A DNA stretch of 30,233 nt from Candidatus Woesearchaeota archaeon (lineage in GTDB: Archaea > Nanobdellota > Nanobdellia > Woesearchaeales > GW2011-AR4), in the NCBI GenBank assembly GCA_016784195.1, contig JADHVE010000006.1, positions 1-30,233 on the forward strand, in the 5' to 3' direction. The position numbers and the translations under genes are program-made. How positions within the stretch are numbered: position 1 is the stretch's first letter; the number at the start of each line of letters is the position of its first letter. The notes under the pieces are model-generated. The model saw nothing but the letters and a program-made list of their open reading frames with translations. It made no database searches and was not told the origin of the DNA. Positions 1 through 30,233 of the stretch are shown one piece after another.

Positions 1-291
1 CCAGTTTACGATAATGATTAAAATCATCAAGAAAAGCATGGCTATTAGTAAAAAGTAGAATCCACTTAACTCTGCTAATAATTTTTCTGCTCCAGCCTGT
101 AGAGGATCCTGAGATAAGTCAATAGCTACGGCTTTATTTGTTATTGTTCTGAAAGTTGTTATTGATATTAAGAAAGCTAGGGCATAAAATGCTAAATCAA
201 AAAAAACTATGAAGAAGATTTTTATATCTATTTTCTTAAAAGAATCTATAAAAATATTATAGCTGTTTTTAAAATAACTTTCTTTTTTCAT
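1..291 (-). CDS. Partial CDS (N-terminal ~97 aa; continues past the window start) encoding a hydrophobic/membrane protein
   Basis: ATG at 291-289 on the minus strand with an open frame to the window edge. Translation MKKESYFKNSYNIFIDSFKKIDIKIFFIVFFDLAFYALAFLISITTFRTITNKAVAIDLSQDPLQAGAEKLLAELSGFYFLLIAMLFLMILIIIVNW has two hydrophobic stretches. Not in the ORF track because the edge truncates it. Confidence 0.4.
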   Translation of the reverse strand, partial: MKKESYFKNSYNIFIDSFKKIDIKIFFIVFFDLAFYALAFLISITTFRTITNKAVAIDLSQDPLQAGAEKLLAELSGFYFLLIAMLFLMILIIIVNW

Positions 292-767
292 TTATTTGAT
301 GAATTTTAACTTTTAATTTAAATAACTTTTTATTTTGCAGGGTGGAGAAGGTTGTGTTAGGGAAATAGAGAAGGAATGGTGGGAAGTTAAGGTGTAAGAT
401 ATGTAATAACCTAAAAAGAAAGATTAGGATAAAAATAATTTGTAAAAATATAAAACTTGATAAGGAGAATAATTATTATAACTATTATAAGTAACCGTAT
501 GAAGCTATATTCAAAATCTTCTGACTAATAGTCAATTGTGTCCCAAGTAATATTGAGTTTAACACTTAACTGACAAACTTAAGCCTGGTTTTTGTCTACA
601 TTCAATAACAAAAATTTTTAACTACTTTATATTGTTGATAAACATTTATATATCTGCTATCAAATTGTTTGTTTATGGCAAAAGAAAAGGGGATTTATTT
701 TGAAGTTTCTGATAAAAAGTATCCTGATTTAGAGTTGCCTGGCTGGCTGCAGGCAAAATCAAAGTGA

Positions 768-1838
768 TTATATATCTAGCAGCTTATCGTCTAGGAGTAT
801 CTTTGGATTTCTGAATACCTGGTCAAGATGGAGTATGGCATATATTGAGCCTCCGAACCAGTAATTTGAGCCAATGCCTATGTGGGCTGTGCCCCTTACT
901 TTGTCGTCAATTATCATTGCTCCTGCAAGCCTTGCTTTGGGGTTTAATCCTATGCCTAATTCACAGATTCTTCTCACAGAGCCAGGGTGTTTTGAGATTG
1001 ATTCTGCCCATTTTAGGGTATTTTCAAGTTCTTTTGCCTCTTTTCCCCCGCTAATTTCGACTATGCTTCCTTCCTTTATTATTAAGGTAATGGGCTCTTT
1101 AATCAATATTGTTCTTTTCTGGTTTCTGGAGCTTGCGTCAATAACAACTTTGCCTTCCACCCTTTTCCCGTTTGGTGGAGAGTATACTTCTCCTGCAGGC
1201 AGGTTTCCTCCGGTGCCATTTTTTATATAACTGCCGTCTGCTGATATGCCTTCAATATTCTTAATGTTGTAGTAAAGGTCTGTTCCTGCGTCTGTTGTGA
1301 TATGGGCTTCTTCTGCTGCATCAAATAGTTTTCTTATTTTTTCATGCTCTAATTGCATTGGCTTGTAGTTGACATCGATTGCTTCTGTTGCTAAGTTGAT
1401 GTTGTGGTTCAACAAGTCTCCTAAGCTCATTGCAGAAACAAATTTATGCTGCCTTTTTTTAACCCATCTTCTGAAGCTTTTTCCAAGCTCGCCAATATTC
1501 CCTAATTTATCTGACATGTTAAGAAAGATAACGTTTCTTTCTTTTAGGTCAGTTAAAGAGTTGATTACGTCTTCATCTGCTGTATCCTTTTTTGACTTGA
1601 CATCCTGCAAAACCAATTTTGCGTTCAGATTGAATTCCTGGGCAGCTAAGTAATAAGCTCCAGATAAGATTGCAGAAGCATTCCTATTTTCAAAACCTTT
1701 GTCTCCTATAATCAATATTCTTTCATTCTGTATGGCCAAGCAAGGCGTGAATATTTTTTTTAGGTAAAAGGAATATTTTTTACATGATTCATAGAAATTG
1801 TTCTGCTTTAACCAGTTTAAAGATTCAACTGTTTCCAT
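768..1838 (-). CDS. Aminopeptidase-like protein, probably peptidase M29 (AmpS/PepS/aminopeptidase T) family
   Basis: 356-aa ORF. The segments GNLPAGEVYSPP, ELGIGLNP and GTAHIGIGSNYWFGGSIYAILHLD resemble conserved blocks of thermophilic metalloprotease M29. The family assignment is from memory of motifs, not a search. Confidence 0.55.
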   Translation of the reverse strand: METVESLNWLKQNNFYESCKKYSFYLKKIFTPCLAIQNERILIIGDKGFENRNASAILSGAYYLAAQEFNLNAKLVLQDVKSKKDTADEDVINSLTDLKERNVIFLNMSDKLGNIGELGKSFRRWVKKRQHKFVSAMSLGDLLNHNINLATEAIDVNYKPMQLEHEKIRKLFDAAEEAHITTDAGTDLYYNIKNIEGISADGSYIKNGTGGNLPAGEVYSPPNGKRVEGKVVIDASSRNQKRTILIKEPITLIIKEGSIVEISGGKEAKELENTLKWAESISKHPGSVRRICELGIGLNPKARLAGAMIIDDKVRGTAHIGIGSNYWFGGSIYAILHLDQVFRNPKILLDDKLLDI

Positions 1839-2089
1839 TGAAAGAATGGTTTTATCTGTATTTTAATAGTTTTTGATTATTCGGCCCTACAGAAACCCAA
1901 TCCCTAAAAAAGTATAAGATTCCCGTTTATTTAGAGGAAGATTTCTGCAAAGTCTATGCTTTTATAATCAGGTCATTTTTCTCTGATTCTAACTATAACC
2001 TTACTATTTGAAAAAAAAGCTTGATTTAGAGATTTGTATACTAGTATATATAAAAATTTATAAATAAGTAAAAAAATTATTACCTTAAG

Positions 2090-3583
2090 ATGAAAAAAGG
2101 TACATTGATCATAATCTTTTTCTTAATTCTGCCTGTTATAGCTGCTGAAATAAGCATAAAGCAGAATAATGGCAATTACAACTTAGGTGATAAGATTTCT
2201 GTTTCCGCATCTGTAATTGAAGATGAAGATGTAACTGGCTTTTTTAAAGTCAGTTTAGAATGCACTAACTACGCCATGCAGTATTTTGTAACTCCAATAA
2301 GCCTGGAAAAGAATTTCAGGACAAATATTAATGTTCCCGATTTAACAGCAACAAAAGATATGCTGGGCAGCTGCAGTATAGAAGCTGATTTAGAAGGAAA
2401 TGACGGAACTGTTGATGTAGAACATACCCTCGGCTTCAGGGTTAAAAAAGAGCTGAATGTCAGCTGTGAATCTTCTGAAGCAATTCCAGGTAAAGATATA
2501 AAGATTTCCTGCATTGCAAAAAAGATCTCTCTTGATCCAGTCCAGGCAGGAACAGCCAATCTGAATTATGATGGTAATGAATTTACAACAAATGTAGAAG
2601 ACGGGATTTTTGATTTTGATGTTTTTATTAAAAACGATGCTCCTGCAGGTGCAAAAGAAATCACTATCCAGGTTGATGACAATCAAGGTAATTATGGTAA
2701 TTTAATCTTTAATGCCTATGTGGAGGCAATTCCTACAAAATTAGAAATCGAAGTTAATAAAGAATCATTTAAGCCAGGAGAAACATTAGAGATAAAGCCT
2801 GTGCTGTATGATCATGTCCATGGTTTAATTGATGCAGAGGTAAACCTTGAATTTACAGATATTGATGATAAACAGCTCATTTCAAAGGATATCCAAAGCG
2901 GTGAAACTGCAAGTTATGTTTTTAACAGCTTTGCTATCCCAGGAGATTATAAAGTCAAAGCTAAGTCTGAAGGATTAACAGCAGAAAGAACAATAAAAAT
3001 AGAGAGCTTAATCAAAATGAAGATGACTTATGCTAATGAAAAGGTATTGATAAAAAACATAGGCAATACCTTCTATGATGATAAAACCACAATCATTCTT
3101 GAAGATGAGGGAGGCAAAAAATATCTGATTGAGAAAAATATAAATCTTGCTCCGGGACAGGAAAAAGAGATTGATTTGTCCAAAGAAGTGCCTTATGGCA
3201 ATTATGATGTTGTTCTTCCTGAAGAGTCTATTAGCGCTGAAACAGCCAGTGATAATCAAGCAACTAATGTTATAGAAAACGTCGAGATACGTGACAACAG
3301 GCCAGTCTACAAAAAAGCAGGAGAAGGAGTTAAAGGGGGCATGGGCATGATATCTGGCGCAGCTATAGGCGCTGTGGGATTTGCATCTGCAAAGCCTCTA
3401 TTTGCAAGCGTAATCCTTGTTGTAATAATTTTGGTTATAGTCTTATTTTACAGCCGGGACTTCATCAAAAGTAGGGTTGGCCAAGTAAAGGTAAAAGTTG
3501 ACAAGAAAGAAGGCATTCACCTGGAAAAGAAAGACGGTGATACTGAAGGATTGTTTAAGGACTTTAAATATGGCAAAGGATAA
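2090..3583 (+). CDS. Secreted, C-terminally membrane-anchored surface protein (S-layer/adhesin-like)
   Basis: N-terminal signal peptide MKKGTLIIIFFLILPVIAAE; long beta-rich ectodomain; C-terminal Gly/Ala-rich hydrophobic helix ISGAAIGAVGFASAKPLFASVILVVIILVIVLFY followed by a short basic tail. AT-rich TATA-like sequence upstream at about 2050-2075. Confidence 0.75.
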   Translation: MKKGTLIIIFFLILPVIAAEISIKQNNGNYNLGDKISVSASVIEDEDVTGFFKVSLECTNYAMQYFVTPISLEKNFRTNINVPDLTATKDMLGSCSIEADLEGNDGTVDVEHTLGFRVKKELNVSCESSEAIPGKDIKISCIAKKISLDPVQAGTANLNYDGNEFTTNVEDGIFDFDVFIKNDAPAGAKEITIQVDDNQGNYGNLIFNAYVEAIPTKLEIEVNKESFKPGETLEIKPVLYDHVHGLIDAEVNLEFTDIDDKQLISKDIQSGETASYVFNSFAIPGDYKVKAKSEGLTAERTIKIESLIKMKMTYANEKVLIKNIGNTFYDDKTTIILEDEGGKKYLIEKNINLAPGQEKEIDLSKEVPYGNYDVVLPEESISAETASDNQATNVIENVEIRDNRPVYKKAGEGVKGGMGMISGAAIGAVGFASAKPLFASVILVVIILVIVLFYSRDFIKSRVGQVKVKVDKKEGIHLEKKDGDTEGLFKDFKYGKG

Positions 3584-3974
3584 TATAAAAATAATAAGCA
3601 TAGAGTTTAAGAAAATAAAGATAAATAAATTTTTGCCTAAAGAAAAAACAGTTGAGTTCTCTATATTCTTCAATGACAGTGATGATAAGGAAATCTCAAG
3701 GAGTATTAACTTGGGTAATATTGAAGGCATTGCAGAGAACATAGTAGATGATATAGTCAATATGGAGAAGAACATCAACAAAGAGTTTGATGGTGAGGCT
3801 TTGATTGATAATCCCTCAAATGTCTTTGTTAAAAACAAAGAAGAATTATTGCCTAAAATAACTAATTTTCTTAAGAAGGTCTCTGAAAATATTGAACAGG
3901 TTAAAGCCTGCAAGACTTCAAACGGCTATCTGGATTTAGTCGGCAAGGTTAACAGGATGAGCCTGGAGTTTTGA
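3570..3974 (+). CDS. Hypothetical protein (134 aa), translationally coupled to the upstream surface-protein gene
   Basis: ATG at 3570 overlaps the end of the 2090..3583 CDS by 14 nt. The ORF-track entry 3498..3974 is the same frame with an earlier, less likely start inside the upstream gene. Confidence 0.5.
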   Translation: MAKDNIKIISIEFKKIKINKFLPKEKTVEFSIFFNDSDDKEISRSINLGNIEGIAENIVDDIVNMEKNINKEFDGEALIDNPSNVFVKNKEELLPKITNFLKKVSENIEQVKACKTSNGYLDLVGKVNRMSLEF

Positions 3975-4044
3975 ATTCTTTTTTCAACTTATTTTTTAAC
4001 ACCAGGTATAATTTGATTCATTAATAAAAACATTTAAATATATA

Positions 4045-4072
4045 AACATATTTAAATATATAAATATGTTTT
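4045..4072. promoter_or_regulatory. Inverted repeat (11-bp arms, 6-bp spacer) overlapping the ArsR-family gene start codon; candidate autoregulatory operator
   Basis: aaacatattta-aatata-taaatatgttt. The right arm contains the ATG at 4066. Flanked by a direct repeat of tttaaatatataaa (4033-4046 and 4051-4064). Confidence 0.5.
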
Positions 4073-4332
4073 TAGTGGATAAATTTAAAGCTTTAGCCGA
4101 CGAAACAAGAATTAAGATAGTTAAATCGCTTTTCTCTGGAAAAAAAACAGTTTCTGAGATTGTTCCATCAACAGAAAAGTCCCAACCAAATGTTTCTATT
4201 GCCCTCAAGCAATTACTTCATGCAGGCATTATTGCCAGGGAAAAGAAAGGCAAATTCGTACATTACAGCCTAAAAGATCCTGAAAAGATCAAACAGATTA
4301 TCCGGTTAGTTGGTGGTGATGATGGCATTTGA
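4066..4332 (+). CDS. ArsR/SmtB-family winged-helix transcriptional regulator (no metal-binding Cys motif)
   Basis: 88 aa. LADETRIKIVKSL...KTVSEIVPSTEKSQPNVSIALKQLLHAGIIAREKKGKFVHYSL matches the ArsR HTH consensus (ETR.kIl..L, SQ..vS.HLk.L..AG.v.....G..v.Y.L). Confidence 0.8.
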   Translation: MFLVDKFKALADETRIKIVKSLFSGKKTVSEIVPSTEKSQPNVSIALKQLLHAGIIAREKKGKFVHYSLKDPEKIKQIIRLVGGDDGI

Positions 4333-5725
4333 AATTTTAGGCTTAGAACTGGATATTATAGGCATCACAGTATTCATAGCTGTTTCAGGAGCAGTTATCT
4401 ACTTTGCAAGGCAGTTAAAGCATAAAAAACCCGATGCAGATTCAAAAGAGCGAAAAAGCGCAGTAAAAAAGATTTCAGCAGCAGAAAAAGCAGCAATAAA
4501 ACAGCAGAAAAAGCAGATAAAGATTGAAAAGGAATTAGTGAAAGAAGAGGTTAAGATTTTAGAAGTTGAGAGTGAATTAGGAAAAGCAACTAAAGACATG
4601 ATCAATATCGGAGAAGTAAGCAAAAAAGAGGAAGAGGAATTAGACAATAGGATTAAAAGTATAATCAACACGATAAGGGTGCAGCTGTCAAAACTAAAGT
4701 ACCAACAAAGCTTCAATGTTGTTGAAAAGAAATATCTGATAGGGCTGGTTAGATTACTCCTAAACCAATTGATGCACAGGATTAAAAAACAAAAAGAAGA
4801 TGAAGGAGCCACTAGAAACATATCTAAAATTATAGATTTTGTTATCAGAAGTGTAGAACATATTTCTAAGGAGATGTATTCTCAAGAAGTTAAGGTTTTT
4901 GATGTTGAGAGCGATTTAGAAACCTTAAAATTTTATGAAACTGAAAAATTACAAGAACTATCTCCGGAAAATTCAGCAATATTGAAAAAAATAAACAGCA
5001 GATTAGAATATATGAAATTCAAGATAAAAAGCAATATAGCCGCATTAAAATTTATTACGACTACCTTGAAGGATAAAGAAAGGATAGTTTCTGAAGATTT
5101 TAACAACCTGAAAGAATTTGATAAAAAATTCCATGCTGCTTTGGATCGAGCTTTTAACAATATAGAAAAATTTTCAATATCTTTGAGAGAGAAGCCAATG
5201 ACAACAGAAGAAACTATAAATGGAGCTGCCCTAGCAATTAGATATGCTTATAATGAAATGATACAACTCACAGATTCTTCAATCAAAAAAAATGTTTTGT
5301 TAATGGAGTTTATTCCACATACAGTTCCACTCCAAAAACAGATATTATTTATCCTTGATAAAGGACTGGAAATCGAGAAAACTCATATTTATTTAGTTAA
5401 GTTATTTGAGGCTTTAAATGAAACAGTAAGGAGGATAAGCCTAACTGGTAAAAATGAGATAATTAACCTATTCATGGATATACAAAGAGAAAAAATAAAA
5501 GAATTCAAAATTAAAGAGATACAAGAAGAAAAAGATAAGATTACATTGAAAATTAAAGAGAAGATTCAAACCAGTATAGTGAATATAGAGCGGATATCTA
5601 ACTTAAATCGTGCATATCTGCCAAAATTAAATGAAAAAAAAGCTGGATTAATATATGAGGGGAAGAGGATTATTAACTTCTTATCTAAAATTAATAAAGA
5701 ATTTAGGGCAAGAGAAAAAAGATAG
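4310..5725 (+). CDS. Membrane-anchored, lysine/glutamate-rich coiled-coil protein of unknown function
   Basis: Start overlaps the ArsR stop (coupled). N-terminal TM helix LDIIGITVFIAVSGAVIYFA, then about 440 aa of heptad-like K/E-rich sequence. Confidence 0.65.
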   Translation: MVVMMAFEILGLELDIIGITVFIAVSGAVIYFARQLKHKKPDADSKERKSAVKKISAAEKAAIKQQKKQIKIEKELVKEEVKILEVESELGKATKDMINIGEVSKKEEEELDNRIKSIINTIRVQLSKLKYQQSFNVVEKKYLIGLVRLLLNQLMHRIKKQKEDEGATRNISKIIDFVIRSVEHISKEMYSQEVKVFDVESDLETLKFYETEKLQELSPENSAILKKINSRLEYMKFKIKSNIAALKFITTTLKDKERIVSEDFNNLKEFDKKFHAALDRAFNNIEKFSISLREKPMTTEETINGAALAIRYAYNEMIQLTDSSIKKNVLLMEFIPHTVPLQKQILFILDKGLEIEKTHIYLVKLFEALNETVRRISLTGKNEIINLFMDIQREKIKEFKIKEIQEEKDKITLKIKEKIQTSIVNIERISNLNRAYLPKLNEKKAGLIYEGKRIINFLSKINKEFRAREKR

Positions 5726-5888
5726 AAAAAATATGTTCCAAACTTAACCATACTGATAAATTCTGCGTTAATTTTAATTGTTTTTTGGAATGTATCGTAA
5801 AAAATATTTGTTTAGTAATATTTTACTTTTATTAAGTAGTAACCAGAAAGATTTATATATTAGGTAATCTTTCTAAAAACTACCTAAC

Positions 5889-7496
5889 ATGGTAGATAAT
5901 CAAACAATAGACACAGTTTTGGACGAGATGGAGGAAGAAATTAAGGAGTATGAGAAGACTCCTTCTACTTCTGGATTTAATCCTAGCTCTAACCCGGCAA
6001 CCAGAATAGACACTCCCTGGCTGAAAGACCGGGAGGAAAAGATAAACGCAAATTTTCCACAGATGGTATTCTATGACTGGGAGGGGCAAATAATTAAAAA
6101 AAAAAGTGGAGATCCTAAAAGCGATAAGAAACCATATCATTTTCCTTATCTTTTCAAGATAGAAAGAGGCACTGCAGTTTTAACTGAAAGACTTGGTGAT
6201 CTTTCAAGTTACGGATTATTAAGACACAGAACCAGATGGATGGATCTGGTAAAACTAAAGACTGAACTAAAGAATGGAAAGAAGATTTATTTCTTTGAGG
6301 GTGGCCATATTGGTAAGGTAAGAATAGATAGTGAATATTGGAATAAGAAAGAAGAATATTTGCTGCGAGATGTAATTCGTACAATCGAGAATCTTGGATA
6401 CCAATTTACCCCCCAACCTAAACCCCAAAAAGGTAGTTTACCTCTAGAATCCTACTCAAATGCCCAGTTCTCCCCACGGGATGACCCATCAGATAGTACT
6501 TCAAAACCACTTACAGCTGACAGGAGCACAGTTAAGATTGATAATCTTGACTATAAAATCAGTAAAAAAAGACTAAAGGATAACAATAACTCAGAAAATT
6601 CCACCGAAGAAAATCCCCCAGAAAATGAAAGGCTGGTTATCAACGAAATTGTTGATTTGATTGGATATAGTTTAAATTCAACATACAAAGTAAGAAGGGC
6701 TGGCCTACATATAGGATGGGGAAAATGGATTGACAAAAAAATAATGGTTAACACTCAAGCAGTAGGTTATGATGTAGTATTCACTGATATGTACACAAGA
6801 GATGGAGTAAAAGTAAACGCAGATACTAGATTTACACTCCAGGTAAGGAACAATCCTGAAGACCTTTACAGGTTTGCTGTTAAAACAAAGGAAGTTGAAA
6901 AACAGCTGCAACAAACAATTTTTGGTTTTGTAAAAGAATATACTTCAAGCTTAACCTCTGACCAGATAGTTGACTCAAAGAAAGAATATATGTCTGAACA
7001 ATCAAGTACTAAAAAGATAGCAAAAGAAAATATGGCAGCACGAGATATTTTGAGCATTATCAGGAAAGATTTTGCAGCATACATGGTGCAGTGGGGTTTC
7101 GAGCTCACAAGTGCAATAGTCCAAGATTATGAACTCCCTTATGACATAGAAAACGCATTTAAAGAAACTGAGGCAAACAGGAGATTAGTCAAATCAGGGT
7201 TGTATGAAGGGGAGAGGCAGAGTTCAAAAATTGAGGAGATTGCAAGAGGTGAATCATCCAGAGTTGTGATGCTAGGTGAAGCAGGAGCTAAAGCACTTAA
7301 AAAAAAGGCAGAAGCCTATCAGCAACCAGGTGGACAAGAAGTCTATAAATTAGATACTGCAAAAGAAGTAGCTAGCAAGGTAAATAATATGAATGTTGTT
7401 TCTTCAGGTTCATTTGTAGATGACTTAGTAAACGGTGTAGTAGAAGGTGCAAAAAAAGTGCAGGATCAAAAAATAGTAAATAGGATAATTCGCTAG
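5889..7496 (+). CDS. SPFH/band-7 (stomatin/prohibitin-like) domain protein with a long unique N-terminal extension
   Basis: The C-terminal ~220 aa (VFTDMYTRDGVKVNADTRFTLQV..., ...AARDILSIIRKDFAAYMVQWGFELTSAIVQDYELPYDI, then ...EANRRLVKSGLYEGERQS..EIARGES) fit the SPFH-domain pattern. The N-terminal ~250 aa have no recognisable TM segment. Confidence 0.7.
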   Translation: MVDNQTIDTVLDEMEEEIKEYEKTPSTSGFNPSSNPATRIDTPWLKDREEKINANFPQMVFYDWEGQIIKKKSGDPKSDKKPYHFPYLFKIERGTAVLTERLGDLSSYGLLRHRTRWMDLVKLKTELKNGKKIYFFEGGHIGKVRIDSEYWNKKEEYLLRDVIRTIENLGYQFTPQPKPQKGSLPLESYSNAQFSPRDDPSDSTSKPLTADRSTVKIDNLDYKISKKRLKDNNNSENSTEENPPENERLVINEIVDLIGYSLNSTYKVRRAGLHIGWGKWIDKKIMVNTQAVGYDVVFTDMYTRDGVKVNADTRFTLQVRNNPEDLYRFAVKTKEVEKQLQQTIFGFVKEYTSSLTSDQIVDSKKEYMSEQSSTKKIAKENMAARDILSIIRKDFAAYMVQWGFELTSAIVQDYELPYDIENAFKETEANRRLVKSGLYEGERQSSKIEEIARGESSRVVMLGEAGAKALKKKAEAYQQPGGQEVYKLDTAKEVASKVNNMNVVSSGSFVDDLVNGVVEGAKKVQDQKIVNRIIR

Positions 7497-7580
7497 TTCT
7501 TAAACAATAAAATAAATAAGAAAAAATTTTCTCAATCAACTGCTGGATTATATAAGATAAAAAAAATAAAAAAGTTTTAT

Positions 7581-8168
7581 TTACTTCCTCAACAGATCCC
7601 TTCTTCGTTTCCAGTTAGCAGTTCTGCTTGGCCTTAATTTTTCAGCGCCTTTTCCTTTCTTTCTCAACCCTCTGCTTTTCCTTCCTGCAGATGTCAATCC
7701 GCGCTCTGCTCTTCCTTTCTTCTCCGAAATCCAGGCAATGTTTTTATCTGCTAGTATTTGAGGATGTTTTCTATCTACTAAAATAACCTCATACCAGTAA
7801 TGCAATCCATCTTTTCCAACATAGTAAGAGTTAAGTGCTTCACAATTAACATATCTCTTTGATGCTCTTTCTTCTGCAACCCACTGGTAATTTTTGTCTA
7901 CTATCTTCCTTCTTCCAAAATGCTTGCTTCTTCTACCTGCTCGTATTTGTGGCCTTTGTCTTCCGCCTCTTGAGACACGCTGCCTTACTACAACAAAACC
8001 TGGCTTTGCCTTATAGCCAAGAGAACGAGCTTTATCAAGCCTTGTCGGCCTTTCTATCCTCAGAGTTACTGGTTCTTTTCTCCACTGAATAAGCCTTTGA
8101 GACCAAATTTCACCTAAATTTTCCTTTGGTTTCTTCCATAGATTCTTTATATACTTGTACATACCCAT
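7581..8168 (-). CDS. rpl15e: 50S ribosomal protein L15e
   Basis: [73 protein letters not shown] is a clear L15e signature. Confidence 0.95.
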
Positions 8169-8457
8169 CTTGTTAGCCTCCGTTATTATAAATGCAAAAG
8201 CATTTTTTATTCAGGCAAGCAACTGCCCACATCTATAGTACAGGGTTTTTGGGATATTTATAAAGTTAACTGTAAAATTTATATATACTTGAGTGATTCT
8301 TTAGTAAAAAAGAGGTAAAAGGCACTCTAAGGATTCTTAGAGAAACAATTTAAATAAAAAAATTACGTATTTTGTGTTAACTATTTAAATTTGTTATCAG
8401 CCTATCTTGATAAACATGAAGATTGTTTATTAGAAAAAGTTCCAAATAAACTAAGAA

Positions 8458-8730
8458 ATGATGCAAATGGCAATTATTGAAGAAAATTTAAAATTAGTAA
8501 ACGATATAGGATTTATAATTCAAGACATAAACCAATCAGGTTACTTTGAAAAGAAACTCTTTAATCATATATTTAGAACCCAGAAGGAGACTTATTGTCC
8601 CAAAGATAGAGTAGTTTTTGAAAACATACACCAAGCATACAGCTGTGCTTATGAACACTTAATCAAATATCGCAATTCAGGATTCATTGATAAAATAAAA
8701 CAATATAGAGCAAATAGGTGGAATAAATAA
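8458..8730 (+). CDS. Hypothetical small protein (90 aa)
   Basis: ORF only. Its stop overlaps the next ORF's start (TAATG). Confidence 0.35.
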   Translation: MMQMAIIEENLKLVNDIGFIIQDINQSGYFEKKLFNHIFRTQKETYCPKDRVVFENIHQAYSCAYEHLIKYRNSGFIDKIKQYRANRWNK

Positions 8731-8966
8731 TGGTCCGGACTGTTTTAAAACCAACAATACTGACTCCTAGTTCTATTGATACTTTTATGGCAATAGCAGA
8801 TTATGTTGCTAATGAAAATGGTTGTAGGATTAAATATGAAAATAACAAAATGCAAATTAAAGGGGACAGAGAAACTGCAATGTTTTCATTAAAAGTCACT
8901 TATGAGAATATCTTAGGTTATAATTTAATTGAGAATAGAAGAAATAATAAACCGGGAACTAAATAA
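8730..8966 (+). CDS. Hypothetical small protein (78 aa), translationally coupled to the upstream small ORF
   Basis: ORF only; TAATG stop/start overlap at 8728-8732. Confidence 0.35.
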   Translation: MVRTVLKPTILTPSSIDTFMAIADYVANENGCRIKYENNKMQIKGDRETAMFSLKVTYENILGYNLIENRRNNKPGTK

Positions 8967-9230
8967 TAATTATTTTATTTGCTATATTATTATTCTTTAA
9001 ATATATAAATGTACTGATTACTTCAGATTTAGTTGAACCCTCAATGTTGTTTTCTGAATTTATTATCTTATCTTTTTTTAACGCACTTAGGCTTTATGAA
9101 TATAATTAAGTTATTTGGAACTCACTGTCCCGCATAACTCTTTTCTACTCGGATTAATCATAGTTTATTACATAACAAAAGGTGACAGAAACAAAACATA
9201 GACAAAACTAAATGGAGAAGAAAAAATATT

Positions 9231-9335
9231 ATGTATGTTGTAGAAGAAAAAAGGGACGATGAAGGAAAGGTTAAGCAAGAAGTAATTAAGTATTTAGGGT
9301 CTGTTGAAAACATTCTTGATAAGTTCAAAGAATAA
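9231..9335 (+). CDS. Possible very small protein (34 aa): MYVVEEKRDDEGKVKQEVIKYLGSVENILDKFKE
   Basis: ATG preceded by the purine-rich ggagaagaaaaaatatt; charged small-protein composition. Below the ORF-track length cutoff. Confidence 0.25.
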   Translation: MYVVEEKRDDEGKVKQEVIKYLGSVENILDKFKE

Positions 9336-9439
9336 CCAAGGGAGTTTCCACGCAACGCTACTAAAATCAAAACGTTTAAATAAAAACAAAATACAGCATA
9401 TAGGTGGTTTTGTAATAAACATCAACAACATATTAAAAA

Positions 9440-9910
9440 ATGAAATGTCCTTTTTGCAGCAATCCTGATACAAAAGTTCTTGATAAAAGGGAAACTGAAG
9501 AGCTGGAAGTAACCAGGAGGAGAAGAGAATGCTTAAAATGCAGAAAACGCTTTACGACTTACGAGAGGATTGAAACTGTTGAGCTGTTTGTTGTAAAAAA
9601 AGATGACAGAAGAGAGCAATTTAACTTAGATAAATTAAAAACAGGTATTATTAAAGCATGCGAAAAAAGGCCAATAAGCATGGAACAGATTGAGCAGGCA
9701 CTTAATAGTATAATGGCAGAGCTTAAAGAAAAAAACAAGAAAGAGATACAAAGCAGGGAAATTGGCGAGTTGCTGATGAGAAAATTAAAGAAGCTTGACC
9801 AGGTTGCTTATATAAGGTTTGCTTCTGTTTACCAGGATTTTCAGGATCTGTCTTCTTTTAAAAAAGAGGTAAGCAGATTAGAGAAAAAAAGGAAAATTAA
9901 TAAAAAATAA
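9440..9910 (+). CDS. nrdR: Transcriptional repressor NrdR (zinc ribbon plus ATP-cone)
   Basis: MKCPFCSNPDTKVLDKRETEELEVTRRRRECLKCRKRFTTYERIE followed by an ATP-cone-like region (VVKKDDRREQFNLDKLKTGIIKACEKRPIS). Confidence 0.85.
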   Translation: MKCPFCSNPDTKVLDKRETEELEVTRRRRECLKCRKRFTTYERIETVELFVVKKDDRREQFNLDKLKTGIIKACEKRPISMEQIEQALNSIMAELKEKNKKEIQSREIGELLMRKLKKLDQVAYIRFASVYQDFQDLSSFKKEVSRLEKKRKINKK

Positions 9911-9942
9911 AGTTTGTATAAAAAACCAATAAAAAAAGTTAT

Positions 9943-10034
9943 CATTAAAAATTAAAAAAAGCCAATTGTGTTCAATTTTTTATTTTTATAATTTTAATAA
10001 TAAACTAAAAAATAATCAAAGAACAAAACCAAAA
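9943..10034 (+). repeat. Copy A of a repeated upstream (promoter/leader) module; contains a TATA-like tract tttttatttttataattttaataa
   Basis: 9943-9965 and 9967-10034 are 100% identical to the reverse complement of 14074-14096 and 13935-14002. Lies between nrdR and the nitroreductase gene. Confidence 0.85.
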
Positions 10035-10041
10035 CAAAACA

Positions 10042-10057
10042 CAAATAATTGTGAATG
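10042..10057. promoter_or_regulatory. Dyad-symmetric motif CACAA-ATAA-TTGTG downstream of copy A; candidate transcription-factor site
   Basis: caaataattgtgaatg. Related sequences: cacaaataattgagt at 14011-14025 (inside the copy-B insertion) and cacataattgagtg at 20881-20894 (copy C). Confidence 0.4.
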
Positions 10058-10130
10058 TATAAAATTACTCAATGGTTTAAAATTAATGATAAAAACAATT
10101 AATGAAAAAACTGATTAAAAGGTGGTTTGG

Positions 10131-10676
10131 ATGAATGAAATCATAAAAACAATAAAAGAAAGAAGATCTATAAGGGCTTATGAAAGCAAGCCAGTTGAGA
10201 AAGAAAAGATTGATCAGATTTTAGAGTGCGGCATGTGGGGGCCTTCTGCAAAGAATGATCAAAAATGGCATTTTACTGTTATAACAAATAAAGAGATTCT
10301 GGGAAAAGTTACAGCAATGAGGGTTCAGGCAGAAACTGATAAGAACTCAATGATGGTACAAAGGGCAAAAACTATGGAAGATCCAGTTTTATATAACGCT
10401 CCACTATATGTTGTGATTACTGCTCCTGAGGATTACAATTATGCAGACATTGACGGATCAATAGCGGCGCATAACATGATATTAACTGCGCATTCTCTTG
10501 GCTTGGGAAGCTGCTATATTGGCACTGTAAAAATTTTGAAGGACAATAAAGAGTTTAAGAGATTATTGCAGGTTCCTGAAGGTCATAAAATTGTGATTAC
10601 AATTGTTTTTGGTTATGCAAAAGAAGAGCCAGAGCCCAAAGAAAGAAATCGAGATGTTGTGAGTTGGATTGAGTGA
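10131..10676 (+). CDS. Nitroreductase-family (NAD(P)H-flavin oxidoreductase-like) protein
   Basis: ERRSIRAY...KWHFTVI...SIAAHNMILTAHSLGLGSCYIG is typical of the nitroreductase fold. ATG at 10131 is preferred over the GTG at 10122 (GGTGG Shine-Dalgarno 6 nt upstream). Confidence 0.8.
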   Translation: MNEIIKTIKERRSIRAYESKPVEKEKIDQILECGMWGPSAKNDQKWHFTVITNKEILGKVTAMRVQAETDKNSMMVQRAKTMEDPVLYNAPLYVVITAPEDYNYADIDGSIAAHNMILTAHSLGLGSCYIGTVKILKDNKEFKRLLQVPEGHKIVITIVFGYAKEEPEPKERNRDVVSWIE

Positions 10677-10681
10677 TTGTT

Positions 10682-11719
10682 TTAAGGTTCCAAAACAACT
10701 TTCAAAGACTCTTTTGCATCTGAAACAATCTTAAAGCCTTCCTGAATTTTATCTAATGGCAGTTTATGAGTTATCAGGTTTTTAACATTTATTTTTTTGC
10801 TTTTTATCAAATCTAATGATTCCTGTAAATCTTTTGGCGCTGCCCCGTAGCTTGAGGTTACTGTTAATTCATTTCTCCAGAAATCTACAGTTGGGATTTC
10901 AATATTTTTGTTGGGTATGGCAAAAAACAATATTGTTCCTTTCTTGTCTATGCAGTTGAATGCCTGCTCAACTGCCTTTAAAGCTCCAGTGCAGATTATT
11001 ATCCTGTCTGCTTTTATATTTAAGCTGTCTTTTGATACACGAAAAAATTCCTTTGAAATTTTTTGCGTCTCAGAACTTGCTTTGTAATTTCTGCGGACAT
11101 CAATAACTTCATCTGCTCCAAACTCTTTTGCTTTTTTTAACCTGTATTCATCTATATCTGTTACAATAACTTTCGCTCCTTTTAGCTTTGCTAATTGTAT
11201 GTTTAACAATCCAGAGATTCCAGAGCCCAGGATTAAAACAATATGCTCTTTTTTTACATTAATAATCCTTTGGCCCCTGACGACGCAGGCTAAAGGCTCA
11301 ATCATTGTCCCTTCATCATAAGTTAGATTATCAAGTGAATAAGTTCCATTTTCTACATTTATTTTTGGGACTCTTACAAATTCAGAAAATCCTCCGGGGT
11401 CATAATTGCCTTGATGCAGGGTTTCACATGCTGTGGAGTTATCTTCTAAGCAGTATTTGCATTTATTGCATGGAACGTGATGGGAAACAAAAACTTTATC
11501 GTTAACTTTGAATTTGTCAGATTTAGATTCAATTACATCTCCTGCAATCTCATGACCCAGAACTCTTGGAGCTTTTTTGATTCTGTACCATTCCATAACA
11601 TCTGTTCCGCAGATGCCGGAAGCTTTTACTTTAATGAGAATTTCTCCTTCAGAAATTGTCGGTTTTGGAATTTCTTCTATTCTTATGTCATTGTTATTGT
11701 GATAGACTGCTGTTTTCAT
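10682..11719 (-). CDS. Zinc-dependent alcohol dehydrogenase family (threonine/sorbitol dehydrogenase-like medium-chain dehydrogenase)
   Basis: GICGTDV, GHEIAGDV, CxxCxxC structural-zinc motif (CNKCKYC), Rossmann motif LILGSGISG. Confidence 0.85.
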   Translation of the reverse strand: MKTAVYHNNNDIRIEEIPKPTISEGEILIKVKASGICGTDVMEWYRIKKAPRVLGHEIAGDVIESKSDKFKVNDKVFVSHHVPCNKCKYCLEDNSTACETLHQGNYDPGGFSEFVRVPKINVENGTYSLDNLTYDEGTMIEPLACVVRGQRIINVKKEHIVLILGSGISGLLNIQLAKLKGAKVIVTDIDEYRLKKAKEFGADEVIDVRRNYKASSETQKISKEFFRVSKDSLNIKADRIIICTGALKAVEQAFNCIDKKGTILFFAIPNKNIEIPTVDFWRNELTVTSSYGAAPKDLQESLDLIKSKKINVKNLITHKLPLDKIQEGFKIVSDAKESLKVVLEP

Positions 11720-11730
11720 AAGAACAAAAA

Positions 11731-12513
11731 TTATTTCTTTTCTTTTTCATAAATCTTATAGGCCTCATCAACCGGAATGTTGTCATGAACCACCGCTCTA
11801 ACAGCCTTTATCATCCCAATGGGCTTACTGCTTTGGAAAATGTTCCTACCCATATCAACTCCTGCTGCTCCTTTGTCAATTACGTTCTTTGCCATTGTTA
11901 AAGCGTCTTTCTCTCCTATCTTCTTTCCCCCTGCCATCACAACAGGTGTATTGCCGCAGGCTTCAACTACTTCTTCAAAGTTTTCGCAGTTATAAGTTTT
12001 GATTATATGGGCTCCTGTCTCTACACAGATTCTTGAAGCCAGCCCTAAATAGCGGGAATCTCTTGCCATATCTTTTCCAACTGCAGTTACTGCCAAAACT
12101 GGAATTCCATAATGTTCTCCCTCATCAACCAACTTTGCCAGATTAGTTATTGATTGTTTTTCAAATTCTCCCCCAATATAAACAGAGCAGGTTACTGCAG
12201 TTGCATTAATCCTGATTGCATTACAGATTGAAGTTGTGATAATCTCATTTGATAGTTCTTTTAGAATACTTTGTCCGCCTGAAACCCTTAAAACGATAGG
12301 GATGTCCATGTCTTCGCTTATCCAGTTCCTTATTGCGCCTCTTGTAATCATCAAAGCGTCTGCATAAGGCAATAAGGGATTGACTGTTTTTCCTAAGTTT
12401 CTTAAGCCGGTTGTTGGACCCTGAAAATAACCATGATCAACTGCTAACATTACGCATCTTTTTGTTTTTGGATTTATTATTCTTGCTAACCTGTTTTTCA
12501 TACCCCAATTCAT
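11731..12513 (-). CDS. DhnA-type class I aldolase (FbaB / DKFP-synthase / ADH-synthase family)
   Basis: MLAVDHGYFQGP near the N-terminus; Schiff-base lysine context IIKTY; overall length and pattern typical of the archaeal class I aldolase family. Confidence 0.75.
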   Translation of the reverse strand: MNWGMKNRLARIINPKTKRCVMLAVDHGYFQGPTTGLRNLGKTVNPLLPYADALMITRGAIRNWISEDMDIPIVLRVSGGQSILKELSNEIITTSICNAIRINATAVTCSVYIGGEFEKQSITNLAKLVDEGEHYGIPVLAVTAVGKDMARDSRYLGLASRICVETGAHIIKTYNCENFEEVVEACGNTPVVMAGGKKIGEKDALTMAKNVIDKGAAGVDMGRNIFQSSKPIGMIKAVRAVVHDNIPVDEAYKIYEKEKK

Positions 12514-12585
12514 TTTGAATAACCTCCGATAAAGTTTTTATTGAAGTAAGCTATAAGCGTATATAAAGGTTTTGCCGAAAAGAAT

Positions 12586-13335
12586 TTATTTGATTTTAGG
12601 TATAGTATTAATTAACAATTGTGTGACTTTCCTGACATTCTTATCAAACACTTCCAGAATCTCTTCCCAAGTTACTGGCTTTTCATCTTCTTTCCAGCAA
12701 TCATAGTCTGTTGACATTGCAATAGCTGCGTAGGGAATTCCTGCTTCATTTGCTAAAATGCATTCAGGGGCTATTGACATATTTATAACATCTGCTCCCC
12801 AAATCCTAAACATTTTTGACTCTGCTCTTGTGCTAAACCTGGGACCTTCGATTGTAATAACAGTTCCTTTTTGGTGAGTTTTTATGCCTGATTCCTTGGC
12901 TGTTTCAATCAAAGTATTTCTTAATTGTTCATCAAAAGGTTCAGGCATTGCAGTATGCTTTGCGTTTTCAGCTCCACCAGGGAATTTATCAAAAAAAGTT
13001 ATTTTTCTGTGGCGTGTAAAATCGATAAATTGATCTAATATTATAAAATCTCCTCTGCCTATTTCTTTCCTTAAACTGCCGCAGGCTGTTGTTGCCAGTA
13101 TATATGCGCAACCAGATTTTTTCAAAGCCTGTATGTTTGCTCTGAAATTAACTCCTGATGGAGGTATTGAATGGTCAAGCCCGTGCCTTGCCAACAAAAC
13201 AATGTCTTTATCTCCTATTTTTCCAGTTTTAACCGTTACTTCTCCATAGTCTGTTTTGATTGTCTCGTCTTTAACATTAGAAATAATATCCGGATTGTCT
13301 AATCCAGAACCGCCGATAATTCCGATTTTTACCAT
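12586..13335 (-). CDS. mtnP: 5'-methylthioadenosine / purine nucleoside phosphorylase (MTAP/PNP family)
   Basis: MVKIGIIGGSGL...LLARHG...ACGSL... pattern of MTAP. The start at 13335 lies 1 nt after the apt stop; the track start at 13350 would overlap apt. Confidence 0.85.
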   Translation of the reverse strand: MVKIGIIGGSGLDNPDIISNVKDETIKTDYGEVTVKTGKIGDKDIVLLARHGLDHSIPPSGVNFRANIQALKKSGCAYILATTACGSLRKEIGRGDFIILDQFIDFTRHRKITFFDKFPGGAENAKHTAMPEPFDEQLRNTLIETAKESGIKTHQKGTVITIEGPRFSTRAESKMFRIWGADVINMSIAPECILANEAGIPYAAIAMSTDYDCWKEDEKPVTWEEILEVFDKNVRKVTQLLINTIPKIK

Positions 13336-13336
13336 G

Positions 13337-13909
13337 TTATTCTCCCTCAAATTCTATCATGGTGAATATTTTGTAATCTTTTAATTTTTCTTTGCCTTTT
13401 AGATCAGGCAGGTCGATGATAAAAGCACATTCAAGAATTTCTCCCCCTAATTGTTCAATAAGCTGAGTTGCAGCATTAACTGTTCCTCCTGTTGCAATCA
13501 GATCGTCTACAAGCAAAATTTTCTCTCCTTTTTTTATTGCATCTTTGTGGATTTCCATCTTGTCTTTGCCATATTCTTTTTCAAACTCTGCAGAAATGGT
13601 TTTATAAGGTAGTTTTCCGGGCTTTCTGATGGGAACAAAGCCAATGCCTAATTTATAAGCTAAAACTGCTCCGAAAATGAAACCTCTTGATTCAATGCCA
13701 ACGACCTTGTCAATCTTAATATCTTTGTATCTGTTGTATAGTTCGTCGCAGACATACTTAAATGCTTCTCCGTCTTGTAAAAGAGTTGTGATGTCTCTGA
13801 ACATCACTCCTTTGATAGGCCAGTGAGGCACTGTTCTTATTTTTTCTTTGATGTTCACTAAAACCACTCCAATAAATTTTTTGCCAATAGTAATTTTACA
13901 CAATAACAA
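13337..13909 (-). CDS. apt: Adenine phosphoribosyltransferase
   Basis: FRDITTLLQDGEAF...VVGIESRGFIFG...ILLVDDLIATGGT is canonical APRT. The start is a non-ATG codon (TTG at 13909, or a GTG a few codons in). Confidence 0.85.
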   Translation of the reverse strand: MLLCKITIGKKFIGVVLVNIKEKIRTVPHWPIKGVMFRDITTLLQDGEAFKYVCDELYNRYKDIKIDKVVGIESRGFIFGAVLAYKLGIGFVPIRKPGKLPYKTISAEFEKEYGKDKMEIHKDAIKKGEKILLVDDLIATGGTVNAATQLIEQLGGEILECAFIIDLPDLKGKEKLKDYKIFTMIEFEGE

Positions 13910-13934
13910 CCATTTAACAACTATTTGTAAATTT

Positions 13935-14096
13935 TTTTGGTTTTGTTCTTTGATTATTTTTTAGTTTATTATTAAAATTATAAAAATAAAAAATTGAACA
14001 CAACCATGTTCACAAATAATTGAGTTCCGGTTTTGGTTGTATTGGCTGTTTTTATTTAATGAAATTTTTATTATTGGCTTTTTTTAATTTTTAATG
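13935..14096 (-). repeat. Copy B of the repeated upstream module (inverted relative to copy A), interrupted by a 70-bp insertion (14004-14073); sits upstream of apt and overlaps the ZPR1 3' end
   Basis: 13935-14002 equals the reverse complement of 9967-10034 (68/68) and 14074-14096 equals the reverse complement of 9943-9965 (23/23), both checked by eye. The insertion carries a degenerate copy of the adjacent CACAA..TTGTG motif. Confidence 0.85.
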
Positions 14097-14616
14097 TGCT
14101 TTTCTCTGCTTTGTCTGAAATTATTGCTGAGTTTCCTGAAGGGTCTTCAATTATTAGTTTTGAGCTTTCCTGACCCCACATTATCCTGGTTATTTTTTTC
14201 AGTAGATTTTTTGCTTTTGTCCTGTCTTCTTTTTCTTCTGCAGTGTCCCTTAATGTCTCTATCTGATGTTTTACCCTTTTGAAGATTCCTTCAATGTTTG
14301 TTATAAATCCCTGAGAAGCAGGACCTGGGGTTATTGTGGTTATGTGGGGAATCTTAATCGTGGCTTCTGAGCTTTTGACAACCCTTGTGTTTAGGTCTTT
14401 CTCTGATGAAATCTCAAAAGTATATTTTACCGGCTCTTTTCTTTCTGTGGCTTCTATATCTGCCTTGTGGTACTTGCAGTTAGAACAAGTCATTGAAAAG
14501 AGAAAAACCTTGCCGAAGTACGGAACTTCAGTCTCCTCTTCCATCAGTGTCAATGCTTTTTCGTGGCAAAACGGGCAAGGCTGATTATCCATAATGTCGA
14601 CTTGAGTTTTTGACAT
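14071..14616 (-). CDS. ZPR1-type zinc-finger protein
   Basis: CPFCHEKAL...(32 aa)...CSNCKYHK zinc-ribbon pair followed by a beta-rich domain, characteristic of the ZPR1 domain. The last 8 codons plus the stop are encoded by repeat copy B. Confidence 0.8.
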   Translation of the reverse strand: MSKTQVDIMDNQPCPFCHEKALTLMEEETEVPYFGKVFLFSMTCSNCKYHKADIEATERKEPVKYTFEISSEKDLNTRVVKSSEATIKIPHITTITPGPASQGFITNIEGIFKRVKHQIETLRDTAEEKEDRTKAKNLLKKITRIMWGQESSKLIIEDPSGNSAIISDKAEKSTLKIKKSQ

Positions 14617-14991
14617 AAACTACGGTTTTAGAATTATGTTTTTATAGTTTTCTGTTTTTTTGTTGAGGAAATGTTTTTATGGAAAAAACATTAGCTGCGT
14701 GGTTTTGAAAACTAAGGTTATTGTAGAAATGGTGGAATTCTAATGTAATATGGGTGGGAAGTTAGGGATTGCAATTAAAAAAACTTATTTTTATAGATTA
14801 TATTGTCTTATTGAAAAATATCTTAAAAAAGAATGAATAAATGATGAAAATCTGTTATCCCGAGAATAAACAAAAATTATTATGTGAGTTTAATCTAATT
14901 TTTGGATAAGAACTTTTTTTATTTCTTAAAAACTCATCTTTATAAATAATATTGAATAATATTTCAAAAAAATATTTAATCTAAAAAAGAA

Positions 14992-15417
14992 TTATTCGCT
15001 ATACTCTGAAACTTCAGAGACTTCTTTCTTTTTAGGCTCTTTTGGCTTGCCCCTGTGGATGCTGGCAAAGTTTGGAACTGCTGCAATCCAGTTTTCTCCG
15101 AAACCTGCTATGTCTCCATCAATTGCGTCACATGTTTTCTTCAGTTTGTTGATTGCTCTTTTCAGCTCTACTAAGTCCTTGTCTTTCAATGGCTTAATGT
15201 TGACCAAAGCTATGGTTCGGCCTTCTCTTAAGCAATCCAGAATCGGTTTTATTCCCTCAAAATCTTCTATAACAAACGGCCTTACTGTAATCTTTGTTTT
15301 TTCTTCTATTGCTCCTTCTGTGCCTATTTCTACATAACCTTCTTCTTCTGTTTCTTCAAGAATCTTAGAACTATCCCTCATTTTTTCCTTTAATCTTGAA
15401 AAAAAACCTGACATCAA
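14992..15417 (-). CDS. sepF: Cell-division protein SepF homologue (DUF552)
   Basis: C-terminal RPFVIEDFEGIKPILDCLREGRTIALVNIKPLKDKDLVELKRAINKLKKTCDAIDGDIAGFGENWIAAVPNF matches the SepF core. Confidence 0.7.
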   Translation of the reverse strand: MMSGFFSRLKEKMRDSSKILEETEEEGYVEIGTEGAIEEKTKITVRPFVIEDFEGIKPILDCLREGRTIALVNIKPLKDKDLVELKRAINKLKKTCDAIDGDIAGFGENWIAAVPNFASIHRGKPKEPKKKEVSEVSEYSE

Positions 15418-15541
15418 ACCACCTTTTGTAATTTTTGAGTAAAAAATTGTTTATAGGTTTTGATAAACTAACCCATATTTAAATCTTTCTATTCACAGCG
15501 AAACATTTTTAAACAAAGGTTTTATTCGCTTTTAATATAAA

Positions 15542-15832
15542 ATGGCTAAAAGAATAGGCGGTTCTAGAAGAAAGAGTAAGCATAAACTCAGTAAAGGAAT
15601 TAGGGAAAAAGGAAAAGTTACTATCCCTCAGTATTTACAAAAGTTTAAATTAGGTGAAAAAGTGTATCTGCATATAGAACCGGCAGTCCAGAAAGGAGCA
15701 TATCATATGAGGCACATGGGCAAAAGTGGCATAATAAAAGAACAATCAGGCAATTGCTACGGTGTGTCAATAAAAGACGGCGGCAAAGAAAAATTATTGA
15801 TGATACATCCTGTACACCTTAAGAGGACATAA
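15542..15832 (+). CDS. rpl21e: 50S ribosomal protein L21e
   Basis: MAKRIGGSRRKSKHKLSKGIREKGKVTIPQYLQKFKLGEKV...YHMRHMGKSGII is an L21e signature. Confidence 0.9.
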   Translation: MAKRIGGSRRKSKHKLSKGIREKGKVTIPQYLQKFKLGEKVYLHIEPAVQKGAYHMRHMGKSGIIKEQSGNCYGVSIKDGGKEKLLMIHPVHLKRT

Positions 15833-15833
15833 A

Positions 15834-16181
15834 ATGACAGAAAAAAATATTATAACTGAAACTCCAATAAGTATGTATGATCTTAAAGAGGAGCTGGCAA
15901 AAATAAAAAAGAGAGATAAAGAATTAAATTTTAGGGCAGCAAAAACAGAAGAGTACCTGCAGCAGGTAATGAGCTTTAAAAAGGCAGGTGAGCTTTATGA
16001 TAAATTAACTAAACTGGATATCCCCAGGTTAAGAGAGCAGCATATCAAAAAGATAATCGATCTTCTGCCAAAAACAGTAAAAGACCTTAAGGTTATACTT
16101 CAGGGCTATACTTTAACAATCAATAATGAAAATGCGAAGAAAATAACTGATGCTGTTAACAAATTTAGCGATAAAGAATAA
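15834..16181 (+). CDS. rpoF: DNA-directed RNA polymerase subunit F (Rpo4 / Rpb4 homologue)
   Basis: 115 aa immediately after L21e. TEEYL...HIKKIIDLLPKTVKDLKVIL fits RpoF, and L21e–RpoF–DUF655 synteny is conserved in Archaea. Confidence 0.65.
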   Translation: MTEKNIITETPISMYDLKEELAKIKKRDKELNFRAAKTEEYLQQVMSFKKAGELYDKLTKLDIPRLREQHIKKIIDLLPKTVKDLKVILQGYTLTINNENAKKITDAVNKFSDKE

Positions 16182-16493
16182 TTGCTTTTTCTGTGAAAAA
16201 AAATATCTATCATTAAAAAATTACCAATAAGAGCAGAAACATGATAGGATCTAGTTGTGAATTGTTTTTATGATTTTATGTATTATTTATTTTTTGAATA
16301 ACAAAAAATATTTTTATTTTAAAAGTAAAAAAAGACATAAAGAATAGAAACAAAAAAAACACAAATAAATGTTATAGTGTAAATTCACCTAGGGTAAAAA
16401 AATTAATTGAAAATATGTGAAATATTTTGAGATAATACATGCTTTGCAAAAATTACAAATATTTATAAATACTTATGTTTATATTGTAGAAAA

Positions 16494-17420
16494 ATGAGGG
16501 TGGAAATAGATAAAATACATAAAGATAGCTATAGCAAGCTGGCTGATGACGTGAATAAGAAGTCTAAGAGCTTTAAATCGAAAGACTACAAAGCAAGCTT
16601 GAGTTATGAAAGCTTATTGTTAAACAAGGACATTTCAGTTGAGAAAAAAAAGAAAGCCTTGATTGAAAGGCTGCATAAATTAATTATAAAGACCTTTTCA
16701 ATTGATTTAAGCAAGATAAAGTCAGAAAAAAAGATTTTAGAGGTTTTGAAACATAATATAAGAGTATTAAGGAAGATTGTTGATAAACTGAAGGATATAA
16801 ATTATTACCTTGAAGAAAGCTTTTTAGCAGAGCTTGGGCTGATAAAAAGAAGCTTAAACATTAATAAAAACAAAAGCCCTGAAAGATTAATAGAGAATGC
16901 AAAATTTTCATTGAGCAAGCAGTATTTGTGCAAATTAGAGCATACTACCTATAAACTAATTGAAAAAATAATATTATTTGATAAAAAATTATTAAAGGGC
17001 TATAAGTCAAAAGAGGAGAAGATTATTGCTAAAGAGAAGGTTGTAATAAAAGACATAAATAATGTTTTAAAAAAGCAGTCAGAGCTTTTCAACCATTTAG
17101 AGGCAAAACTTCCCCCCCCGAGCAAAATAAAGCCTTTACTGCTGAAAAAAAAGATTTTCAACCAATGGATACCTGTAGTGTTGACATTAATGACTGCATG
17201 TAACAGCGAATATAGAAAAGAAGAGATGATTTTTGAAAAATTAAAGAAAAACAAGAAAATAAAACAGATAATCAATAAAAAAATATCATCTTTAGAGAAA
17301 GAAAAAGCAGGCCTGATAGGGATAAAGCAAGAAAGAGTTATGGGAAGGGCAAAATTAGGCGGTTTAGAAAATGAACTAAGGATTATGTTCCACGATTTTA
17401 ATGCTGTTAAAAACTTATAA
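16494..17420 (+). CDS. Hypothetical lysine-rich (coiled-coil-like) protein inserted between rpoF and the DUF655 gene
   Basis: 308-aa ORF preceded by a 310-bp AT-rich gap. No recognisable domain. Contains a C8 homopolymer at 17112-17119. Confidence 0.5.
   Translation: MRVEIDKIHKDSYSKLADDVNKKSKSFKSKDYKASLSYESLLLNKDISVEKKKKALIERLHKLIIKTFSIDLSKIKSEKKILEVLKHNIRVLRKIVDKLKDINYYLEESFLAELGLIKRSLNINKNKSPERLIENAKFSLSKQYLCKLEHTTYKLIEKIILFDKKLLKGYKSKEEKIIAKEKVVIKDINNVLKKQSELFNHLEAKLPPPSKIKPLLLKKKIFNQWIPVVLTLMTACNSEYRKEEMIFEKLKKNKKIKQIINKKISSLEKEKAGLIGIKQERVMGRAKLGGLENELRIMFHDFNAVKNL
17112..17119 (+). repeat. Poly-C homopolymer (8 C) inside the 16494..17420 CDS
   Basis: ttcc ccccccc gag encodes LPPPS. 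A C/G homopolymer of 8 is rare in roughly 30%-GC DNA. Confidence 0.9.
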
Positions 17421-17421
17421 A

Positions 17422-17994
17422 ATGGAAACACAAAAGATAGAAAAGAGCAAAGAAGAAACTGCAATAATACTTGACTTTTTGCCAAATGGATATCCATTTG
17501 ATGAAAGGCCGAGCTATGTCAAGACTGCAATAGCTCAAGCTCTTGGAAAAGAAAGATTTGTATTGTTAGAATTAGTTCCAAAAAAAGAAATGCATCTTCA
17601 GCCATATGAAGAAGTGTATATCGGCGAAGGCAAAAGAGACAAAATACACCATATAGTCGGAAAATTAAATTCTAGCAGATTAACAAGAACTGCCAGAACT
17701 GAATTAGAGCATATCATAAAGGAGATTGTAAAGAAAACTGAGGCAAGGTTTGTGGATTTTTTCAATAATGCAAGGCCTTTAAGTACGAGGATGCACCAGC
17801 TTGAGCTTCTTCCTGGCTTAGGCAAAAAGCATATGTGGCAGATAATTGAAGCAAGAGAAGAAGAGAAATTTAAAAGCTTTGAAGACTTAAAGAAAAGAGT
17901 AAAGCTTATGCCTGACCCTGAAAAAGTAATAGTAAAAAGAATATCGCGGGAATTAGACGGCAATGAAAAGCACAGGCTGTTTGTTGATATTTAG
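17422..17994 (+). CDS. DUF655-family protein (archaeal, conserved partner of L21e/RpoF)
   Basis: AIILDFLPNGYPFDERP...AQALGKERFVLLELVPKKEMHLQPYEEVYIGEGKRDKIHHIVGKL matches the DUF655 conserved core. ATG at 17422 follows the upstream stop by 1 nt. Confidence 0.75.
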   Translation: METQKIEKSKEETAIILDFLPNGYPFDERPSYVKTAIAQALGKERFVLLELVPKKEMHLQPYEEVYIGEGKRDKIHHIVGKLNSSRLTRTARTELEHIIKEIVKKTEARFVDFFNNARPLSTRMHQLELLPGLGKKHMWQIIEAREEEKFKSFEDLKKRVKLMPDPEKVIVKRISRELDGNEKHRLFVDI

Positions 17995-18001
17995 TTCTAA
18001 A

Positions 18002-18625
18002 ATGAATCATACTAAGCAGATAAAAATTGGGAATATTTTAACGTCTGAAATTGAAATCAGGGATTTGATCAAAGCTTGGATTGCAATTTCAATAGCTTTC
18101 GGAATTCTTATTGCAGGAACAATCTTTTCAATAAAATTTTATTCTAGCTTTATCATTGCTTCATTGACTGTAGGCGTTGGATTTTTATTTCATGAATTGG
18201 GACATAAGATTGTTGCACAGCATTACGGCTGTTTTGCTGAGTTCAGAGCCTTTAATCAAATGCTGATTTTAGCAATCATAATGTCTTTTTTTGGTTTTAT
18301 ATTTGCAGCTCCTGGCGCTGTGATGATATCCGGACCTGTAGGCAAAAAAAGAAACGGAAAAATATCTTTGGCAGGACCTGCTGTTAATGTTGTTTTGGCA
18401 GTCTTGTTTTTGGCGTTTTTACTTTCAAATCCCGAGGGGATAATCAAAACAATAGCGTTTTACGGCTTTTTGATAAATACCTGGCTGGCTTTATTCAATA
18501 TGATACCTTTTGGAAATTTTGACGGAGCAAAAATTTTAAGATGGAACAAAACTGTTTATGGTGTTTTTGTTTTTTTTGTTTTAGTTTTGATGTTTATGCA
18601 AAGCTTTATGAGTATGTCTTTGTAA
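18002..18625 (+). CDS. Membrane zinc metalloprotease, M50 / site-2-protease family
   Basis: HELGHKIVAQHYG (HExxH) inside a TM helix; about 5 TM segments. Confidence 0.75.
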   Translation: MNHTKQIKIGNILTSEIEIRDLIKAWIAISIAFGILIAGTIFSIKFYSSFIIASLTVGVGFLFHELGHKIVAQHYGCFAEFRAFNQMLILAIIMSFFGFIFAAPGAVMISGPVGKKRNGKISLAGPAVNVVLAVLFLAFLLSNPEGIIKTIAFYGFLINTWLALFNMIPFGNFDGAKILRWNKTVYGVFVFFVLVLMFMQSFMSMSL

Positions 18626-18696
18626 ACTTACAATAAAAACTAAAAAATATAATCAACAGAAAAATTAATAAATATAGATAATAAAAATTATTTAAA

Positions 18697-19035
18697 ATGG
18701 AAAAATGCCCTTATTGCGGAAAGGAACTAACTGAAGATGAAAGGTACTGTTTCCATTGCGAGAATGACCTTTCCAAGTTTGTTGATAAAGAGGAAAAGCC
18801 AAAATGCTTTATAGCGACAGCAGCTTATGGAAGCCCTTTTGTCAAAGAAGTAGAGATTTTAAGAAACTTTAGAGATGAAAAATTAAAAAATAATTTTTTT
18901 GGATTGTGGTTTATCAATCTTTATTATAAACTAAGTCCACCAATAGCAAAAATTATTGAGAAAAATAATTTTCTTAAAAAAATTGTCAGAAAAACTTTAA
19001 CACCGGTTGTAAAATTGATTCTTAAAAATAAATAA
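18697..19035 (+). CDS. Small zinc-ribbon protein carrying a CFIATAAYGSP...LRNFRDEKL motif
   Basis: N-terminal CPYCG...(13 aa)...CFHCEN zinc ribbon, then CFIATAAYGSPFVKEVEILRNFRDEKL, a motif I recognise as recurring in uncharacterised prokaryotic proteins. Confidence 0.55.
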   Translation: MEKCPYCGKELTEDERYCFHCENDLSKFVDKEEKPKCFIATAAYGSPFVKEVEILRNFRDEKLKNNFFGLWFINLYYKLSPPIAKIIEKNNFLKKIVRKTLTPVVKLILKNK

Positions 19036-19227
19036 AAACTTAACTTTTTTAGTAAAATATAATTAAAAATTAAATTTTTTCTCGTCGGTAAAACCATTTT
19101 TTATTTTTTAAAAATATTTTTAGTGTTTTTTTTAAAAAAATCCTCGACGACAAAATGAGAAATAGAAATGTTTAAATACTATTTATTAAATAAATTAAAT
19201 TAAAAAAGGTGATTTTTTACAAGTAAA

Positions 19228-19653
19228 ATGGTAGAATTCGGGAAACATGTCACGATTGACGCATCTGGTTGTAATCAAAAAAGATTAACTAACCATGCTT
19301 TGATTTATGATTTACTGAATCAACTTCCAGGCCGAATCGGTATGACTAAGATGACATTACCTTATGTCGTCAAATGGATGGATAAAGGGGCTAAAGTTCC
19401 GGGTATTTCTGGTTTTGTGATGATTGCTGAAAGCCACATAAGCGTCCATACTTTTCCTGAAAAAGATTATGTTTTTATTGATGTTTTTTCATGTATGAAT
19501 TTTAATGTGAAACAAGCTATCAAGTTATTGGTTGATTTTTTTGGAGCAAAAAAAAACACCACAAAAATCGTTGCACGAGGTATGGATTTCCCAAGAAGCC
19601 ATACAGATTATATCTATTCTCCTCAAGAAATTGAGTTAAATGCTACAAGATAA
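19228..19653 (+). CDS. speH: S-adenosylmethionine decarboxylase proenzyme (pyruvoyl-dependent, small SpeH-type)
   Basis: MIAESHISVHTFPE contains the ES self-cleavage site of SpeH-class AdoMetDC; length 141 aa. An arginine-decarboxylase paralogue of the same fold cannot be excluded. Confidence 0.8.
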   Translation: MVEFGKHVTIDASGCNQKRLTNHALIYDLLNQLPGRIGMTKMTLPYVVKWMDKGAKVPGISGFVMIAESHISVHTFPEKDYVFIDVFSCMNFNVKQAIKLLVDFFGAKKNTTKIVARGMDFPRSHTDYIYSPQEIELNATR

Positions 19654-19673
19654 TTTCTTTCAAGGTTTAAACT

Positions 19674-20681
19674 ATGAAAACAGGGGTTTTGTATAATACC
19701 ATCAAAAGTTCTGAGACTCGAGAAGTCGAAGAAGATTTGATGGAAATGGCTAATAAGATTAAAAAGTCTTTAGAAAACAACGGCCATGAAGTTTCTTTAA
19801 TTAATGCTGATAAGAACCTTTTTAAAAATTTAAACAAAAAAAATATTGAATTTGTGTTTAATGTTTGCGAAAGGTTTAATGGCAATAGCTTATTTGAACC
19901 CCATGTTGCTGCTATGCTTGAGCTTTTCGGTGTTTCTTTTACTGGCTCTGATTATGTAGCCTTGTCTGAATGTAATAATAAAATAAAAACAAAAGAAATT
20001 TTAACAGTTAACCTAATGCCTACTCCAAAATACCATGTTTTTTGTTCTCCTGATGAAAAATTAAATCCCGGATTGAAATTTCCTTTGATTGTCAAGCCAA
20101 AACAGCAGGAGAACAGCATAGGCATTACAAAAGACGCTGTCGTTTATGATGAAAAAAGTTTGAGAGAAAGGATTAAGTATGTTAATGATGAGTTTAAAGA
20201 AGAAGCTTTGGTTGAAGAGTTTATTAAAGGCATTGATGTTGAGGTCGGGATAATCGGTAATGGTGATGATTTATTTATCCTGCCACTTGCAAAAGTCAAT
20301 TATGAAAATCTTTCAGATGCTGATGAAAATAAGATTTTTTGTTATGAATCAAAATGGGACTTAAAATCCAAGAACTACGGGGATTATGTAAAAGCTGATC
20401 TGTCTGAAGAGGTAGAAGAAAAATTAAAAAGATTGGCGGTAAAAATTTACAAAATTTTTAATATTAAAGATTATGGGAGAATTGATTTCAGGCTGACTGA
20501 AAATAATGAGCCTTATGTTATTGAAGTTACGGCTAATCCCGGGCTGAGTAAGGTTTGCTCAACTCTGGAATCAGCAGAATGGATTGGCTTGAGTTATAGA
20601 GAATTGGTCAATAAAATTTTTGAAAGCGCTTTAAACAGGTATGATATCAGCAAAGAAGAAGCAATAAAAATTTACCCATAA
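19674..20681 (+). CDS. ATP-grasp ligase of the D-alanine–D-alanine ligase-like family
   Basis: Ddl-like N-terminal domain (GHEVSLINADKN), central FPLIVKPKQQENSIGIT, ATP-grasp core EEFIKGIDVEVGIIGNG...EVTANPGLS. Confidence 0.75.
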   Translation: MKTGVLYNTIKSSETREVEEDLMEMANKIKKSLENNGHEVSLINADKNLFKNLNKKNIEFVFNVCERFNGNSLFEPHVAAMLELFGVSFTGSDYVALSECNNKIKTKEILTVNLMPTPKYHVFCSPDEKLNPGLKFPLIVKPKQQENSIGITKDAVVYDEKSLRERIKYVNDEFKEEALVEEFIKGIDVEVGIIGNGDDLFILPLAKVNYENLSDADENKIFCYESKWDLKSKNYGDYVKADLSEEVEEKLKRLAVKIYKIFNIKDYGRIDFRLTENNEPYVIEVTANPGLSKVCSTLESAEWIGLSYRELVNKIFESALNRYDISKEEAIKIYP

Positions 20682-20815
20682 ACAAAAATCCAATAAAAAA
20701 AGGCCATTAACAAAAAAATTATCATCAAAGATTAATAAAGAGTTCAAATAATAAAAAGATACTCCAAAATACCTGACAGGGCACAAACAGAAACACAATT
20801 AGTGGCTGGTGCGGC

Positions 20816-20957
20816 TGTGTTAATTTTTATTATTAAAAATTTTAAAAACCGAAAAGATTATCAAAAAACTAAAAACTACCCACATAATTGAGTGCGTGCA
20901 ATAAAACCTAATGAAAAAAAATAATAACTTAAAATTAATGGTAAAAAATAATTAATG
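20816..20957 (+). repeat. Copy C (diverged, about 70-85% locally) of the repeated upstream module, upstream of the DUF2156-like gene
   Basis: tgtgttaatttttattattaaaaatttt... parallels copy A's tgtgttcaattttttatttttataatttt...; cacataattgagtg versus cacaaataattgtg; ttaaaattaatggtaaaaaataattaatga (20929-20958) versus ttaaaattaatgataaaaacaattaatga (10078-10106). Confidence 0.6.
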
Positions 20958-21893
20958 ATTAAAGATTTAGGGGCGTGTGAATTGGAAGAAATAACAGATA
21001 CAAACAAATACAAAGGATATATTCAAACAGCAATAAGAAAATATGGGCATTGCGCAGAGCATAACTATTATCATTACCATCACTATGAAGATGATAAAGA
21101 AAAAAATATTTTCTTTAAGCTAGAAGGCAGCAAAGGGATATTATCCAGCTATGATAAAAAAAATGATTTGCGATATTTGTTTCCTTCAGGGATACTAGCT
21201 CCTGAAGAAGAGCGTTTTGATATACTGGTTAAGTTTTTGGATTATATTCTAAAAAAGAAAAAAGGAGAAAAACTATTTGTTGAAGTCAATGGGGAGTTTA
21301 GGAAAGAAATATTGAGGGGATTAAAAGATTCCAGACAATACAGGGCTTGCTCCAGCCCGTTTATCCTTTACTGGCCTTTGTATAACATGTCTAAGTTCGA
21401 TTCTAAACTAAAAGGCAAGAACTGGAAAAAATTGAGGAACATAAGGAACAGGTTTTATAAGAAGAATAAAGTCAAAGTTGTCGACAGCAAAAAAGTTCCT
21501 AAAGAACAGCTAACAAGGATATTAGATGCATGGCTGAAAAGAAGGAATGCCCATGATCGGGTGGAAAAGCATTATTTTGAAAATCTTATTGAAAACAATC
21601 TAAAAGGGGTTGAAATGGCAAGGACATTAATTGTTAATGGCAATCCATGCTCAATAACCGCTGGATGGAAAATACCCAATAGCAAAGGATACTATTCTCA
21701 TGTCGGGATTGTGGATTATTCTTGTGAAGGTCTTGGAGAAGTGGCTAATATTGAAGACTTAAAACTGTTAAAAAGAAAAAAATATGATTATGTTGATTTT
21801 GGCGGCTCAGATAAAGTTTTGCTTTATTTCAAGAAAAAGTTCAAACCTGAAAAAATCTATAAGACTTATATTTTTTCTATAGTCAAAAGATAA
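20955..21893 (+). CDS. DUF2156-like protein (homologue of the catalytic domain of aminoacyl-phosphatidylglycerol synthase MprF/LysX and VlmA: aminoacyl-tRNA-dependent aminoacyltransferase), with no membrane domain
   Basis: C-terminal ...VDFGGSDKVLLYFKKKFKPEKIYKTYIF resembles the conserved C-terminal block of DUF2156; 312 aa with no TM segment. Assigned from memory, moderate confidence. Confidence 0.5.
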   Translation: MIKDLGACELEEITDTNKYKGYIQTAIRKYGHCAEHNYYHYHHYEDDKEKNIFFKLEGSKGILSSYDKKNDLRYLFPSGILAPEEERFDILVKFLDYILKKKKGEKLFVEVNGEFRKEILRGLKDSRQYRACSSPFILYWPLYNMSKFDSKLKGKNWKKLRNIRNRFYKKNKVKVVDSKKVPKEQLTRILDAWLKRRNAHDRVEKHYFENLIENNLKGVEMARTLIVNGNPCSITAGWKIPNSKGYYSHVGIVDYSCEGLGEVANIEDLKLLKRKKYDYVDFGGSDKVLLYFKKKFKPEKIYKTYIFSIVKR

Positions 21894-22239
21894 TACACTT
21901 TGTTTCTCCTATTTAAATTTTCAATTGAGAGATTAGGCTAAGCAATGTTAAATTTGTCCCTAGGCTACCCTATTTTTATATAATTTATATAAAAAACCTA
22001 AAAAAAACGATATGTTTAAATACTAAATTTGCTTACTCATGTACTAAGAAAGCAAAAAGTTCAGTTGGAATAAAAAAAGGTAGTAAATAATTTTTTATGG
22101 GAATTTCTATTTTATTCCTGTAATATAGTATTCAACATCATTATGAGGAGTTAGTTGAAACCGTGTGTTGGATGTATAACAAATTAGTTTAGTAAATATT
22201 TGTAATAAGATTGGTATTAACCCATTATAGAGCTGGGGG

Positions 22240-23583
22240 TTGGAACAAGTGAACGACATTACTAGTATTTTAGAATCAGACAAAACTCAGGTTAACGTAG
22301 AGGGAGCCATAAACCCAATTATTATTGGAGGGCCGCATCGCACAGCCAAAAGCGAAACTTTAAACGCACTAGAACAGTATTATCCTGATTCTTATACTCG
22401 AGGGAAGAAATGGAAGTTTAGAATTGGAGGTTCATGGCCAGATGATGGTGAAAAAGACAGTATAATTGTTAAAACTAAAGAAGAAGCTGAGCAATTAATC
22501 GAAAAAGGCAAAATTGGAACCCATTACTGGGGTCCAGATACCTGGCATCTAGTTGATTTGGAAGATGCTTTGAAGAAGTCTAGTTCTCATAAGGTGTATA
22601 TTTCAGATGTTCATGTAGGTGTTGTAAATATGACTGAGTTTTTTAATCTTGAAATTGGTAGAAAGCCAATTAGTTTTTTATTCTATACTAACCCTTTACT
22701 TGTAGAAACAAGATTGAAGGAAGCAAATATTCCTAATGTGCAGATAGAGACACGATTAAGAGGCGTTGGAGAACAATTCGCGATTTTTAGGGAAAATGCG
22801 GAAGAATATCTTTTCTTGATGAAAATTCCATGGCCTCCAATCAATTCTAGTATTTCATTACCAGGGCCAGCTGAAGCTAAGCAAACTAGAGAAGTTAAAG
22901 GATATGCAGACAGATTAGATTTTCTTGTCAAGGCATATGAAAAATATTATGATTTATCAAGAGATAGAGATTACCTAGGGATTCATCATGCATATATCAA
23001 TGATATTTCAACCAAGTTGCATGGTGGACATTTAGGGGACCTGAAAGTAAAGATTCAAGATGGAATCAAAGTTAAGATAGACTTAGAATCAGAATTGGAA
23101 AAATATACTTCTCCAGATAATCCAGACTCAGTGAGATTATCTCAGAAAATCAAGGAATTAGTAAAATCTGTGGAAATTAAGAGATACCAAAAAGCTAATG
23201 GGAGATATTCCTTGTGGATAGATTCCCTGGTGGACCCCTATGATTCCAAAGATTGCGATATTGACCCGGAAGATGTAGTTCTTGATCTGCTGGAGCTAAG
23301 GTTAGGGAAACCCACCCTGAGAAATAAGATGAACAATCAAAATTTTGGGAACATATCCCATCACGCGTTAGTCAATGTTACAGGATCTACTTTAAGAGAC
23401 GGAGCCATGTATTCTTTAGGTGATCAATTACTTACAGATCATACTCACCCGTCCCTTTCAATAGGTTTTTTAAGCACTAATGGTAAGCCCCATTTTATGT
23501 ACGGGTTGGATGGAGAACAATTAACTAAGATGCAGCAGCATCTCAATGGAAAATCCAATACCTACACAGATATGCCTTACTAA
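22240..23583 (+). CDS. Hypothetical 447-aa protein with a deviant Walker-A-like motif (IIGGPHRTAKSE)
   Basis: Long ORF with a non-ATG start (TTG at 22240 or GTG at 22249, after a GGGGG Shine-Dalgarno). No recognisable domain apart from the GxxxxAKS motif; His-rich. Confidence 0.6.
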   Translation: MEQVNDITSILESDKTQVNVEGAINPIIIGGPHRTAKSETLNALEQYYPDSYTRGKKWKFRIGGSWPDDGEKDSIIVKTKEEAEQLIEKGKIGTHYWGPDTWHLVDLEDALKKSSSHKVYISDVHVGVVNMTEFFNLEIGRKPISFLFYTNPLLVETRLKEANIPNVQIETRLRGVGEQFAIFRENAEEYLFLMKIPWPPINSSISLPGPAEAKQTREVKGYADRLDFLVKAYEKYYDLSRDRDYLGIHHAYINDISTKLHGGHLGDLKVKIQDGIKVKIDLESELEKYTSPDNPDSVRLSQKIKELVKSVEIKRYQKANGRYSLWIDSLVDPYDSKDCDIDPEDVVLDLLELRLGKPTLRNKMNNQNFGNISHHALVNVTGSTLRDGAMYSLGDQLLTDHTHPSLSIGFLSTNGKPHFMYGLDGEQLTKMQQHLNGKSNTYTDMPY

Positions 23584-23588
23584 ATCGT

Positions 23589-24542
23589 TTATAAATATTC
23601 AATACCTACTCTTGCTACTTTGATAGCAATCAGTAATTCAAAAGCATGTTCTAATCTACTTATCAAGACTAATTCGTCTGGCTGAATTTTAGTTTGATAT
23701 TTAAACAACAATTCTACCACTTCATCTCTACTCTTATGCATACTCTTTGACTTAATTAAGTCAAATTTAAAGAAGAATGTAGAATACAGATGTATGCTTT
23801 CATTTACTAAATCAAAAATACGGATAGTTTTACTGTCTAACTTACGGTTTAACACTTGTAAATCTCTGCCCGCATTCTTCAAAACATCTATGATAGAGTC
23901 TATATTGGAGATGATGTTGTAAAGGCTGAGTGTCTTTCTATGATTAGAATATCCTTGTTTGTTTAACAACCTCAAGCAGTAGCTTACAAATTTAGTTATT
24001 GAATCGTGTTTTTCTTCAATAGATTGTATTAACTGGAGATTTATCTCTTTTGCTCCTTTGACCAGATCGGAACTTGTATCATTTAATAATAAAAAAATTC
24101 TTCTTAAAACCGAATCGAACTCCTGAATTGAACTTTTAGAAAGATTTTTGATAATGCAGAAATTTTCTTTTTGTTGAACTATTTCGTAGCCAACCAATCT
24201 GTTAATTTCAGTATGGAGGATGGTACTAATATTCCTCTCTTCATTTAATCGAAAGTACCAAGCTGTTGGTTTGTTAAACCTAACTTTGATTTCATCATAA
24301 CCTACCCTATAGAGGGCTTGGATATAATATAAAATAGTAGTTCTGTCCAGATCAGTAATATCTATTTCTATTTTTCCAATCTCTTCTCCTGCTTCAGTAC
24401 TAATCAAAATCTTATTTCCTTGCTCTTCAACCTCCAACTCATCACCTTTCTTAATTCCATACCTCTTAGCCCATGGTCTGGGAAGAGAGATAAGCTGAGT
24501 AGAATTTGCTATCTGTATAACTTTTCTTTTAATAATAACCAC
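23589..24542 (-). CDS. Transcriptional regulator with an N-terminal SpoVT/AbrB swapped-hairpin domain and a C-terminal PhoU-like helical domain
   Basis: RKVIQIANSTQLISLPRPWAKRYGIKKGDELEVEE is a classic AbrB/MazE-fold signature. The ~250-aa helical remainder is consistent with archaeal AbrB–PhoU proteins. Confidence 0.65.
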   Translation of the reverse strand: MVIIKRKVIQIANSTQLISLPRPWAKRYGIKKGDELEVEEQGNKILISTEAGEEIGKIEIDITDLDRTTILYYIQALYRVGYDEIKVRFNKPTAWYFRLNEERNISTILHTEINRLVGYEIVQQKENFCIIKNLSKSSIQEFDSVLRRIFLLLNDTSSDLVKGAKEINLQLIQSIEEKHDSITKFVSYCLRLLNKQGYSNHRKTLSLYNIISNIDSIIDVLKNAGRDLQVLNRKLDSKTIRIFDLVNESIHLYSTFFFKFDLIKSKSMHKSRDEVVELLFKYQTKIQPDELVLISRLEHAFELLIAIKVARVGIEYL

Positions 24543-24755
24543 CCTGAATTATAACTAATATAAACTAATTAAATAATTATAAAAAACCCCTTTAATCTTT
24601 GTAGTACTATATAGAAAATAAAGTTATATATAAATTTTTCTTTTTTATATAAAATTAAAAGTTTTTATAAATTTTAAGCATAGACCATATAAAGTTAATA
24701 ATATGATTTATCTATATATAAACCACTAAAAAATAAATAAAATAGGGAGAATATA

Positions 24756-24863
24756 ATGGGGAAAAAAGAAAAAAAATTCATTGGCAAGGGGGAAGATTTT
24801 AAGCCTATAGGAGAATTATGGGAAGAAATTGAAGAGATTTACCCTGAAAAAGACGGCAACTAA
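24756..24863 (+). CDS. Possible small protein (35 aa): MGKKEKKFIGKGEDFKPIGELWEEIEEIYPEKDGN
   Basis: ATG preceded by a GGGAG Shine-Dalgarno (aatagggagaatataATG). Below the ORF-track cutoff. Confidence 0.3.
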   Translation: MGKKEKKFIGKGEDFKPIGELWEEIEEIYPEKDGN

Positions 24864-24934
24864 TTTCTTTAATTTCAGGTTATTTTACCCTAACATTGAA
24901 AGAATAATTAACGGCTAAGATTTCTGCAGAGTTC

Positions 24935-26668
24935 CTAACTACAAATAGCAGTTACAATCTGTATTGGCTTTCCTTTGTACTTGCTTATCCTTATATTCTT
25001 GATTAAATTTTTGCCTTTTGGGCAGCTAGGGACTACTTTTGTTTTAGCCGTAGTAAAAGGCTCTCCATCACAGCATTCAATTTTCTGAGTTGCATTATAA
25101 TCCACCACCCATCCTTTTTTTGACATGTCGCATTTATTTTTAGCAGTGTCATCAAAAAACCTGCATTCATTTCCTGCCTTATCTGCAAATCCAGCGCATC
25201 CCTTATGACACCTTTCATCAAGCAAATAGGTGCAGTCTGCTTCACATACAAGGCCGTAGATTAAATTAAAATTTACCTGTATGGCTGTTTTTGGCTGTAA
25301 ATTTATTGTTTTTGTTTTAGGCACATAATCTCCCTTGGATGTTATCAAATCAATTGTTCCGCAGGATACATTGTTTATCTCATAAGAGCCGTCAGACTCT
25401 GTATAATCGTCTGATGCTATCAGTGATGATTCTTTAAAAACCTCAACTTTCCCTTCTGCTAAAGGTTGGTTATTCTCATCAAAGACATAGCCGGTTATTT
25501 TTCCATTGCAGTCAGGGTCATCACAATCAATTATACCATCATAATCATCGTCAATGCCATTATCGCAAATCTCGTCACTGGCTTCAACCCATTCCCCTTC
25601 AGAATGGGCAACACAGACTTCAATAAATCCGTCTTTGTCAATATCTTCAGTGTGGCCACCAATATAACATTCATTGCCATAAACGCATTCATCTGTATTT
25701 GTGCAGCATTGAGTGTCTGTTATATCTATTTCACAAGCCGTATAATCCCCTCCAGCTGGCTCTGTAGTAGTGTGGCAGGTTCCATAATAATTGATAATCT
25801 TATTCTTCCACTCTACCGGATAAAGTTTATTGCACATGCTTGTCCAGTCAGATTCAGAATATTTTTTGCAGTTTCTTTTGTAAAGGTTGGCAGAACAAAC
25901 ACAATTTCCGTCAAGGCATTCATAGCCTGCTCCGCATGGAATAGTATTCCATTCTAAGCAGCCATCATAATTGTAGTCACTGCAGATTTGATAGCCAGCA
26001 ACACCAGAACATTTTCTTGAACCTGAGGGTGAACATGCATTATTGCACTGAGTGTCTTCAGGATAAGAACAGCTAGAATCAGGGTACCAATAACATGCTC
26101 CATCAGAATGGCAGGTACACCTGTTTCCGGTTAAGCAGTAGTTTTCTTCATTTAGGTTACAAGAAGAGGCATTTTTACATTCCAGTAGTTTATCCAAATA
26201 TGTTCCCTGAGGGCAGCCTTCTTTGCAGCAAACTTTTAAATCATAAGAATCACAGTCTCCAATATGTGCATTTGACGGGGATGAGATTGAAGCTAAGCAG
26301 GTATAACCAGCAAGGCAGGAACTGTCAGAATGAACGCAGTCTATATTGTTTGATGCTGAAATCCTTGCAGCATCAGCGTAATTTGCATTATTATATGTTT
26401 GAACGTGAGCATTATATTTCCCAGAAAGCCAAAGAAAAGGCGTTCCAGTGCTGGAATTTAAGTCTTTTAATCCTGAGCAGCATATGCTCTTGGGAAGCTC
26501 ATATTCCTGAAGAGAGGCATGTGAATTTTCCCCTGAATATAATCCAAGAAATTTTACTTCATTAATTCCGCAATAATCAGAATCTTTTACTTTGCAGTCT
26601 AACTGGGCATTAACACTTAAGATTTCAAATAAGAGCAATAAGAATAATAACTTCTGAATTTTTTTCAT
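24935..26668 (-). CDS. Secreted, extremely cysteine-rich protein with an acidic Asp-rich (putative Ca/Cu-binding, MopE-like) motif and a carboxypeptidase-regulatory-like domain
   Basis: Signal peptide MKKIQKLLFLLLLFEILSVNAQ; more than 60 Cys arranged in EGF-like spacing; EICDNGIDDDYDGIIDCDDPDC followed by GKITGYVFDENNQPLAEGKVEV...SDGSYEI (CarbopepD_reg-like). Confidence 0.75.
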   Translation of the reverse strand: MKKIQKLLFLLLLFEILSVNAQLDCKVKDSDYCGINEVKFLGLYSGENSHASLQEYELPKSICCSGLKDLNSSTGTPFLWLSGKYNAHVQTYNNANYADAARISASNNIDCVHSDSSCLAGYTCLASISSPSNAHIGDCDSYDLKVCCKEGCPQGTYLDKLLECKNASSCNLNEENYCLTGNRCTCHSDGACYWYPDSSCSYPEDTQCNNACSPSGSRKCSGVAGYQICSDYNYDGCLEWNTIPCGAGYECLDGNCVCSANLYKRNCKKYSESDWTSMCNKLYPVEWKNKIINYYGTCHTTTEPAGGDYTACEIDITDTQCCTNTDECVYGNECYIGGHTEDIDKDGFIEVCVAHSEGEWVEASDEICDNGIDDDYDGIIDCDDPDCNGKITGYVFDENNQPLAEGKVEVFKESSLIASDDYTESDGSYEINNVSCGTIDLITSKGDYVPKTKTINLQPKTAIQVNFNLIYGLVCEADCTYLLDERCHKGCAGFADKAGNECRFFDDTAKNKCDMSKKGWVVDYNATQKIECCDGEPFTTAKTKVVPSCPKGKNLIKNIRISKYKGKPIQIVTAICS

Positions 26669-27381
26669 TTGAACTCTGCCTCAAATGACTTAAAATTCAA
26701 CAGCAATGAATTTATTGTTCCTGTAAAAGATGAATAACCCCTGACAGTTACAGCAATATCCCCAAAGAAATTACTAATAGCAAAATTTTCTCCTGCTAAA
26801 TTAAAGCTTGCTTTGTTGCTTATTTCGACAGTTCCTAAGGCTAAACAATTGAAGTTTTCAACACTCACATCTTTGATTATTAAGTCTCCGCTTTTTATTG
26901 TAAGTATTGCCTCCTCGGAATTATCTGATGTCAGTTTTGTATAATCAGCTTCAAGCTTCAGGAAATTGCCTTTCAATACAATCAGCGAATTATTGAAAAT
27001 AAGCCTGCCCCGGAAGTTAACCAGATACATAGGATTTTTACTTTCAAGAATCATAGTGCTTTTTGGAGTGCCAACTAAAACTGAAGAGCTATTTATTGCC
27101 AAGTCTTTATTTTTAACGTCAAAACTGTAATGATCGCAGTATAATTCACTTTTTAACTGCAAAAGATTGCTGAAGGTTTCTTCAGCTAATACAGCTTCCT
27201 GTTCTATTGTAAACTCTTCATTGCTGTTTTTTAATTGTAAAGGCACTCCATTTTTTTTTTCAATCGGCTCCAGTCCCTGTTCTATTATGGTCCTGTCGTT
27301 GTAGCTTGAGCTTATAGCCCCTACAGAAATAATCAAAAGCAGGAAAAATAAGACTATGTTTTGAATCACATGGTTTTTCAT
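26665..27381 (-). CDS. Secreted or membrane-anchored beta-rich protein, co-transcribed with the Cys-rich protein
   Basis: N-terminal hydrophobic segment MKNHVIQNIVLFFLLLIISVGAISS (I prefer this start over the track's 27408). Its stop overlaps the downstream gene's start by 4 nt. Confidence 0.6.
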   Translation of the reverse strand: MKNHVIQNIVLFFLLLIISVGAISSSYNDRTIIEQGLEPIEKKNGVPLQLKNSNEEFTIEQEAVLAEETFSNLLQLKSELYCDHYSFDVKNKDLAINSSSVLVGTPKSTMILESKNPMYLVNFRGRLIFNNSLIVLKGNFLKLEADYTKLTSDNSEEAILTIKSGDLIIKDVSVENFNCLALGTVEISNKASFNLAGENFAISNFFGDIAVTVRGYSSFTGTINSLLLNFKSFEAEFK

Positions 27382-27588
27382 TGTAGAATGAAAACCCGAA
27401 TCTGGCATTAATATATATTAAGTTTAGAAAAAATGGAAAAACTCTTTTAATAAAAATTAACCAAATTATATAATTTATAAATATTATATAAAAAACTGTT
27501 AAAACAAAAAGTTTATAAATAAACCAATTTACTAAATATTTACTTCTAAGCTGATGTTAATTTCAATTTGCTAAAAAGAGAGGAGAAT

Positions 27589-28464
27589 ATGCCGTATAAT
27601 ATAGTGATACCTGAAACTGATTGTGAAGCTGTTTCAACAAAGGACATAGTGATTTCTTCGTTGAGCAGAGACTGGCCCCTTAATATCCAGCAGCTCTATA
27701 ACCGGACAAAAAAAACATTCTTGAAAAATGTCACTTACCAGGCTACATATAAGGCTGTGAGGTCGCTGCATGATGAGGGGGTGCTGATTAAACAAGGAAA
27801 AGATTATTCTATATCCCAAGTGTGGCTGGAAGAAACTAAAGAATATCTGAATTTTATTTCAGGGTTAATCGAACGAAAAGAGAAAAACCCAAAGAATTTT
27901 GAAGAGAGCCTGATTATGAACAGGAACTTGCAGCTTTTTGAATTTGAGAAGTTTAAAAATTTGTACAAGTTTTTGAGAAAGTTTGAAGATAACCTGATAT
28001 TGGCTAAAAATGAGAACTCTTCATTTTATTGGGTAGTCAATCACTGTTATAAGGCACTATTTCAGCCTTCTCTTGAATTTGAGTACATGGAGAAGCTGAA
28101 GAAAAAAGGAATTAAACTACACATACTGTGCAATGGAGATACCTCGCTAGATAAATGGTGCAGGAATTTCTACGAAAAAAACGGAGCTGTTATGAAAATA
28201 GACGCTGGTTTTGGGATATCAAGGCATATAAATATCTATAACGAGTTTATTATCGAAATTTTTTTTAGCCCGGAATTTCAGAAAATTATCCATGGAGTTT
28301 ATAACTCTGCCAGTTCTGTCCATGCAGTGGATATTGCTGAGATATTGAAAGAAATATCTAAAGATGACAGTAAGATACTGGTCATTATAAACAAAAATAA
28401 AAGATTAGTAGATTATATGAAGAAGAGTGTATTGGGATATTTTGATGAGAGTATAAGTTCCTGA
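27589..28464 (+). CDS. Hypothetical protein with an N-terminal winged-helix-like domain
   Basis: GAGGAG Shine-Dalgarno before the ATG at 27589. ...LSRDWPLNIQQLYNRTKKTFLKNVTYQATYKAVRSLHDEGVLIKQGKDYSIS resembles wHTH regulators of the TrmB/PadR type; the remainder is unknown. Confidence 0.55.
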   Translation: MPYNIVIPETDCEAVSTKDIVISSLSRDWPLNIQQLYNRTKKTFLKNVTYQATYKAVRSLHDEGVLIKQGKDYSISQVWLEETKEYLNFISGLIERKEKNPKNFEESLIMNRNLQLFEFEKFKNLYKFLRKFEDNLILAKNENSSFYWVVNHCYKALFQPSLEFEYMEKLKKKGIKLHILCNGDTSLDKWCRNFYEKNGAVMKIDAGFGISRHINIYNEFIIEIFFSPEFQKIIHGVYNSASSVHAVDIAEILKEISKDDSKILVIINKNKRLVDYMKKSVLGYFDESISS

Positions 28465-28471
28465 GGTTTAG

Positions 28472-29731
28472 TTATTTTTCTTTTATCTCTCCGTAACCGA
28501 TAAGCCTGAACCGGTTGTCTACTATTCTGGAAATAGTCACTTTCGAGCCTATTTCTGCGCAGATGGGTAGTTTTAATTTACACCTTACCCTGTTTTTTTT
28601 TAATTCACCCACAATCCCCATAGTAGCAGCTGAATTAACGTTCAGCATTAAAGGCTCATTGATTTTTATTGGCTCTACGTTAAGCTCATCTTTGGTTCCT
28701 ACAACCCTTTCAAGCAAATGTACTTCTAAGTTTAGCTCATGCCAGACTTCCGGCAATGTTCCAGGCAAACCAACTATAGAGCCTGTTAACTGGTCTGATT
28801 TAACAATTGCAGGGTCTAAGGAGGTTAATATGCCTATTGAGCCTCCGGGGCCTAACTCTTTTAAAGATGTACCGCCTGATTTTAATGCAGTTATTTTTGT
28901 GAAAATTGGGTTCCATACTTCCTGGTTTTTTTCTATAATTTTTCTTCCAGGCCTTATCTCAATATTTTCTTTAACTTTTAAAATGCCCTGCTTTAAACTT
29001 CCCCCCAATACTCCACCTACAAGTTCTTCAGTCAATGCTCCTGGCTTGTTTATATCAAAGCTTCTTGCCACAAACATCAATGGATCTTTTTTAGGGTCTC
29101 TCTTAGGTGTTGGAAAATTTTCTTCGATTGCTTGTATCAGGTTGGATACTCCCACACTGTGCTGGGCAGAAAGAGGCATTATAGGAACATCTTTATATGG
29201 GGTTTTTTTGATAAACTCTTTTATCTGCTTATGGTTTTTTATTGCATCTTCTTCTCCAACTAAATCTATTTTATTCTGTACGATGATAACATTTTTGATG
29301 CCAGTAACCTCCAGTGCCATTAGATGCTCTCTTGTTTGCGGCTGTGGACAGGACTCGTTTGCTGCTATTAACAGCAAAGCTGCATCTATGATTGCAGCTC
29401 CTGAAAGCATAGTTGCCATCAGGCTTTCATGGCCCGGAGCATCCACAAAGCTTATTTTTCTTAAAATTTTAGCAGGGCTTTTGCAGTGAGGGCATTCTTC
29501 TTGTACTGTATAAGCTTTAGTACCTCGGCATTTAGTGCATTTTCTTAAAACAGTGTCTGCATAACCCAATCTTATGGTTATGCCTCTTTTTATCTCTTCA
29601 GAATGAGTATCAGTCCATTTGCCACTTAATCTTTCTAAGAGGGTTGTTTTCCCATGGTCAACATGTCCACATAAGCCTATGTTTATCTCTGGTTGTGTAG
29701 CTTCTTCTGTTTCTTTTTTCTTTTTTGGCAT
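28472..29731 (-). CDS. eif2g: Translation initiation factor 2 gamma subunit (aIF2-gamma)
   Basis: NIGLCGHVDHGKTTL GTP-binding motif; zinc ribbon CTKCRGTKAY...CPHC; domain II/III; 419 aa. Confidence 0.95.
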   Translation of the reverse strand: MPKKKKETEEATQPEINIGLCGHVDHGKTTLLERLSGKWTDTHSEEIKRGITIRLGYADTVLRKCTKCRGTKAYTVQEECPHCKSPAKILRKISFVDAPGHESLMATMLSGAAIIDAALLLIAANESCPQPQTREHLMALEVTGIKNVIIVQNKIDLVGEEDAIKNHKQIKEFIKKTPYKDVPIMPLSAQHSVGVSNLIQAIEENFPTPKRDPKKDPLMFVARSFDINKPGALTEELVGGVLGGSLKQGILKVKENIEIRPGRKIIEKNQEVWNPIFTKITALKSGGTSLKELGPGGSIGILTSLDPAIVKSDQLTGSIVGLPGTLPEVWHELNLEVHLLERVVGTKDELNVEPIKINEPLMLNVNSAATMGIVGELKKNRVRCKLKLPICAEIGSKVTISRIVDNRFRLIGYGEIKEK

Positions 29732-29901
29732 AGTTGACCATTAATTTATTGTTAATTATTGTATTATTGATTAATTGGCTATTATGTGATTTAACACTAA
29801 CACAATTATTTGTTTTATTTTAAAATGAATAAAATAAAAAATATCAAAACGACCACTGCTAATTATGATTCTGATGGTGTTTTATGGGTAACTTTTAATA
29901 A

Positions 29902-30233
29902 TTATTTTTTCTCTTCTTTTACTTCAGGTTTTTTTTCTTCCTTAGTCTGGGTTTTTTCTTCTTTAACTTCTTTCTTTGGCTCTTCTTTCTTTTCTTCTTT
30001 AGCTTCTGGTTTTTCTTCTTTAACTTCTTTCTTTGGCTCTTCTTTCTTTTCTTCTTTAGCTTCTTTTGCTCCAAAGATCTCTGTTAACTTTTTAGCCCCT
30101 TCTTTTGTGACTTTAAGGTTTATCTGAATGATGTGTTCATTGATTTTATGACCGCAGACTGTTTTTCTTCTTTTTATGCCTTTGTCAGCTCCCTTAAAAC
30201 CGACTCCCCCTAAAAGGATGATTTTTTTCCTTA
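29902..30233 (-). CDS. Partial CDS (C-terminal ~110 aa; N-terminus beyond the window end) with a lysine/glutamate-rich repetitive tail
   Basis: Minus-strand frame open from the window edge to TAA at 29904-29902: ...RKKIILLGGVGFKGADKGIKRRKTVCGHKINEHIIQINLKVTKEGAKKLTEIFGAKEAKEEKKEEPKKEVKEEKPEAKEEKKEEPKKEVKEEKTQTKEEKKPEVKEEKK. The plus-strand ORF 29810..30127 in the track is its antisense shadow. Confidence 0.55.
   Translation of the reverse strand, partial: RKKIILLGGVGFKGADKGIKRRKTVCGHKINEHIIQINLKVTKEGAKKLTEIFGAKEAKEEKKEEPKKEVKEEKPEAKEEKKEEPKKEVKEEKTQTKEEKKPEVKEEKK
29950..30076. repeat. 57-bp tandem direct repeat (about 2.2 copies) inside the terminal partial CDS
   Basis: ttaacttctttctttggctcttctttcttttcttctttagcttct occurs at 29963 and again at 30020; it encodes the duplicated 19-aa unit KEEKKEEPKKEVKEEKPEA. 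Confidence 0.8.

Follow-up and report, generated by a model that had tools for sequence, protein, structure and literature searches.

The perfect 92-nt inverted match in this archaeal DNA is an ordinary dispersed repeat and no proof of a dedicated shared promoter. It belongs to a lineage-specific, MITE-like family whose members join a hairpin, a T-tract and a promoter-like end, and in which one pair of copies (A and B) has recently been homogenised. In the window, by which we mean the whole 30,233-nt stretch analysed, A and B belong to a family that numbers at least five related non-coding modules, all of them intergenic.

String comparison confirmed that the match is real, with 9943-10034 (+) equal to the reverse complement of 14073-14096 followed by that of 13935-14002. 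The 92 nt consist of two pieces, L24 (24 nt) and core68 (68 nt), which in copy B are separated by 70 nt:

9943-9966 (+): L24 of copy A, 24 nt identical to 14073-14096 (-)
9967-10034 (+): core68 of copy A, 68 nt identical to 13935-14002 (-), with a T-tract (T6AT5) at 9976-9987 plus an A-rich spacer
13935-14002 (-): core68 of copy B, with its T-tract at 13982-13993
14003-14072 (-): 70-nt segment that B has and A lacks, including the palindrome of site 1 (14011-24), another L24-like motif (CATTAAATAAAAACAGCCAAT) and, of a hairpin, the loop with the 5' arm
14073-14096 (-): L24 of copy B, encoding the end of ZPR1 (TLKIKKSQ) and reaching one base into its stop codon

An inverted-repeat search of the window returned arms of 24 nt at 100% (I13) and of 90 nt at 93% (I1), with imperfect similarity running on to 10055/13914. 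The match is far above chance, because the next-longest inverted repeat in the window has only 44 nt at 73%. Each copy is oriented toward the gene downstream of it, as the first-pass annotation had observed from the sequence. Its description of the match as intergenic is wrong for the first 24 nt of copy B, where ZPR1 ends (T-L-K-I-K-K-S-Q-stop) with a C-terminus (S/T-L-K-V/I-K-(K)) kept in 11 relatives. Nor are A and B a unique pair, as three further diverged copies occupy the same window:

9917-10090, approximate (+): copy A, flanked by nrdR (9440-9910) and by the nitroreductase gene (10131-10676), without the hairpin segment
13886-14096 (-): copy B, filling the spacer between ZPR1 (14071-14616, -) and apt (13337-13858, -)
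16209-16447 (+): copy C, between the Rpb4 gene (15834-16181) and the native promoter of a 308-aa gene (16494-17420)
20690-20950 (+): copy E, between an ATP-grasp gene (19674-20681) and an LPG-synthase-like gene (20955-21893)
29781-29903 (-): copy D, between the minus-strand genes for S6e and aIF2-gamma (28472-29731)

The nhmmer family profile matched copy A at 9961-10075 (E 1.3e-19), copy B at 14059-13884 (E 1.7e-30), copy C (E 5e-20) and copy D (E 6.6e-16), which is short, lacks the A-rich spacer and carries site 2 at 29801-29814. Copy E was recovered de novo (E 2.4e-8) by a profile made from A, B, C, D and L020, and reached E 3.8e-28 once included. Final family scores ran from E 1e-16 to 1e-30, the best of 20 shuffles giving E 0.09. 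Against 80 GTDB Woesearchaeota/Nanoarchaeota loci (1.13 Mb) the profile made exactly one match, in the ZPR1-apt spacer of L029 (E 1.7e-11). It found no further copies in the other spacers of the window or in the 10 kb beyond it, and none in the relatives L018, L022, L024 and L110-L112. The count of five copies covers about 40 kb of this genome. The earlier proposal of a shared promoter was to fall if the element proved to be a dispersed repeat unrelated to gene starts; it is indeed a multi-copy family (5 in ~40 kb), but all copies lie upstream of genes in sense orientation, each of the five being placed between co-directional genes.

The full unit is about 170-240 nt long. It begins with an A-rich left end (..ATCATTAAAAA..CCAATA), followed by an imperfect hairpin that includes the palindrome CACAA-TTAG-TTGTG (site 1) and by the T-tract (T6AT5); an A-rich spacer then leads to a second palindrome, ACAAATAATTGTG (site 2), and the unit closes with an AT-rich box, GTGTAAAATTAC, and a short A-rich tail. 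Site 2 is conserved across all family members in our alignments, as is the position of the AT-rich box. Copy C is a clean insertion. In two outgroups (L018 and L022) its site is empty and reads stop codon, 17 nt, AAAAATTACAAATnTTTATAAATAC...ATG, and the window keeps both flanks with some 240 nt in between, so that the spacer measures 312 nt here versus 51-104 nt in 12 of 14 relatives, and the native promoter is retained downstream.

Comparison of A with the rest of the family shows that the identity of A and B is a mosaic. The two copies have no differences over 92 nt, and immediately rightward they show 9 mismatches in 51 aligned columns plus indels. The A-B identity there is 82%, within the 74-87% range of A versus all other members, and because A is no closer to B than to the others in this part, the 92/92 stretch is a patch. 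Very recent duplication or gene conversion, one of two readings offered from the sequence alone, is therefore the best account of it. The other, that a shared promoter or leader is under strong selection, is needless and unlikely: the corresponding stretch is markedly different in the other members and in the orthologous spacers of two other species, and the conserved palindrome and the best-placed AT-rich box, just right of the perfect stretch, have diverged between A and B.

The first-pass annotation had taken the 70 nt for an insertion in B. Copy B lies in a spacer orthologous to the ZPR1-apt spacers of L020 and L029, and since homologues of the segment occur in those two species (second left motif and hairpin) and in copy E, whose hairpin segment is by eye the one closest to that of L020 in the alignment, the segment is ancestral in B and missing from A. 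The complete hairpin of B spans 13997-14043, and core68 holds part of its 3' arm.

Copy A, for its part, stands where synteny is broken on both sides. In L018 and L022 the nitroreductase gene directly follows mtnA, and in L110/L111, L112 and L113 nrdR heads an operon of nrdR, a kinase and a dCMP deaminase; neither order survives at the junction that A occupies. Its left flank (9917-9960) resembles the left ends of E (p=0.0005) and C (p=0.003), and outside the perfect stretch is unlike the sequence flanking B.

We assign a probability of roughly 0.55 to the following account: a lineage-specific dispersed intergenic family, serving as a tolerated terminator-like and promoter-like cassette, in which A and B were homogenised recently by local, non-reciprocal exchange. 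The oldest detectable member would be B in the ZPR1-apt spacer, common to the window and two other species, and in the window's lineage copies would have spread into other co-directional spacers, always in sense. The identity of L24 and core68 would then stem from a recent exchange between copies 3.9 kb apart, most likely ectopic gene conversion (or alternatively partial re-copying), the 70-nt hairpin loop either having escaped conversion or having been lost afterwards. Ectopic gene conversion between dispersed repeats is established, for example between duplicated tuf genes and rRNA operons. The A/B pair shares with such cases a sharply bounded perfect tract within diverged paralogues, in either orientation and with flanks not rearranged, but its tract is short (92 nt) and interrupted by an indel of 70 nt that was not transferred. 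Had B simply converted A, the 70 nt would be expected in A as well, and in the opposite direction they would be expected to be gone from B; a further assumption is therefore required, be it a large heteroduplex loop that escaped repair, conversion in two patches or later deletion of the hairpin. Which copy was the donor is ambiguous, as L24 is coding in B, yet the left end of A appears to be a native family end.

As to function, the unit is most likely a tolerated cassette with a terminator-like hairpin and T-tract and an outward promoter-like end, both putative roles being read from position and sequence only. The likeliest core promoter consists of the site 2 palindrome and the AT-rich box, outside the perfect stretch:

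10040-10053 (+): site 2 palindrome CACAA-ATAA-TTGTG of copy A, a perfect match to the motif, outside the perfect stretch
10057-10068 (+): AT-rich box GTATAAAATTAC of copy A, 63-74 nt before the nitroreductase ATG at 10131
13890-13929 (-): diverged right part of copy B, comprising site 2 TACAAATAGTTGTT (13916-13929), the AT-rich box and an internal duplication of 11 nt
13890-13901 (-): AT-rich box GTGTAAAATTAC of copy B, 32-43 nt ahead of the GTG at 13858 with which apt starts

Of these, GTATAAAATTAC is the best-placed TATA-like candidate for the nitroreductase gene. The TATA-like tract first pointed out in the shared part is poorly placed by comparison, lying ~125-145 nt from the start codons, versus ~30-60 nt for recognisable native promoters. 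With native upstream sequence reduced to ~27 nt, the apt-mtnP promoter would have to come from module B, and module A probably provides one for the nitroreductase gene, now without mtnA, its usual operon partner upstream. At copy C the native promoter still lies downstream of the module, which speaks against a shared promoter and would make module C dispensable there. The genes following B, previously read as a single apt-mtnP-aldolase-adh operon, probably form two units, apt-mtnP and aldolase-ADH; the aldolase gene is preceded by a separate spacer of 72 nt that contains a canonical AAAACCTTTATATA box. No regulatory RNA, also suggested earlier, was found, with no match in Rfam and a minimum free energy for the 92-mer of -5.3 kcal/mol (z -0.9). 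Every full copy nevertheless folds into a hairpin with T-tract, and the whole B spacer folds with z = -4.0; RNAalifold gave no covariation support for the hairpin.

The likeliest of the rival accounts, though we hold it to be rather unlikely, is that a piece of the ZPR1-apt spacer (the ZPR1 tail with the T-tract and A-rich part) was copied in inverted orientation into the nrdR-nitroreductase junction during the rearrangement that formed it, for example by template switching, landing beside pre-existing or unrelated promoter-like sequence, so that the orphaned nitroreductase gene gained an upstream region. The junction broken on both sides relative to relatives is exactly where copy A lies, 92/92 identity suits a young copy, and L24, coding in B and conserved at the protein level in relatives, suggests transfer from B to A. 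Such copying would, however, need to skip 70 internal nt, and the left end of A resembles C and E while its right end has site 2 and the AT-rich box in register; as both flanks are family-like, a family member was probably resident at A already. Improbable in our view is a cis-regulatory module under purifying selection, through which one regulator would co-control nitroreductase and apt-mtnP. The regulator might be NrdR, encoded directly upstream of copy A, given palindromes that resemble its box arms (CAC.A ... T.GTG). CACAA-N4-TTGTG has 4 matches in the window versus 1.0 expected, 3 of them within modules, the palindrome is conserved at two unit positions across three species, and nitroreductase, apt, mtnP, aldolase, ADH and mtnA are clustered in relatives (methylthioadenosine/adenine salvage). 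Against this, the identical part holds no intact palindrome of A, site 1 being deleted in A and site 2 lying outside the identity and differing between A and B; in other members and other species the corresponding stretch is considerably different; the unit also precedes unrelated genes (308-aa protein, aIF2-gamma, LPG-synthase-like); and relatives without the module have no palindrome in these spacers. The palindromes share with NrdR boxes the arms CAC(A/T)A ... T(A/T)GTG and a C-N8-G geometry, but score only 7/10 on the box core, a value reached 286 times in the window. Canonical boxes come as pairs 15-16 bp (or 25-26 bp) apart with an AT/TA centre, at ribonucleotide reductase or nrdR promoters (PMC9110341, PMC12051234). 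The module palindromes are instead single sites with different centres, before unrelated genes and 84-96 bp apart versus 31-32 bp centre to centre in the canonical case, and the native box-like pair upstream of nrdR has yet another centre (CATAT).

Also unlikely is a classical MITE or an IS200/IS605-type palindrome-associated element mobilised in trans, with A as a recent transposition product. In favour of this are a multi-copy family of small, AT-rich, non-coding units in intergenic DNA, the clean filled/empty site at C and palindromes close to both ends of the unit; a DDE transposase gene occurs in the related genome L111, and MITEs with promoters or terminator-like hairpins are known (PMC10969869). 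On the other hand, we found no convincing terminal inverted repeats or target-site duplications at the family copies and no transposase gene in the window or 10 kb beyond, and ATCATTAA/TTAATGAT, a candidate for an end motif, is about as frequent as chance predicts. Copy A is moreover a mosaic and not a full identical copy of B, and the sequence resembling the last ZPR1 codons in A, perhaps also in E, is more readily explained by copying of a segment than by exact excision and insertion.

Set beside known repeats, the family recalls the Correia elements of Neisseria and promoter-carrying MITEs in being short (~100-250 bp), non-coding, multi-copy and mostly intergenic, often just upstream of genes, with possible outward promoter-like sequence, protein-binding sites and secondary structure. 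Correia elements, present in >100 copies per genome, show defined terminal inverted repeats together with a TA target duplication (review PMC10969869), whereas here we found no consistent inverted ends or duplications and five copies in ~40 kb, all in sense between co-directional genes of a DPANN archaeon with archaeal promoters. SPRITE, BOX and RUP of Streptococcus pneumoniae and REP/BIME are likewise dispersed extragenic hairpin repeats that tend to follow gene ends, SPRITE being similar to a hairpin and T-run terminator (PMC10969869; PMC3184786). They are, however, bacterial and shorter or otherwise modular, REP being tied to RAYT transposases, while in our family, for which no RAYT/TnpA gene is known, the hairpin and T-tract make up only the left half and the right half is promoter-like. 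Archaeal MITEs (Sulfolobus SM, Haloquadratum, Halobacterium) are also small non-autonomous repeats of archaeal intergenic DNA, but they are recognisable deletion derivatives of insertion sequences that keep the parental terminal repeats (PMC10969869), and no parent element is identifiable here.

The two copies also bracket a segment that had been proposed to invert:

10035-13934: 3.9 kb with the nitroreductase gene (+) and the genes for ADH, a DeoC-type aldolase, mtnP and apt (all -)

That this segment is a recombination switch, or the repeat an assembly artefact, is highly improbable. The exact 68-nt inverted repeats are potential substrates for homologous recombination and assemblies do break at them, but every contig across a copy (L001, L003, L009, L010, L013) has the reference junctions and none the inverted arrangement, although these are consensus assemblies that a minor isoform could escape. 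No recombinase gene lies nearby, and gene order within the segment and orientation relative to ZPR1 match those of relatives and are the ancestral arrangement. The repeat was seen again in independent assemblies from several separate samples, copy A with its unique flanks in L009, L010, L013 and L001/L008 and copy B with its own in L001, L002 and L003; since L24 has fewer nucleotides than the Logan k-mer (31), a graph collapse cannot account for it in Logan contigs. Many contigs end at the repeat (L012 is exactly 10035-13934, L002 stops at 13935, and several Logan contigs begin at 10005 or stop at 13974), as they should at a genuine exact repeat.

The exact inverted match described in the first-pass annotation holds at every base: positions 9943-10034 on the forward strand equal the reverse complement of 14073-14096 joined to 13935-14002 (92/92), and imperfect similarity between the two copies, here called A and B, extends to ~10090 and ~13886. 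Our repeat search recovered the arms as I13 (24 nt at 100%) and I1 (90 nt at 93%), and nothing comparable was found elsewhere in the window, the runner-up inverted repeat being 44 nt at 73%. The contig is archaeal with ~32% G+C, and the two copies are flanked by the following genes:

9440-9910, + strand: nrdR, upstream of copy A
10131-10676, + strand: nitroreductase gene, downstream of copy A
13337-13858, - strand: apt, downstream of copy B and overlapping mtnP
14071-14616, - strand: ZPR1, upstream of copy B

The 24-nt piece of the match coincides in copy B with the final ZPR1 codons (TLKIKKSQ-stop), a C-terminus of the form S/T-L-K-V/I-K-(K) being common to 11 relatives. After apt and mtnP come a DeoC-type aldolase gene and then a zinc ADH gene, and because a separate 72-nt spacer containing AAAACCTTTATATA precedes the aldolase gene, what had been taken as a single apt-mtnP-aldolase-adh operon is probably two transcription units. 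Together with the nitroreductase gene these form a conserved cluster (window 10131-13858, and the loci L018 and L022 of relatives, where mtnA is also included) reminiscent of the 'DHAP-shunt' route of methylthioadenosine salvage. The nitroreductase gene is always part of the cluster without evident reason, and in L022 a class II aldolase gene also adjoins it.

Both copies with their unique flanks were recovered in independent ENA and Logan assemblies from separate samples, and in every assembly compared A, B and their surroundings are the same as in the window. Contig ends coincide with the repeat borders: contig L012 is exactly 10035-13934, contig L002 stops at 13935, and several Logan contigs begin at 10005 or finish at 13974. 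The repeat is not an assembly artefact. As for the proposal that the 3.9-kb segment between the copies could invert, inverted junctions occur in no contig, and the gene order from ZPR1 to the nitroreductase gene is otherwise as in relatives, so that the bracketed segment is in its ancestral orientation. A further copy at 16.3 kb (copy C, below) holds three of the nine differences between the window and contig NODE_5164 over 14.7 kb (two SNPs and a 1-nt indel, at 16280, 16352 and 16369), whereas A and B are invariant throughout. Contig L010 (ERZ24794666 NODE_145700; window 8685-12574), considered as a divergent strain for dating, was useless for that purpose: it equals the window up to 12453, continues at ~75% identity with 27 differences in ~105 nt (aldolase N-terminus and promoter), and beyond this enters an unrelated divergent gene, which by eye resembles the CheB-like gene found at that place in L022. 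Either the contig comes from a recombinant strain without adjacent apt-mtnP, or two co-occurring species were joined in a chimeric assembly. In L002, 20 of the 22 differences from the window fall within 1.3 kb (22975-24304, the end of a 447-aa ORF and a MazE-like gene), which is a local hotspot of strain variation.

Copies A and B belong to a larger family. Weak repeats from the repeat search (D2, D4, D9 and I3) pointed to 16.3, 20.7 and 29.8 kb, where alignment revealed the same order of elements as in A and B. A profile built from A, B, C, D and the related locus L020 found copy E (20766-20913) de novo at E 2.4e-8, and gave one match among 80 GTDB Woesearchaeota and Nanoarchaeota loci (1.13 Mb), in the ZPR1-apt spacer of L029 (E 1.7e-11). 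The final profile covers seven members at E 1e-16 to 1e-30, while 20 shuffles of the window yielded no E better than 0.09. All five window copies lie between co-directional genes and are oriented with them:

9917-10090, + strand: copy A, nrdR to nitroreductase gene
13886-14096, - strand: copy B, ZPR1 to apt
16209-16447, + strand: copy C, Rpb4 to a 308-aa gene
20690-20950, + strand: copy E, ATP-grasp to LPG-synthase-like gene
29781-29903, - strand: copy D, S6e to aIF2-gamma

With the profile, no further copies were found in other window spacers, in the 10 kb beyond the window end (L106) or in the relatives' other loci, giving five copies in ~40 kb for the window lineage versus one in ~36 kb for the L020 species. 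A DNA scan of a genome-contig collection with the 22-mer AATAATCAAAGAACAAAACCAA returned 0 matches, the source MAG apparently being absent from that collection; the family pattern gave one chance match only in JGI metagenomes, inside a bacterial restriction-modification gene (L025); and the leftmost window protein, used as a query for leftward extension, retrieved no contig. Three unusually long non-coding spacers (8967-9439, 21894-22239 and 24543-24934; ~350-470 nt) match neither the module family nor Rfam. The SepF-ZPR1 spacer (14617-14991) measures 375 nt versus 88 nt in L018 and 80 nt in L022; its ends and native AGAAAACTATAAAAAC promoter box are conserved, and its interior is ~290 nt of unrelated non-coding sequence without a match to the family. 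Next to copy D, tandem and partly overlapping 21-57-nt repeats (D1 and D3; 29912-30070, - strand) in the S6e C-terminal region probably encode a Lys/Glu-rich repetitive tail.

From left to right, the unit is organized as follows:

Left end: A-rich, containing ATCATTAAAAA and then CCAATA
Next: imperfect hairpin around CACAA-TTAG-TTGTG, with a T-tract directly after it (T6AT5 in A and B, at 9976-9987 and 13982-13993)
Right part: A-rich spacer, second palindrome ACAAATAATTGTG, AT-rich box GTGTAAAATTAC and A-rich tail

Palindrome sequences in the modules include CACAAATAATTGTG and CACAATTAGTTGTG, and the palindrome in the right part of the unit is only 5 bp. The motif CACAA-N4-TTGTG (at most one mismatch) occurs four times in the window versus 1.0 expected, three of these within modules. 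The hairpin before the T-tract is foldable in all six full copies tested (window B to E, L020 and L029; z -0.6 to -4.8), and the whole B spacer folds with z = -4.0. RNAalifold gave no covariation support (-2.2 kcal/mol with an unfavourable covariation term), and a consensus hairpin with covariation was set aside, single-sequence folds being all that favours the structure. An intrinsic terminator scan detected only the copy E hairpin, and the promoter scan was of the sigma-70 type, which is inapplicable to archaea. An archaeal core promoter consists of a BRE and a TATA box ~25 nt ahead of the start site. From sequence alone, GTATAAAATTAC (10057-10068) and GTGTAAAATTAC (13890-13901) are candidate core-promoter boxes that are better placed than the AT-rich tract of the 68-nt piece. 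The suggestion that the match might be a regulatory RNA found no backing: Rfam gave no relevant match in 9000-15000 at E <= 1, nor any in the whole window at gathering score, and the 92-mer is unstructured (MFE -5.3 kcal/mol, z -0.9).

The modules have the character of inserted DNA. Between Rpb4 and the 308-aa gene, the sequence of L018 and L022 runs 'stop codon, 17 nt, AAAAATTACAAATnTTTATAAATAC...ATG', and the window retains both the T-run after the stop and the native promoter, with ~240 nt of module between them; 12 of 14 relatives have a spacer of 51-104 nt here, versus 312 nt in the window. Since the native promoter is kept downstream of copy C, the module would not be the promoter of the 308-aa gene. 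A 287-nt spacer in the same position in L036 (7173-7465; GTDB CAYXMT010000005.1), from another Woesearchaeota species, was rejected as a family member, its sequence being unrelated; it is an independent insert, also upstream of the retained native promoter, and insertions between terminator and promoter may be tolerated in general. At copy B only ~27 nt of native apt upstream sequence are left, so that any apt promoter would have to lie in the right end of the module.

The ZPR1-apt spacer also bears on the polarity of the 70-nt difference between A and B (14003-14072), which contains a second left-end motif and the hairpin with palindrome CACAATTAGTTGTG. This spacer is 49 nt in L018 (ZPR1 85% identical) and 99 nt in L022 (82%), neither module-like, and 242 nt in L020 (80%, from the same study) and ~300 nt in the GTDB locus L029 (76%). 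Because the two long spacers align in order with copy B over its whole length, the 70 nt missing from A among it, copy B represents the ancestral state and copy A a form without the hairpin segment, reversing the earlier description of a 70-bp insertion in copy B.

The identity of A and B is a mosaic patch. To the right of the perfect stretch the copies differ by 9 mismatches in 51 aligned columns and by an 11-nt duplication in B; their identity there is 82%, no higher than the 74-87% between A and C, D, E, L020 and L029. To the left, A resembles E (p = 0.0005) and C (p = 0.003) at their left ends, and B runs into ZPR1. Given this neighbouring divergence, the probability of 0 differences in 92 nt is well below 1e-3. 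Other family members and other species diverge considerably over the equivalent stretch, and selection for the exact sequence is therefore not credible; the idea of a shared promoter receives no support from the perfect stretch itself, and the recent duplication or gene conversion also raised at first pass is supported. The simplest account is that A and B, both already resident in inverted orientation 3.9 kb apart, recently underwent a non-reciprocal exchange, with the 70-nt hairpin either not transferred or lost later. Read conservatively, the case illustrates how exact identity in AT-rich intergenic DNA can be deceptive: it reflects the dynamics of a repeat family, insertion plus gene conversion, and not a conserved regulatory signal.

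The main alternative to exchange between resident copies is a fresh partial copy made during a rearrangement, and copy A lies where synteny is interrupted on each side. In L018 and L022, mtnA (IF-2B family) comes first and the nitroreductase gene second, with gaps of 47 and 10 nt between them, and mtnA is absent from the window. In the related loci L110/L111, L112 and L113, nrdR leads an operon that also contains genes for an AAA-type nucleotide kinase and a dCMP deaminase; in the window it is separated from both, and copy A comes after it. A search for the reciprocal junction with the relatives' nrdR-linked kinase gave as best named match P0242, from another genome (GCA_016185915.1); neither the kinase nor mtnA of the window species was found. 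To the left of nrdR the window has small ORFs at 8458-8966, L15e and a Band_7 protein, where relatives have DUF1385 and peptidase M29 genes; the window M29 gene lies at 768-1838, 7.6 kb away.

A non-autonomous mobile element of the MITE type fits the family in part. The units are small (~120-240 nt, within the ~50-800 bp of MITEs), non-coding and AT-rich, in spacers without an ORF or Pfam-bearing gene; five copies are dispersed in ~40 kb; and the C site, its flanks conserved, is occupied by a module in the window but vacant in L018 and L022. However, no end motif is shared by all copies in inverted orientation, no clear target-site duplication of the modules was seen, and neither the window nor L106 holds a transposase gene, a DDE transposase occurring only in a related species (L111). 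The candidate terminal inverted repeat ATCATTAA/TTAATGAT was rejected with 2 and 3 window occurrences versus ~2.5 per strand expected from base composition, and GCCAATA/TATTGGC occurs only in copy B. A-rich strings like AAAAATTA(C) stand on both sides of copy C, but such strings are common here and the element limits are fuzzy. REP and IS200-IS605 elements combine conserved subterminal hairpins, recognized on single-stranded DNA, with a Y1 transposase (TnpA/RAYT); in the module family a hairpin is foldable in six copies, without covariation support. Among the closest relatives in kind are the Correia, SPRITE and REP sequences, promoter- or terminator-bearing small dispersed repeats of bacteria (PMC10969869), together with archaeal MITEs and ordinary ectopic gene conversion. 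The module is a new case of this kind of small dispersed repeat, in a DPANN archaeon, and is unusual among them for its strict sense orientation between co-directional genes. Our literature searches on Woesearchaeota gave no description of small mobile or repeated elements, and our data document an undescribed dispersed intergenic repeat. It marks a synteny breakpoint, and at one conserved gene pair at least (ZPR1-apt) it has taken the place of the upstream region in three species. Should the modules indeed contain a terminator and a promoter, they would offer a mechanism to rewire transcription units in very small archaeal genomes.

Although speculative, it is tempting to see in the module a transferable 'terminator + operator + promoter' cassette that, within one Woesearchaeota lineage, is actively spreading into the gaps between co-directional genes, splits operons and tight gene pairs into separately controlled units, answers to one palindrome-binding regulator, conceivably the neighbouring NrdR, and supplies recombination substrates that reshuffle gene order, with the nrdR/nitroreductase junction as the case in point. 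We consider this combined scenario unlikely, at roughly one chance in eight. If true, a single regulator would control unrelated genes (adenine/methylthioadenosine salvage, nitroreductase, aIF2-gamma and others), and this would be a first case in DPANN archaea of a regulon growing through a mobile promoter element. NrdR, described as rare in archaea, binds paired palindromic 16-bp boxes 15-16 bp (or 25-26 bp) apart (PMC9110341, PMC12051234). A box has a conserved C and G spaced 9 nt from each other around an AT-rich centre. The module palindromes are single and lie 84 bp (L020) or 96 bp (B) apart centre to centre, away from the canonical pair spacing; no second box ~31 bp from either palindrome was seen by eye in the aligned copies; and their centres differ from those of NrdR boxes. 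The module palindromes match the NrdR box core at 7/10, no better than the 286 window sites that reach this score. Modules precede the nitroreductase gene, apt, the 308-aa gene, the LPG-synthase-like gene and aIF2-gamma, and not ribonucleotide reductase or nrdR promoters. We rejected the modules as NrdR operators, the score not discriminating in AT-rich DNA, the spacing being wrong and the native nrdR boxes differing, and keep the idea as a low-probability lead.

Upstream of nrdR itself, between a TTTAAATAAAAA box and the gene start, lie two box-like decamers, CAGCATATAG (9394-9403) and CAACATATTA (9426-9435), 32 bp apart and different in sequence from the module palindromes. The same layout recurs upstream of nrdR in L110 with CATCATATTG and CCACATATAG, and the pair looks like canonical NrdR autoregulation in an archaeon. 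NrdR homologues were abundant among the Woesearchaeota, Nanoarchaeota and Aenigmarchaeota matches.

Follow-up and report, generated by a model that had tools for sequence, protein, structure and literature searches.

A salvage operon of a small DPANN archaeon pairs an LsrF-family enzyme with a zinc dehydrogenase and may run a DHAP shunt by oxidation and CoA-dependent thiolysis

In the DHAP shunt and 5-deoxyribose disposal (MtnP or MtnK/DrdK, MtnA/DrdI, and the class II aldolase Ald2/DrdA), 5'-methylthioadenosine (MTA) or 5'-deoxyadenosine is converted to a 1-phosphate sugar and then to its ribulose-1-phosphate form, which a metal-dependent class II enzyme cleaves between C3 and C4 into DHAP and a C2 aldehyde or alcohol, with adenine being recycled. 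The haloarchaeal non-carboxylating pentose bisphosphate pathway likewise combines a nucleoside phosphorylase, cleavage of a ketopentose-1-phosphate to DHAP, and redox conversion of the C2 fragment, and uses ribose-1-phosphate kinase, R15P isomerase, RuBP phosphatase, and a class II Ru1P aldolase. In a two-enzyme system, threonine 3-dehydrogenase (TDH), an MDR zinc enzyme, generates a methyl ketone by oxidizing CH3-CHOH-, and 2-amino-3-ketobutyrate CoA ligase converts the 1,3-dicarbonyl and CoA to acetyl-CoA. Class I (Schiff-base) TIM-barrel enzymes include the archaeal DhnA-type aldolases (FBP aldolase class IA, ADH synthase MJ0400, and DKFP synthase MJ1585) and LsrF of the Lsr pathway of E. 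coli and Salmonella (P-HPD thiolase, EC 2.3.1.245). LsrF, the sole characterized member of its family, is a CoA-dependent thiolase that converts P-HPD and CoA to DHAP and acetyl-CoA (Marques 2014, as given in PMC6410053).

The window analyzed here is the whole 30,233-nt stretch of DNA from a Woesearchaeota-type archaeon. Its minus strand harbors four co-directional genes at positions 10682-13909, encoding APRT, an MTAP-family phosphorylase, a class I 'aldolase', and a Zn-dependent MDR dehydrogenase. The spacings of 1, 72, and 11 nt given in the original prediction were reproduced using the gene-caller starts at 13335 (phosphorylase) and GTG 13858 (apt). The features are as follows.

9966..10075, plus strand: second, inverted copy of a repeated module, upstream of the nitroreductase gene (repeat comparison)
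10122..10676, plus strand: nitroreductase-family flavoprotein (Pfam Nitroreductase), convergent with the operon, stop codons 5 nt apart
10682..11719, minus strand: Zn-dependent MDR dehydrogenase, 345 aa, NAD-type (Pfam ADH_N and ADH_zinc_N)
11731..12513, minus strand: LsrF-family class I aldolase-fold enzyme, predicted P-HPD thiolase, 260 aa (NF006081, LsrF residues)
12514..12585, minus strand: 72-nt spacer with TATA-like TTTATATA and GGAGGT 8 nt ahead of the ATG (read from the sequence)
12586..13335, minus strand: MTAP-family (MtnP-type) 5'-methylthioadenosine/5'-deoxyadenosine phosphorylase, 249 aa, 1 nt after apt (longest ORF 12586-13350)
13337..13858, minus strand: apt, adenine phosphoribosyltransferase, 173 aa (gene-caller start GTG 13858; longest ORF to TTG 13909)
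13884..14003, minus strand: module ahead of the apt operon, with 69 nt (13935-14003) that match 9966-10034 exactly

The apt product (Pfam Pribosyltran) scored above cutoff with the NCBIfam apt equivalogs (TIGR01090, 240.8 vs 185.85), and the phosphorylase (Pfam PNP_UDP_1) passed the MTAP model TIGR01694 (277.1 vs a cutoff of 274.85), with PNP models far below cutoff. The repeated module proposed to drive the operon does exist as a 69-nt exact inverted repeat (9966-10034, plus strand; 13935-14003, minus strand), with similarity beyond this core reaching 10075 in one copy and 13884 in the other, and it may act as a promoter. The nitroreductase gene and the apt operon have this upstream module in common; its inverted copy was seen only in contigs of the same population (L001-L004) and was absent from relative L085. 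A nitroreductase homologue also occurs within an MtnA–nitroreductase–class II aldolase operon in the closest relatives (L085, L086, and L096), and the nitroreductase is possibly an accessory gene. The AdoMet decarboxylase said to lie near the operon was located at 19228-19653, at a distance of 5.3 kb.

The 'aldolase' had been read as a DhnA/FbaB/DKFP-synthase-type enzyme, but it belongs to the LsrF family. This protein of the DeoC/LacD aldolase fold passed the curated LsrF HMM (NF006081, 397.7 bits vs a cutoff of 297) and shares 56% identity with E. coli LsrF across the full barrel (302 bits); MJ0400 ADH synthase, its next closest solved relative, scores 142 bits, and T. tenax FBA 71 bits. DhnA-type identity was ruled out by the ADH synthase model (188.7 vs 299), the archaeal FBA model (131 vs 430), and the absence, as in LsrF, of the catalytic Tyr (proton shuttle) of DhnA-type aldolases. 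The superfamily fold, Schiff-base Lys, and phosphate-binding glycines are shared with those aldolases, whereas the loop motifs (DHGYFQGPTTGL; AVTAVGKD) are LsrF-like. Residues D26, H27, K172, G195, G196, D220, M221, G222, and R223 correspond to LsrF D57, H58, K203, G226, G227, D251, M252, G253, and R254, and the window protein keeps all nine of these ligand or catalytic residues, as do no fewer than 77 of the 81 family members. In a neighbor-joining tree, E. coli LsrF was nested within the diversity of the dehydrogenase-linked family. Clustering at 50% identity reduces the family to just a few groups, fitting a single conserved function. The RefSeq product name of LsrF also agrees with its thiolase chemistry.

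Being a true LsrF-family member, the protein could instead be suspected of processing autoinducer-2, that is, of degrading phospho-AI-2 from neighboring bacteria in a form of quorum quenching, as current database names ('AI-2 aldolase', 'P-HPD thiolase') suggest and in line with a 2024 paper that takes LsrF homologues of ammonia-oxidizing archaea (AOA) as quorum-sensing genes. This is extremely unlikely, since LsrK, LsrG, LsrACDB, and LsrR are absent from the window and not recurrent in 80 loci, unlike in E. coli, and the linked genes are those of SAM by-product salvage. Compared with the Lsr pathway, the window enzyme also has a Zn dehydrogenase partner, and the domain-swapped arm found at the N terminus of E. 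coli LsrF is missing from it.

Among 80 species-level genomes or loci from Archaea and Bacteria, 77 have an orthologous dehydrogenase gene beside the LsrF-like one; they span DPANN, Methanoperedens, Anaerolineae, Omnitrophota, Binatia, and others. Both genes share a strand in 75 of 76 loci, the median distance between them is about 32 nt, and the identities to the window copies co-vary between its two members (r = 0.88). This adjacency, together with the recurrence of the four-gene set, exact or rearranged, in DPANN relatives, indicates that the arrangement did not come about by chance; the operon architecture, whose conservation the original prediction had staked itself on, is kept in relatives. 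LsrK and LsrG are not recurrent among the 80 loci, whereas the E. coli lsr locus has lsrK and lsrG and no such dehydrogenase, making the dehydrogenase a candidate supplier of P-HPD.

For most of the bacterial loci and some 38 from Methanoperedens, the 6 kb around the pair contained no MtnA, MtnK, or MTAP, so the general substrate of the pair could be something else. The pair, standing among unrelated neighbors at most loci (Methanoperedens and many bacteria), might then be an independent two-gene module for another phosphorylated deoxy- or keto-sugar, as in the 6-deoxy-5-ketofructose-1-phosphate/ADH-synthase-like chemistry of aromatic precursors, with the proximity of MTAP and apt being incidental. 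The relatedness to MJ0400 would suit such a module, as would a Nitrososphaeraceae LsrF-like gene located between an MDR gene (~30% identical to the window dehydrogenase) and ilvBN, beside a trpE-like gene. The TATA-like and SD-like motifs of the 72-nt spacer, possibly an internal promoter for the LsrF-like and dehydrogenase genes, point the same way. Linkage to MtnA, MtnK, or MTAP, however, has arisen separately in three or more lineages whose gene orders differ (DPANN, Anaerolineae, and Planctomycetales), the ADH synthase model stays well under its cutoff, and to our knowledge amino acid biosynthesis is generally missing from DPANN genomes. An independent module therefore appears unlikely.

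This linkage supports the predicted place of the operon in MTA/5'-deoxyadenosine salvage feeding DHAP. MtnA (TIGR00512, 380 vs 279) lies within 6 kb of the pair in 16 loci, including 12 of about 14 DPANN loci; in DPANN relatives the homologues stand together with MtnA and a class II aldolase-like gene, joined in some cases by MetK. The Anaerolineae gene order is MtnA–MtnK (497 bits)–RPE-like epimerase–LsrF-like–dehydrogenase–sugar-binding protein, and one Planctomycetales locus has a PNP-family gene, MtnA, and a CoA ligase near the pair. MetK and AdoMetDC are among the neighbors of the salvage genes. A point against the salvage route proposed below is that the window operon itself harbors neither MtnA nor the class II aldolase-like gene. 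As foreseen, the isomerase is the only step missing from the window; it is clustered in relatives (L085, L087, L006, L012, L013, and others), and a genome search located MtnA elsewhere in the same MAG, adjoining MetK. This MtnA (MBL7054740.1) and the aldolase (MBL7054317.1) occur in the same three samples, and their coverage matches.

General nucleoside-ribose catabolism could instead be served by the operon, with phosphorolysis of adenosine or inosine and conversion of ribose-1-phosphate via ribulose-1-phosphate to DHAP and glycolaldehyde, which would then be reduced. Phosphorylase, aldolase, and reductase resemble the tail of the haloarchaeal pathway, MTAP-family enzymes are sometimes promiscuous, and the MTAP model was passed narrowly. 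Nevertheless, this reading is highly unlikely, given that ribose-1-phosphate kinase, R15P isomerase, and RuBP phosphatase are all absent, the linked isomerase fits the MtnA model but falls under the R15P isomerase cutoff, and the haloarchaeal aldolase is class II. Its variant with a glycolytic FBP aldolase is opposed by the FBA scores above, and the grouping with such aldolases that was named as a possible refutation was not seen.

For the dehydrogenase, the best NCBIfam matches were TDH (162 bits, far under the cutoff of 380), IolM, and Had, all below cutoff, and the best PDB matches were sorbitol dehydrogenase, ketose reductase, and L-arabinitol 4-dehydrogenase; judged by sequence, its nearest kin thus appear to be secondary-alcohol oxidizers (TDH, sorbitol dehydrogenase, and L-arabinitol 4-dehydrogenase). 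Invariant in 63 orthologues are C37, H56, E57, E141, the structural Zn ligands Cys84/87/90/98, and T187-D188, the Thr-Asp at the end of beta-2, which indicates the use of NAD. TDH, IolM, and Had each yield a 1,3-dicarbonyl that is afterwards split by a retro-Claisen reaction. From the structures alone, P-HPD is 5-deoxyribulose-1-phosphate oxidized at C4, with the constitution of 4-dehydro-5-deoxyribulose-1-phosphate.

The best explanation, held tentatively and at somewhat less than even confidence, is a DHAP shunt altered to proceed by oxidation and thiolysis. MTAP would convert the nucleoside to adenine and 5-deoxy- (or 5-methylthio-) ribose-1-phosphate, APRT would convert adenine to AMP, and MtnA would isomerize the sugar phosphate to the ribulose-1-phosphate form. 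The dehydrogenase, a predicted 5-deoxyribulose-1-phosphate 4-dehydrogenase, would then oxidize the C4 hydroxyl, yielding 3-hydroxy-5-phosphonooxypentane-2,4-dione (P-HPD) from the 5-deoxy substrate, and the LsrF-type enzyme would form a Schiff base via Lys172 and transfer the acyl group to CoA, producing DHAP and acetyl-CoA, or methylthioacetyl-CoA from the MTA-derived substrate. TDH with 2-amino-3-ketobutyrate CoA ligase may be a mechanistic analogue of this dehydrogenase-then-thiolase order, although the ligase is a PLP enzyme and here a Schiff-base TIM barrel would act on a sugar phosphate. The entry steps and logic are those of the DHAP shunt, with MTAP in the window operon and MtnA or MtnK clustered in relatives; the differences are a class I LsrF-family fold in place of the class II enzyme, a dehydrogenase that known DHAP shunt clusters lack, and a predicted acyl-CoA product rather than an aldehyde or alcohol.

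If the enzyme worked on the unoxidized sugar as a plain class I aldolase, it would break the same C3–C4 bond, so aldolase activity is compatible with the sequence. The original prediction accordingly had the enzyme cleave 5-deoxyribulose-1-phosphate or MTRu-1-phosphate (or their 3-epimers) to DHAP and acetaldehyde or 2-(methylthio)acetaldehyde, which the dehydrogenase would reduce to ethanol or 2-(methylthio)ethanol. The salvage context is identical, the Schiff-base Lys and phosphate site are conserved, the described R. rubrum shunt includes an ADH step, and many MDR enzymes are aldehyde reductases. The RPE-like 3-epimerase preceding the pair in Anaerolineae could, we infer, turn the ribulo (3R,4R) form into the FBP-like xylulo (3S,4R) form preferred by class I aldolases. 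Several features would also weigh against the CoA-dependent route, namely the missing N-terminal arm, a Cys145 that in our alignment matches a Zn-ligand position of classical ADHs, and the only modest preference for polyol/threonine dehydrogenases over primary ADHs (130 bits to sorbitol dehydrogenase vs 119 to B. stearothermophilus ADH). The uncertain supply of CoA in DPANN cells is a further point against it, and we know of no fate for methylthioacetyl-CoA, which matters if MTA is the main substrate.

Even so, aldol cleavage followed by reduction appears doubtful, if still a serious contender. The protein passes the LsrF model only and lacks the DhnA Tyr, and a 2009 LsrF structure study implies that aldolase activity was not obtained. 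In DPANN relatives the cluster also includes a distinct FucA/DrdA-like class II aldolase (fused to MtnA in some genomes), which would make a second plain aldolase redundant. This, the nearest threonine/polyol relatives, and the almost obligate LsrF-like pairing argue against an optional aldehyde reductase acting after a plain aldolase. No confirmation was found in the literature for the claim that a methanogen DhnA aldolase accepts 5-deoxyribulose-1-phosphate or MTRu-1-phosphate; the published M. jannaschii proposal is a transketolase-type cleavage to lactaldehyde and methylglyoxal. Our literature search found no paper on either the oxidative CoA-dependent route or the aldolase and aldehyde-reductase route.

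In summary, the evidence supports that the four-gene operon of this small DPANN archaeon recycles SAM by-product nucleosides, 5'-deoxyadenosine and/or MTA. The LsrF-type thiolase being nearly always located beside one dehydrogenase suggests an undescribed route that would yield DHAP and acetyl-CoA, not DHAP and an alcohol. Woesearchaeota MAGs with the pair (YT1_182, L007; Yap2000.bin4.8, L013) encode acsA, pta, and ackA, indicating that the acetyl-CoA could yield ATP.

The four genes at 10682-13909 were all recovered as co-directional minus-strand ORFs, and the gaps of 1, 72, and 11 nt put forward in the original prediction proved exact with the starts chosen by public gene callers (GTG at 13858 for apt and ATG at 13335 for the phosphorylase gene), so that the ORFs, spacing, and family assignments of the four-gene operon all bore out:

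13337-13858, minus strand, apt, encoding APRT
12586-13335, minus strand, gene of a predicted MtnP-type 5'-methylthioadenosine (MTA) phosphorylase (MTAP)
11731-12513, minus strand, LsrF-like gene, first read as an aldolase gene
10682-11719, minus strand, gene of a Zn-dependent medium-chain dehydrogenase (MDR)

The APRT passed two apt equivalogs (NF002634, 260.1 vs. a cutoff of 170; TIGR01090, 240.8 vs. 185.85), and the phosphorylase was placed by model in the MTAP family (TIGR01694, 277.1 vs. 274.85), suggesting that the operon encodes the MTA/5'-deoxyadenosine phosphorylase that belongs to the DHAP shunt. By Pfam and NCBIfam, the third product has a DeoC/LacD fold of the class I aldolase type and the fourth is a medium-chain Zn dehydrogenase. 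The surrounding DNA is archaeal and of low GC (0.33), with other genes for ribosomal proteins L15e and L21e, Rpb4-like, aIF2-gamma, and ZPR1-like proteins, and SepF; the AdoMet decarboxylase gene, already recognized as a neighbor, lies 5.3 kb from the operon. Scans of the window for tRNAs and Rfam families returned nothing.

The label of DhnA-type aldolase or DKFP synthase for the third product did not survive. The only curated model that it passed was NF006081 (LsrF, 3-hydroxy-5-phosphonooxypentane-2,4-dione [P-HPD] thiolase), with 397.7 bits vs. a cutoff of 297, whereas it fell below the cutoffs of the ADH synthase models (188.7-199 vs. 241 and 299) and of the archaeal FBA model (131 vs. 430). 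Among solved structures in the PDB, E. coli LsrF scored 302 bits, the ADH synthase MJ0400 about 143, and the T. tenax FBA 71; identity to E. coli LsrF in the multiple alignment was 56%. The LsrF structure paper names Asp57, His58, Lys203, Gly226, Gly227, Asp251, Met252, Gly253, and Arg254, and the window protein has every one of them (D26/H27, the Schiff base lysine K172, and G195/G196 and D220/M221/G222/R223 of the phosphate site); at least 77 of the 81 family members also keep these nine residues. FBP aldolases and ADH synthase use a Tyr or Glu as proton shuttle, which according to the same paper is missing from LsrF. It is likewise absent from the window protein, which reads AVTAVGKD, compared with AVTGVGKD in LsrF and MYPRGK in MJ0400; the Tyr of MJ0400 and of the T. 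tenax FBA (Y146; F in 1w8s) sits in an insertion missing from both the window protein and LsrF. In a neighbor-joining tree, E. coli LsrF fell inside the diversity of the window protein's family, and clustering at 50% identity collapsed the whole LsrF-like family into few clusters. The N-terminal domain-swapped arm of the E. coli decamer (about 30 residues) is missing, as the window protein begins at E. coli position 32, and the median N-terminal extension among 80 homologues was 0, indicating that absence of the arm is probably a clade feature and does not define the family.

E. coli LsrF is reported to be a CoA-dependent thiolase, not an aldolase, converting P-HPD to DHAP and acetyl-CoA (Marques et al. 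2014, as restated in PMC6410053), and its RefSeq product name is P-HPD thiolase. This thiolysis is known only for the E. coli enzyme and is predicted here for the window protein. In enterics, P-HPD is supplied by LsrK and LsrG of the E. coli operon, whereas the 80 related loci retrieved here have neither and carry a dehydrogenase gene instead. LsrK, LsrG, LsrACDB, and LsrR were all absent from the window, and none recurred in the 80 loci. A role in AI-2 processing, as in the current annotation, is therefore highly improbable, its defining partners being missing; general ribose catabolism or a glycolytic FBA function also lacks its defining partners and is very unlikely. A search of the representative library detected no fusion of an LsrF-like protein with a dehydrogenase; its few long LsrF-like matches were chimeric, joining LsrF to transporter genes of the lsr operon.

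The 80 loci, obtained by a scan using one genome per GTDB species, span Woesearchaeota, Nanoarchaeota, approximately 38 Methanoperedens, Nitrososphaeraceae, Anaerolineae, Omnitrophota, Binatia, Thermoplasmatales, and others. An ortholog of the window dehydrogenase was found in 77 of them, nearly always immediately adjoining the LsrF-like gene; of 76 loci, 75 had both genes on one strand, the median spacing was about 32 nt, and the more one protein resembled its window copy, the more the other did (r = 0.88). The core of the operon is the pair of an LsrF-type thiolase and a dehydrogenase. A TATA-like and an SD-like motif in the 72-nt spacer 5' of the LsrF-like gene fit a semi-autonomous two-gene module. 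Between Woesearchaeota and Methanoperedens (L005-L050), the LsrF-like proteins were 75-85% identical and the dehydrogenases 62-77%, far above expectation for such distant archaea, pointing to lateral transfer of the two-gene module between sediment anaerobes in the recent past. An ArsR/HTH_5-type regulator gene lies between the two genes in L085 (11314-11688), the closest long relative of the window, and nearby in L087 (15175-15486), another related locus, and is possibly a local regulator of the module. When 122 flanking proteins were checked for CoA enzymes, LsrK, and LsrG, only SBP, RPE, MtnK, and cupin proteins recurred, in 2-4 copies each.

In Nitrososphaeraceae, the MDR adjoining the LsrF-like gene was only about 30% identical to the window dehydrogenase and may be a different enzyme. 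In these soil ammonia oxidizers (L065, L068, L072, L073, and L076, at about 2900-9000), the LsrF-like protein was 57-59% identical to that of the window, and its gene stands in a conserved block ordered trpE-like, MDR, LsrF-like, ilvB, ilvN, and leuB-like, where it may have a different, biosynthetic role. LsrF homologs of ammonia-oxidizing archaea have been read as quorum-sensing genes (PMC11442133), a reading that appears doubtful for the Nitrososphaeraceae genes.

The dehydrogenase comprises the Pfam domains ADH_N and ADH_zinc_N (GroES-like plus Rossmann). Among 63 orthologs, C37, H56, E57, E141, C84/87/90/98, and T187-D188 were invariant, giving the catalytic Zn Cys/His/Glu, the structural Zn Cys4 lobe, and the NAD-type acidic residue of the MDR polyol/threonine dehydrogenase branch; the invariant Thr-Asp marks the enzyme as NAD-type. 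Its best equivalog was TDH (162 vs. a cutoff of 380), and because no equivalog cutoff was reached, it represents an unnamed MDR subfamily, closest to threonine 3-dehydrogenase, sorbitol dehydrogenase, and L-arabinitol 4-dehydrogenase, all oxidizers of secondary alcohols. The conserved R46, R116, and R148 were considered as phosphate-binding residues, but they are candidates and not diagnostic, and were dropped since R116 aligns with an Arg also present in sorbitol dehydrogenase.

According to the original prediction, a class I aldolase would release DHAP and an aldehyde that the dehydrogenase then reduces to an alcohol. Cleavage of the same bond would be expected under this scheme, and the dehydrogenase resembles polyol dehydrogenases only a little more than primary alcohol dehydrogenases. 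A second plain aldolase would, however, be redundant in DPANN clusters, which already hold a FucA/DrdA-like class II aldolase, sometimes fused to MtnA, and overall we regard aldolase plus reductase as unlikely, yet a serious alternative. An RPE-like or class II aldolase-like epimerase was also considered as a discriminator between this scheme and a thiolytic one, but was rejected as compatible with both, because an RPE-like enzyme could serve either.

The genomic surroundings place the operon in salvage metabolism. Linkage of MTAP and APRT to the pair was confined to DPANN loci (6 each), and MtnA lay within 6 kb of the pair in 16 loci, including 12 of about 14 DPANN loci. The linked isomerase is MtnA by model (TIGR00512, 380 vs. 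a cutoff of 279), with the score for ribose-1,5-bisphosphate isomerase below cutoff. Representative gene orders are as follows:

L085 (aldolase 85% identical, otherwise syntenic): apt, MTAP, (CheB), LsrF-like, (HTH), dehydrogenase, followed by a convergent MtnA-nitroreductase-class II aldolase operon
L087: MetK ... MtnA, unknown, class II aldolase, (TruD), LsrF-like, small ORF, dehydrogenase, MTAP, apt
Anaerolineae: MtnA, MtnK (497 bits), RPE-like epimerase, LsrF-like, dehydrogenase, sugar-binding protein
Planctomycetales (L070): the pair near a PNP-family gene, MtnA, class II aldolase, acyl-CoA ligase

The class II aldolase and MtnA that adjoin the nitroreductase in L085 have been lost from the window: no Aldolase_II gene was detected in the window, and MtnA was found neither there nor in 10 kb of further contig sequence. 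The search for an isomerase elsewhere in the genome, as the original prediction had advised, located MtnA (MBL7054740.1) on another contig of the same MAG, adjoining MetK and 423 accession numbers away from the aldolase MBL7054317.1; both genes were recovered from the same three samples (ERZ24794648, ERZ24794647, and ERZ24794654), at similar coverage and with a GC of 0.33. As the architecture is conserved in relatives and MtnA is retained in the same MAG, the objection that the gene order might be peculiar to this genome does not hold; the operon is real, conserved, and part of the salvage of SAM by-products. A reading in which the pair acts on another substrate and the MTAP link is local, suggested by the many Methanoperedens loci without salvage neighbors and by the trpE/ilvBN context in Nitrososphaeraceae, is improbable.

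In relatives, MtnA stands beside, or is fused to, a FucA/DrdA-like gene that is divergent, scoring about 40 bits against 4C25 and 6BTD. Natural fusions of MtnA (IF-2B domain) and class II aldolase were found in other DPANN archaea (proteins P0144 [577 aa], P0150, and P0160; L097 at 8001-9734, near genes for an AMP/thymidine phosphorylase-like protein and an AI-2E-family transporter), an arrangement implying that the MtnA product is the direct substrate of the class II domain.

P-HPD (CH3-CO-CHOH-CO-CH2OP) and 5-deoxyribulose-1-P (CH3-CHOH-CHOH-CO-CH2OP) differ by one oxidation at C4. The latter would be the product of MtnA acting on the salvage intermediate from 5'-deoxyadenosine; the dehydrogenase would first oxidize C4 to give P-HPD, and the LsrF-type thiolase would then yield DHAP and acetyl-CoA, by analogy with threonine dehydrogenase followed by 2-amino-3-ketobutyrate CoA ligase. 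This order is suggested by the 80 loci, which lack LsrK and LsrG yet have an NAD-type dehydrogenase of the secondary-alcohol type. The operon is most likely a new variant of the DHAP shunt. On genomic grounds, the oxidative order, with dehydrogenase preceding CoA-dependent thiolase and DHAP and acetyl-CoA as products, has in our estimate a little less than an even chance, and it is somewhat more tentatively that we propose the pair as an undescribed oxidative, CoA-dependent "thiolytic DHAP shunt" for 5-deoxyribulose-1-P, and perhaps MTRu-1-P. The pair-bearing Woesearchaeota MAGs (L007 and L013) harbored acsA, pta, and ackA, and thus the acetyl-CoA could give ATP. More speculatively, the co-operonic nitroreductase-family flavoprotein might reductively strip methanethiol from an MTA-derived alpha-methylthio ketone, so that MTA and 5'-deoxyadenosine would converge on P-HPD.

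Genes for such nitroreductase-family flavoproteins were identified in the window (10122-10676, plus strand), in L085 (13277-13822), and in the related locus L096 (4494-5039). In the closest relatives the gene lies within the MtnA-nitroreductase-class II aldolase operon, and the window copy shares its upstream module with the apt operon; as a general partner of the pair it was rejected, being linked only in the window's close relatives. The repeated module that had been noted upstream of the operon does exist, as an exact inverted repeat:

9966-10034, plus strand, 69-nt perfect repeat upstream of the convergent nitroreductase gene, with similarity reaching 10075
13935-14003, minus strand, the other copy, upstream of apt, with similarity reaching 13884
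16352-16407, weak third copy with a ACAAATAnnTGT core

Similarity extends about 40-50 nt beyond the perfect repeat, and its two copies bracket the nitroreductase gene and the four-gene operon. The repeat is absent from the syntenic L085, whose nitroreductase gene is flanked by MtnA and class II aldolase, and a promoter duplication accompanying the truncation of the MtnA-nitroreductase-class II aldolase operon may account for it. Where L085 has MtnA, the window has a gene for an NrdR-type repressor (9440-9910, plus strand; Zn-ribbon plus ATP-cone), typically a bacterial regulator, here in a DPANN archaeon. In addition, AdoMet decarboxylase is directly followed by two genes (19674-21893, plus strand), first one for a D-Ala-D-Ala ligase-like ATP-grasp protein and then one with an LPG_synthase_C (aminoacyl-lipid/FemX-like) domain; this arrangement of cell-envelope genes, unusual for an archaeon, is kept in L085. 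Near the window end (29912-30070), degenerate direct repeats of 57 nt and 21-24 nt, TCTTC-rich on the plus strand, probably correspond to minus-strand coding sequence for a Lys/Glu-rich segment of low complexity.

Cells with radical-SAM enzymes or polyamine synthesis must dispose of 5'-deoxyadenosine and MTA, and to our knowledge the bacterial DHAP shunt, which relies on a class II aldolase, is the only short route characterized so far. The gene clusters described for the DHAP shunt and for 5-deoxyribose rely on a class II aldolase and have no dedicated ADH, and the proposal for 5-deoxyribulose-1-P in M. jannaschii is reported as a transketolase-type cleavage. A full-text literature search retrieved no paper tying LsrF-like genes to 5-deoxyribulose, MTA, DPANN, or Methanoperedens. 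If the proposed route is true, the pair attached to MtnP/MtnK-MtnA would offer a testable answer to the fate of archaeal 5-deoxyribulose-1-P, and many anaerobic archaea (DPANN and Methanoperedens) and bacteria would routinely pass through P-HPD when disposing of 5'-deoxyadenosine, saving the C2 fragment as acetyl-CoA, a source of ATP for fermentative DPANN cells. Thousands of archaeal proteins now labeled "AI-2 aldolase/LsrF" would be misannotated, the quorum-sensing readings resting on those labels would be wrong, and a widespread annotation would be corrected. Moreover, a family known only from quorum-signal degradation would gain a role in primary metabolism, and the last enzyme of enteric AI-2 degradation would have been recruited from this older salvage route.

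Follow-up and report, generated by a model that had tools for sequence, protein, structure and literature searches.

Several described systems make an amine by decarboxylation or join amino acids to amines. In the MfnA/MfnD pair, a decarboxylase gives tyramine, from which an ATP-grasp enzyme then makes gamma-glutamyl-tyramine, and in peptidoglycan branch addition, ATP-grasp and Fem enzymes occur as alternatives. Characterized DUF2156 enzymes require a positively charged helix between their GNAT I and GNAT II domains for the use of aminoacyl-tRNA (PMC8913301). The aminoacyl-tRNA-dependent peptide synthases Sba18 and Sbb17 (PDB 9wqy and 9wqx), which were solved with streptothrisamine bound, and FemX move aminoacyl groups from tRNA to an amine in bacterial antibiotic or peptidoglycan pathways. 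One SpeD homolog from Woesearchaeota, encoded in a cluster with speB and speY, acts as an arginine decarboxylase (SpeDA) and lacks S-adenosylmethionine decarboxylase (AdoMetDC) activity, and SpeDA is hardly separable from AdoMetDC by sequence (Li, Liang, Phillips, Michael, JBC 2023, PMC10407285). We found no published account of an amine aminoacylation operon like the one proposed below, and literature searches on DUF2156 with ATP-grasp, DUF2156 with polyamines, and Woesearchaeota Ddl returned nothing relevant.

The window (the whole 30,233-nucleotide stretch that we analyzed, from a Candidatus Woesearchaeota archaeon) carries on one strand the genes for a SpeD homolog, an ATP-grasp protein, and a DUF2156 protein, and their open reading frames match the coordinates in Table 1 exactly. 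Comparison of about 100 related loci shows a variable Woesearchaeota operon with a single conserved promoter, of which this trio is a reduced form. The organism is a tiny symbiotic archaeon, and the operon is widespread among its relatives and undescribed so far. An earlier reading of this DNA from its letters alone (the sequence-only reading) had placed the three genes in the same position and order, with the ATP-grasp start 20 nt past the SpeD stop, and profile and fold searches upheld all three of its family calls. It also knew of no described archaeal pathway of this composition. The surroundings are partly syntenic housekeeping genes, with Rpb4, DUF655, and M50 upstream and aIF2-gamma and S6e downstream, so inherited synteny could account for part of the adjacency. 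No known RNA families or tRNA genes were found in the window.

Table 1. Features of the SpeD-led locus and their positions in the window.
Feature	Position	Strand	Remarks
Upstream element	19126..19151	+	A/T palindrome TTTTTTTTAAAAAAA, then GC box CTCGACGAC; fixed distance to TATA box
Archaeal BRE/TATA-like promoter of the SpeD-led operon	19160..19181	+	AGAAAtgTTTAAATACTA; ~50 nt before ATG
Pyruvoyl-dependent SpeD-family decarboxylase proenzyme, 141 aa	19228..19653	+	E68/S69 cleavage, H74, C89
Ddl-fold ATP-grasp carboxylate-amine ligase (predicted), 335 aa	19674..20681	+	Woesearchaeota-centered clade
A/T-rich spacer, 273 nt	20682..20954	.	Terminator-like hairpin at 20802-20818
Soluble stand-alone DUF2156 protein, 312 aa, tandem-GNAT fold	20955..21893	+	Predicted aminoacyl-tRNA-dependent aminoacyl transferase
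Second exact copy of promoter 14-mer	22012..22025	+	Next transcription unit; downstream boundary of the trio

The SpeD homolog scored 95.6 bits against Pfam AdoMet_dc (PF02675; cutoff, 25) and 84.3 bits against the AdoMetDC equivalog TIGR03330 (cutoff, 75.65). The ES self-cleavage site noted by the sequence-only reading is present as E68-S69, and S69, H74, and C89 have the canonical spacing of S63, H68, and C83 in the T. maritima enzyme. Although the protein is labeled an AdoMetDC, it is most likely an L-arginine decarboxylase of the SpeDA type, because its orthologs (roughly 55 to 82% identical) adjoin genes for agmatinase and a deoxyhypusine synthase (DHS)/SpeY homolog. It resembles SpeDA in fold, in the self-processing Ser/His/Cys residues, in phylum, and in the speB and DHS/SpeY neighbors of its orthologs; it differs in that neither speB nor speY lies near the window copy. 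We infer orthology to the assayed protein, PIN80235, from taxon and gene context only, and PIN80235 was not among the 16 protein clusters looked up around the window SpeD. The SpeDA study describes a Pro that discriminates AdoMetDC from SpeDA, at a place where the window SpeD family carries an insertion; in the searched text of the study, DUF2156, acetyltransferase, and ATP-grasp genes are not mentioned for the speB/speY clusters (PMC10407285).

We consider it very unlikely that the decarboxylase is a true AdoMetDC making dcSAM, with an aminopropylated polyamine or metabolite as the substrate that the ligases modify. Its catalytic residues are intact and its TIGR03330 score is above the cutoff, but this match is not diagnostic because SpeDA and AdoMetDC are barely distinguishable by sequence. 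A SAM synthetase gene that lies convergent and just downstream in three loci (L022, L024, and L025) weakly favors an AdoMet-related role, and the N1-aminopropylagmatine route to spermidine also uses agmatinase-family enzymes (PMC13625781). However, no aminopropyltransferase was found in the Pfam-annotated neighborhoods or among the recurrent neighbor families, which makes aminopropyl chemistry, including the aminopropyl-decorated product offered by the sequence-only reading, unlikely. Its "dcSAM-producing enzyme" is probably not one, since the orthologs occupy the setting published for the arginine decarboxylase that lacks AdoMetDC activity (PMC10407285).

The ATP-grasp protein matched Pfam Dala_Dala_lig_C with 112 bits, and the top 50 PDB matches of its AF2 model (pLDDT, 87.9) were all Ddl, with a TM score of ~0.79. 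It shares with Ddl the three-domain ATP-grasp fold and residues K227 (K215 in Ddl), R269 and D271 (R255 and D257), and E284 (E270), which are invariant in its family together with W228 and N288. No other family is nearly as close as Ddl, yet every curated cutoff and the substrate residues fail. The best NCBIfam Ddl score was 156 bits against a cutoff of 243; among the 45 models matched, the 25 listed were almost all Ddl or Van, and the score fell below the cutoff for each of them. Tyr216 at the D-Ala2 site of Ddl is replaced by the invariant W228, the His63/Glu68 region by an invariant F62-N63-x-C65-E66-R67, and Asn272 by Thr in the window protein; the D-Ala-binding set (E15/H63 region, Y216, and S281/L282) is unmatched, with an insertion at the S281/L282 position. 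Judged by these scores and residues, the protein is not a genuine D-Ala-D-Ala ligase; the sequence-only reading had called a Ddl-like ligase unexpected in an archaeon with no peptidoglycan. Identities as a peptidoglycan Ddl, MfnD, RimK, or LysX were rejected. That reading had set its proposal against an ATP-grasp enzyme of a characterized clade, such as MfnD, with unrelated neighbors in other genomes; contrary to this, the neighbors are conserved. Distant relatives of the ATP-grasp protein adjoin a lysine-2,3-aminomutase of the KamA/EpmB family.

The DUF2156 protein scored 44.9 bits against Pfam LPG_synthase_C/DUF2156 (PF09924; cutoff, 27.5) over residues 142 to 284, so a profile search supports the assignment. 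The top PDB matches of its AF2 model (pLDDT, 90.8) were synthase domains of MprF and 2HQY, a DUF2156 protein that also stands alone, and matches to MprF, A-PGS, L-PGS, and 2HQY had E values of 1e-12 to 1e-9 and TM scores of ~0.6 to 0.69. Sba18 and Sbb17 were also among the fold matches and give a precedent for a small-molecule amine as acceptor. Sequence-profile searches of this family and of the Fem-like GNAT family F2 (see below) against PDB sequences gave no meaningful matches, MprF included, and the link of the protein to MprF and Fem comes from the fold search only. A basic inter-domain helix is predicted between GNAT I and GNAT II at residues 155 to 170 (KNWKKLRNIRNRFYKK), with K158, K159, R161, N162, and N165 invariant. 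The protein is predicted to be an aminoacyl transferase that would depend on aminoacyl-tRNA.

With the C-terminal domain of MprF and aminoacyl-phosphatidylglycerol synthases, the protein has in common the tandem-GNAT fold, the basic helix, and a Pfam score above gathering. However, its identity is only 14 to 17%, it has no flippase or membrane domain, it scored 14 bits against NCBIfam MprF (NF033480; cutoff, 600), and polyamine genes rather than lipid genes surround it. The solubility claimed by the sequence-only reading is borne out by the lack of a transmembrane segment (pI, 9.6; GRAVY, -0.72). Sba18, Sbb17, and FemX are likewise stand-alone proteins of ~290 to 330 aa with the same fold, and the transfer to an amine that they carry out is predicted here; several paralogs acting in series would be a further likeness to the Fem family. 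The difference is the setting, a core polyamine operon of DPANN archaea. Among 1.84 billion representatives, the family has 183 relatives, nearly all ~300 aa long and stand-alone, and none of the best 150 of these has the length of MprF. The window protein fell inside the "DUFa" clade of a neighbor-joining tree. Some family members also match ATE_C (weakly) and Acetyltransf_6, and in two separate 50%-identity clusters the protein is fused to a RimI-like N-acetyltransferase domain, which may speak for a free amine on the product.

Gene content was counted in 33 dereplicated relatives with complete flanks, and architectures were read over the ~100 Woesearchaeota loci. The block of the DUF2156 gene included a SpeD homolog in 19 of the 33 loci and an ATP-grasp gene in 13, which argues that the adjacency is not due to chance; agmatinase was present in 14 and a DHS-family gene in 4, beside SpeD orthologs of roughly 55 to 70% identity. 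Counting against the reading favored below, 9 of the 13 ATP-grasp loci had no decarboxylase nearby. The operon has slots for SpeD, an ATP-grasp enzyme or a second DUF2156 paralog, agmatinase (TIGR01230, 262 bits; cutoff, 174), DUF2156, a Fem-like GNAT (F2), and sometimes a DHS homolog. F2 matches Acetyltransf_6 and has a KKHRKN helix equivalent to the basic helix of DUF2156. The commonest architecture is SpeD-DUFb-agmatinase-DUFa(-F2); others are SpeD-ATPgrasp-agmatinase-DUFa-F2 (L017 and L064), SpeD-ATPgrasp-(Cxx)-DUFa (the window, L001, L006, L060, and L102), and SpeD-DUFb-agmatinase-DHS (L024, L025, and L080). In sister operons, a DUF2156 paralog takes the place of the ATP-grasp gene, and up to four paralogous transferases occur in one locus. 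In L032, the stop of a nonhomologous PLP fold-III decarboxylase gene overlaps the DUF2156 start, and three ATP-grasp genes are present. Because relatives interleave agmatinase and DHS/SpeY homologs with the trio genes, the polyamine link is firmer than the sequence-only reading could see.

The genes of these loci recurrently cluster on one strand and overlap or are closely spaced, and two upstream contexts have one promoter/operator in 28 distinct loci. The motif TTTAAATACTA is kept in all 28 distinct SpeD upstream regions. Their TATA-anchored alignment gave the consensus aattTtt..aAAAatT..CG.Cg..aAAaa for the upstream element, which is found in both genomic contexts of the SpeD loci and is a candidate regulator binding site. 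A GGTGA Shine-Dalgarno-like motif precedes SpeD at ~19208-19212. The exact 14-mer ATGTTTAAATACTA has only two sites, 19168-19181 before SpeD and the one after the trio (Table 1). The sequence-only reading placed a further copy of the repeated module in front of the DUF2156 gene, but the spacer there has none, even when up to 3 mismatches are allowed. In close relatives, a gene for agmatinase or for a 180-aa CxxCxxCC protein stands in place of this spacer; tblastn and blastn over the whole window, spacer included, found no remnants of these two genes or of F2. Agmatinase, F2, and DHS are absent from the window locus, and none was found on the source contig (L100) beyond the window. Cotranscription of the ATP-grasp and DUF2156 genes is uncertain here, given the length and the terminator-like hairpin of the spacer.

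Ddl and Fem enzymes together are a hallmark of peptidoglycan peptide synthesis in bacteria. That Ddl-like and Fem-like enzymes make the peptide of an envelope polymer here, or that the adjacency is inherited synteny only, to which the partly syntenic flanks would point, seems to us highly improbable. The single promoter conserved across two distinct upstream contexts, the overlapping genes, the swapped slots, and the independent PLP decarboxylase case argue against synteny alone. The ATP-grasp gene has no peptidoglycan pathway context, with no Mur, MraY, or MurG genes in the annotated loci, and the Woesearchaeota literature that we found reports peptidoglycan degradation, not synthesis.

Lipids or proteins are possible acceptors for the transferases. 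We think it unlikely that the stand-alone DUF2156 proteins aminoacylate membrane lipids in the manner of MprF, perhaps lipids scavenged from the host, with coregulated polyamine genes tuning envelope charge. The best fold matches (A-PGS, L-PGS, and MprF) are consistent with this idea, and a homolog of Lit-family membrane transacylases lies directly upstream of SpeD in ~10 loci. In fungi, moreover, sterols are substrates of free-standing DUF2156 proteins (PMC8913301), and Woesearchaeota carry bacterial-type lipid genes (PMC8204110). Against it stand the hydrophilic character of the protein and its lack of a transmembrane or flippase domain, the closed family of stand-alone relatives, the number of paralogous transferases per locus, and the interleaving with SpeD and agmatinase genes, which goes beyond mere adjacency. 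An ATP-grasp ligase may occupy one slot instead of a transferase, and we know of no such ligase that acts on a lipid.

We regard as a long shot the idea that the transferases act like L/F-transferase or ATE1 and place aminoacyl groups on an amine of a protein, for instance, on a deoxyhypusine or agmatine-derived side chain of aIF5A. The DHS-family genes, the ATE_C matches, the fused domain (RimI-like and related to protein N-acetyltransferases), and the aminomutase beside distant ATP-grasp relatives could all be read this way. However, the ATE_C matches are weak, DHS occurs in a minority of loci, similar clusters are read in the literature as SpeY (homospermidine), and no aIF5A gene was found in the annotated neighborhoods or among the recurrent neighbor families.

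We favor the reading that the operon joins arginine-derived amine production to amino-acid ligation, with a probability of about 0.45. From the sequences, the ligases would aminoacylate agmatine or putrescine in ATP- and aminoacyl-tRNA-dependent reactions; we infer acceptor, amino acid, and tRNA dependence. After self-cleavage at E68/S69, the SpeD homolog would decarboxylate L-arginine to agmatine. The Ddl-fold ATP-grasp enzyme would turn the carboxylate of an amino acid into an acyl phosphate and couple this to the primary amine of either agmatine or putrescine; in sister operons, a DUF2156 paralog would perform this first ligation with aminoacyl-tRNA. Agmatinase, where present, would strip the guanidino group and expose a second amine, to which the DUF2156 protein and then, where present, the Fem-like GNAT would each add a further aminoacyl group from tRNA. 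The steps would follow the order in which the genes lie (SpeD, ligase 1, agmatinase, ligase 2, and Fem-like GNAT), with the interchangeable ligase 1 acylating the free amine of agmatine before agmatinase unmasks the other, and the product would be an aminoacyl- or peptidyl-agmatine or -putrescine. For the window, whose locus lacks both agmatinase and the Fem-like GNAT, a mono- or diaminoacylated agmatine is predicted unless these genes lie elsewhere in the genome. The resemblance to MfnA/MfnD (a decarboxylase-made amine then ligated to an amino acid) and to the ATP-grasp/Fem alternatives (one bond type made by either enzyme) is by analogy only, and families, substrates, and organisms differ. 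That Woesearchaeota make a hitherto unknown class of aminoacyl- or peptidyl-polyamines, with agmatine as mono-protected putrescine and the ligases acting in gene order, is a tentative and more doubtful proposition.

Aminoacyl-tRNA transferases are known to act on peptidoglycan precursors, phospholipids, sterols, and a small number of antibiotic intermediates as acceptors. If the proposal is true, these acceptors would extend to polyamines of primary metabolism, in the first diversion of aminoacyl-tRNA into polyamine modification, and ATP-grasp and tRNA-dependent ligases would be mutually replaceable in one operon slot. It would be the first function assigned to archaeal stand-alone DUF2156 proteins and would give a DPANN-restricted family (183 representative clusters) a testable function. 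Chemistry aside, the public labels "adenosylmethionine decarboxylase" and "D-alanine-D-alanine ligase" on such genes appear to amount to systematic misannotation, and the published Woesearchaeota speDA-speB-speY cluster gains unreported genes.

ORF calling placed the three genes, all on the + strand, at the positions assigned in the sequence-only reading, which had described them as an AdoMetDC, a Ddl-like ligase, and a DUF2156 protein. Pfam and NCBIfam profiles bore out all three family calls, as did AF2 fold matches for the ATP-grasp enzyme and the DUF2156 protein. Identical proteins are on record at NCBI for a Candidatus Woesearchaeota (DPANN) MAG (e.g., MBL7054328.1), and the window is contained in a longer metagenome contig (ENA ERZ24794648 NODE_5164; 43,456 nt). 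The ATP-grasp gene starts 20 nt past the SpeD stop codon, and the DUF2156 gene comes after a spacer of 273 nt that contains a terminator-like hairpin. The earlier reading had placed a copy of a repeated module ahead of the DUF2156 gene, which was not borne out: the exact 14-mer, ATGTTTAAATACTA, occurs only at 19168, before SpeD, and at 22012, after the trio. The second copy lies 215 nt upstream of the next ORF (447 aa), which has no family match. A long leader or a small RNA could account for the interval after this copy; an Rfam search of it returned nothing.

Features of the window discussed in the text
Feature	Position	Strand	Length and profile matches
NrdR-type zinc ribbon plus ATP-cone gene	9440-9910
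M50-like and CFI-box-CTERM pair	17963-19035
Promoter region ahead of SpeD	19126-19181
SpeD homolog	19228-19653	+	141 aa; Pfam AdoMet_dc, TIGR03330
Ddl-fold ATP-grasp	19674-20681	+	335 aa; Pfam Dala_Dala_lig_C
Stand-alone DUF2156 protein	20955-21893	+	312 aa; Pfam LPG_synthase_C/DUF2156
Second 14-mer copy and following interval	22012-22239

The ATP-grasp enzyme matches Dala_Dala_lig_C at 112 bits, and the top 50 structure matches to its AF2 model (pLDDT, 87.9) are all Ddl, with a TM of about 0.79 and 20 to 25% identity. It has the fold of Ddl and its phosphoryl-transfer residues (K227, R269, D271, E284, and N288, invariant in 30 homologs) but not the D-Ala2-site Tyr216, which is an invariant Trp in this family, or the His63 region, which is an invariant F-N-x-C-E-R motif. 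When we compared ATP-grasp families by profile score, the Ddl-like call stood as a matter of rank: Ddl models scored highest (156 bits), yet the enzyme fell far under the cutoff for each of the curated Ddl and Van models listed (156 versus 243), and non-Ddl families scored much lower (L-amino-acid ligase, 74 bits; GshAB, 32 bits; RimK-type, weak). These scores and the two active-site replacements rule out a true Ddl. A cell-wall-like peptide as the product of the locus is a less likely reading. Distant relatives of the enzyme (37 to 39% identical) occur as tandem pairs adjoining a KamA-family radical-SAM aminomutase at two loci, L033:6001-9320 and L034:4355-8893, neither of which has a DUF2156 gene. 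The L033 aminomutase scores as a lysine 2,3-aminomutase (TIGR03820, 529.5 bits versus a cutoff of 525.4), and that of L034 has only Pfam Radical_SAM and LAM_C matches; the ATP-grasps at these loci may be ligases for beta-lysine peptides.

A profile search upheld the DUF2156 call (44.9 bits versus a gathering score of 27.5 for LPG_synthase_C/DUF2156). The AF2 model (pLDDT, 90.8) has a tandem GNAT fold and matches, in order, the synthase domains of MprF, 2HQY (a stand-alone DUF2156 protein from Bacteroides), Sba18 and Sbb17 (aa-tRNA-dependent peptide synthases), and FemX. This ranking favors lipid aminoacylation as in MprF, the main alternative to modification of an amine, but the soluble stand-alone architecture argues against it, the protein being hydrophilic and basic (pI 9.6) with no membrane segment. 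Between the GNAT domains lies a predicted helix (residues 155 to 170, KNWKKLRNIRNRFYKK) in which K158, K159, R161, N162, and N165 are invariant; a basic helix at this place is needed by aaPGS and ErgS to use aminoacyl-tRNA (PMC8913301). An equivalent KKHRKN helix is present in F2, a Fem-like GNAT of related loci that aligns weakly with the DUF2156 profile (hhalign E, 6e-4), and some DUF2156 family members also match ATE_C and Acetyltransf_6. The DUF2156 family is closed and DPANN centered: among 1.84 billion proteins it has 183 representative clusters, with lengths nearly always close to 300 aa, and the 150 best matches listed include no protein of MprF length. At 50% identity, two separate clusters (P0238, at L103:7001-8362, and P0465) have a RimI-like N-acetyltransferase domain fused to the C-terminal end of DUF2156, which fits a product with a free amino group. 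The L103 fusion gene is directly 3' of an ATP-grasp gene.

We compared contigs encoding ATP-grasp homologs, 25 GTDB species-representative loci with a DUF2156 relative, and 65 metagenome loci with such a relative, scanning the ORFs of all loci with HMMs made from the families found there. The recurrent families were the SpeD homolog (S), ATP-grasp (G), DUF2156 (D), an agmatinase (B; TIGR01230, 262 bits versus a cutoff of 174), F2 (F; a protein of roughly 295 aa that matches Acetyltransf_6), a 180-aa CxxCxxCC protein (C), and occasionally a deoxyhypusine synthase (DHS)-family protein (H). The DUF2156 proteins form two clades in a neighbor-joining tree: DUFb always directly after SpeD and DUFa, which includes the window protein, further downstream. 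Among 33 dereplicated loci with complete flanks, the arrangements were S-D-B-D (6 loci), G-D (5), S-D-B-D-F (4), S-G-D (2, the window and L060), S-G-C-D, G-D-D-F-C, and S-D-B-H (2 each), and eight others (10 together). SpeD was present in 19 of the 33, agmatinase in 14, ATP-grasp in 13, and F2 in 11, and 15 had at least two DUF2156 genes. At two S-G-B-D-F loci, L017 and L064, the ATP-grasp takes the slot held by DUFb in S-D-B-D-F. This swap, the number of transferase paralogs, and the interleaving of transferase genes with polyamine genes all weigh against a lipid acceptor.

The trio is kept in a 77%-identical relative, L102, with entirely different genes downstream. Agmatinase and F2 are gone from the locus in this sub-lineage (the window, L001, L006, L060, and L102); we detected no remnants of either at the window locus, and neither is in the additional source-contig sequence that the analysis covered beyond the window. 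All named loci are from Woesearchaeota or Nanoarchaeota, except some binchicken GTDB representative MAGs titled "uncultured Methanosarcinales archaeon" (L006, L007, L012, L018, L021, L022, L026, and L028) that have a Woesearchaeota-type locus and the same synteny; these labels look wrong. Three different contexts (L004:8158-9879, L007:12330-13991, and L102:10613-12495) have an aminoacyl-tRNA synthetase gene (class I LysRS, GluRS, or class I Leu/Ile/Val type) a few genes away on the downstream side of the cluster, a proximity that may be a coincidence of a housekeeping region.

The SpeD gene of the window is probably, with a likelihood of roughly three in four, an arginine decarboxylase (ADC) gene, based on a published precedent, the agmatinase and DHS/SpeY context, and the lack of an aminopropyltransferase nearby. 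The protein carries the NCBI label AdoMetDC, scores 95.6 bits with Pfam AdoMet_dc and 84.3 bits with TIGR03330 (cutoff, 75.65), and aligns E68/S69, H74, and C89 with S63, H68, and C83 of Thermotoga maritima AdoMetDC at identical spacing. SpeD-derived arginine decarboxylases and AdoMetDC are barely distinguishable by sequence, and where spermidine synthase is missing, a SpeD homolog is often a decarboxylase of arginine or ornithine (Li et al., PMC10407285). One from Ca. Woesearchaeota, PIN80235, clustered with speY and speB, has ADC activity with a kcat/Km of 600 M-1 s-1 (PMC10407285). The SpeD proteins of our loci form a single tight family, and L024, L025, and L080 resemble the published cluster in gene context, with the same agmatinase and DHS/SpeY neighbors beside SpeD. 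No aminopropyltransferase was found in the Pfam-annotated neighborhoods or among the recurrent neighbor families. Agmatine is a requirement of archaea, which use it to form the agmatidine of tRNA-Ile. A true AdoMetDC, as first proposed, is less likely; a caveat is a bacterial-type SAM synthetase gene that, in three related loci of one sub-clade (L022, L024, and L025, e.g., L025:13014-14195), lies next to the downstream end of the SpeD-DUF2156-agmatinase-DHS block in convergent orientation. Also less likely is a role in protein modification, with a possible link to aIF5A and DHS.

Tight spacing or overlap of the genes, one promoter in two upstream contexts, and an independent case indicate that the trio belongs to a larger operon that is conserved; inherited synteny only is the less likely explanation. 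DUFb and agmatinase share about 24 nt, and the DUFa-F2 gap is 0 to 7 nt. The block follows either Rpb4-DUF655-M50-(CFI-box) or the unrelated NYN-x-x-Lit-like set, and common to both is a promoter region of roughly 70 nt ahead of SpeD (28 distinct Woesearchaeota sequences) that reads, 5' to 3', an A/T palindrome, a GC box (yCGaCGr) at a fixed distance, and AGAAAg.TTTAAATACTAcTTTT. Its conservation in 28 distinct loci suggests that the SpeD-led operon may have a dedicated regulator. The independent case, L032:6001-12491, is a five-gene operon headed by a 44%-identical Ddl-like ATP-grasp, with a PurD-like ATP-grasp far under the PurD cutoff, a third ATP-grasp, a LysA/DokD-like PLP fold-III decarboxylase under all curated cutoffs, and a DUF2156 gene whose start overlaps the decarboxylase stop codon; here, a non-homologous decarboxylase is in the same association.

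In about 10 loci with the NYN-x-x-Lit-like context (L007-L018, e.g., L008:6810-7586), a Lit-family membrane protein (lipoprotein intramolecular transacylase-like, PF07314) is directly upstream of SpeD, a further point in favor of a lipid acceptor. In the window, the gene after that of an M50-like intramembrane metalloprotease encodes a zinc ribbon and a CFI-box-CTERM domain (NF041770, 95 bits). L001 and L019 have this pair too, as probably does L102, where a 112-aa protein has no family match on record. The pair may represent a protease with its (sorting) substrate. Elsewhere in the window, this DPANN archaeon has a gene that combines an NrdR-type zinc ribbon with an ATP-cone; NrdR is typically a bacterial ribonucleotide reductase repressor.

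We propose that arginine would be decarboxylated to agmatine, whose primary amine would be acylated by a first amide ligase, either the ATP-grasp, from a free amino acid with ATP, or DUFb, from aa-tRNA. Agmatinase, where present, would then expose a second amine, and DUFa followed by F2 would add more aminoacyl groups from aa-tRNA. This order fits the gene order and the equivalence of the ATP-grasp and DUFb slots, and it has a structural precedent in Sba18 and Sbb17, whose acceptor is a small-molecule amine. A full-text literature search found no paper linking DUF2156 proteins to ATP-grasp ligases, polyamines, or agmatinase and none discussing Ddl-like genes in Woesearchaeota, and the two Michael-lab papers on speDA-speB-speY clusters do not mention interleaved transferase genes. 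The predicted product at the window locus is a mono- or di-aminoacyl-agmatine. As judged from sequence, the components are all members of known enzyme families; it is the combination and the predicted acceptor that are new.

Follow-up and report, generated by a model that had tools for sequence, protein, structure and literature searches.

We consider it likely that the spacer in front of the DUF2156 gene of this DPANN archaeon, referred to here as copy C, is a decayed member of a dispersed intergenic repeat that is restricted to one lineage and behaves as a propagated cassette joining a terminator to a promoter. The family has at least four and probably five copies in the window (the whole 30,233-nt stretch of DNA analyzed here): A, B and C, already counted in a preliminary description of this DNA and found to be real, plus a probable copy D and a possible copy E (Table 1), which raise the earlier number of three. 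The genes flanking these copies are non-homologous, both upstream (NrdR, ZPR1, the ATP-grasp protein, RpoF and S6e) and downstream (nitroreductase, APRT, DUF2156, the 308-aa protein and aIF2-gamma).

Gene setting

The window has a G+C content of 32% and encodes the archaeal markers L15e, L21e, RpoF/Rpb4, ZPR1, SepF, aIF2-gamma and S6e, while its DUF2156 protein is NCBI MBL7054330.1 (Candidatus Woesearchaeota archaeon, DPANN). Contigs near-identical to it are present in several ENA and Logan assemblies. Homologues of the DUF2156 protein are mostly 300-307 aa long (about 303), covering 97% of the query, and the N-terminus of the homologue in the related locus L093 aligns from TTG 20982, with a GGGGCG stretch 6-12 nt 5' of this codon. 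As the majority of homologues have a length of about 303 aa and their alignment begins at TTG 20982, this codon is probably the start, and ATG 20955, which opens the mechanically called ORF and lies inside block 3 of copy C, is probably not a start codon. For annotation, the lesson is that start codons within such cassettes (ATG 20955, TTG 13909) can be artefacts.

Table 1. Positions of genes, repeat copies and parts of copy C in the window
Feature	Position	Strand	Remark
NrdR	9440-9910	+	directly 5' of copy A
Copy A	9911-10130	+	NrdR-nitroreductase spacer; only perfect palindrome (10040-10053)
Nitroreductase	probable ATG 10131	+	
ADH, DeoC-type aldolase		-	same minus-strand group as MTAP, APRT and ZPR1
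MTAP	12586-13350	-	
APRT	13337-13858	-	
Copy B	13859-14070	-	ZPR1-APRT spacer; ancestral location
ZPR1	14071-14616	-	
RpoF, 308-aa lysine-rich protein, DUF655, M50-like peptidase, zinc-ribbon protein		+	right of ZPR1
Copy D (probable)	16182-16447	+	~230-nt insertion between RpoF and the native promoter of the 308-aa gene
AdoMetDC	19228-19653	+	
ATP-grasp/Ddl-like ligase	19674-20681	+	
Copy C	20682-20981	+	whole spacer from ATP-grasp stop codon to probable DUF2156 start; diverged family member
C, hairpin module GCACAAACAGAAACACAATTAGTGGCTGGTGCGGCTGTGTT	20781-20822	+	aligned to family HMM positions 28-70
C, T-rich/A-rich tract tgtgttaatttttattattaaaaattttaaaaa	20816-20849	+	contains TATA-like TTTTAAAA box
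C, AAAAAACT	20863-20870	+	matches strongly conserved family block AAAAAACTCAG
C, decayed palindrome CACATAATTGAGTG	20881-20894	+	family form CRCAAAYAATTGTGA; only CAC-N8-GTG left
C, block 3, direct repeat AATTAATGG-N8-AATTAATGA	20929-20958	+	common to A 10077-10105
DUF2156/LPG_synthase_C	20955 or 20982 to 21893	+	Pfam PF09924
447-aa protein		+	right of DUF2156
Copy E (possible)	29732-29903	-	S6e-aIF2-gamma spacer

Copy C is a diverged duplicate of copies A and B

The blocks originally quoted for copy C were found where they had been placed (TGTGTT at 20816-20821, cacataattgagtg at 20881-20894 and ttaaaattaatggtaaaaaataattaatga at 20929-20958), matching blocks of copy A at 9967, 10040-10053 and 10077-10105, respectively. 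The preliminary description had staked the homology on an alignment of C with A or B scoring better than shuffled AT-rich spacer, and the A-C alignment proved to lie far above shuffles, with a Smith-Waterman score of 63 vs. 27.5±4.1 in 1000 dinucleotide shuffles (z 8.7; 0/1000 as high); the B-C alignment scored 50 (z 5.6), with 1/1000 shuffles as high. When 196-nt windows over all 30 kb and both strands were compared with copy A, only D (65) and C (63) stood out, the next score being 43. As AT-rich controls, we used 3180 real window-strands of no more than 28% G+C from 85 related Woesearchaeota loci; two of these reached a score of 63 against A and none against C, and both of the former belong to a genuine paralogous copy that precedes AdoMetDC in GCA_964585935.1, the closest relative. 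By blastn, A and C align in three collinear segments (79% over 47 nt, 67.5% over 154 nt and 90% over 30 nt), with a further best segment of 74% over 65 nt for C against A or B. In addition, a family HMM built from metagenome copies alone, with no window sequence included, returned A (E 6.7e-10), B (E 6.2e-6) and C (E 1.3e-3) as its top three matches in the window, where noise begins at E ~2. Chance likeness of AT-rich spacers with a common layout (A-rich, T-run, TATA) is virtually impossible in our judgment and was rejected by the shuffles, the real controls and the independent HMM: the region does have a G+C content of 20-26%, and short A/T matches are plentiful in any pairwise comparison, but copy C ranks at the top among real windows, both here and among the controls, and the common blocks TGTGTT, CACAATTAG and TTAAAATTAATGRTAAAAA are not of low complexity.

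The homology had been thought to start at 20816; its presence was borne out but its extent was not, since it begins ~135 nt earlier, directly after the ATP-grasp stop codon (20682), and continues as far as the start region. The proposal that C is an older duplicate agrees with our data. Copy C is ~68% identical to A with indels, whereas A has 24 + 70 bases that recur unchanged, in inverted orientation, in B (blastn 93% over 90 nt, including the 70). The identical inverted cores of A and B bracket a 3.9-kb segment (10036-13931). Copy C also keeps the hairpin module and AAAAAACT, which are lost in A, as well as block 3, which is lost in B, and these parts are all found in the spacer of a relative and in the family consensus. 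Given this greater divergence and the retention of ancestral blocks lost in B or A, copy C is older than the A/B pair. Because the identical stretches of A and B end abruptly, their identity points to recent gene conversion or recombination.

Copies D and E stand on different footings. Copy D scored 65 vs. A (~16226-16410; z 6.7 vs. A and 5.9 vs. B) and was not significant with the independent family HMM (E 2.2). The spacer from RpoF to the 308-aa gene measures 312 nt here vs. 82 nt in L007 and 118 nt in L008, two related loci, and the native promoter of the 308-aa gene (caaaaattacaaatatttataaatac, 16448-16473) is conserved downstream of D. Since the spacer is shorter in relatives and the native promoter is kept, D is a probable insertion that did not replace the gene's own promoter. 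Copy E, which carries the shared ACAAATAATTGTG (an exact 13-mer in common with A) and GTGTTAAATCAC, is borderline, with B-E at 79% over 52 nt, scores of 42-46 and no significance with the family HMM (E 6.7). No further copy was found in ~10 kb of additional sequence reached through aIF2-gamma, a corresponding search with the M29 peptidase yielded nothing, and our count covers ~40 kb of this genome.

The family in metagenomes and its consensus

Scanning public metagenome contigs with CRCAAAYAATTGTGANTGTR yielded 61 loci. For ~25 of them, representing ~15 distinct sites, homology reaches ~130 nt beyond the pattern on its upstream side and 60-100 nt on its downstream side (E 1e-23 to 1e-4). Most family contigs are AT-rich VAPA/VAPB/VAPC, and only two are the ZPR1-APRT locus. 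These copies were fished with the palindrome itself and possibly come from more than one genome; because the palindrome was the search pattern, its conservation among them is a matter of ascertainment. The consensus comprises, in order: 1) a hairpin and T-run in three interchangeable forms (GGTGCACAAACACTGCACAATTAGTTGTGAGCGTG.ATGTGCAGTCGTTTTTT, GAAAATTCCT...AGGAATTTTCCTATTT and CCACCCGTCTATGACGGGTGGTTCTTT); 2) an A/T-rich tract with a TATA-like TTTAAAA(C/T) box; 3) AAAAAACTCAG, about 25-29 nt after this box in intact copies; 4) ~10 variable nt with AAAG at their end; 5) the 15-bp palindrome CRCAAAYAATTGTGA, followed by TGTGGAACATAAAYAATGATT (consensus nTGTGGAACATAAAYAATGATT); and lastly an A-rich leader with AATGAT boxes which, where seen, ends in a GGTGG-type Shine-Dalgarno and a start codon. 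There are thus two TATA-like candidates, TTTAAAA(C/T) upstream of the palindrome and ATAAAYAAT downstream. A same-strand ORF begins 70-173 nt after the palindrome in 13/14 resolvable copies, a count with a binomial probability of ~0.001 under random orientation. As judged by Pfam, the downstream genes encode a class I/II aminotransferase, UDP-glucose dehydrogenase, DUF7502, lumazine synthase, FttA/aCPSF1, an M24 peptidase, a U32 peptidase, an NAD-dependent epimerase, a GCD14-type tRNA methyltransferase and YjeF_N.

Copy C retains the hairpin, the T-run, the TATA-like TTTTAAAA box and AAAAAACT. Its hairpin can pair ACAG..CTGT and CAC..GTG and runs straight into the T-rich stretch; across nine family members 82% of hairpin cells are paired vs. 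70% in shuffled sequences, the structure having been derived from the same nine, and a UA/AU compensatory swap is common to C and the family member L147. These data are suggestive of a hairpin before the T-run. The block homologous to the T-rich/A-rich tract of C is conserved in A, B, R and the family consensus, and in C this tract is a candidate oligo-T terminator of the AdoMetDC/ATP-grasp transcript. In block 3, C is 27/30 identical to A with one indel, and the block resembles the AATGAT boxes of the family leader. A uORF or leader peptide in block 3 was rejected on the ground that the short ORFs differ in frame and length while the DNA aligns (MIKTINEKTD in A, MVKNN or a 14-aa ORF in C and MMDKKIIIKID in the relative).

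The palindrome is intact in A and decayed in B, C and D, and its distance to the TATA-like box varies among window copies, from 45 nt in A to adjacent in E. In the window, the strict form CAC-W8-GTG occurs in A alone, and a relaxed palindrome (up to 1 mismatch) occurs outside the copies once, in the nitroreductase coding region at 10402. Since the palindrome is nearly absent outside the copies, we surmise that the shared motif reflects duplication by descent rather than independent regulon sites. A candidate protein-binding sequence is CGCAAACAATTGTGA.

Ancestral site and lineage-specific placement

GCA_964585935.1 is the closest genome in GTDB, with 76% identity for DUF2156 and also for ZPR1. 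At its locus L013, ZPR1 is followed by a 302-nt spacer and then by APRT-MTAP-DeoC, and this spacer is homologous to the module (nhmmer E 3.6e-7), scoring 62 vs. C (z 6.2) and 49 vs. B. In a third species (L026, RIFCSPLOWO2_12_FULL_38_19), the ZPR1-MTAP spacer carries the core, such that three species conserve the palindrome in their orthologous spacers downstream of ZPR1. Among 1.25 Mb of relatives' loci, the 15-mer CRCAAAYAATTGTGA was found only in the L013 and L026 spacers. Because orthologous ZPR1 spacers carry the module, and the 15-mer occurs there alone in relatives, copy B by this comparison marks the ancestral site of the module, the spacer between ZPR1 and the APRT/MTAP operon. When the family HMM was run over 1.27 Mb from ~85 relatives, it matched only GCA_964585935.1 (three matches in 31 kb), L026 and the window species, from which we conclude that the family is confined to a narrow Woesearchaeota clade.

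The placement of other copies differs between close relatives. In L007, L008 and L093 (77%, 76% and 81% DUF2156 identity to the window, respectively), a 180-aa gene of the CxxCxxCC type lies between the ATP-grasp and DUF2156 genes, overlapping both neighbours in L007 and L008. Copy C occupies the place of this gene in the AdoMetDC-ATP-grasp-X-DUF2156 operon, and tblastn found no remnant of the 180-aa gene in the C spacer. At L008, which belongs to GCA_964585935.1, AdoMetDC is preceded by a 640-nt spacer, the distal part of which is a decayed composite of two modules (score 79 vs. the genome's own ZPR1-APRT spacer and 71 vs. A), with the proximal 200 nt being the conserved native AdoMetDC promoter region; the corresponding spacer in the window (19036-19227) consists of the proximal native region only, with no module copy. 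In L007 and L008, the empty D sites have diverged past the point at which junctions can be placed, and at the C site a gene is replaced.

Discussion

The ancestral ZPR1-APRT/MTAP spacer has given rise to copies in other spacers, nearly always pointing at the next gene, and one of these took the place of the 180-aa gene in the AdoMetDC-ATP-grasp-X-DUF2156 operon. Based on layout, orientation and distance to start codons, which fit a self-contained transcription boundary, we propose that in copy C the hairpin and oligo-T would end the AdoMetDC/ATP-grasp transcript and the TATA-like box would start a new transcript for DUF2156, thereby uncoupling DUF2156 from the former and giving it a promoter of its own that is probably unregulated. 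The usual spacing between an archaeal TATA box and the start site matches the 29 nt from the start of the TTTAAAA(C/T) box to CTCAG in L127, the one member in which this distance was counted; on account of this fit, CTCAG would be at or near the transcription start site. In intact copies, the palindrome, situated at or just after the start site, would be a candidate site of a controlling dimeric DNA-binding protein, and copy C, with its palindrome decayed, probably responds to that protein no longer. Expression of DUF2156 through read-through that starts at the AdoMetDC promoter is an equal possibility. As for how copies spread, recombination, gene conversion, an unseen transposition system and template switching are all candidates.

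The proposed cassette has known counterparts. Putative mobile promoters, a documented phenomenon (Matus-Garcia, Nijveen & van Passel 2012, PMC3488235), are promoter regions that share homology although the genes behind them do not, recognized by at least 50 nt at 80% identity or more between upstream regions (PMC3488235). The present family resembles them in that homologous non-coding DNA is located within ~150-250 nt upstream of the start codons of unrelated genes, that the flanking genes are non-homologous, that a conserved core is accompanied by more distant members, and that presence or absence varies between relatives. A vs. B reaches the above identity threshold but C vs. A or B does not, so copy C would qualify only as a distant, extended member of such a family. 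The cassette here differs in having a hairpin and T-run at the 5' end as well, and in its host, a DPANN archaeon with TATA/BRE-type promoters. Small repeats carrying promoters or terminators include Correia/CREE of Neisseria and ERIC of Yersinia (both cited in PMC3488235). Like these repeats, and like the BOX elements of Streptococcus pneumoniae, which are modular small repeats, the family described here is short, multi-copy, intergenic and modular with hairpin-forming parts, and could in principle end one transcript and start another, splitting operons. In contrast, Correia/CREE, ERIC and BOX have terminal inverted repeats (with a defined TA target for Correia) whereas none were found in our family, which, unlike them, is strongly oriented toward the downstream gene.

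These likenesses bring up an alternative in which the family is a non-autonomous, MITE-like transposable element inserting into spacers, with its promoter-like features being incidental. The copies are multiple and short (about 200-250 nt), close relatives differ in whether the C, D and AdoMetDC sites hold one, the AdoMetDC spacer of the relative is a composite of two modules, and the build is modular with alternative hairpin modules, all of which would suit a mobile element. However, the five window copies yielded only 70-88% pairings of A-runs with T-runs instead of terminal inverted repeats, no recognizable target-site duplications were seen, and there are no sharp common ends, with homology fading into the flanking gene boundaries. 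The strong orientation bias also speaks against this alternative, 20 window ORFs searched against Pfam gave no transposase-like match, and the exact 32-mer of the A/B core was absent from JGI metagenomes. On balance, we regard such an element as improbable.

The propagated cassette was preferred over a second alternative, put forward in the preliminary description, in which the module is the operator or promoter of a dedicated regulon for S-adenosylmethionine and polyamine by-products, made up of MTAP plus APRT, the AdoMetDC cluster and the nitroreductase, with the copies being kept because these units are coordinated by one regulator. We consider this decidedly unlikely. The comparison with relatives called for at the time gave a mixed result. 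On the one hand, in GCA_964585935.1 the module precedes APRT-MTAP-DeoC (L013) as well as the AdoMetDC operon (L008), the palindrome persists at the ZPR1-downstream spacer across three species, and C lies within the AdoMetDC cluster. On the other hand, the same family, in intact copies, precedes at least 10 functionally unrelated genes, copies D and E stand before the lysine-rich protein and aIF2-gamma, and the window's own AdoMetDC spacer is without a copy. The L008 copy before AdoMetDC is composite and decayed, and the conserved native promoter lies between it and the gene. Moreover, copy C does not precede a cluster headed by AdoMetDC, as had been stated; rather, it sits inside the cluster, after AdoMetDC and the ATP-grasp gene. 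The palindrome, the only candidate operator, has decayed in B, C and D and is without independent intergenic occurrence outside the copies in the window, and the homology spans whole spacers, A-rich filler included, as evidence of descent rather than site selection.

NrdR, the ribonucleotide-reductase repressor, encoded immediately upstream of copy A, was considered as the binding protein. Its operator consists of a 16-bp box with conserved C4, A6, A8, T9, T11 and G13, two such boxes being 15-16 bp or 26-27 bp apart (PMC13584703). The module palindrome shares with this box an AT centre, a partly palindromic build, a length of ~16 bp and a C...G frame. However, ACACAAATAATTGTGA matches just four of the six conserved positions (C4, A6, T11 and G13), with TA in place of the central AT, the palindrome of C matches 2-4/6, and no partner box was present at offsets 31, 32, 42 or 43 from any module palindrome. 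The NrdR operator was rejected due to the 4/6 match and the missing tandem partner. A better candidate NrdR-box pair is located in front of nrdR itself.

It is very improbable, in our estimate, that the conserved core is a transcribed cis-regulatory RNA leader, either riboswitch-like or a protein-binding 5' UTR, or a small RNA gene. Should the upstream TTTAAAA(C/T) be the TATA box, transcription would take in the conserved 60-nt core, and the 5' arm of the palindrome varies (CACAA/CGCAA) opposite a constant TTGTG 3' arm, a change that A-U or G-U pairing would tolerate. Against this, Rfam 15 yielded no gathering-score match, with only unrelated weak snoRNA matches elsewhere in the window at E up to 5 and no match at E up to 1 for the intact members; folding energies did not surpass those of shuffles, with z at +0.92 for C, -0.43 for A and mostly -1.7 to 0 for the sense strand of 15 cores; and RNAalifold recovered only the 5-bp palindrome stem with no compensatory changes. 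A C/D-box sRNA was likewise discarded, as the ATGATGA and CTGA-like strings of some copies are unconserved in the family alignment.

Genomes of DPANN archaea are tiny, with short spacers and a small number of regulators, and to our knowledge hardly anything has been learned about the build and rewiring of their transcription units. Our literature search found no description of such a repeat family in Woesearchaeota or other DPANN archaea. From the DNA at hand, it would appear that a whole terminator/promoter spacer has been copied to new places in a tiny archaeal genome, with one copy splitting the conserved AdoMetDC-ATP-grasp-X-DUF2156 operon at a site of gene loss. With ~20 loci, the family offers material for studying promoters and terminators of uncultured archaea, and the palindrome with its flanks is a concrete, testable cis-element. 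We also entertain, as a speculative extension that is rather unlikely yet deserves mention, that CRCAAAYAATTGTGA and its flanks may constitute the operator of a global transcription factor of one Woesearchaeota clade, with the spreading cassette recruiting genes to its regulon, including those for MTA/adenine salvage and polyamine synthesis. If true, this would be a case of a regulon growing as its promoter propagates, in a DPANN archaeon whose regulators are very few, and the genes behind decayed copies such as C would be ones that later slipped out of control.

Results and discussion

The intergenic repeat copies A (between the NrdR and nitroreductase genes) and B (between ZPR1 and APRT) share a 70-nt core that is 100% identical in inverted orientation (window 9966-10035, + strand, vs. 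14001-13932, - strand), together with a second identical piece of 24 nt, which in copy B represents the 3' coding end of ZPR1. Bracketed by the two cores is a 3.9-kb block comprising nitroreductase, ADH, DeoC, MTAP and APRT, and in two other assemblies of the organism (L002 and L003) the contig breaks exactly within the B core. The segment between the cores could be invertible, or the A and B repeats could have been homogenised via gene conversion. The mechanical ORF starts located within the repeat copies, including copy C before the DUF2156 gene, are probably wrong; the most likely starts are GTG 13858 for APRT (173 aa, matching the call in the further assembly L001), ATG 10131 for the nitroreductase, 3' of aaGGTGG, and TTG 20982 for DUF2156. 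In L015, a locus from a relative, the ZPR1-MTAP spacer (10565-10705) harbors a long inverted repeat rich in G+C, with arms ccagtgcttatgcg and cgcataagcactgg separated by ~110 nt; this element, which occupies the equivalent place in the genome, is a different one and possibly structured.

Features located in the window and in related loci
Feature	Position	Strand	Remark
Candidate NrdR box 1	9391-9406	+	ATACAGCATATAGGTG, 5/6 conserved positions
Candidate NrdR box 2	9423-9438	+	CAACAACATATTAAAA, 5/6 conserved positions
Mechanical start region, copy A	10122-10130	+	
Mechanical start region, copy B	13859-13909	-	
Mechanical start region, copy C	20955-20981	+	
L002 contig start	~13966		inside B core
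L003 contig start	~13935		inside B core
G+C-rich islands, AdoMetDC upstream spacer	19081-19093; 19141-19156		ctcgtcggtaaaa and cctcgacgacaaaa
AdoMetDC-to-DUF2156 operon	19228-21893		L007 8034-10921; L008 3978-6863
S6e tandem-repeat tail	29912-30070	-	L001 19040-19230

Immediately 5' of nrdR (ATG 9440) lies a pair of candidate boxes for the repressor NrdR (PMC13584703), with a start-to-start spacing of 32 nt. This pair would represent autoregulation of an archaeal NrdR; it may also be a chance occurrence, which is conceivable because comparable pairs number four across the 30 kb.

At its 3' end, the S6e gene carries a tail of tandem repeats rich in lysine and glutamate (repeat family D1), in which one assembly shows a run of N; the repeat number is therefore uncertain or variable. 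Sizeable ORFs at 22240-23583, 4310-5725, 16494-17420, 26665-27408 and 27568-28464 had no Pfam match; one is a 447-aa gene directly 3' of DUF2156, and another, a lysine-rich 308-aa gene, is conserved beside RpoF in many Woesearchaeota.

The spacers upstream of AdoMetDC in three species (the window species and the relatives' loci L007 and L008) gave pairwise scores of 136-166 and all keep ctcgtcggtaaaa, cctcgacgacaaaa, cctttaaatact and aaaaaaggtgattt. These elements, unrelated to the A/B/C repeat family, probably serve the AdoMetDC operon as its native promoter and operator. In Woesearchaeota relatives, the conserved operon encodes AdoMetDC together with a Ddl-like ligase of the ATP-grasp type, a 180-aa protein (CxxCxxCC type, PF03692-like), which is lost in the window species, and DUF2156/LPG_synthase_C. 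This conservation, with overlapping genes, suggests an undescribed pathway that modifies a polyamine or consumes decarboxylated SAM.
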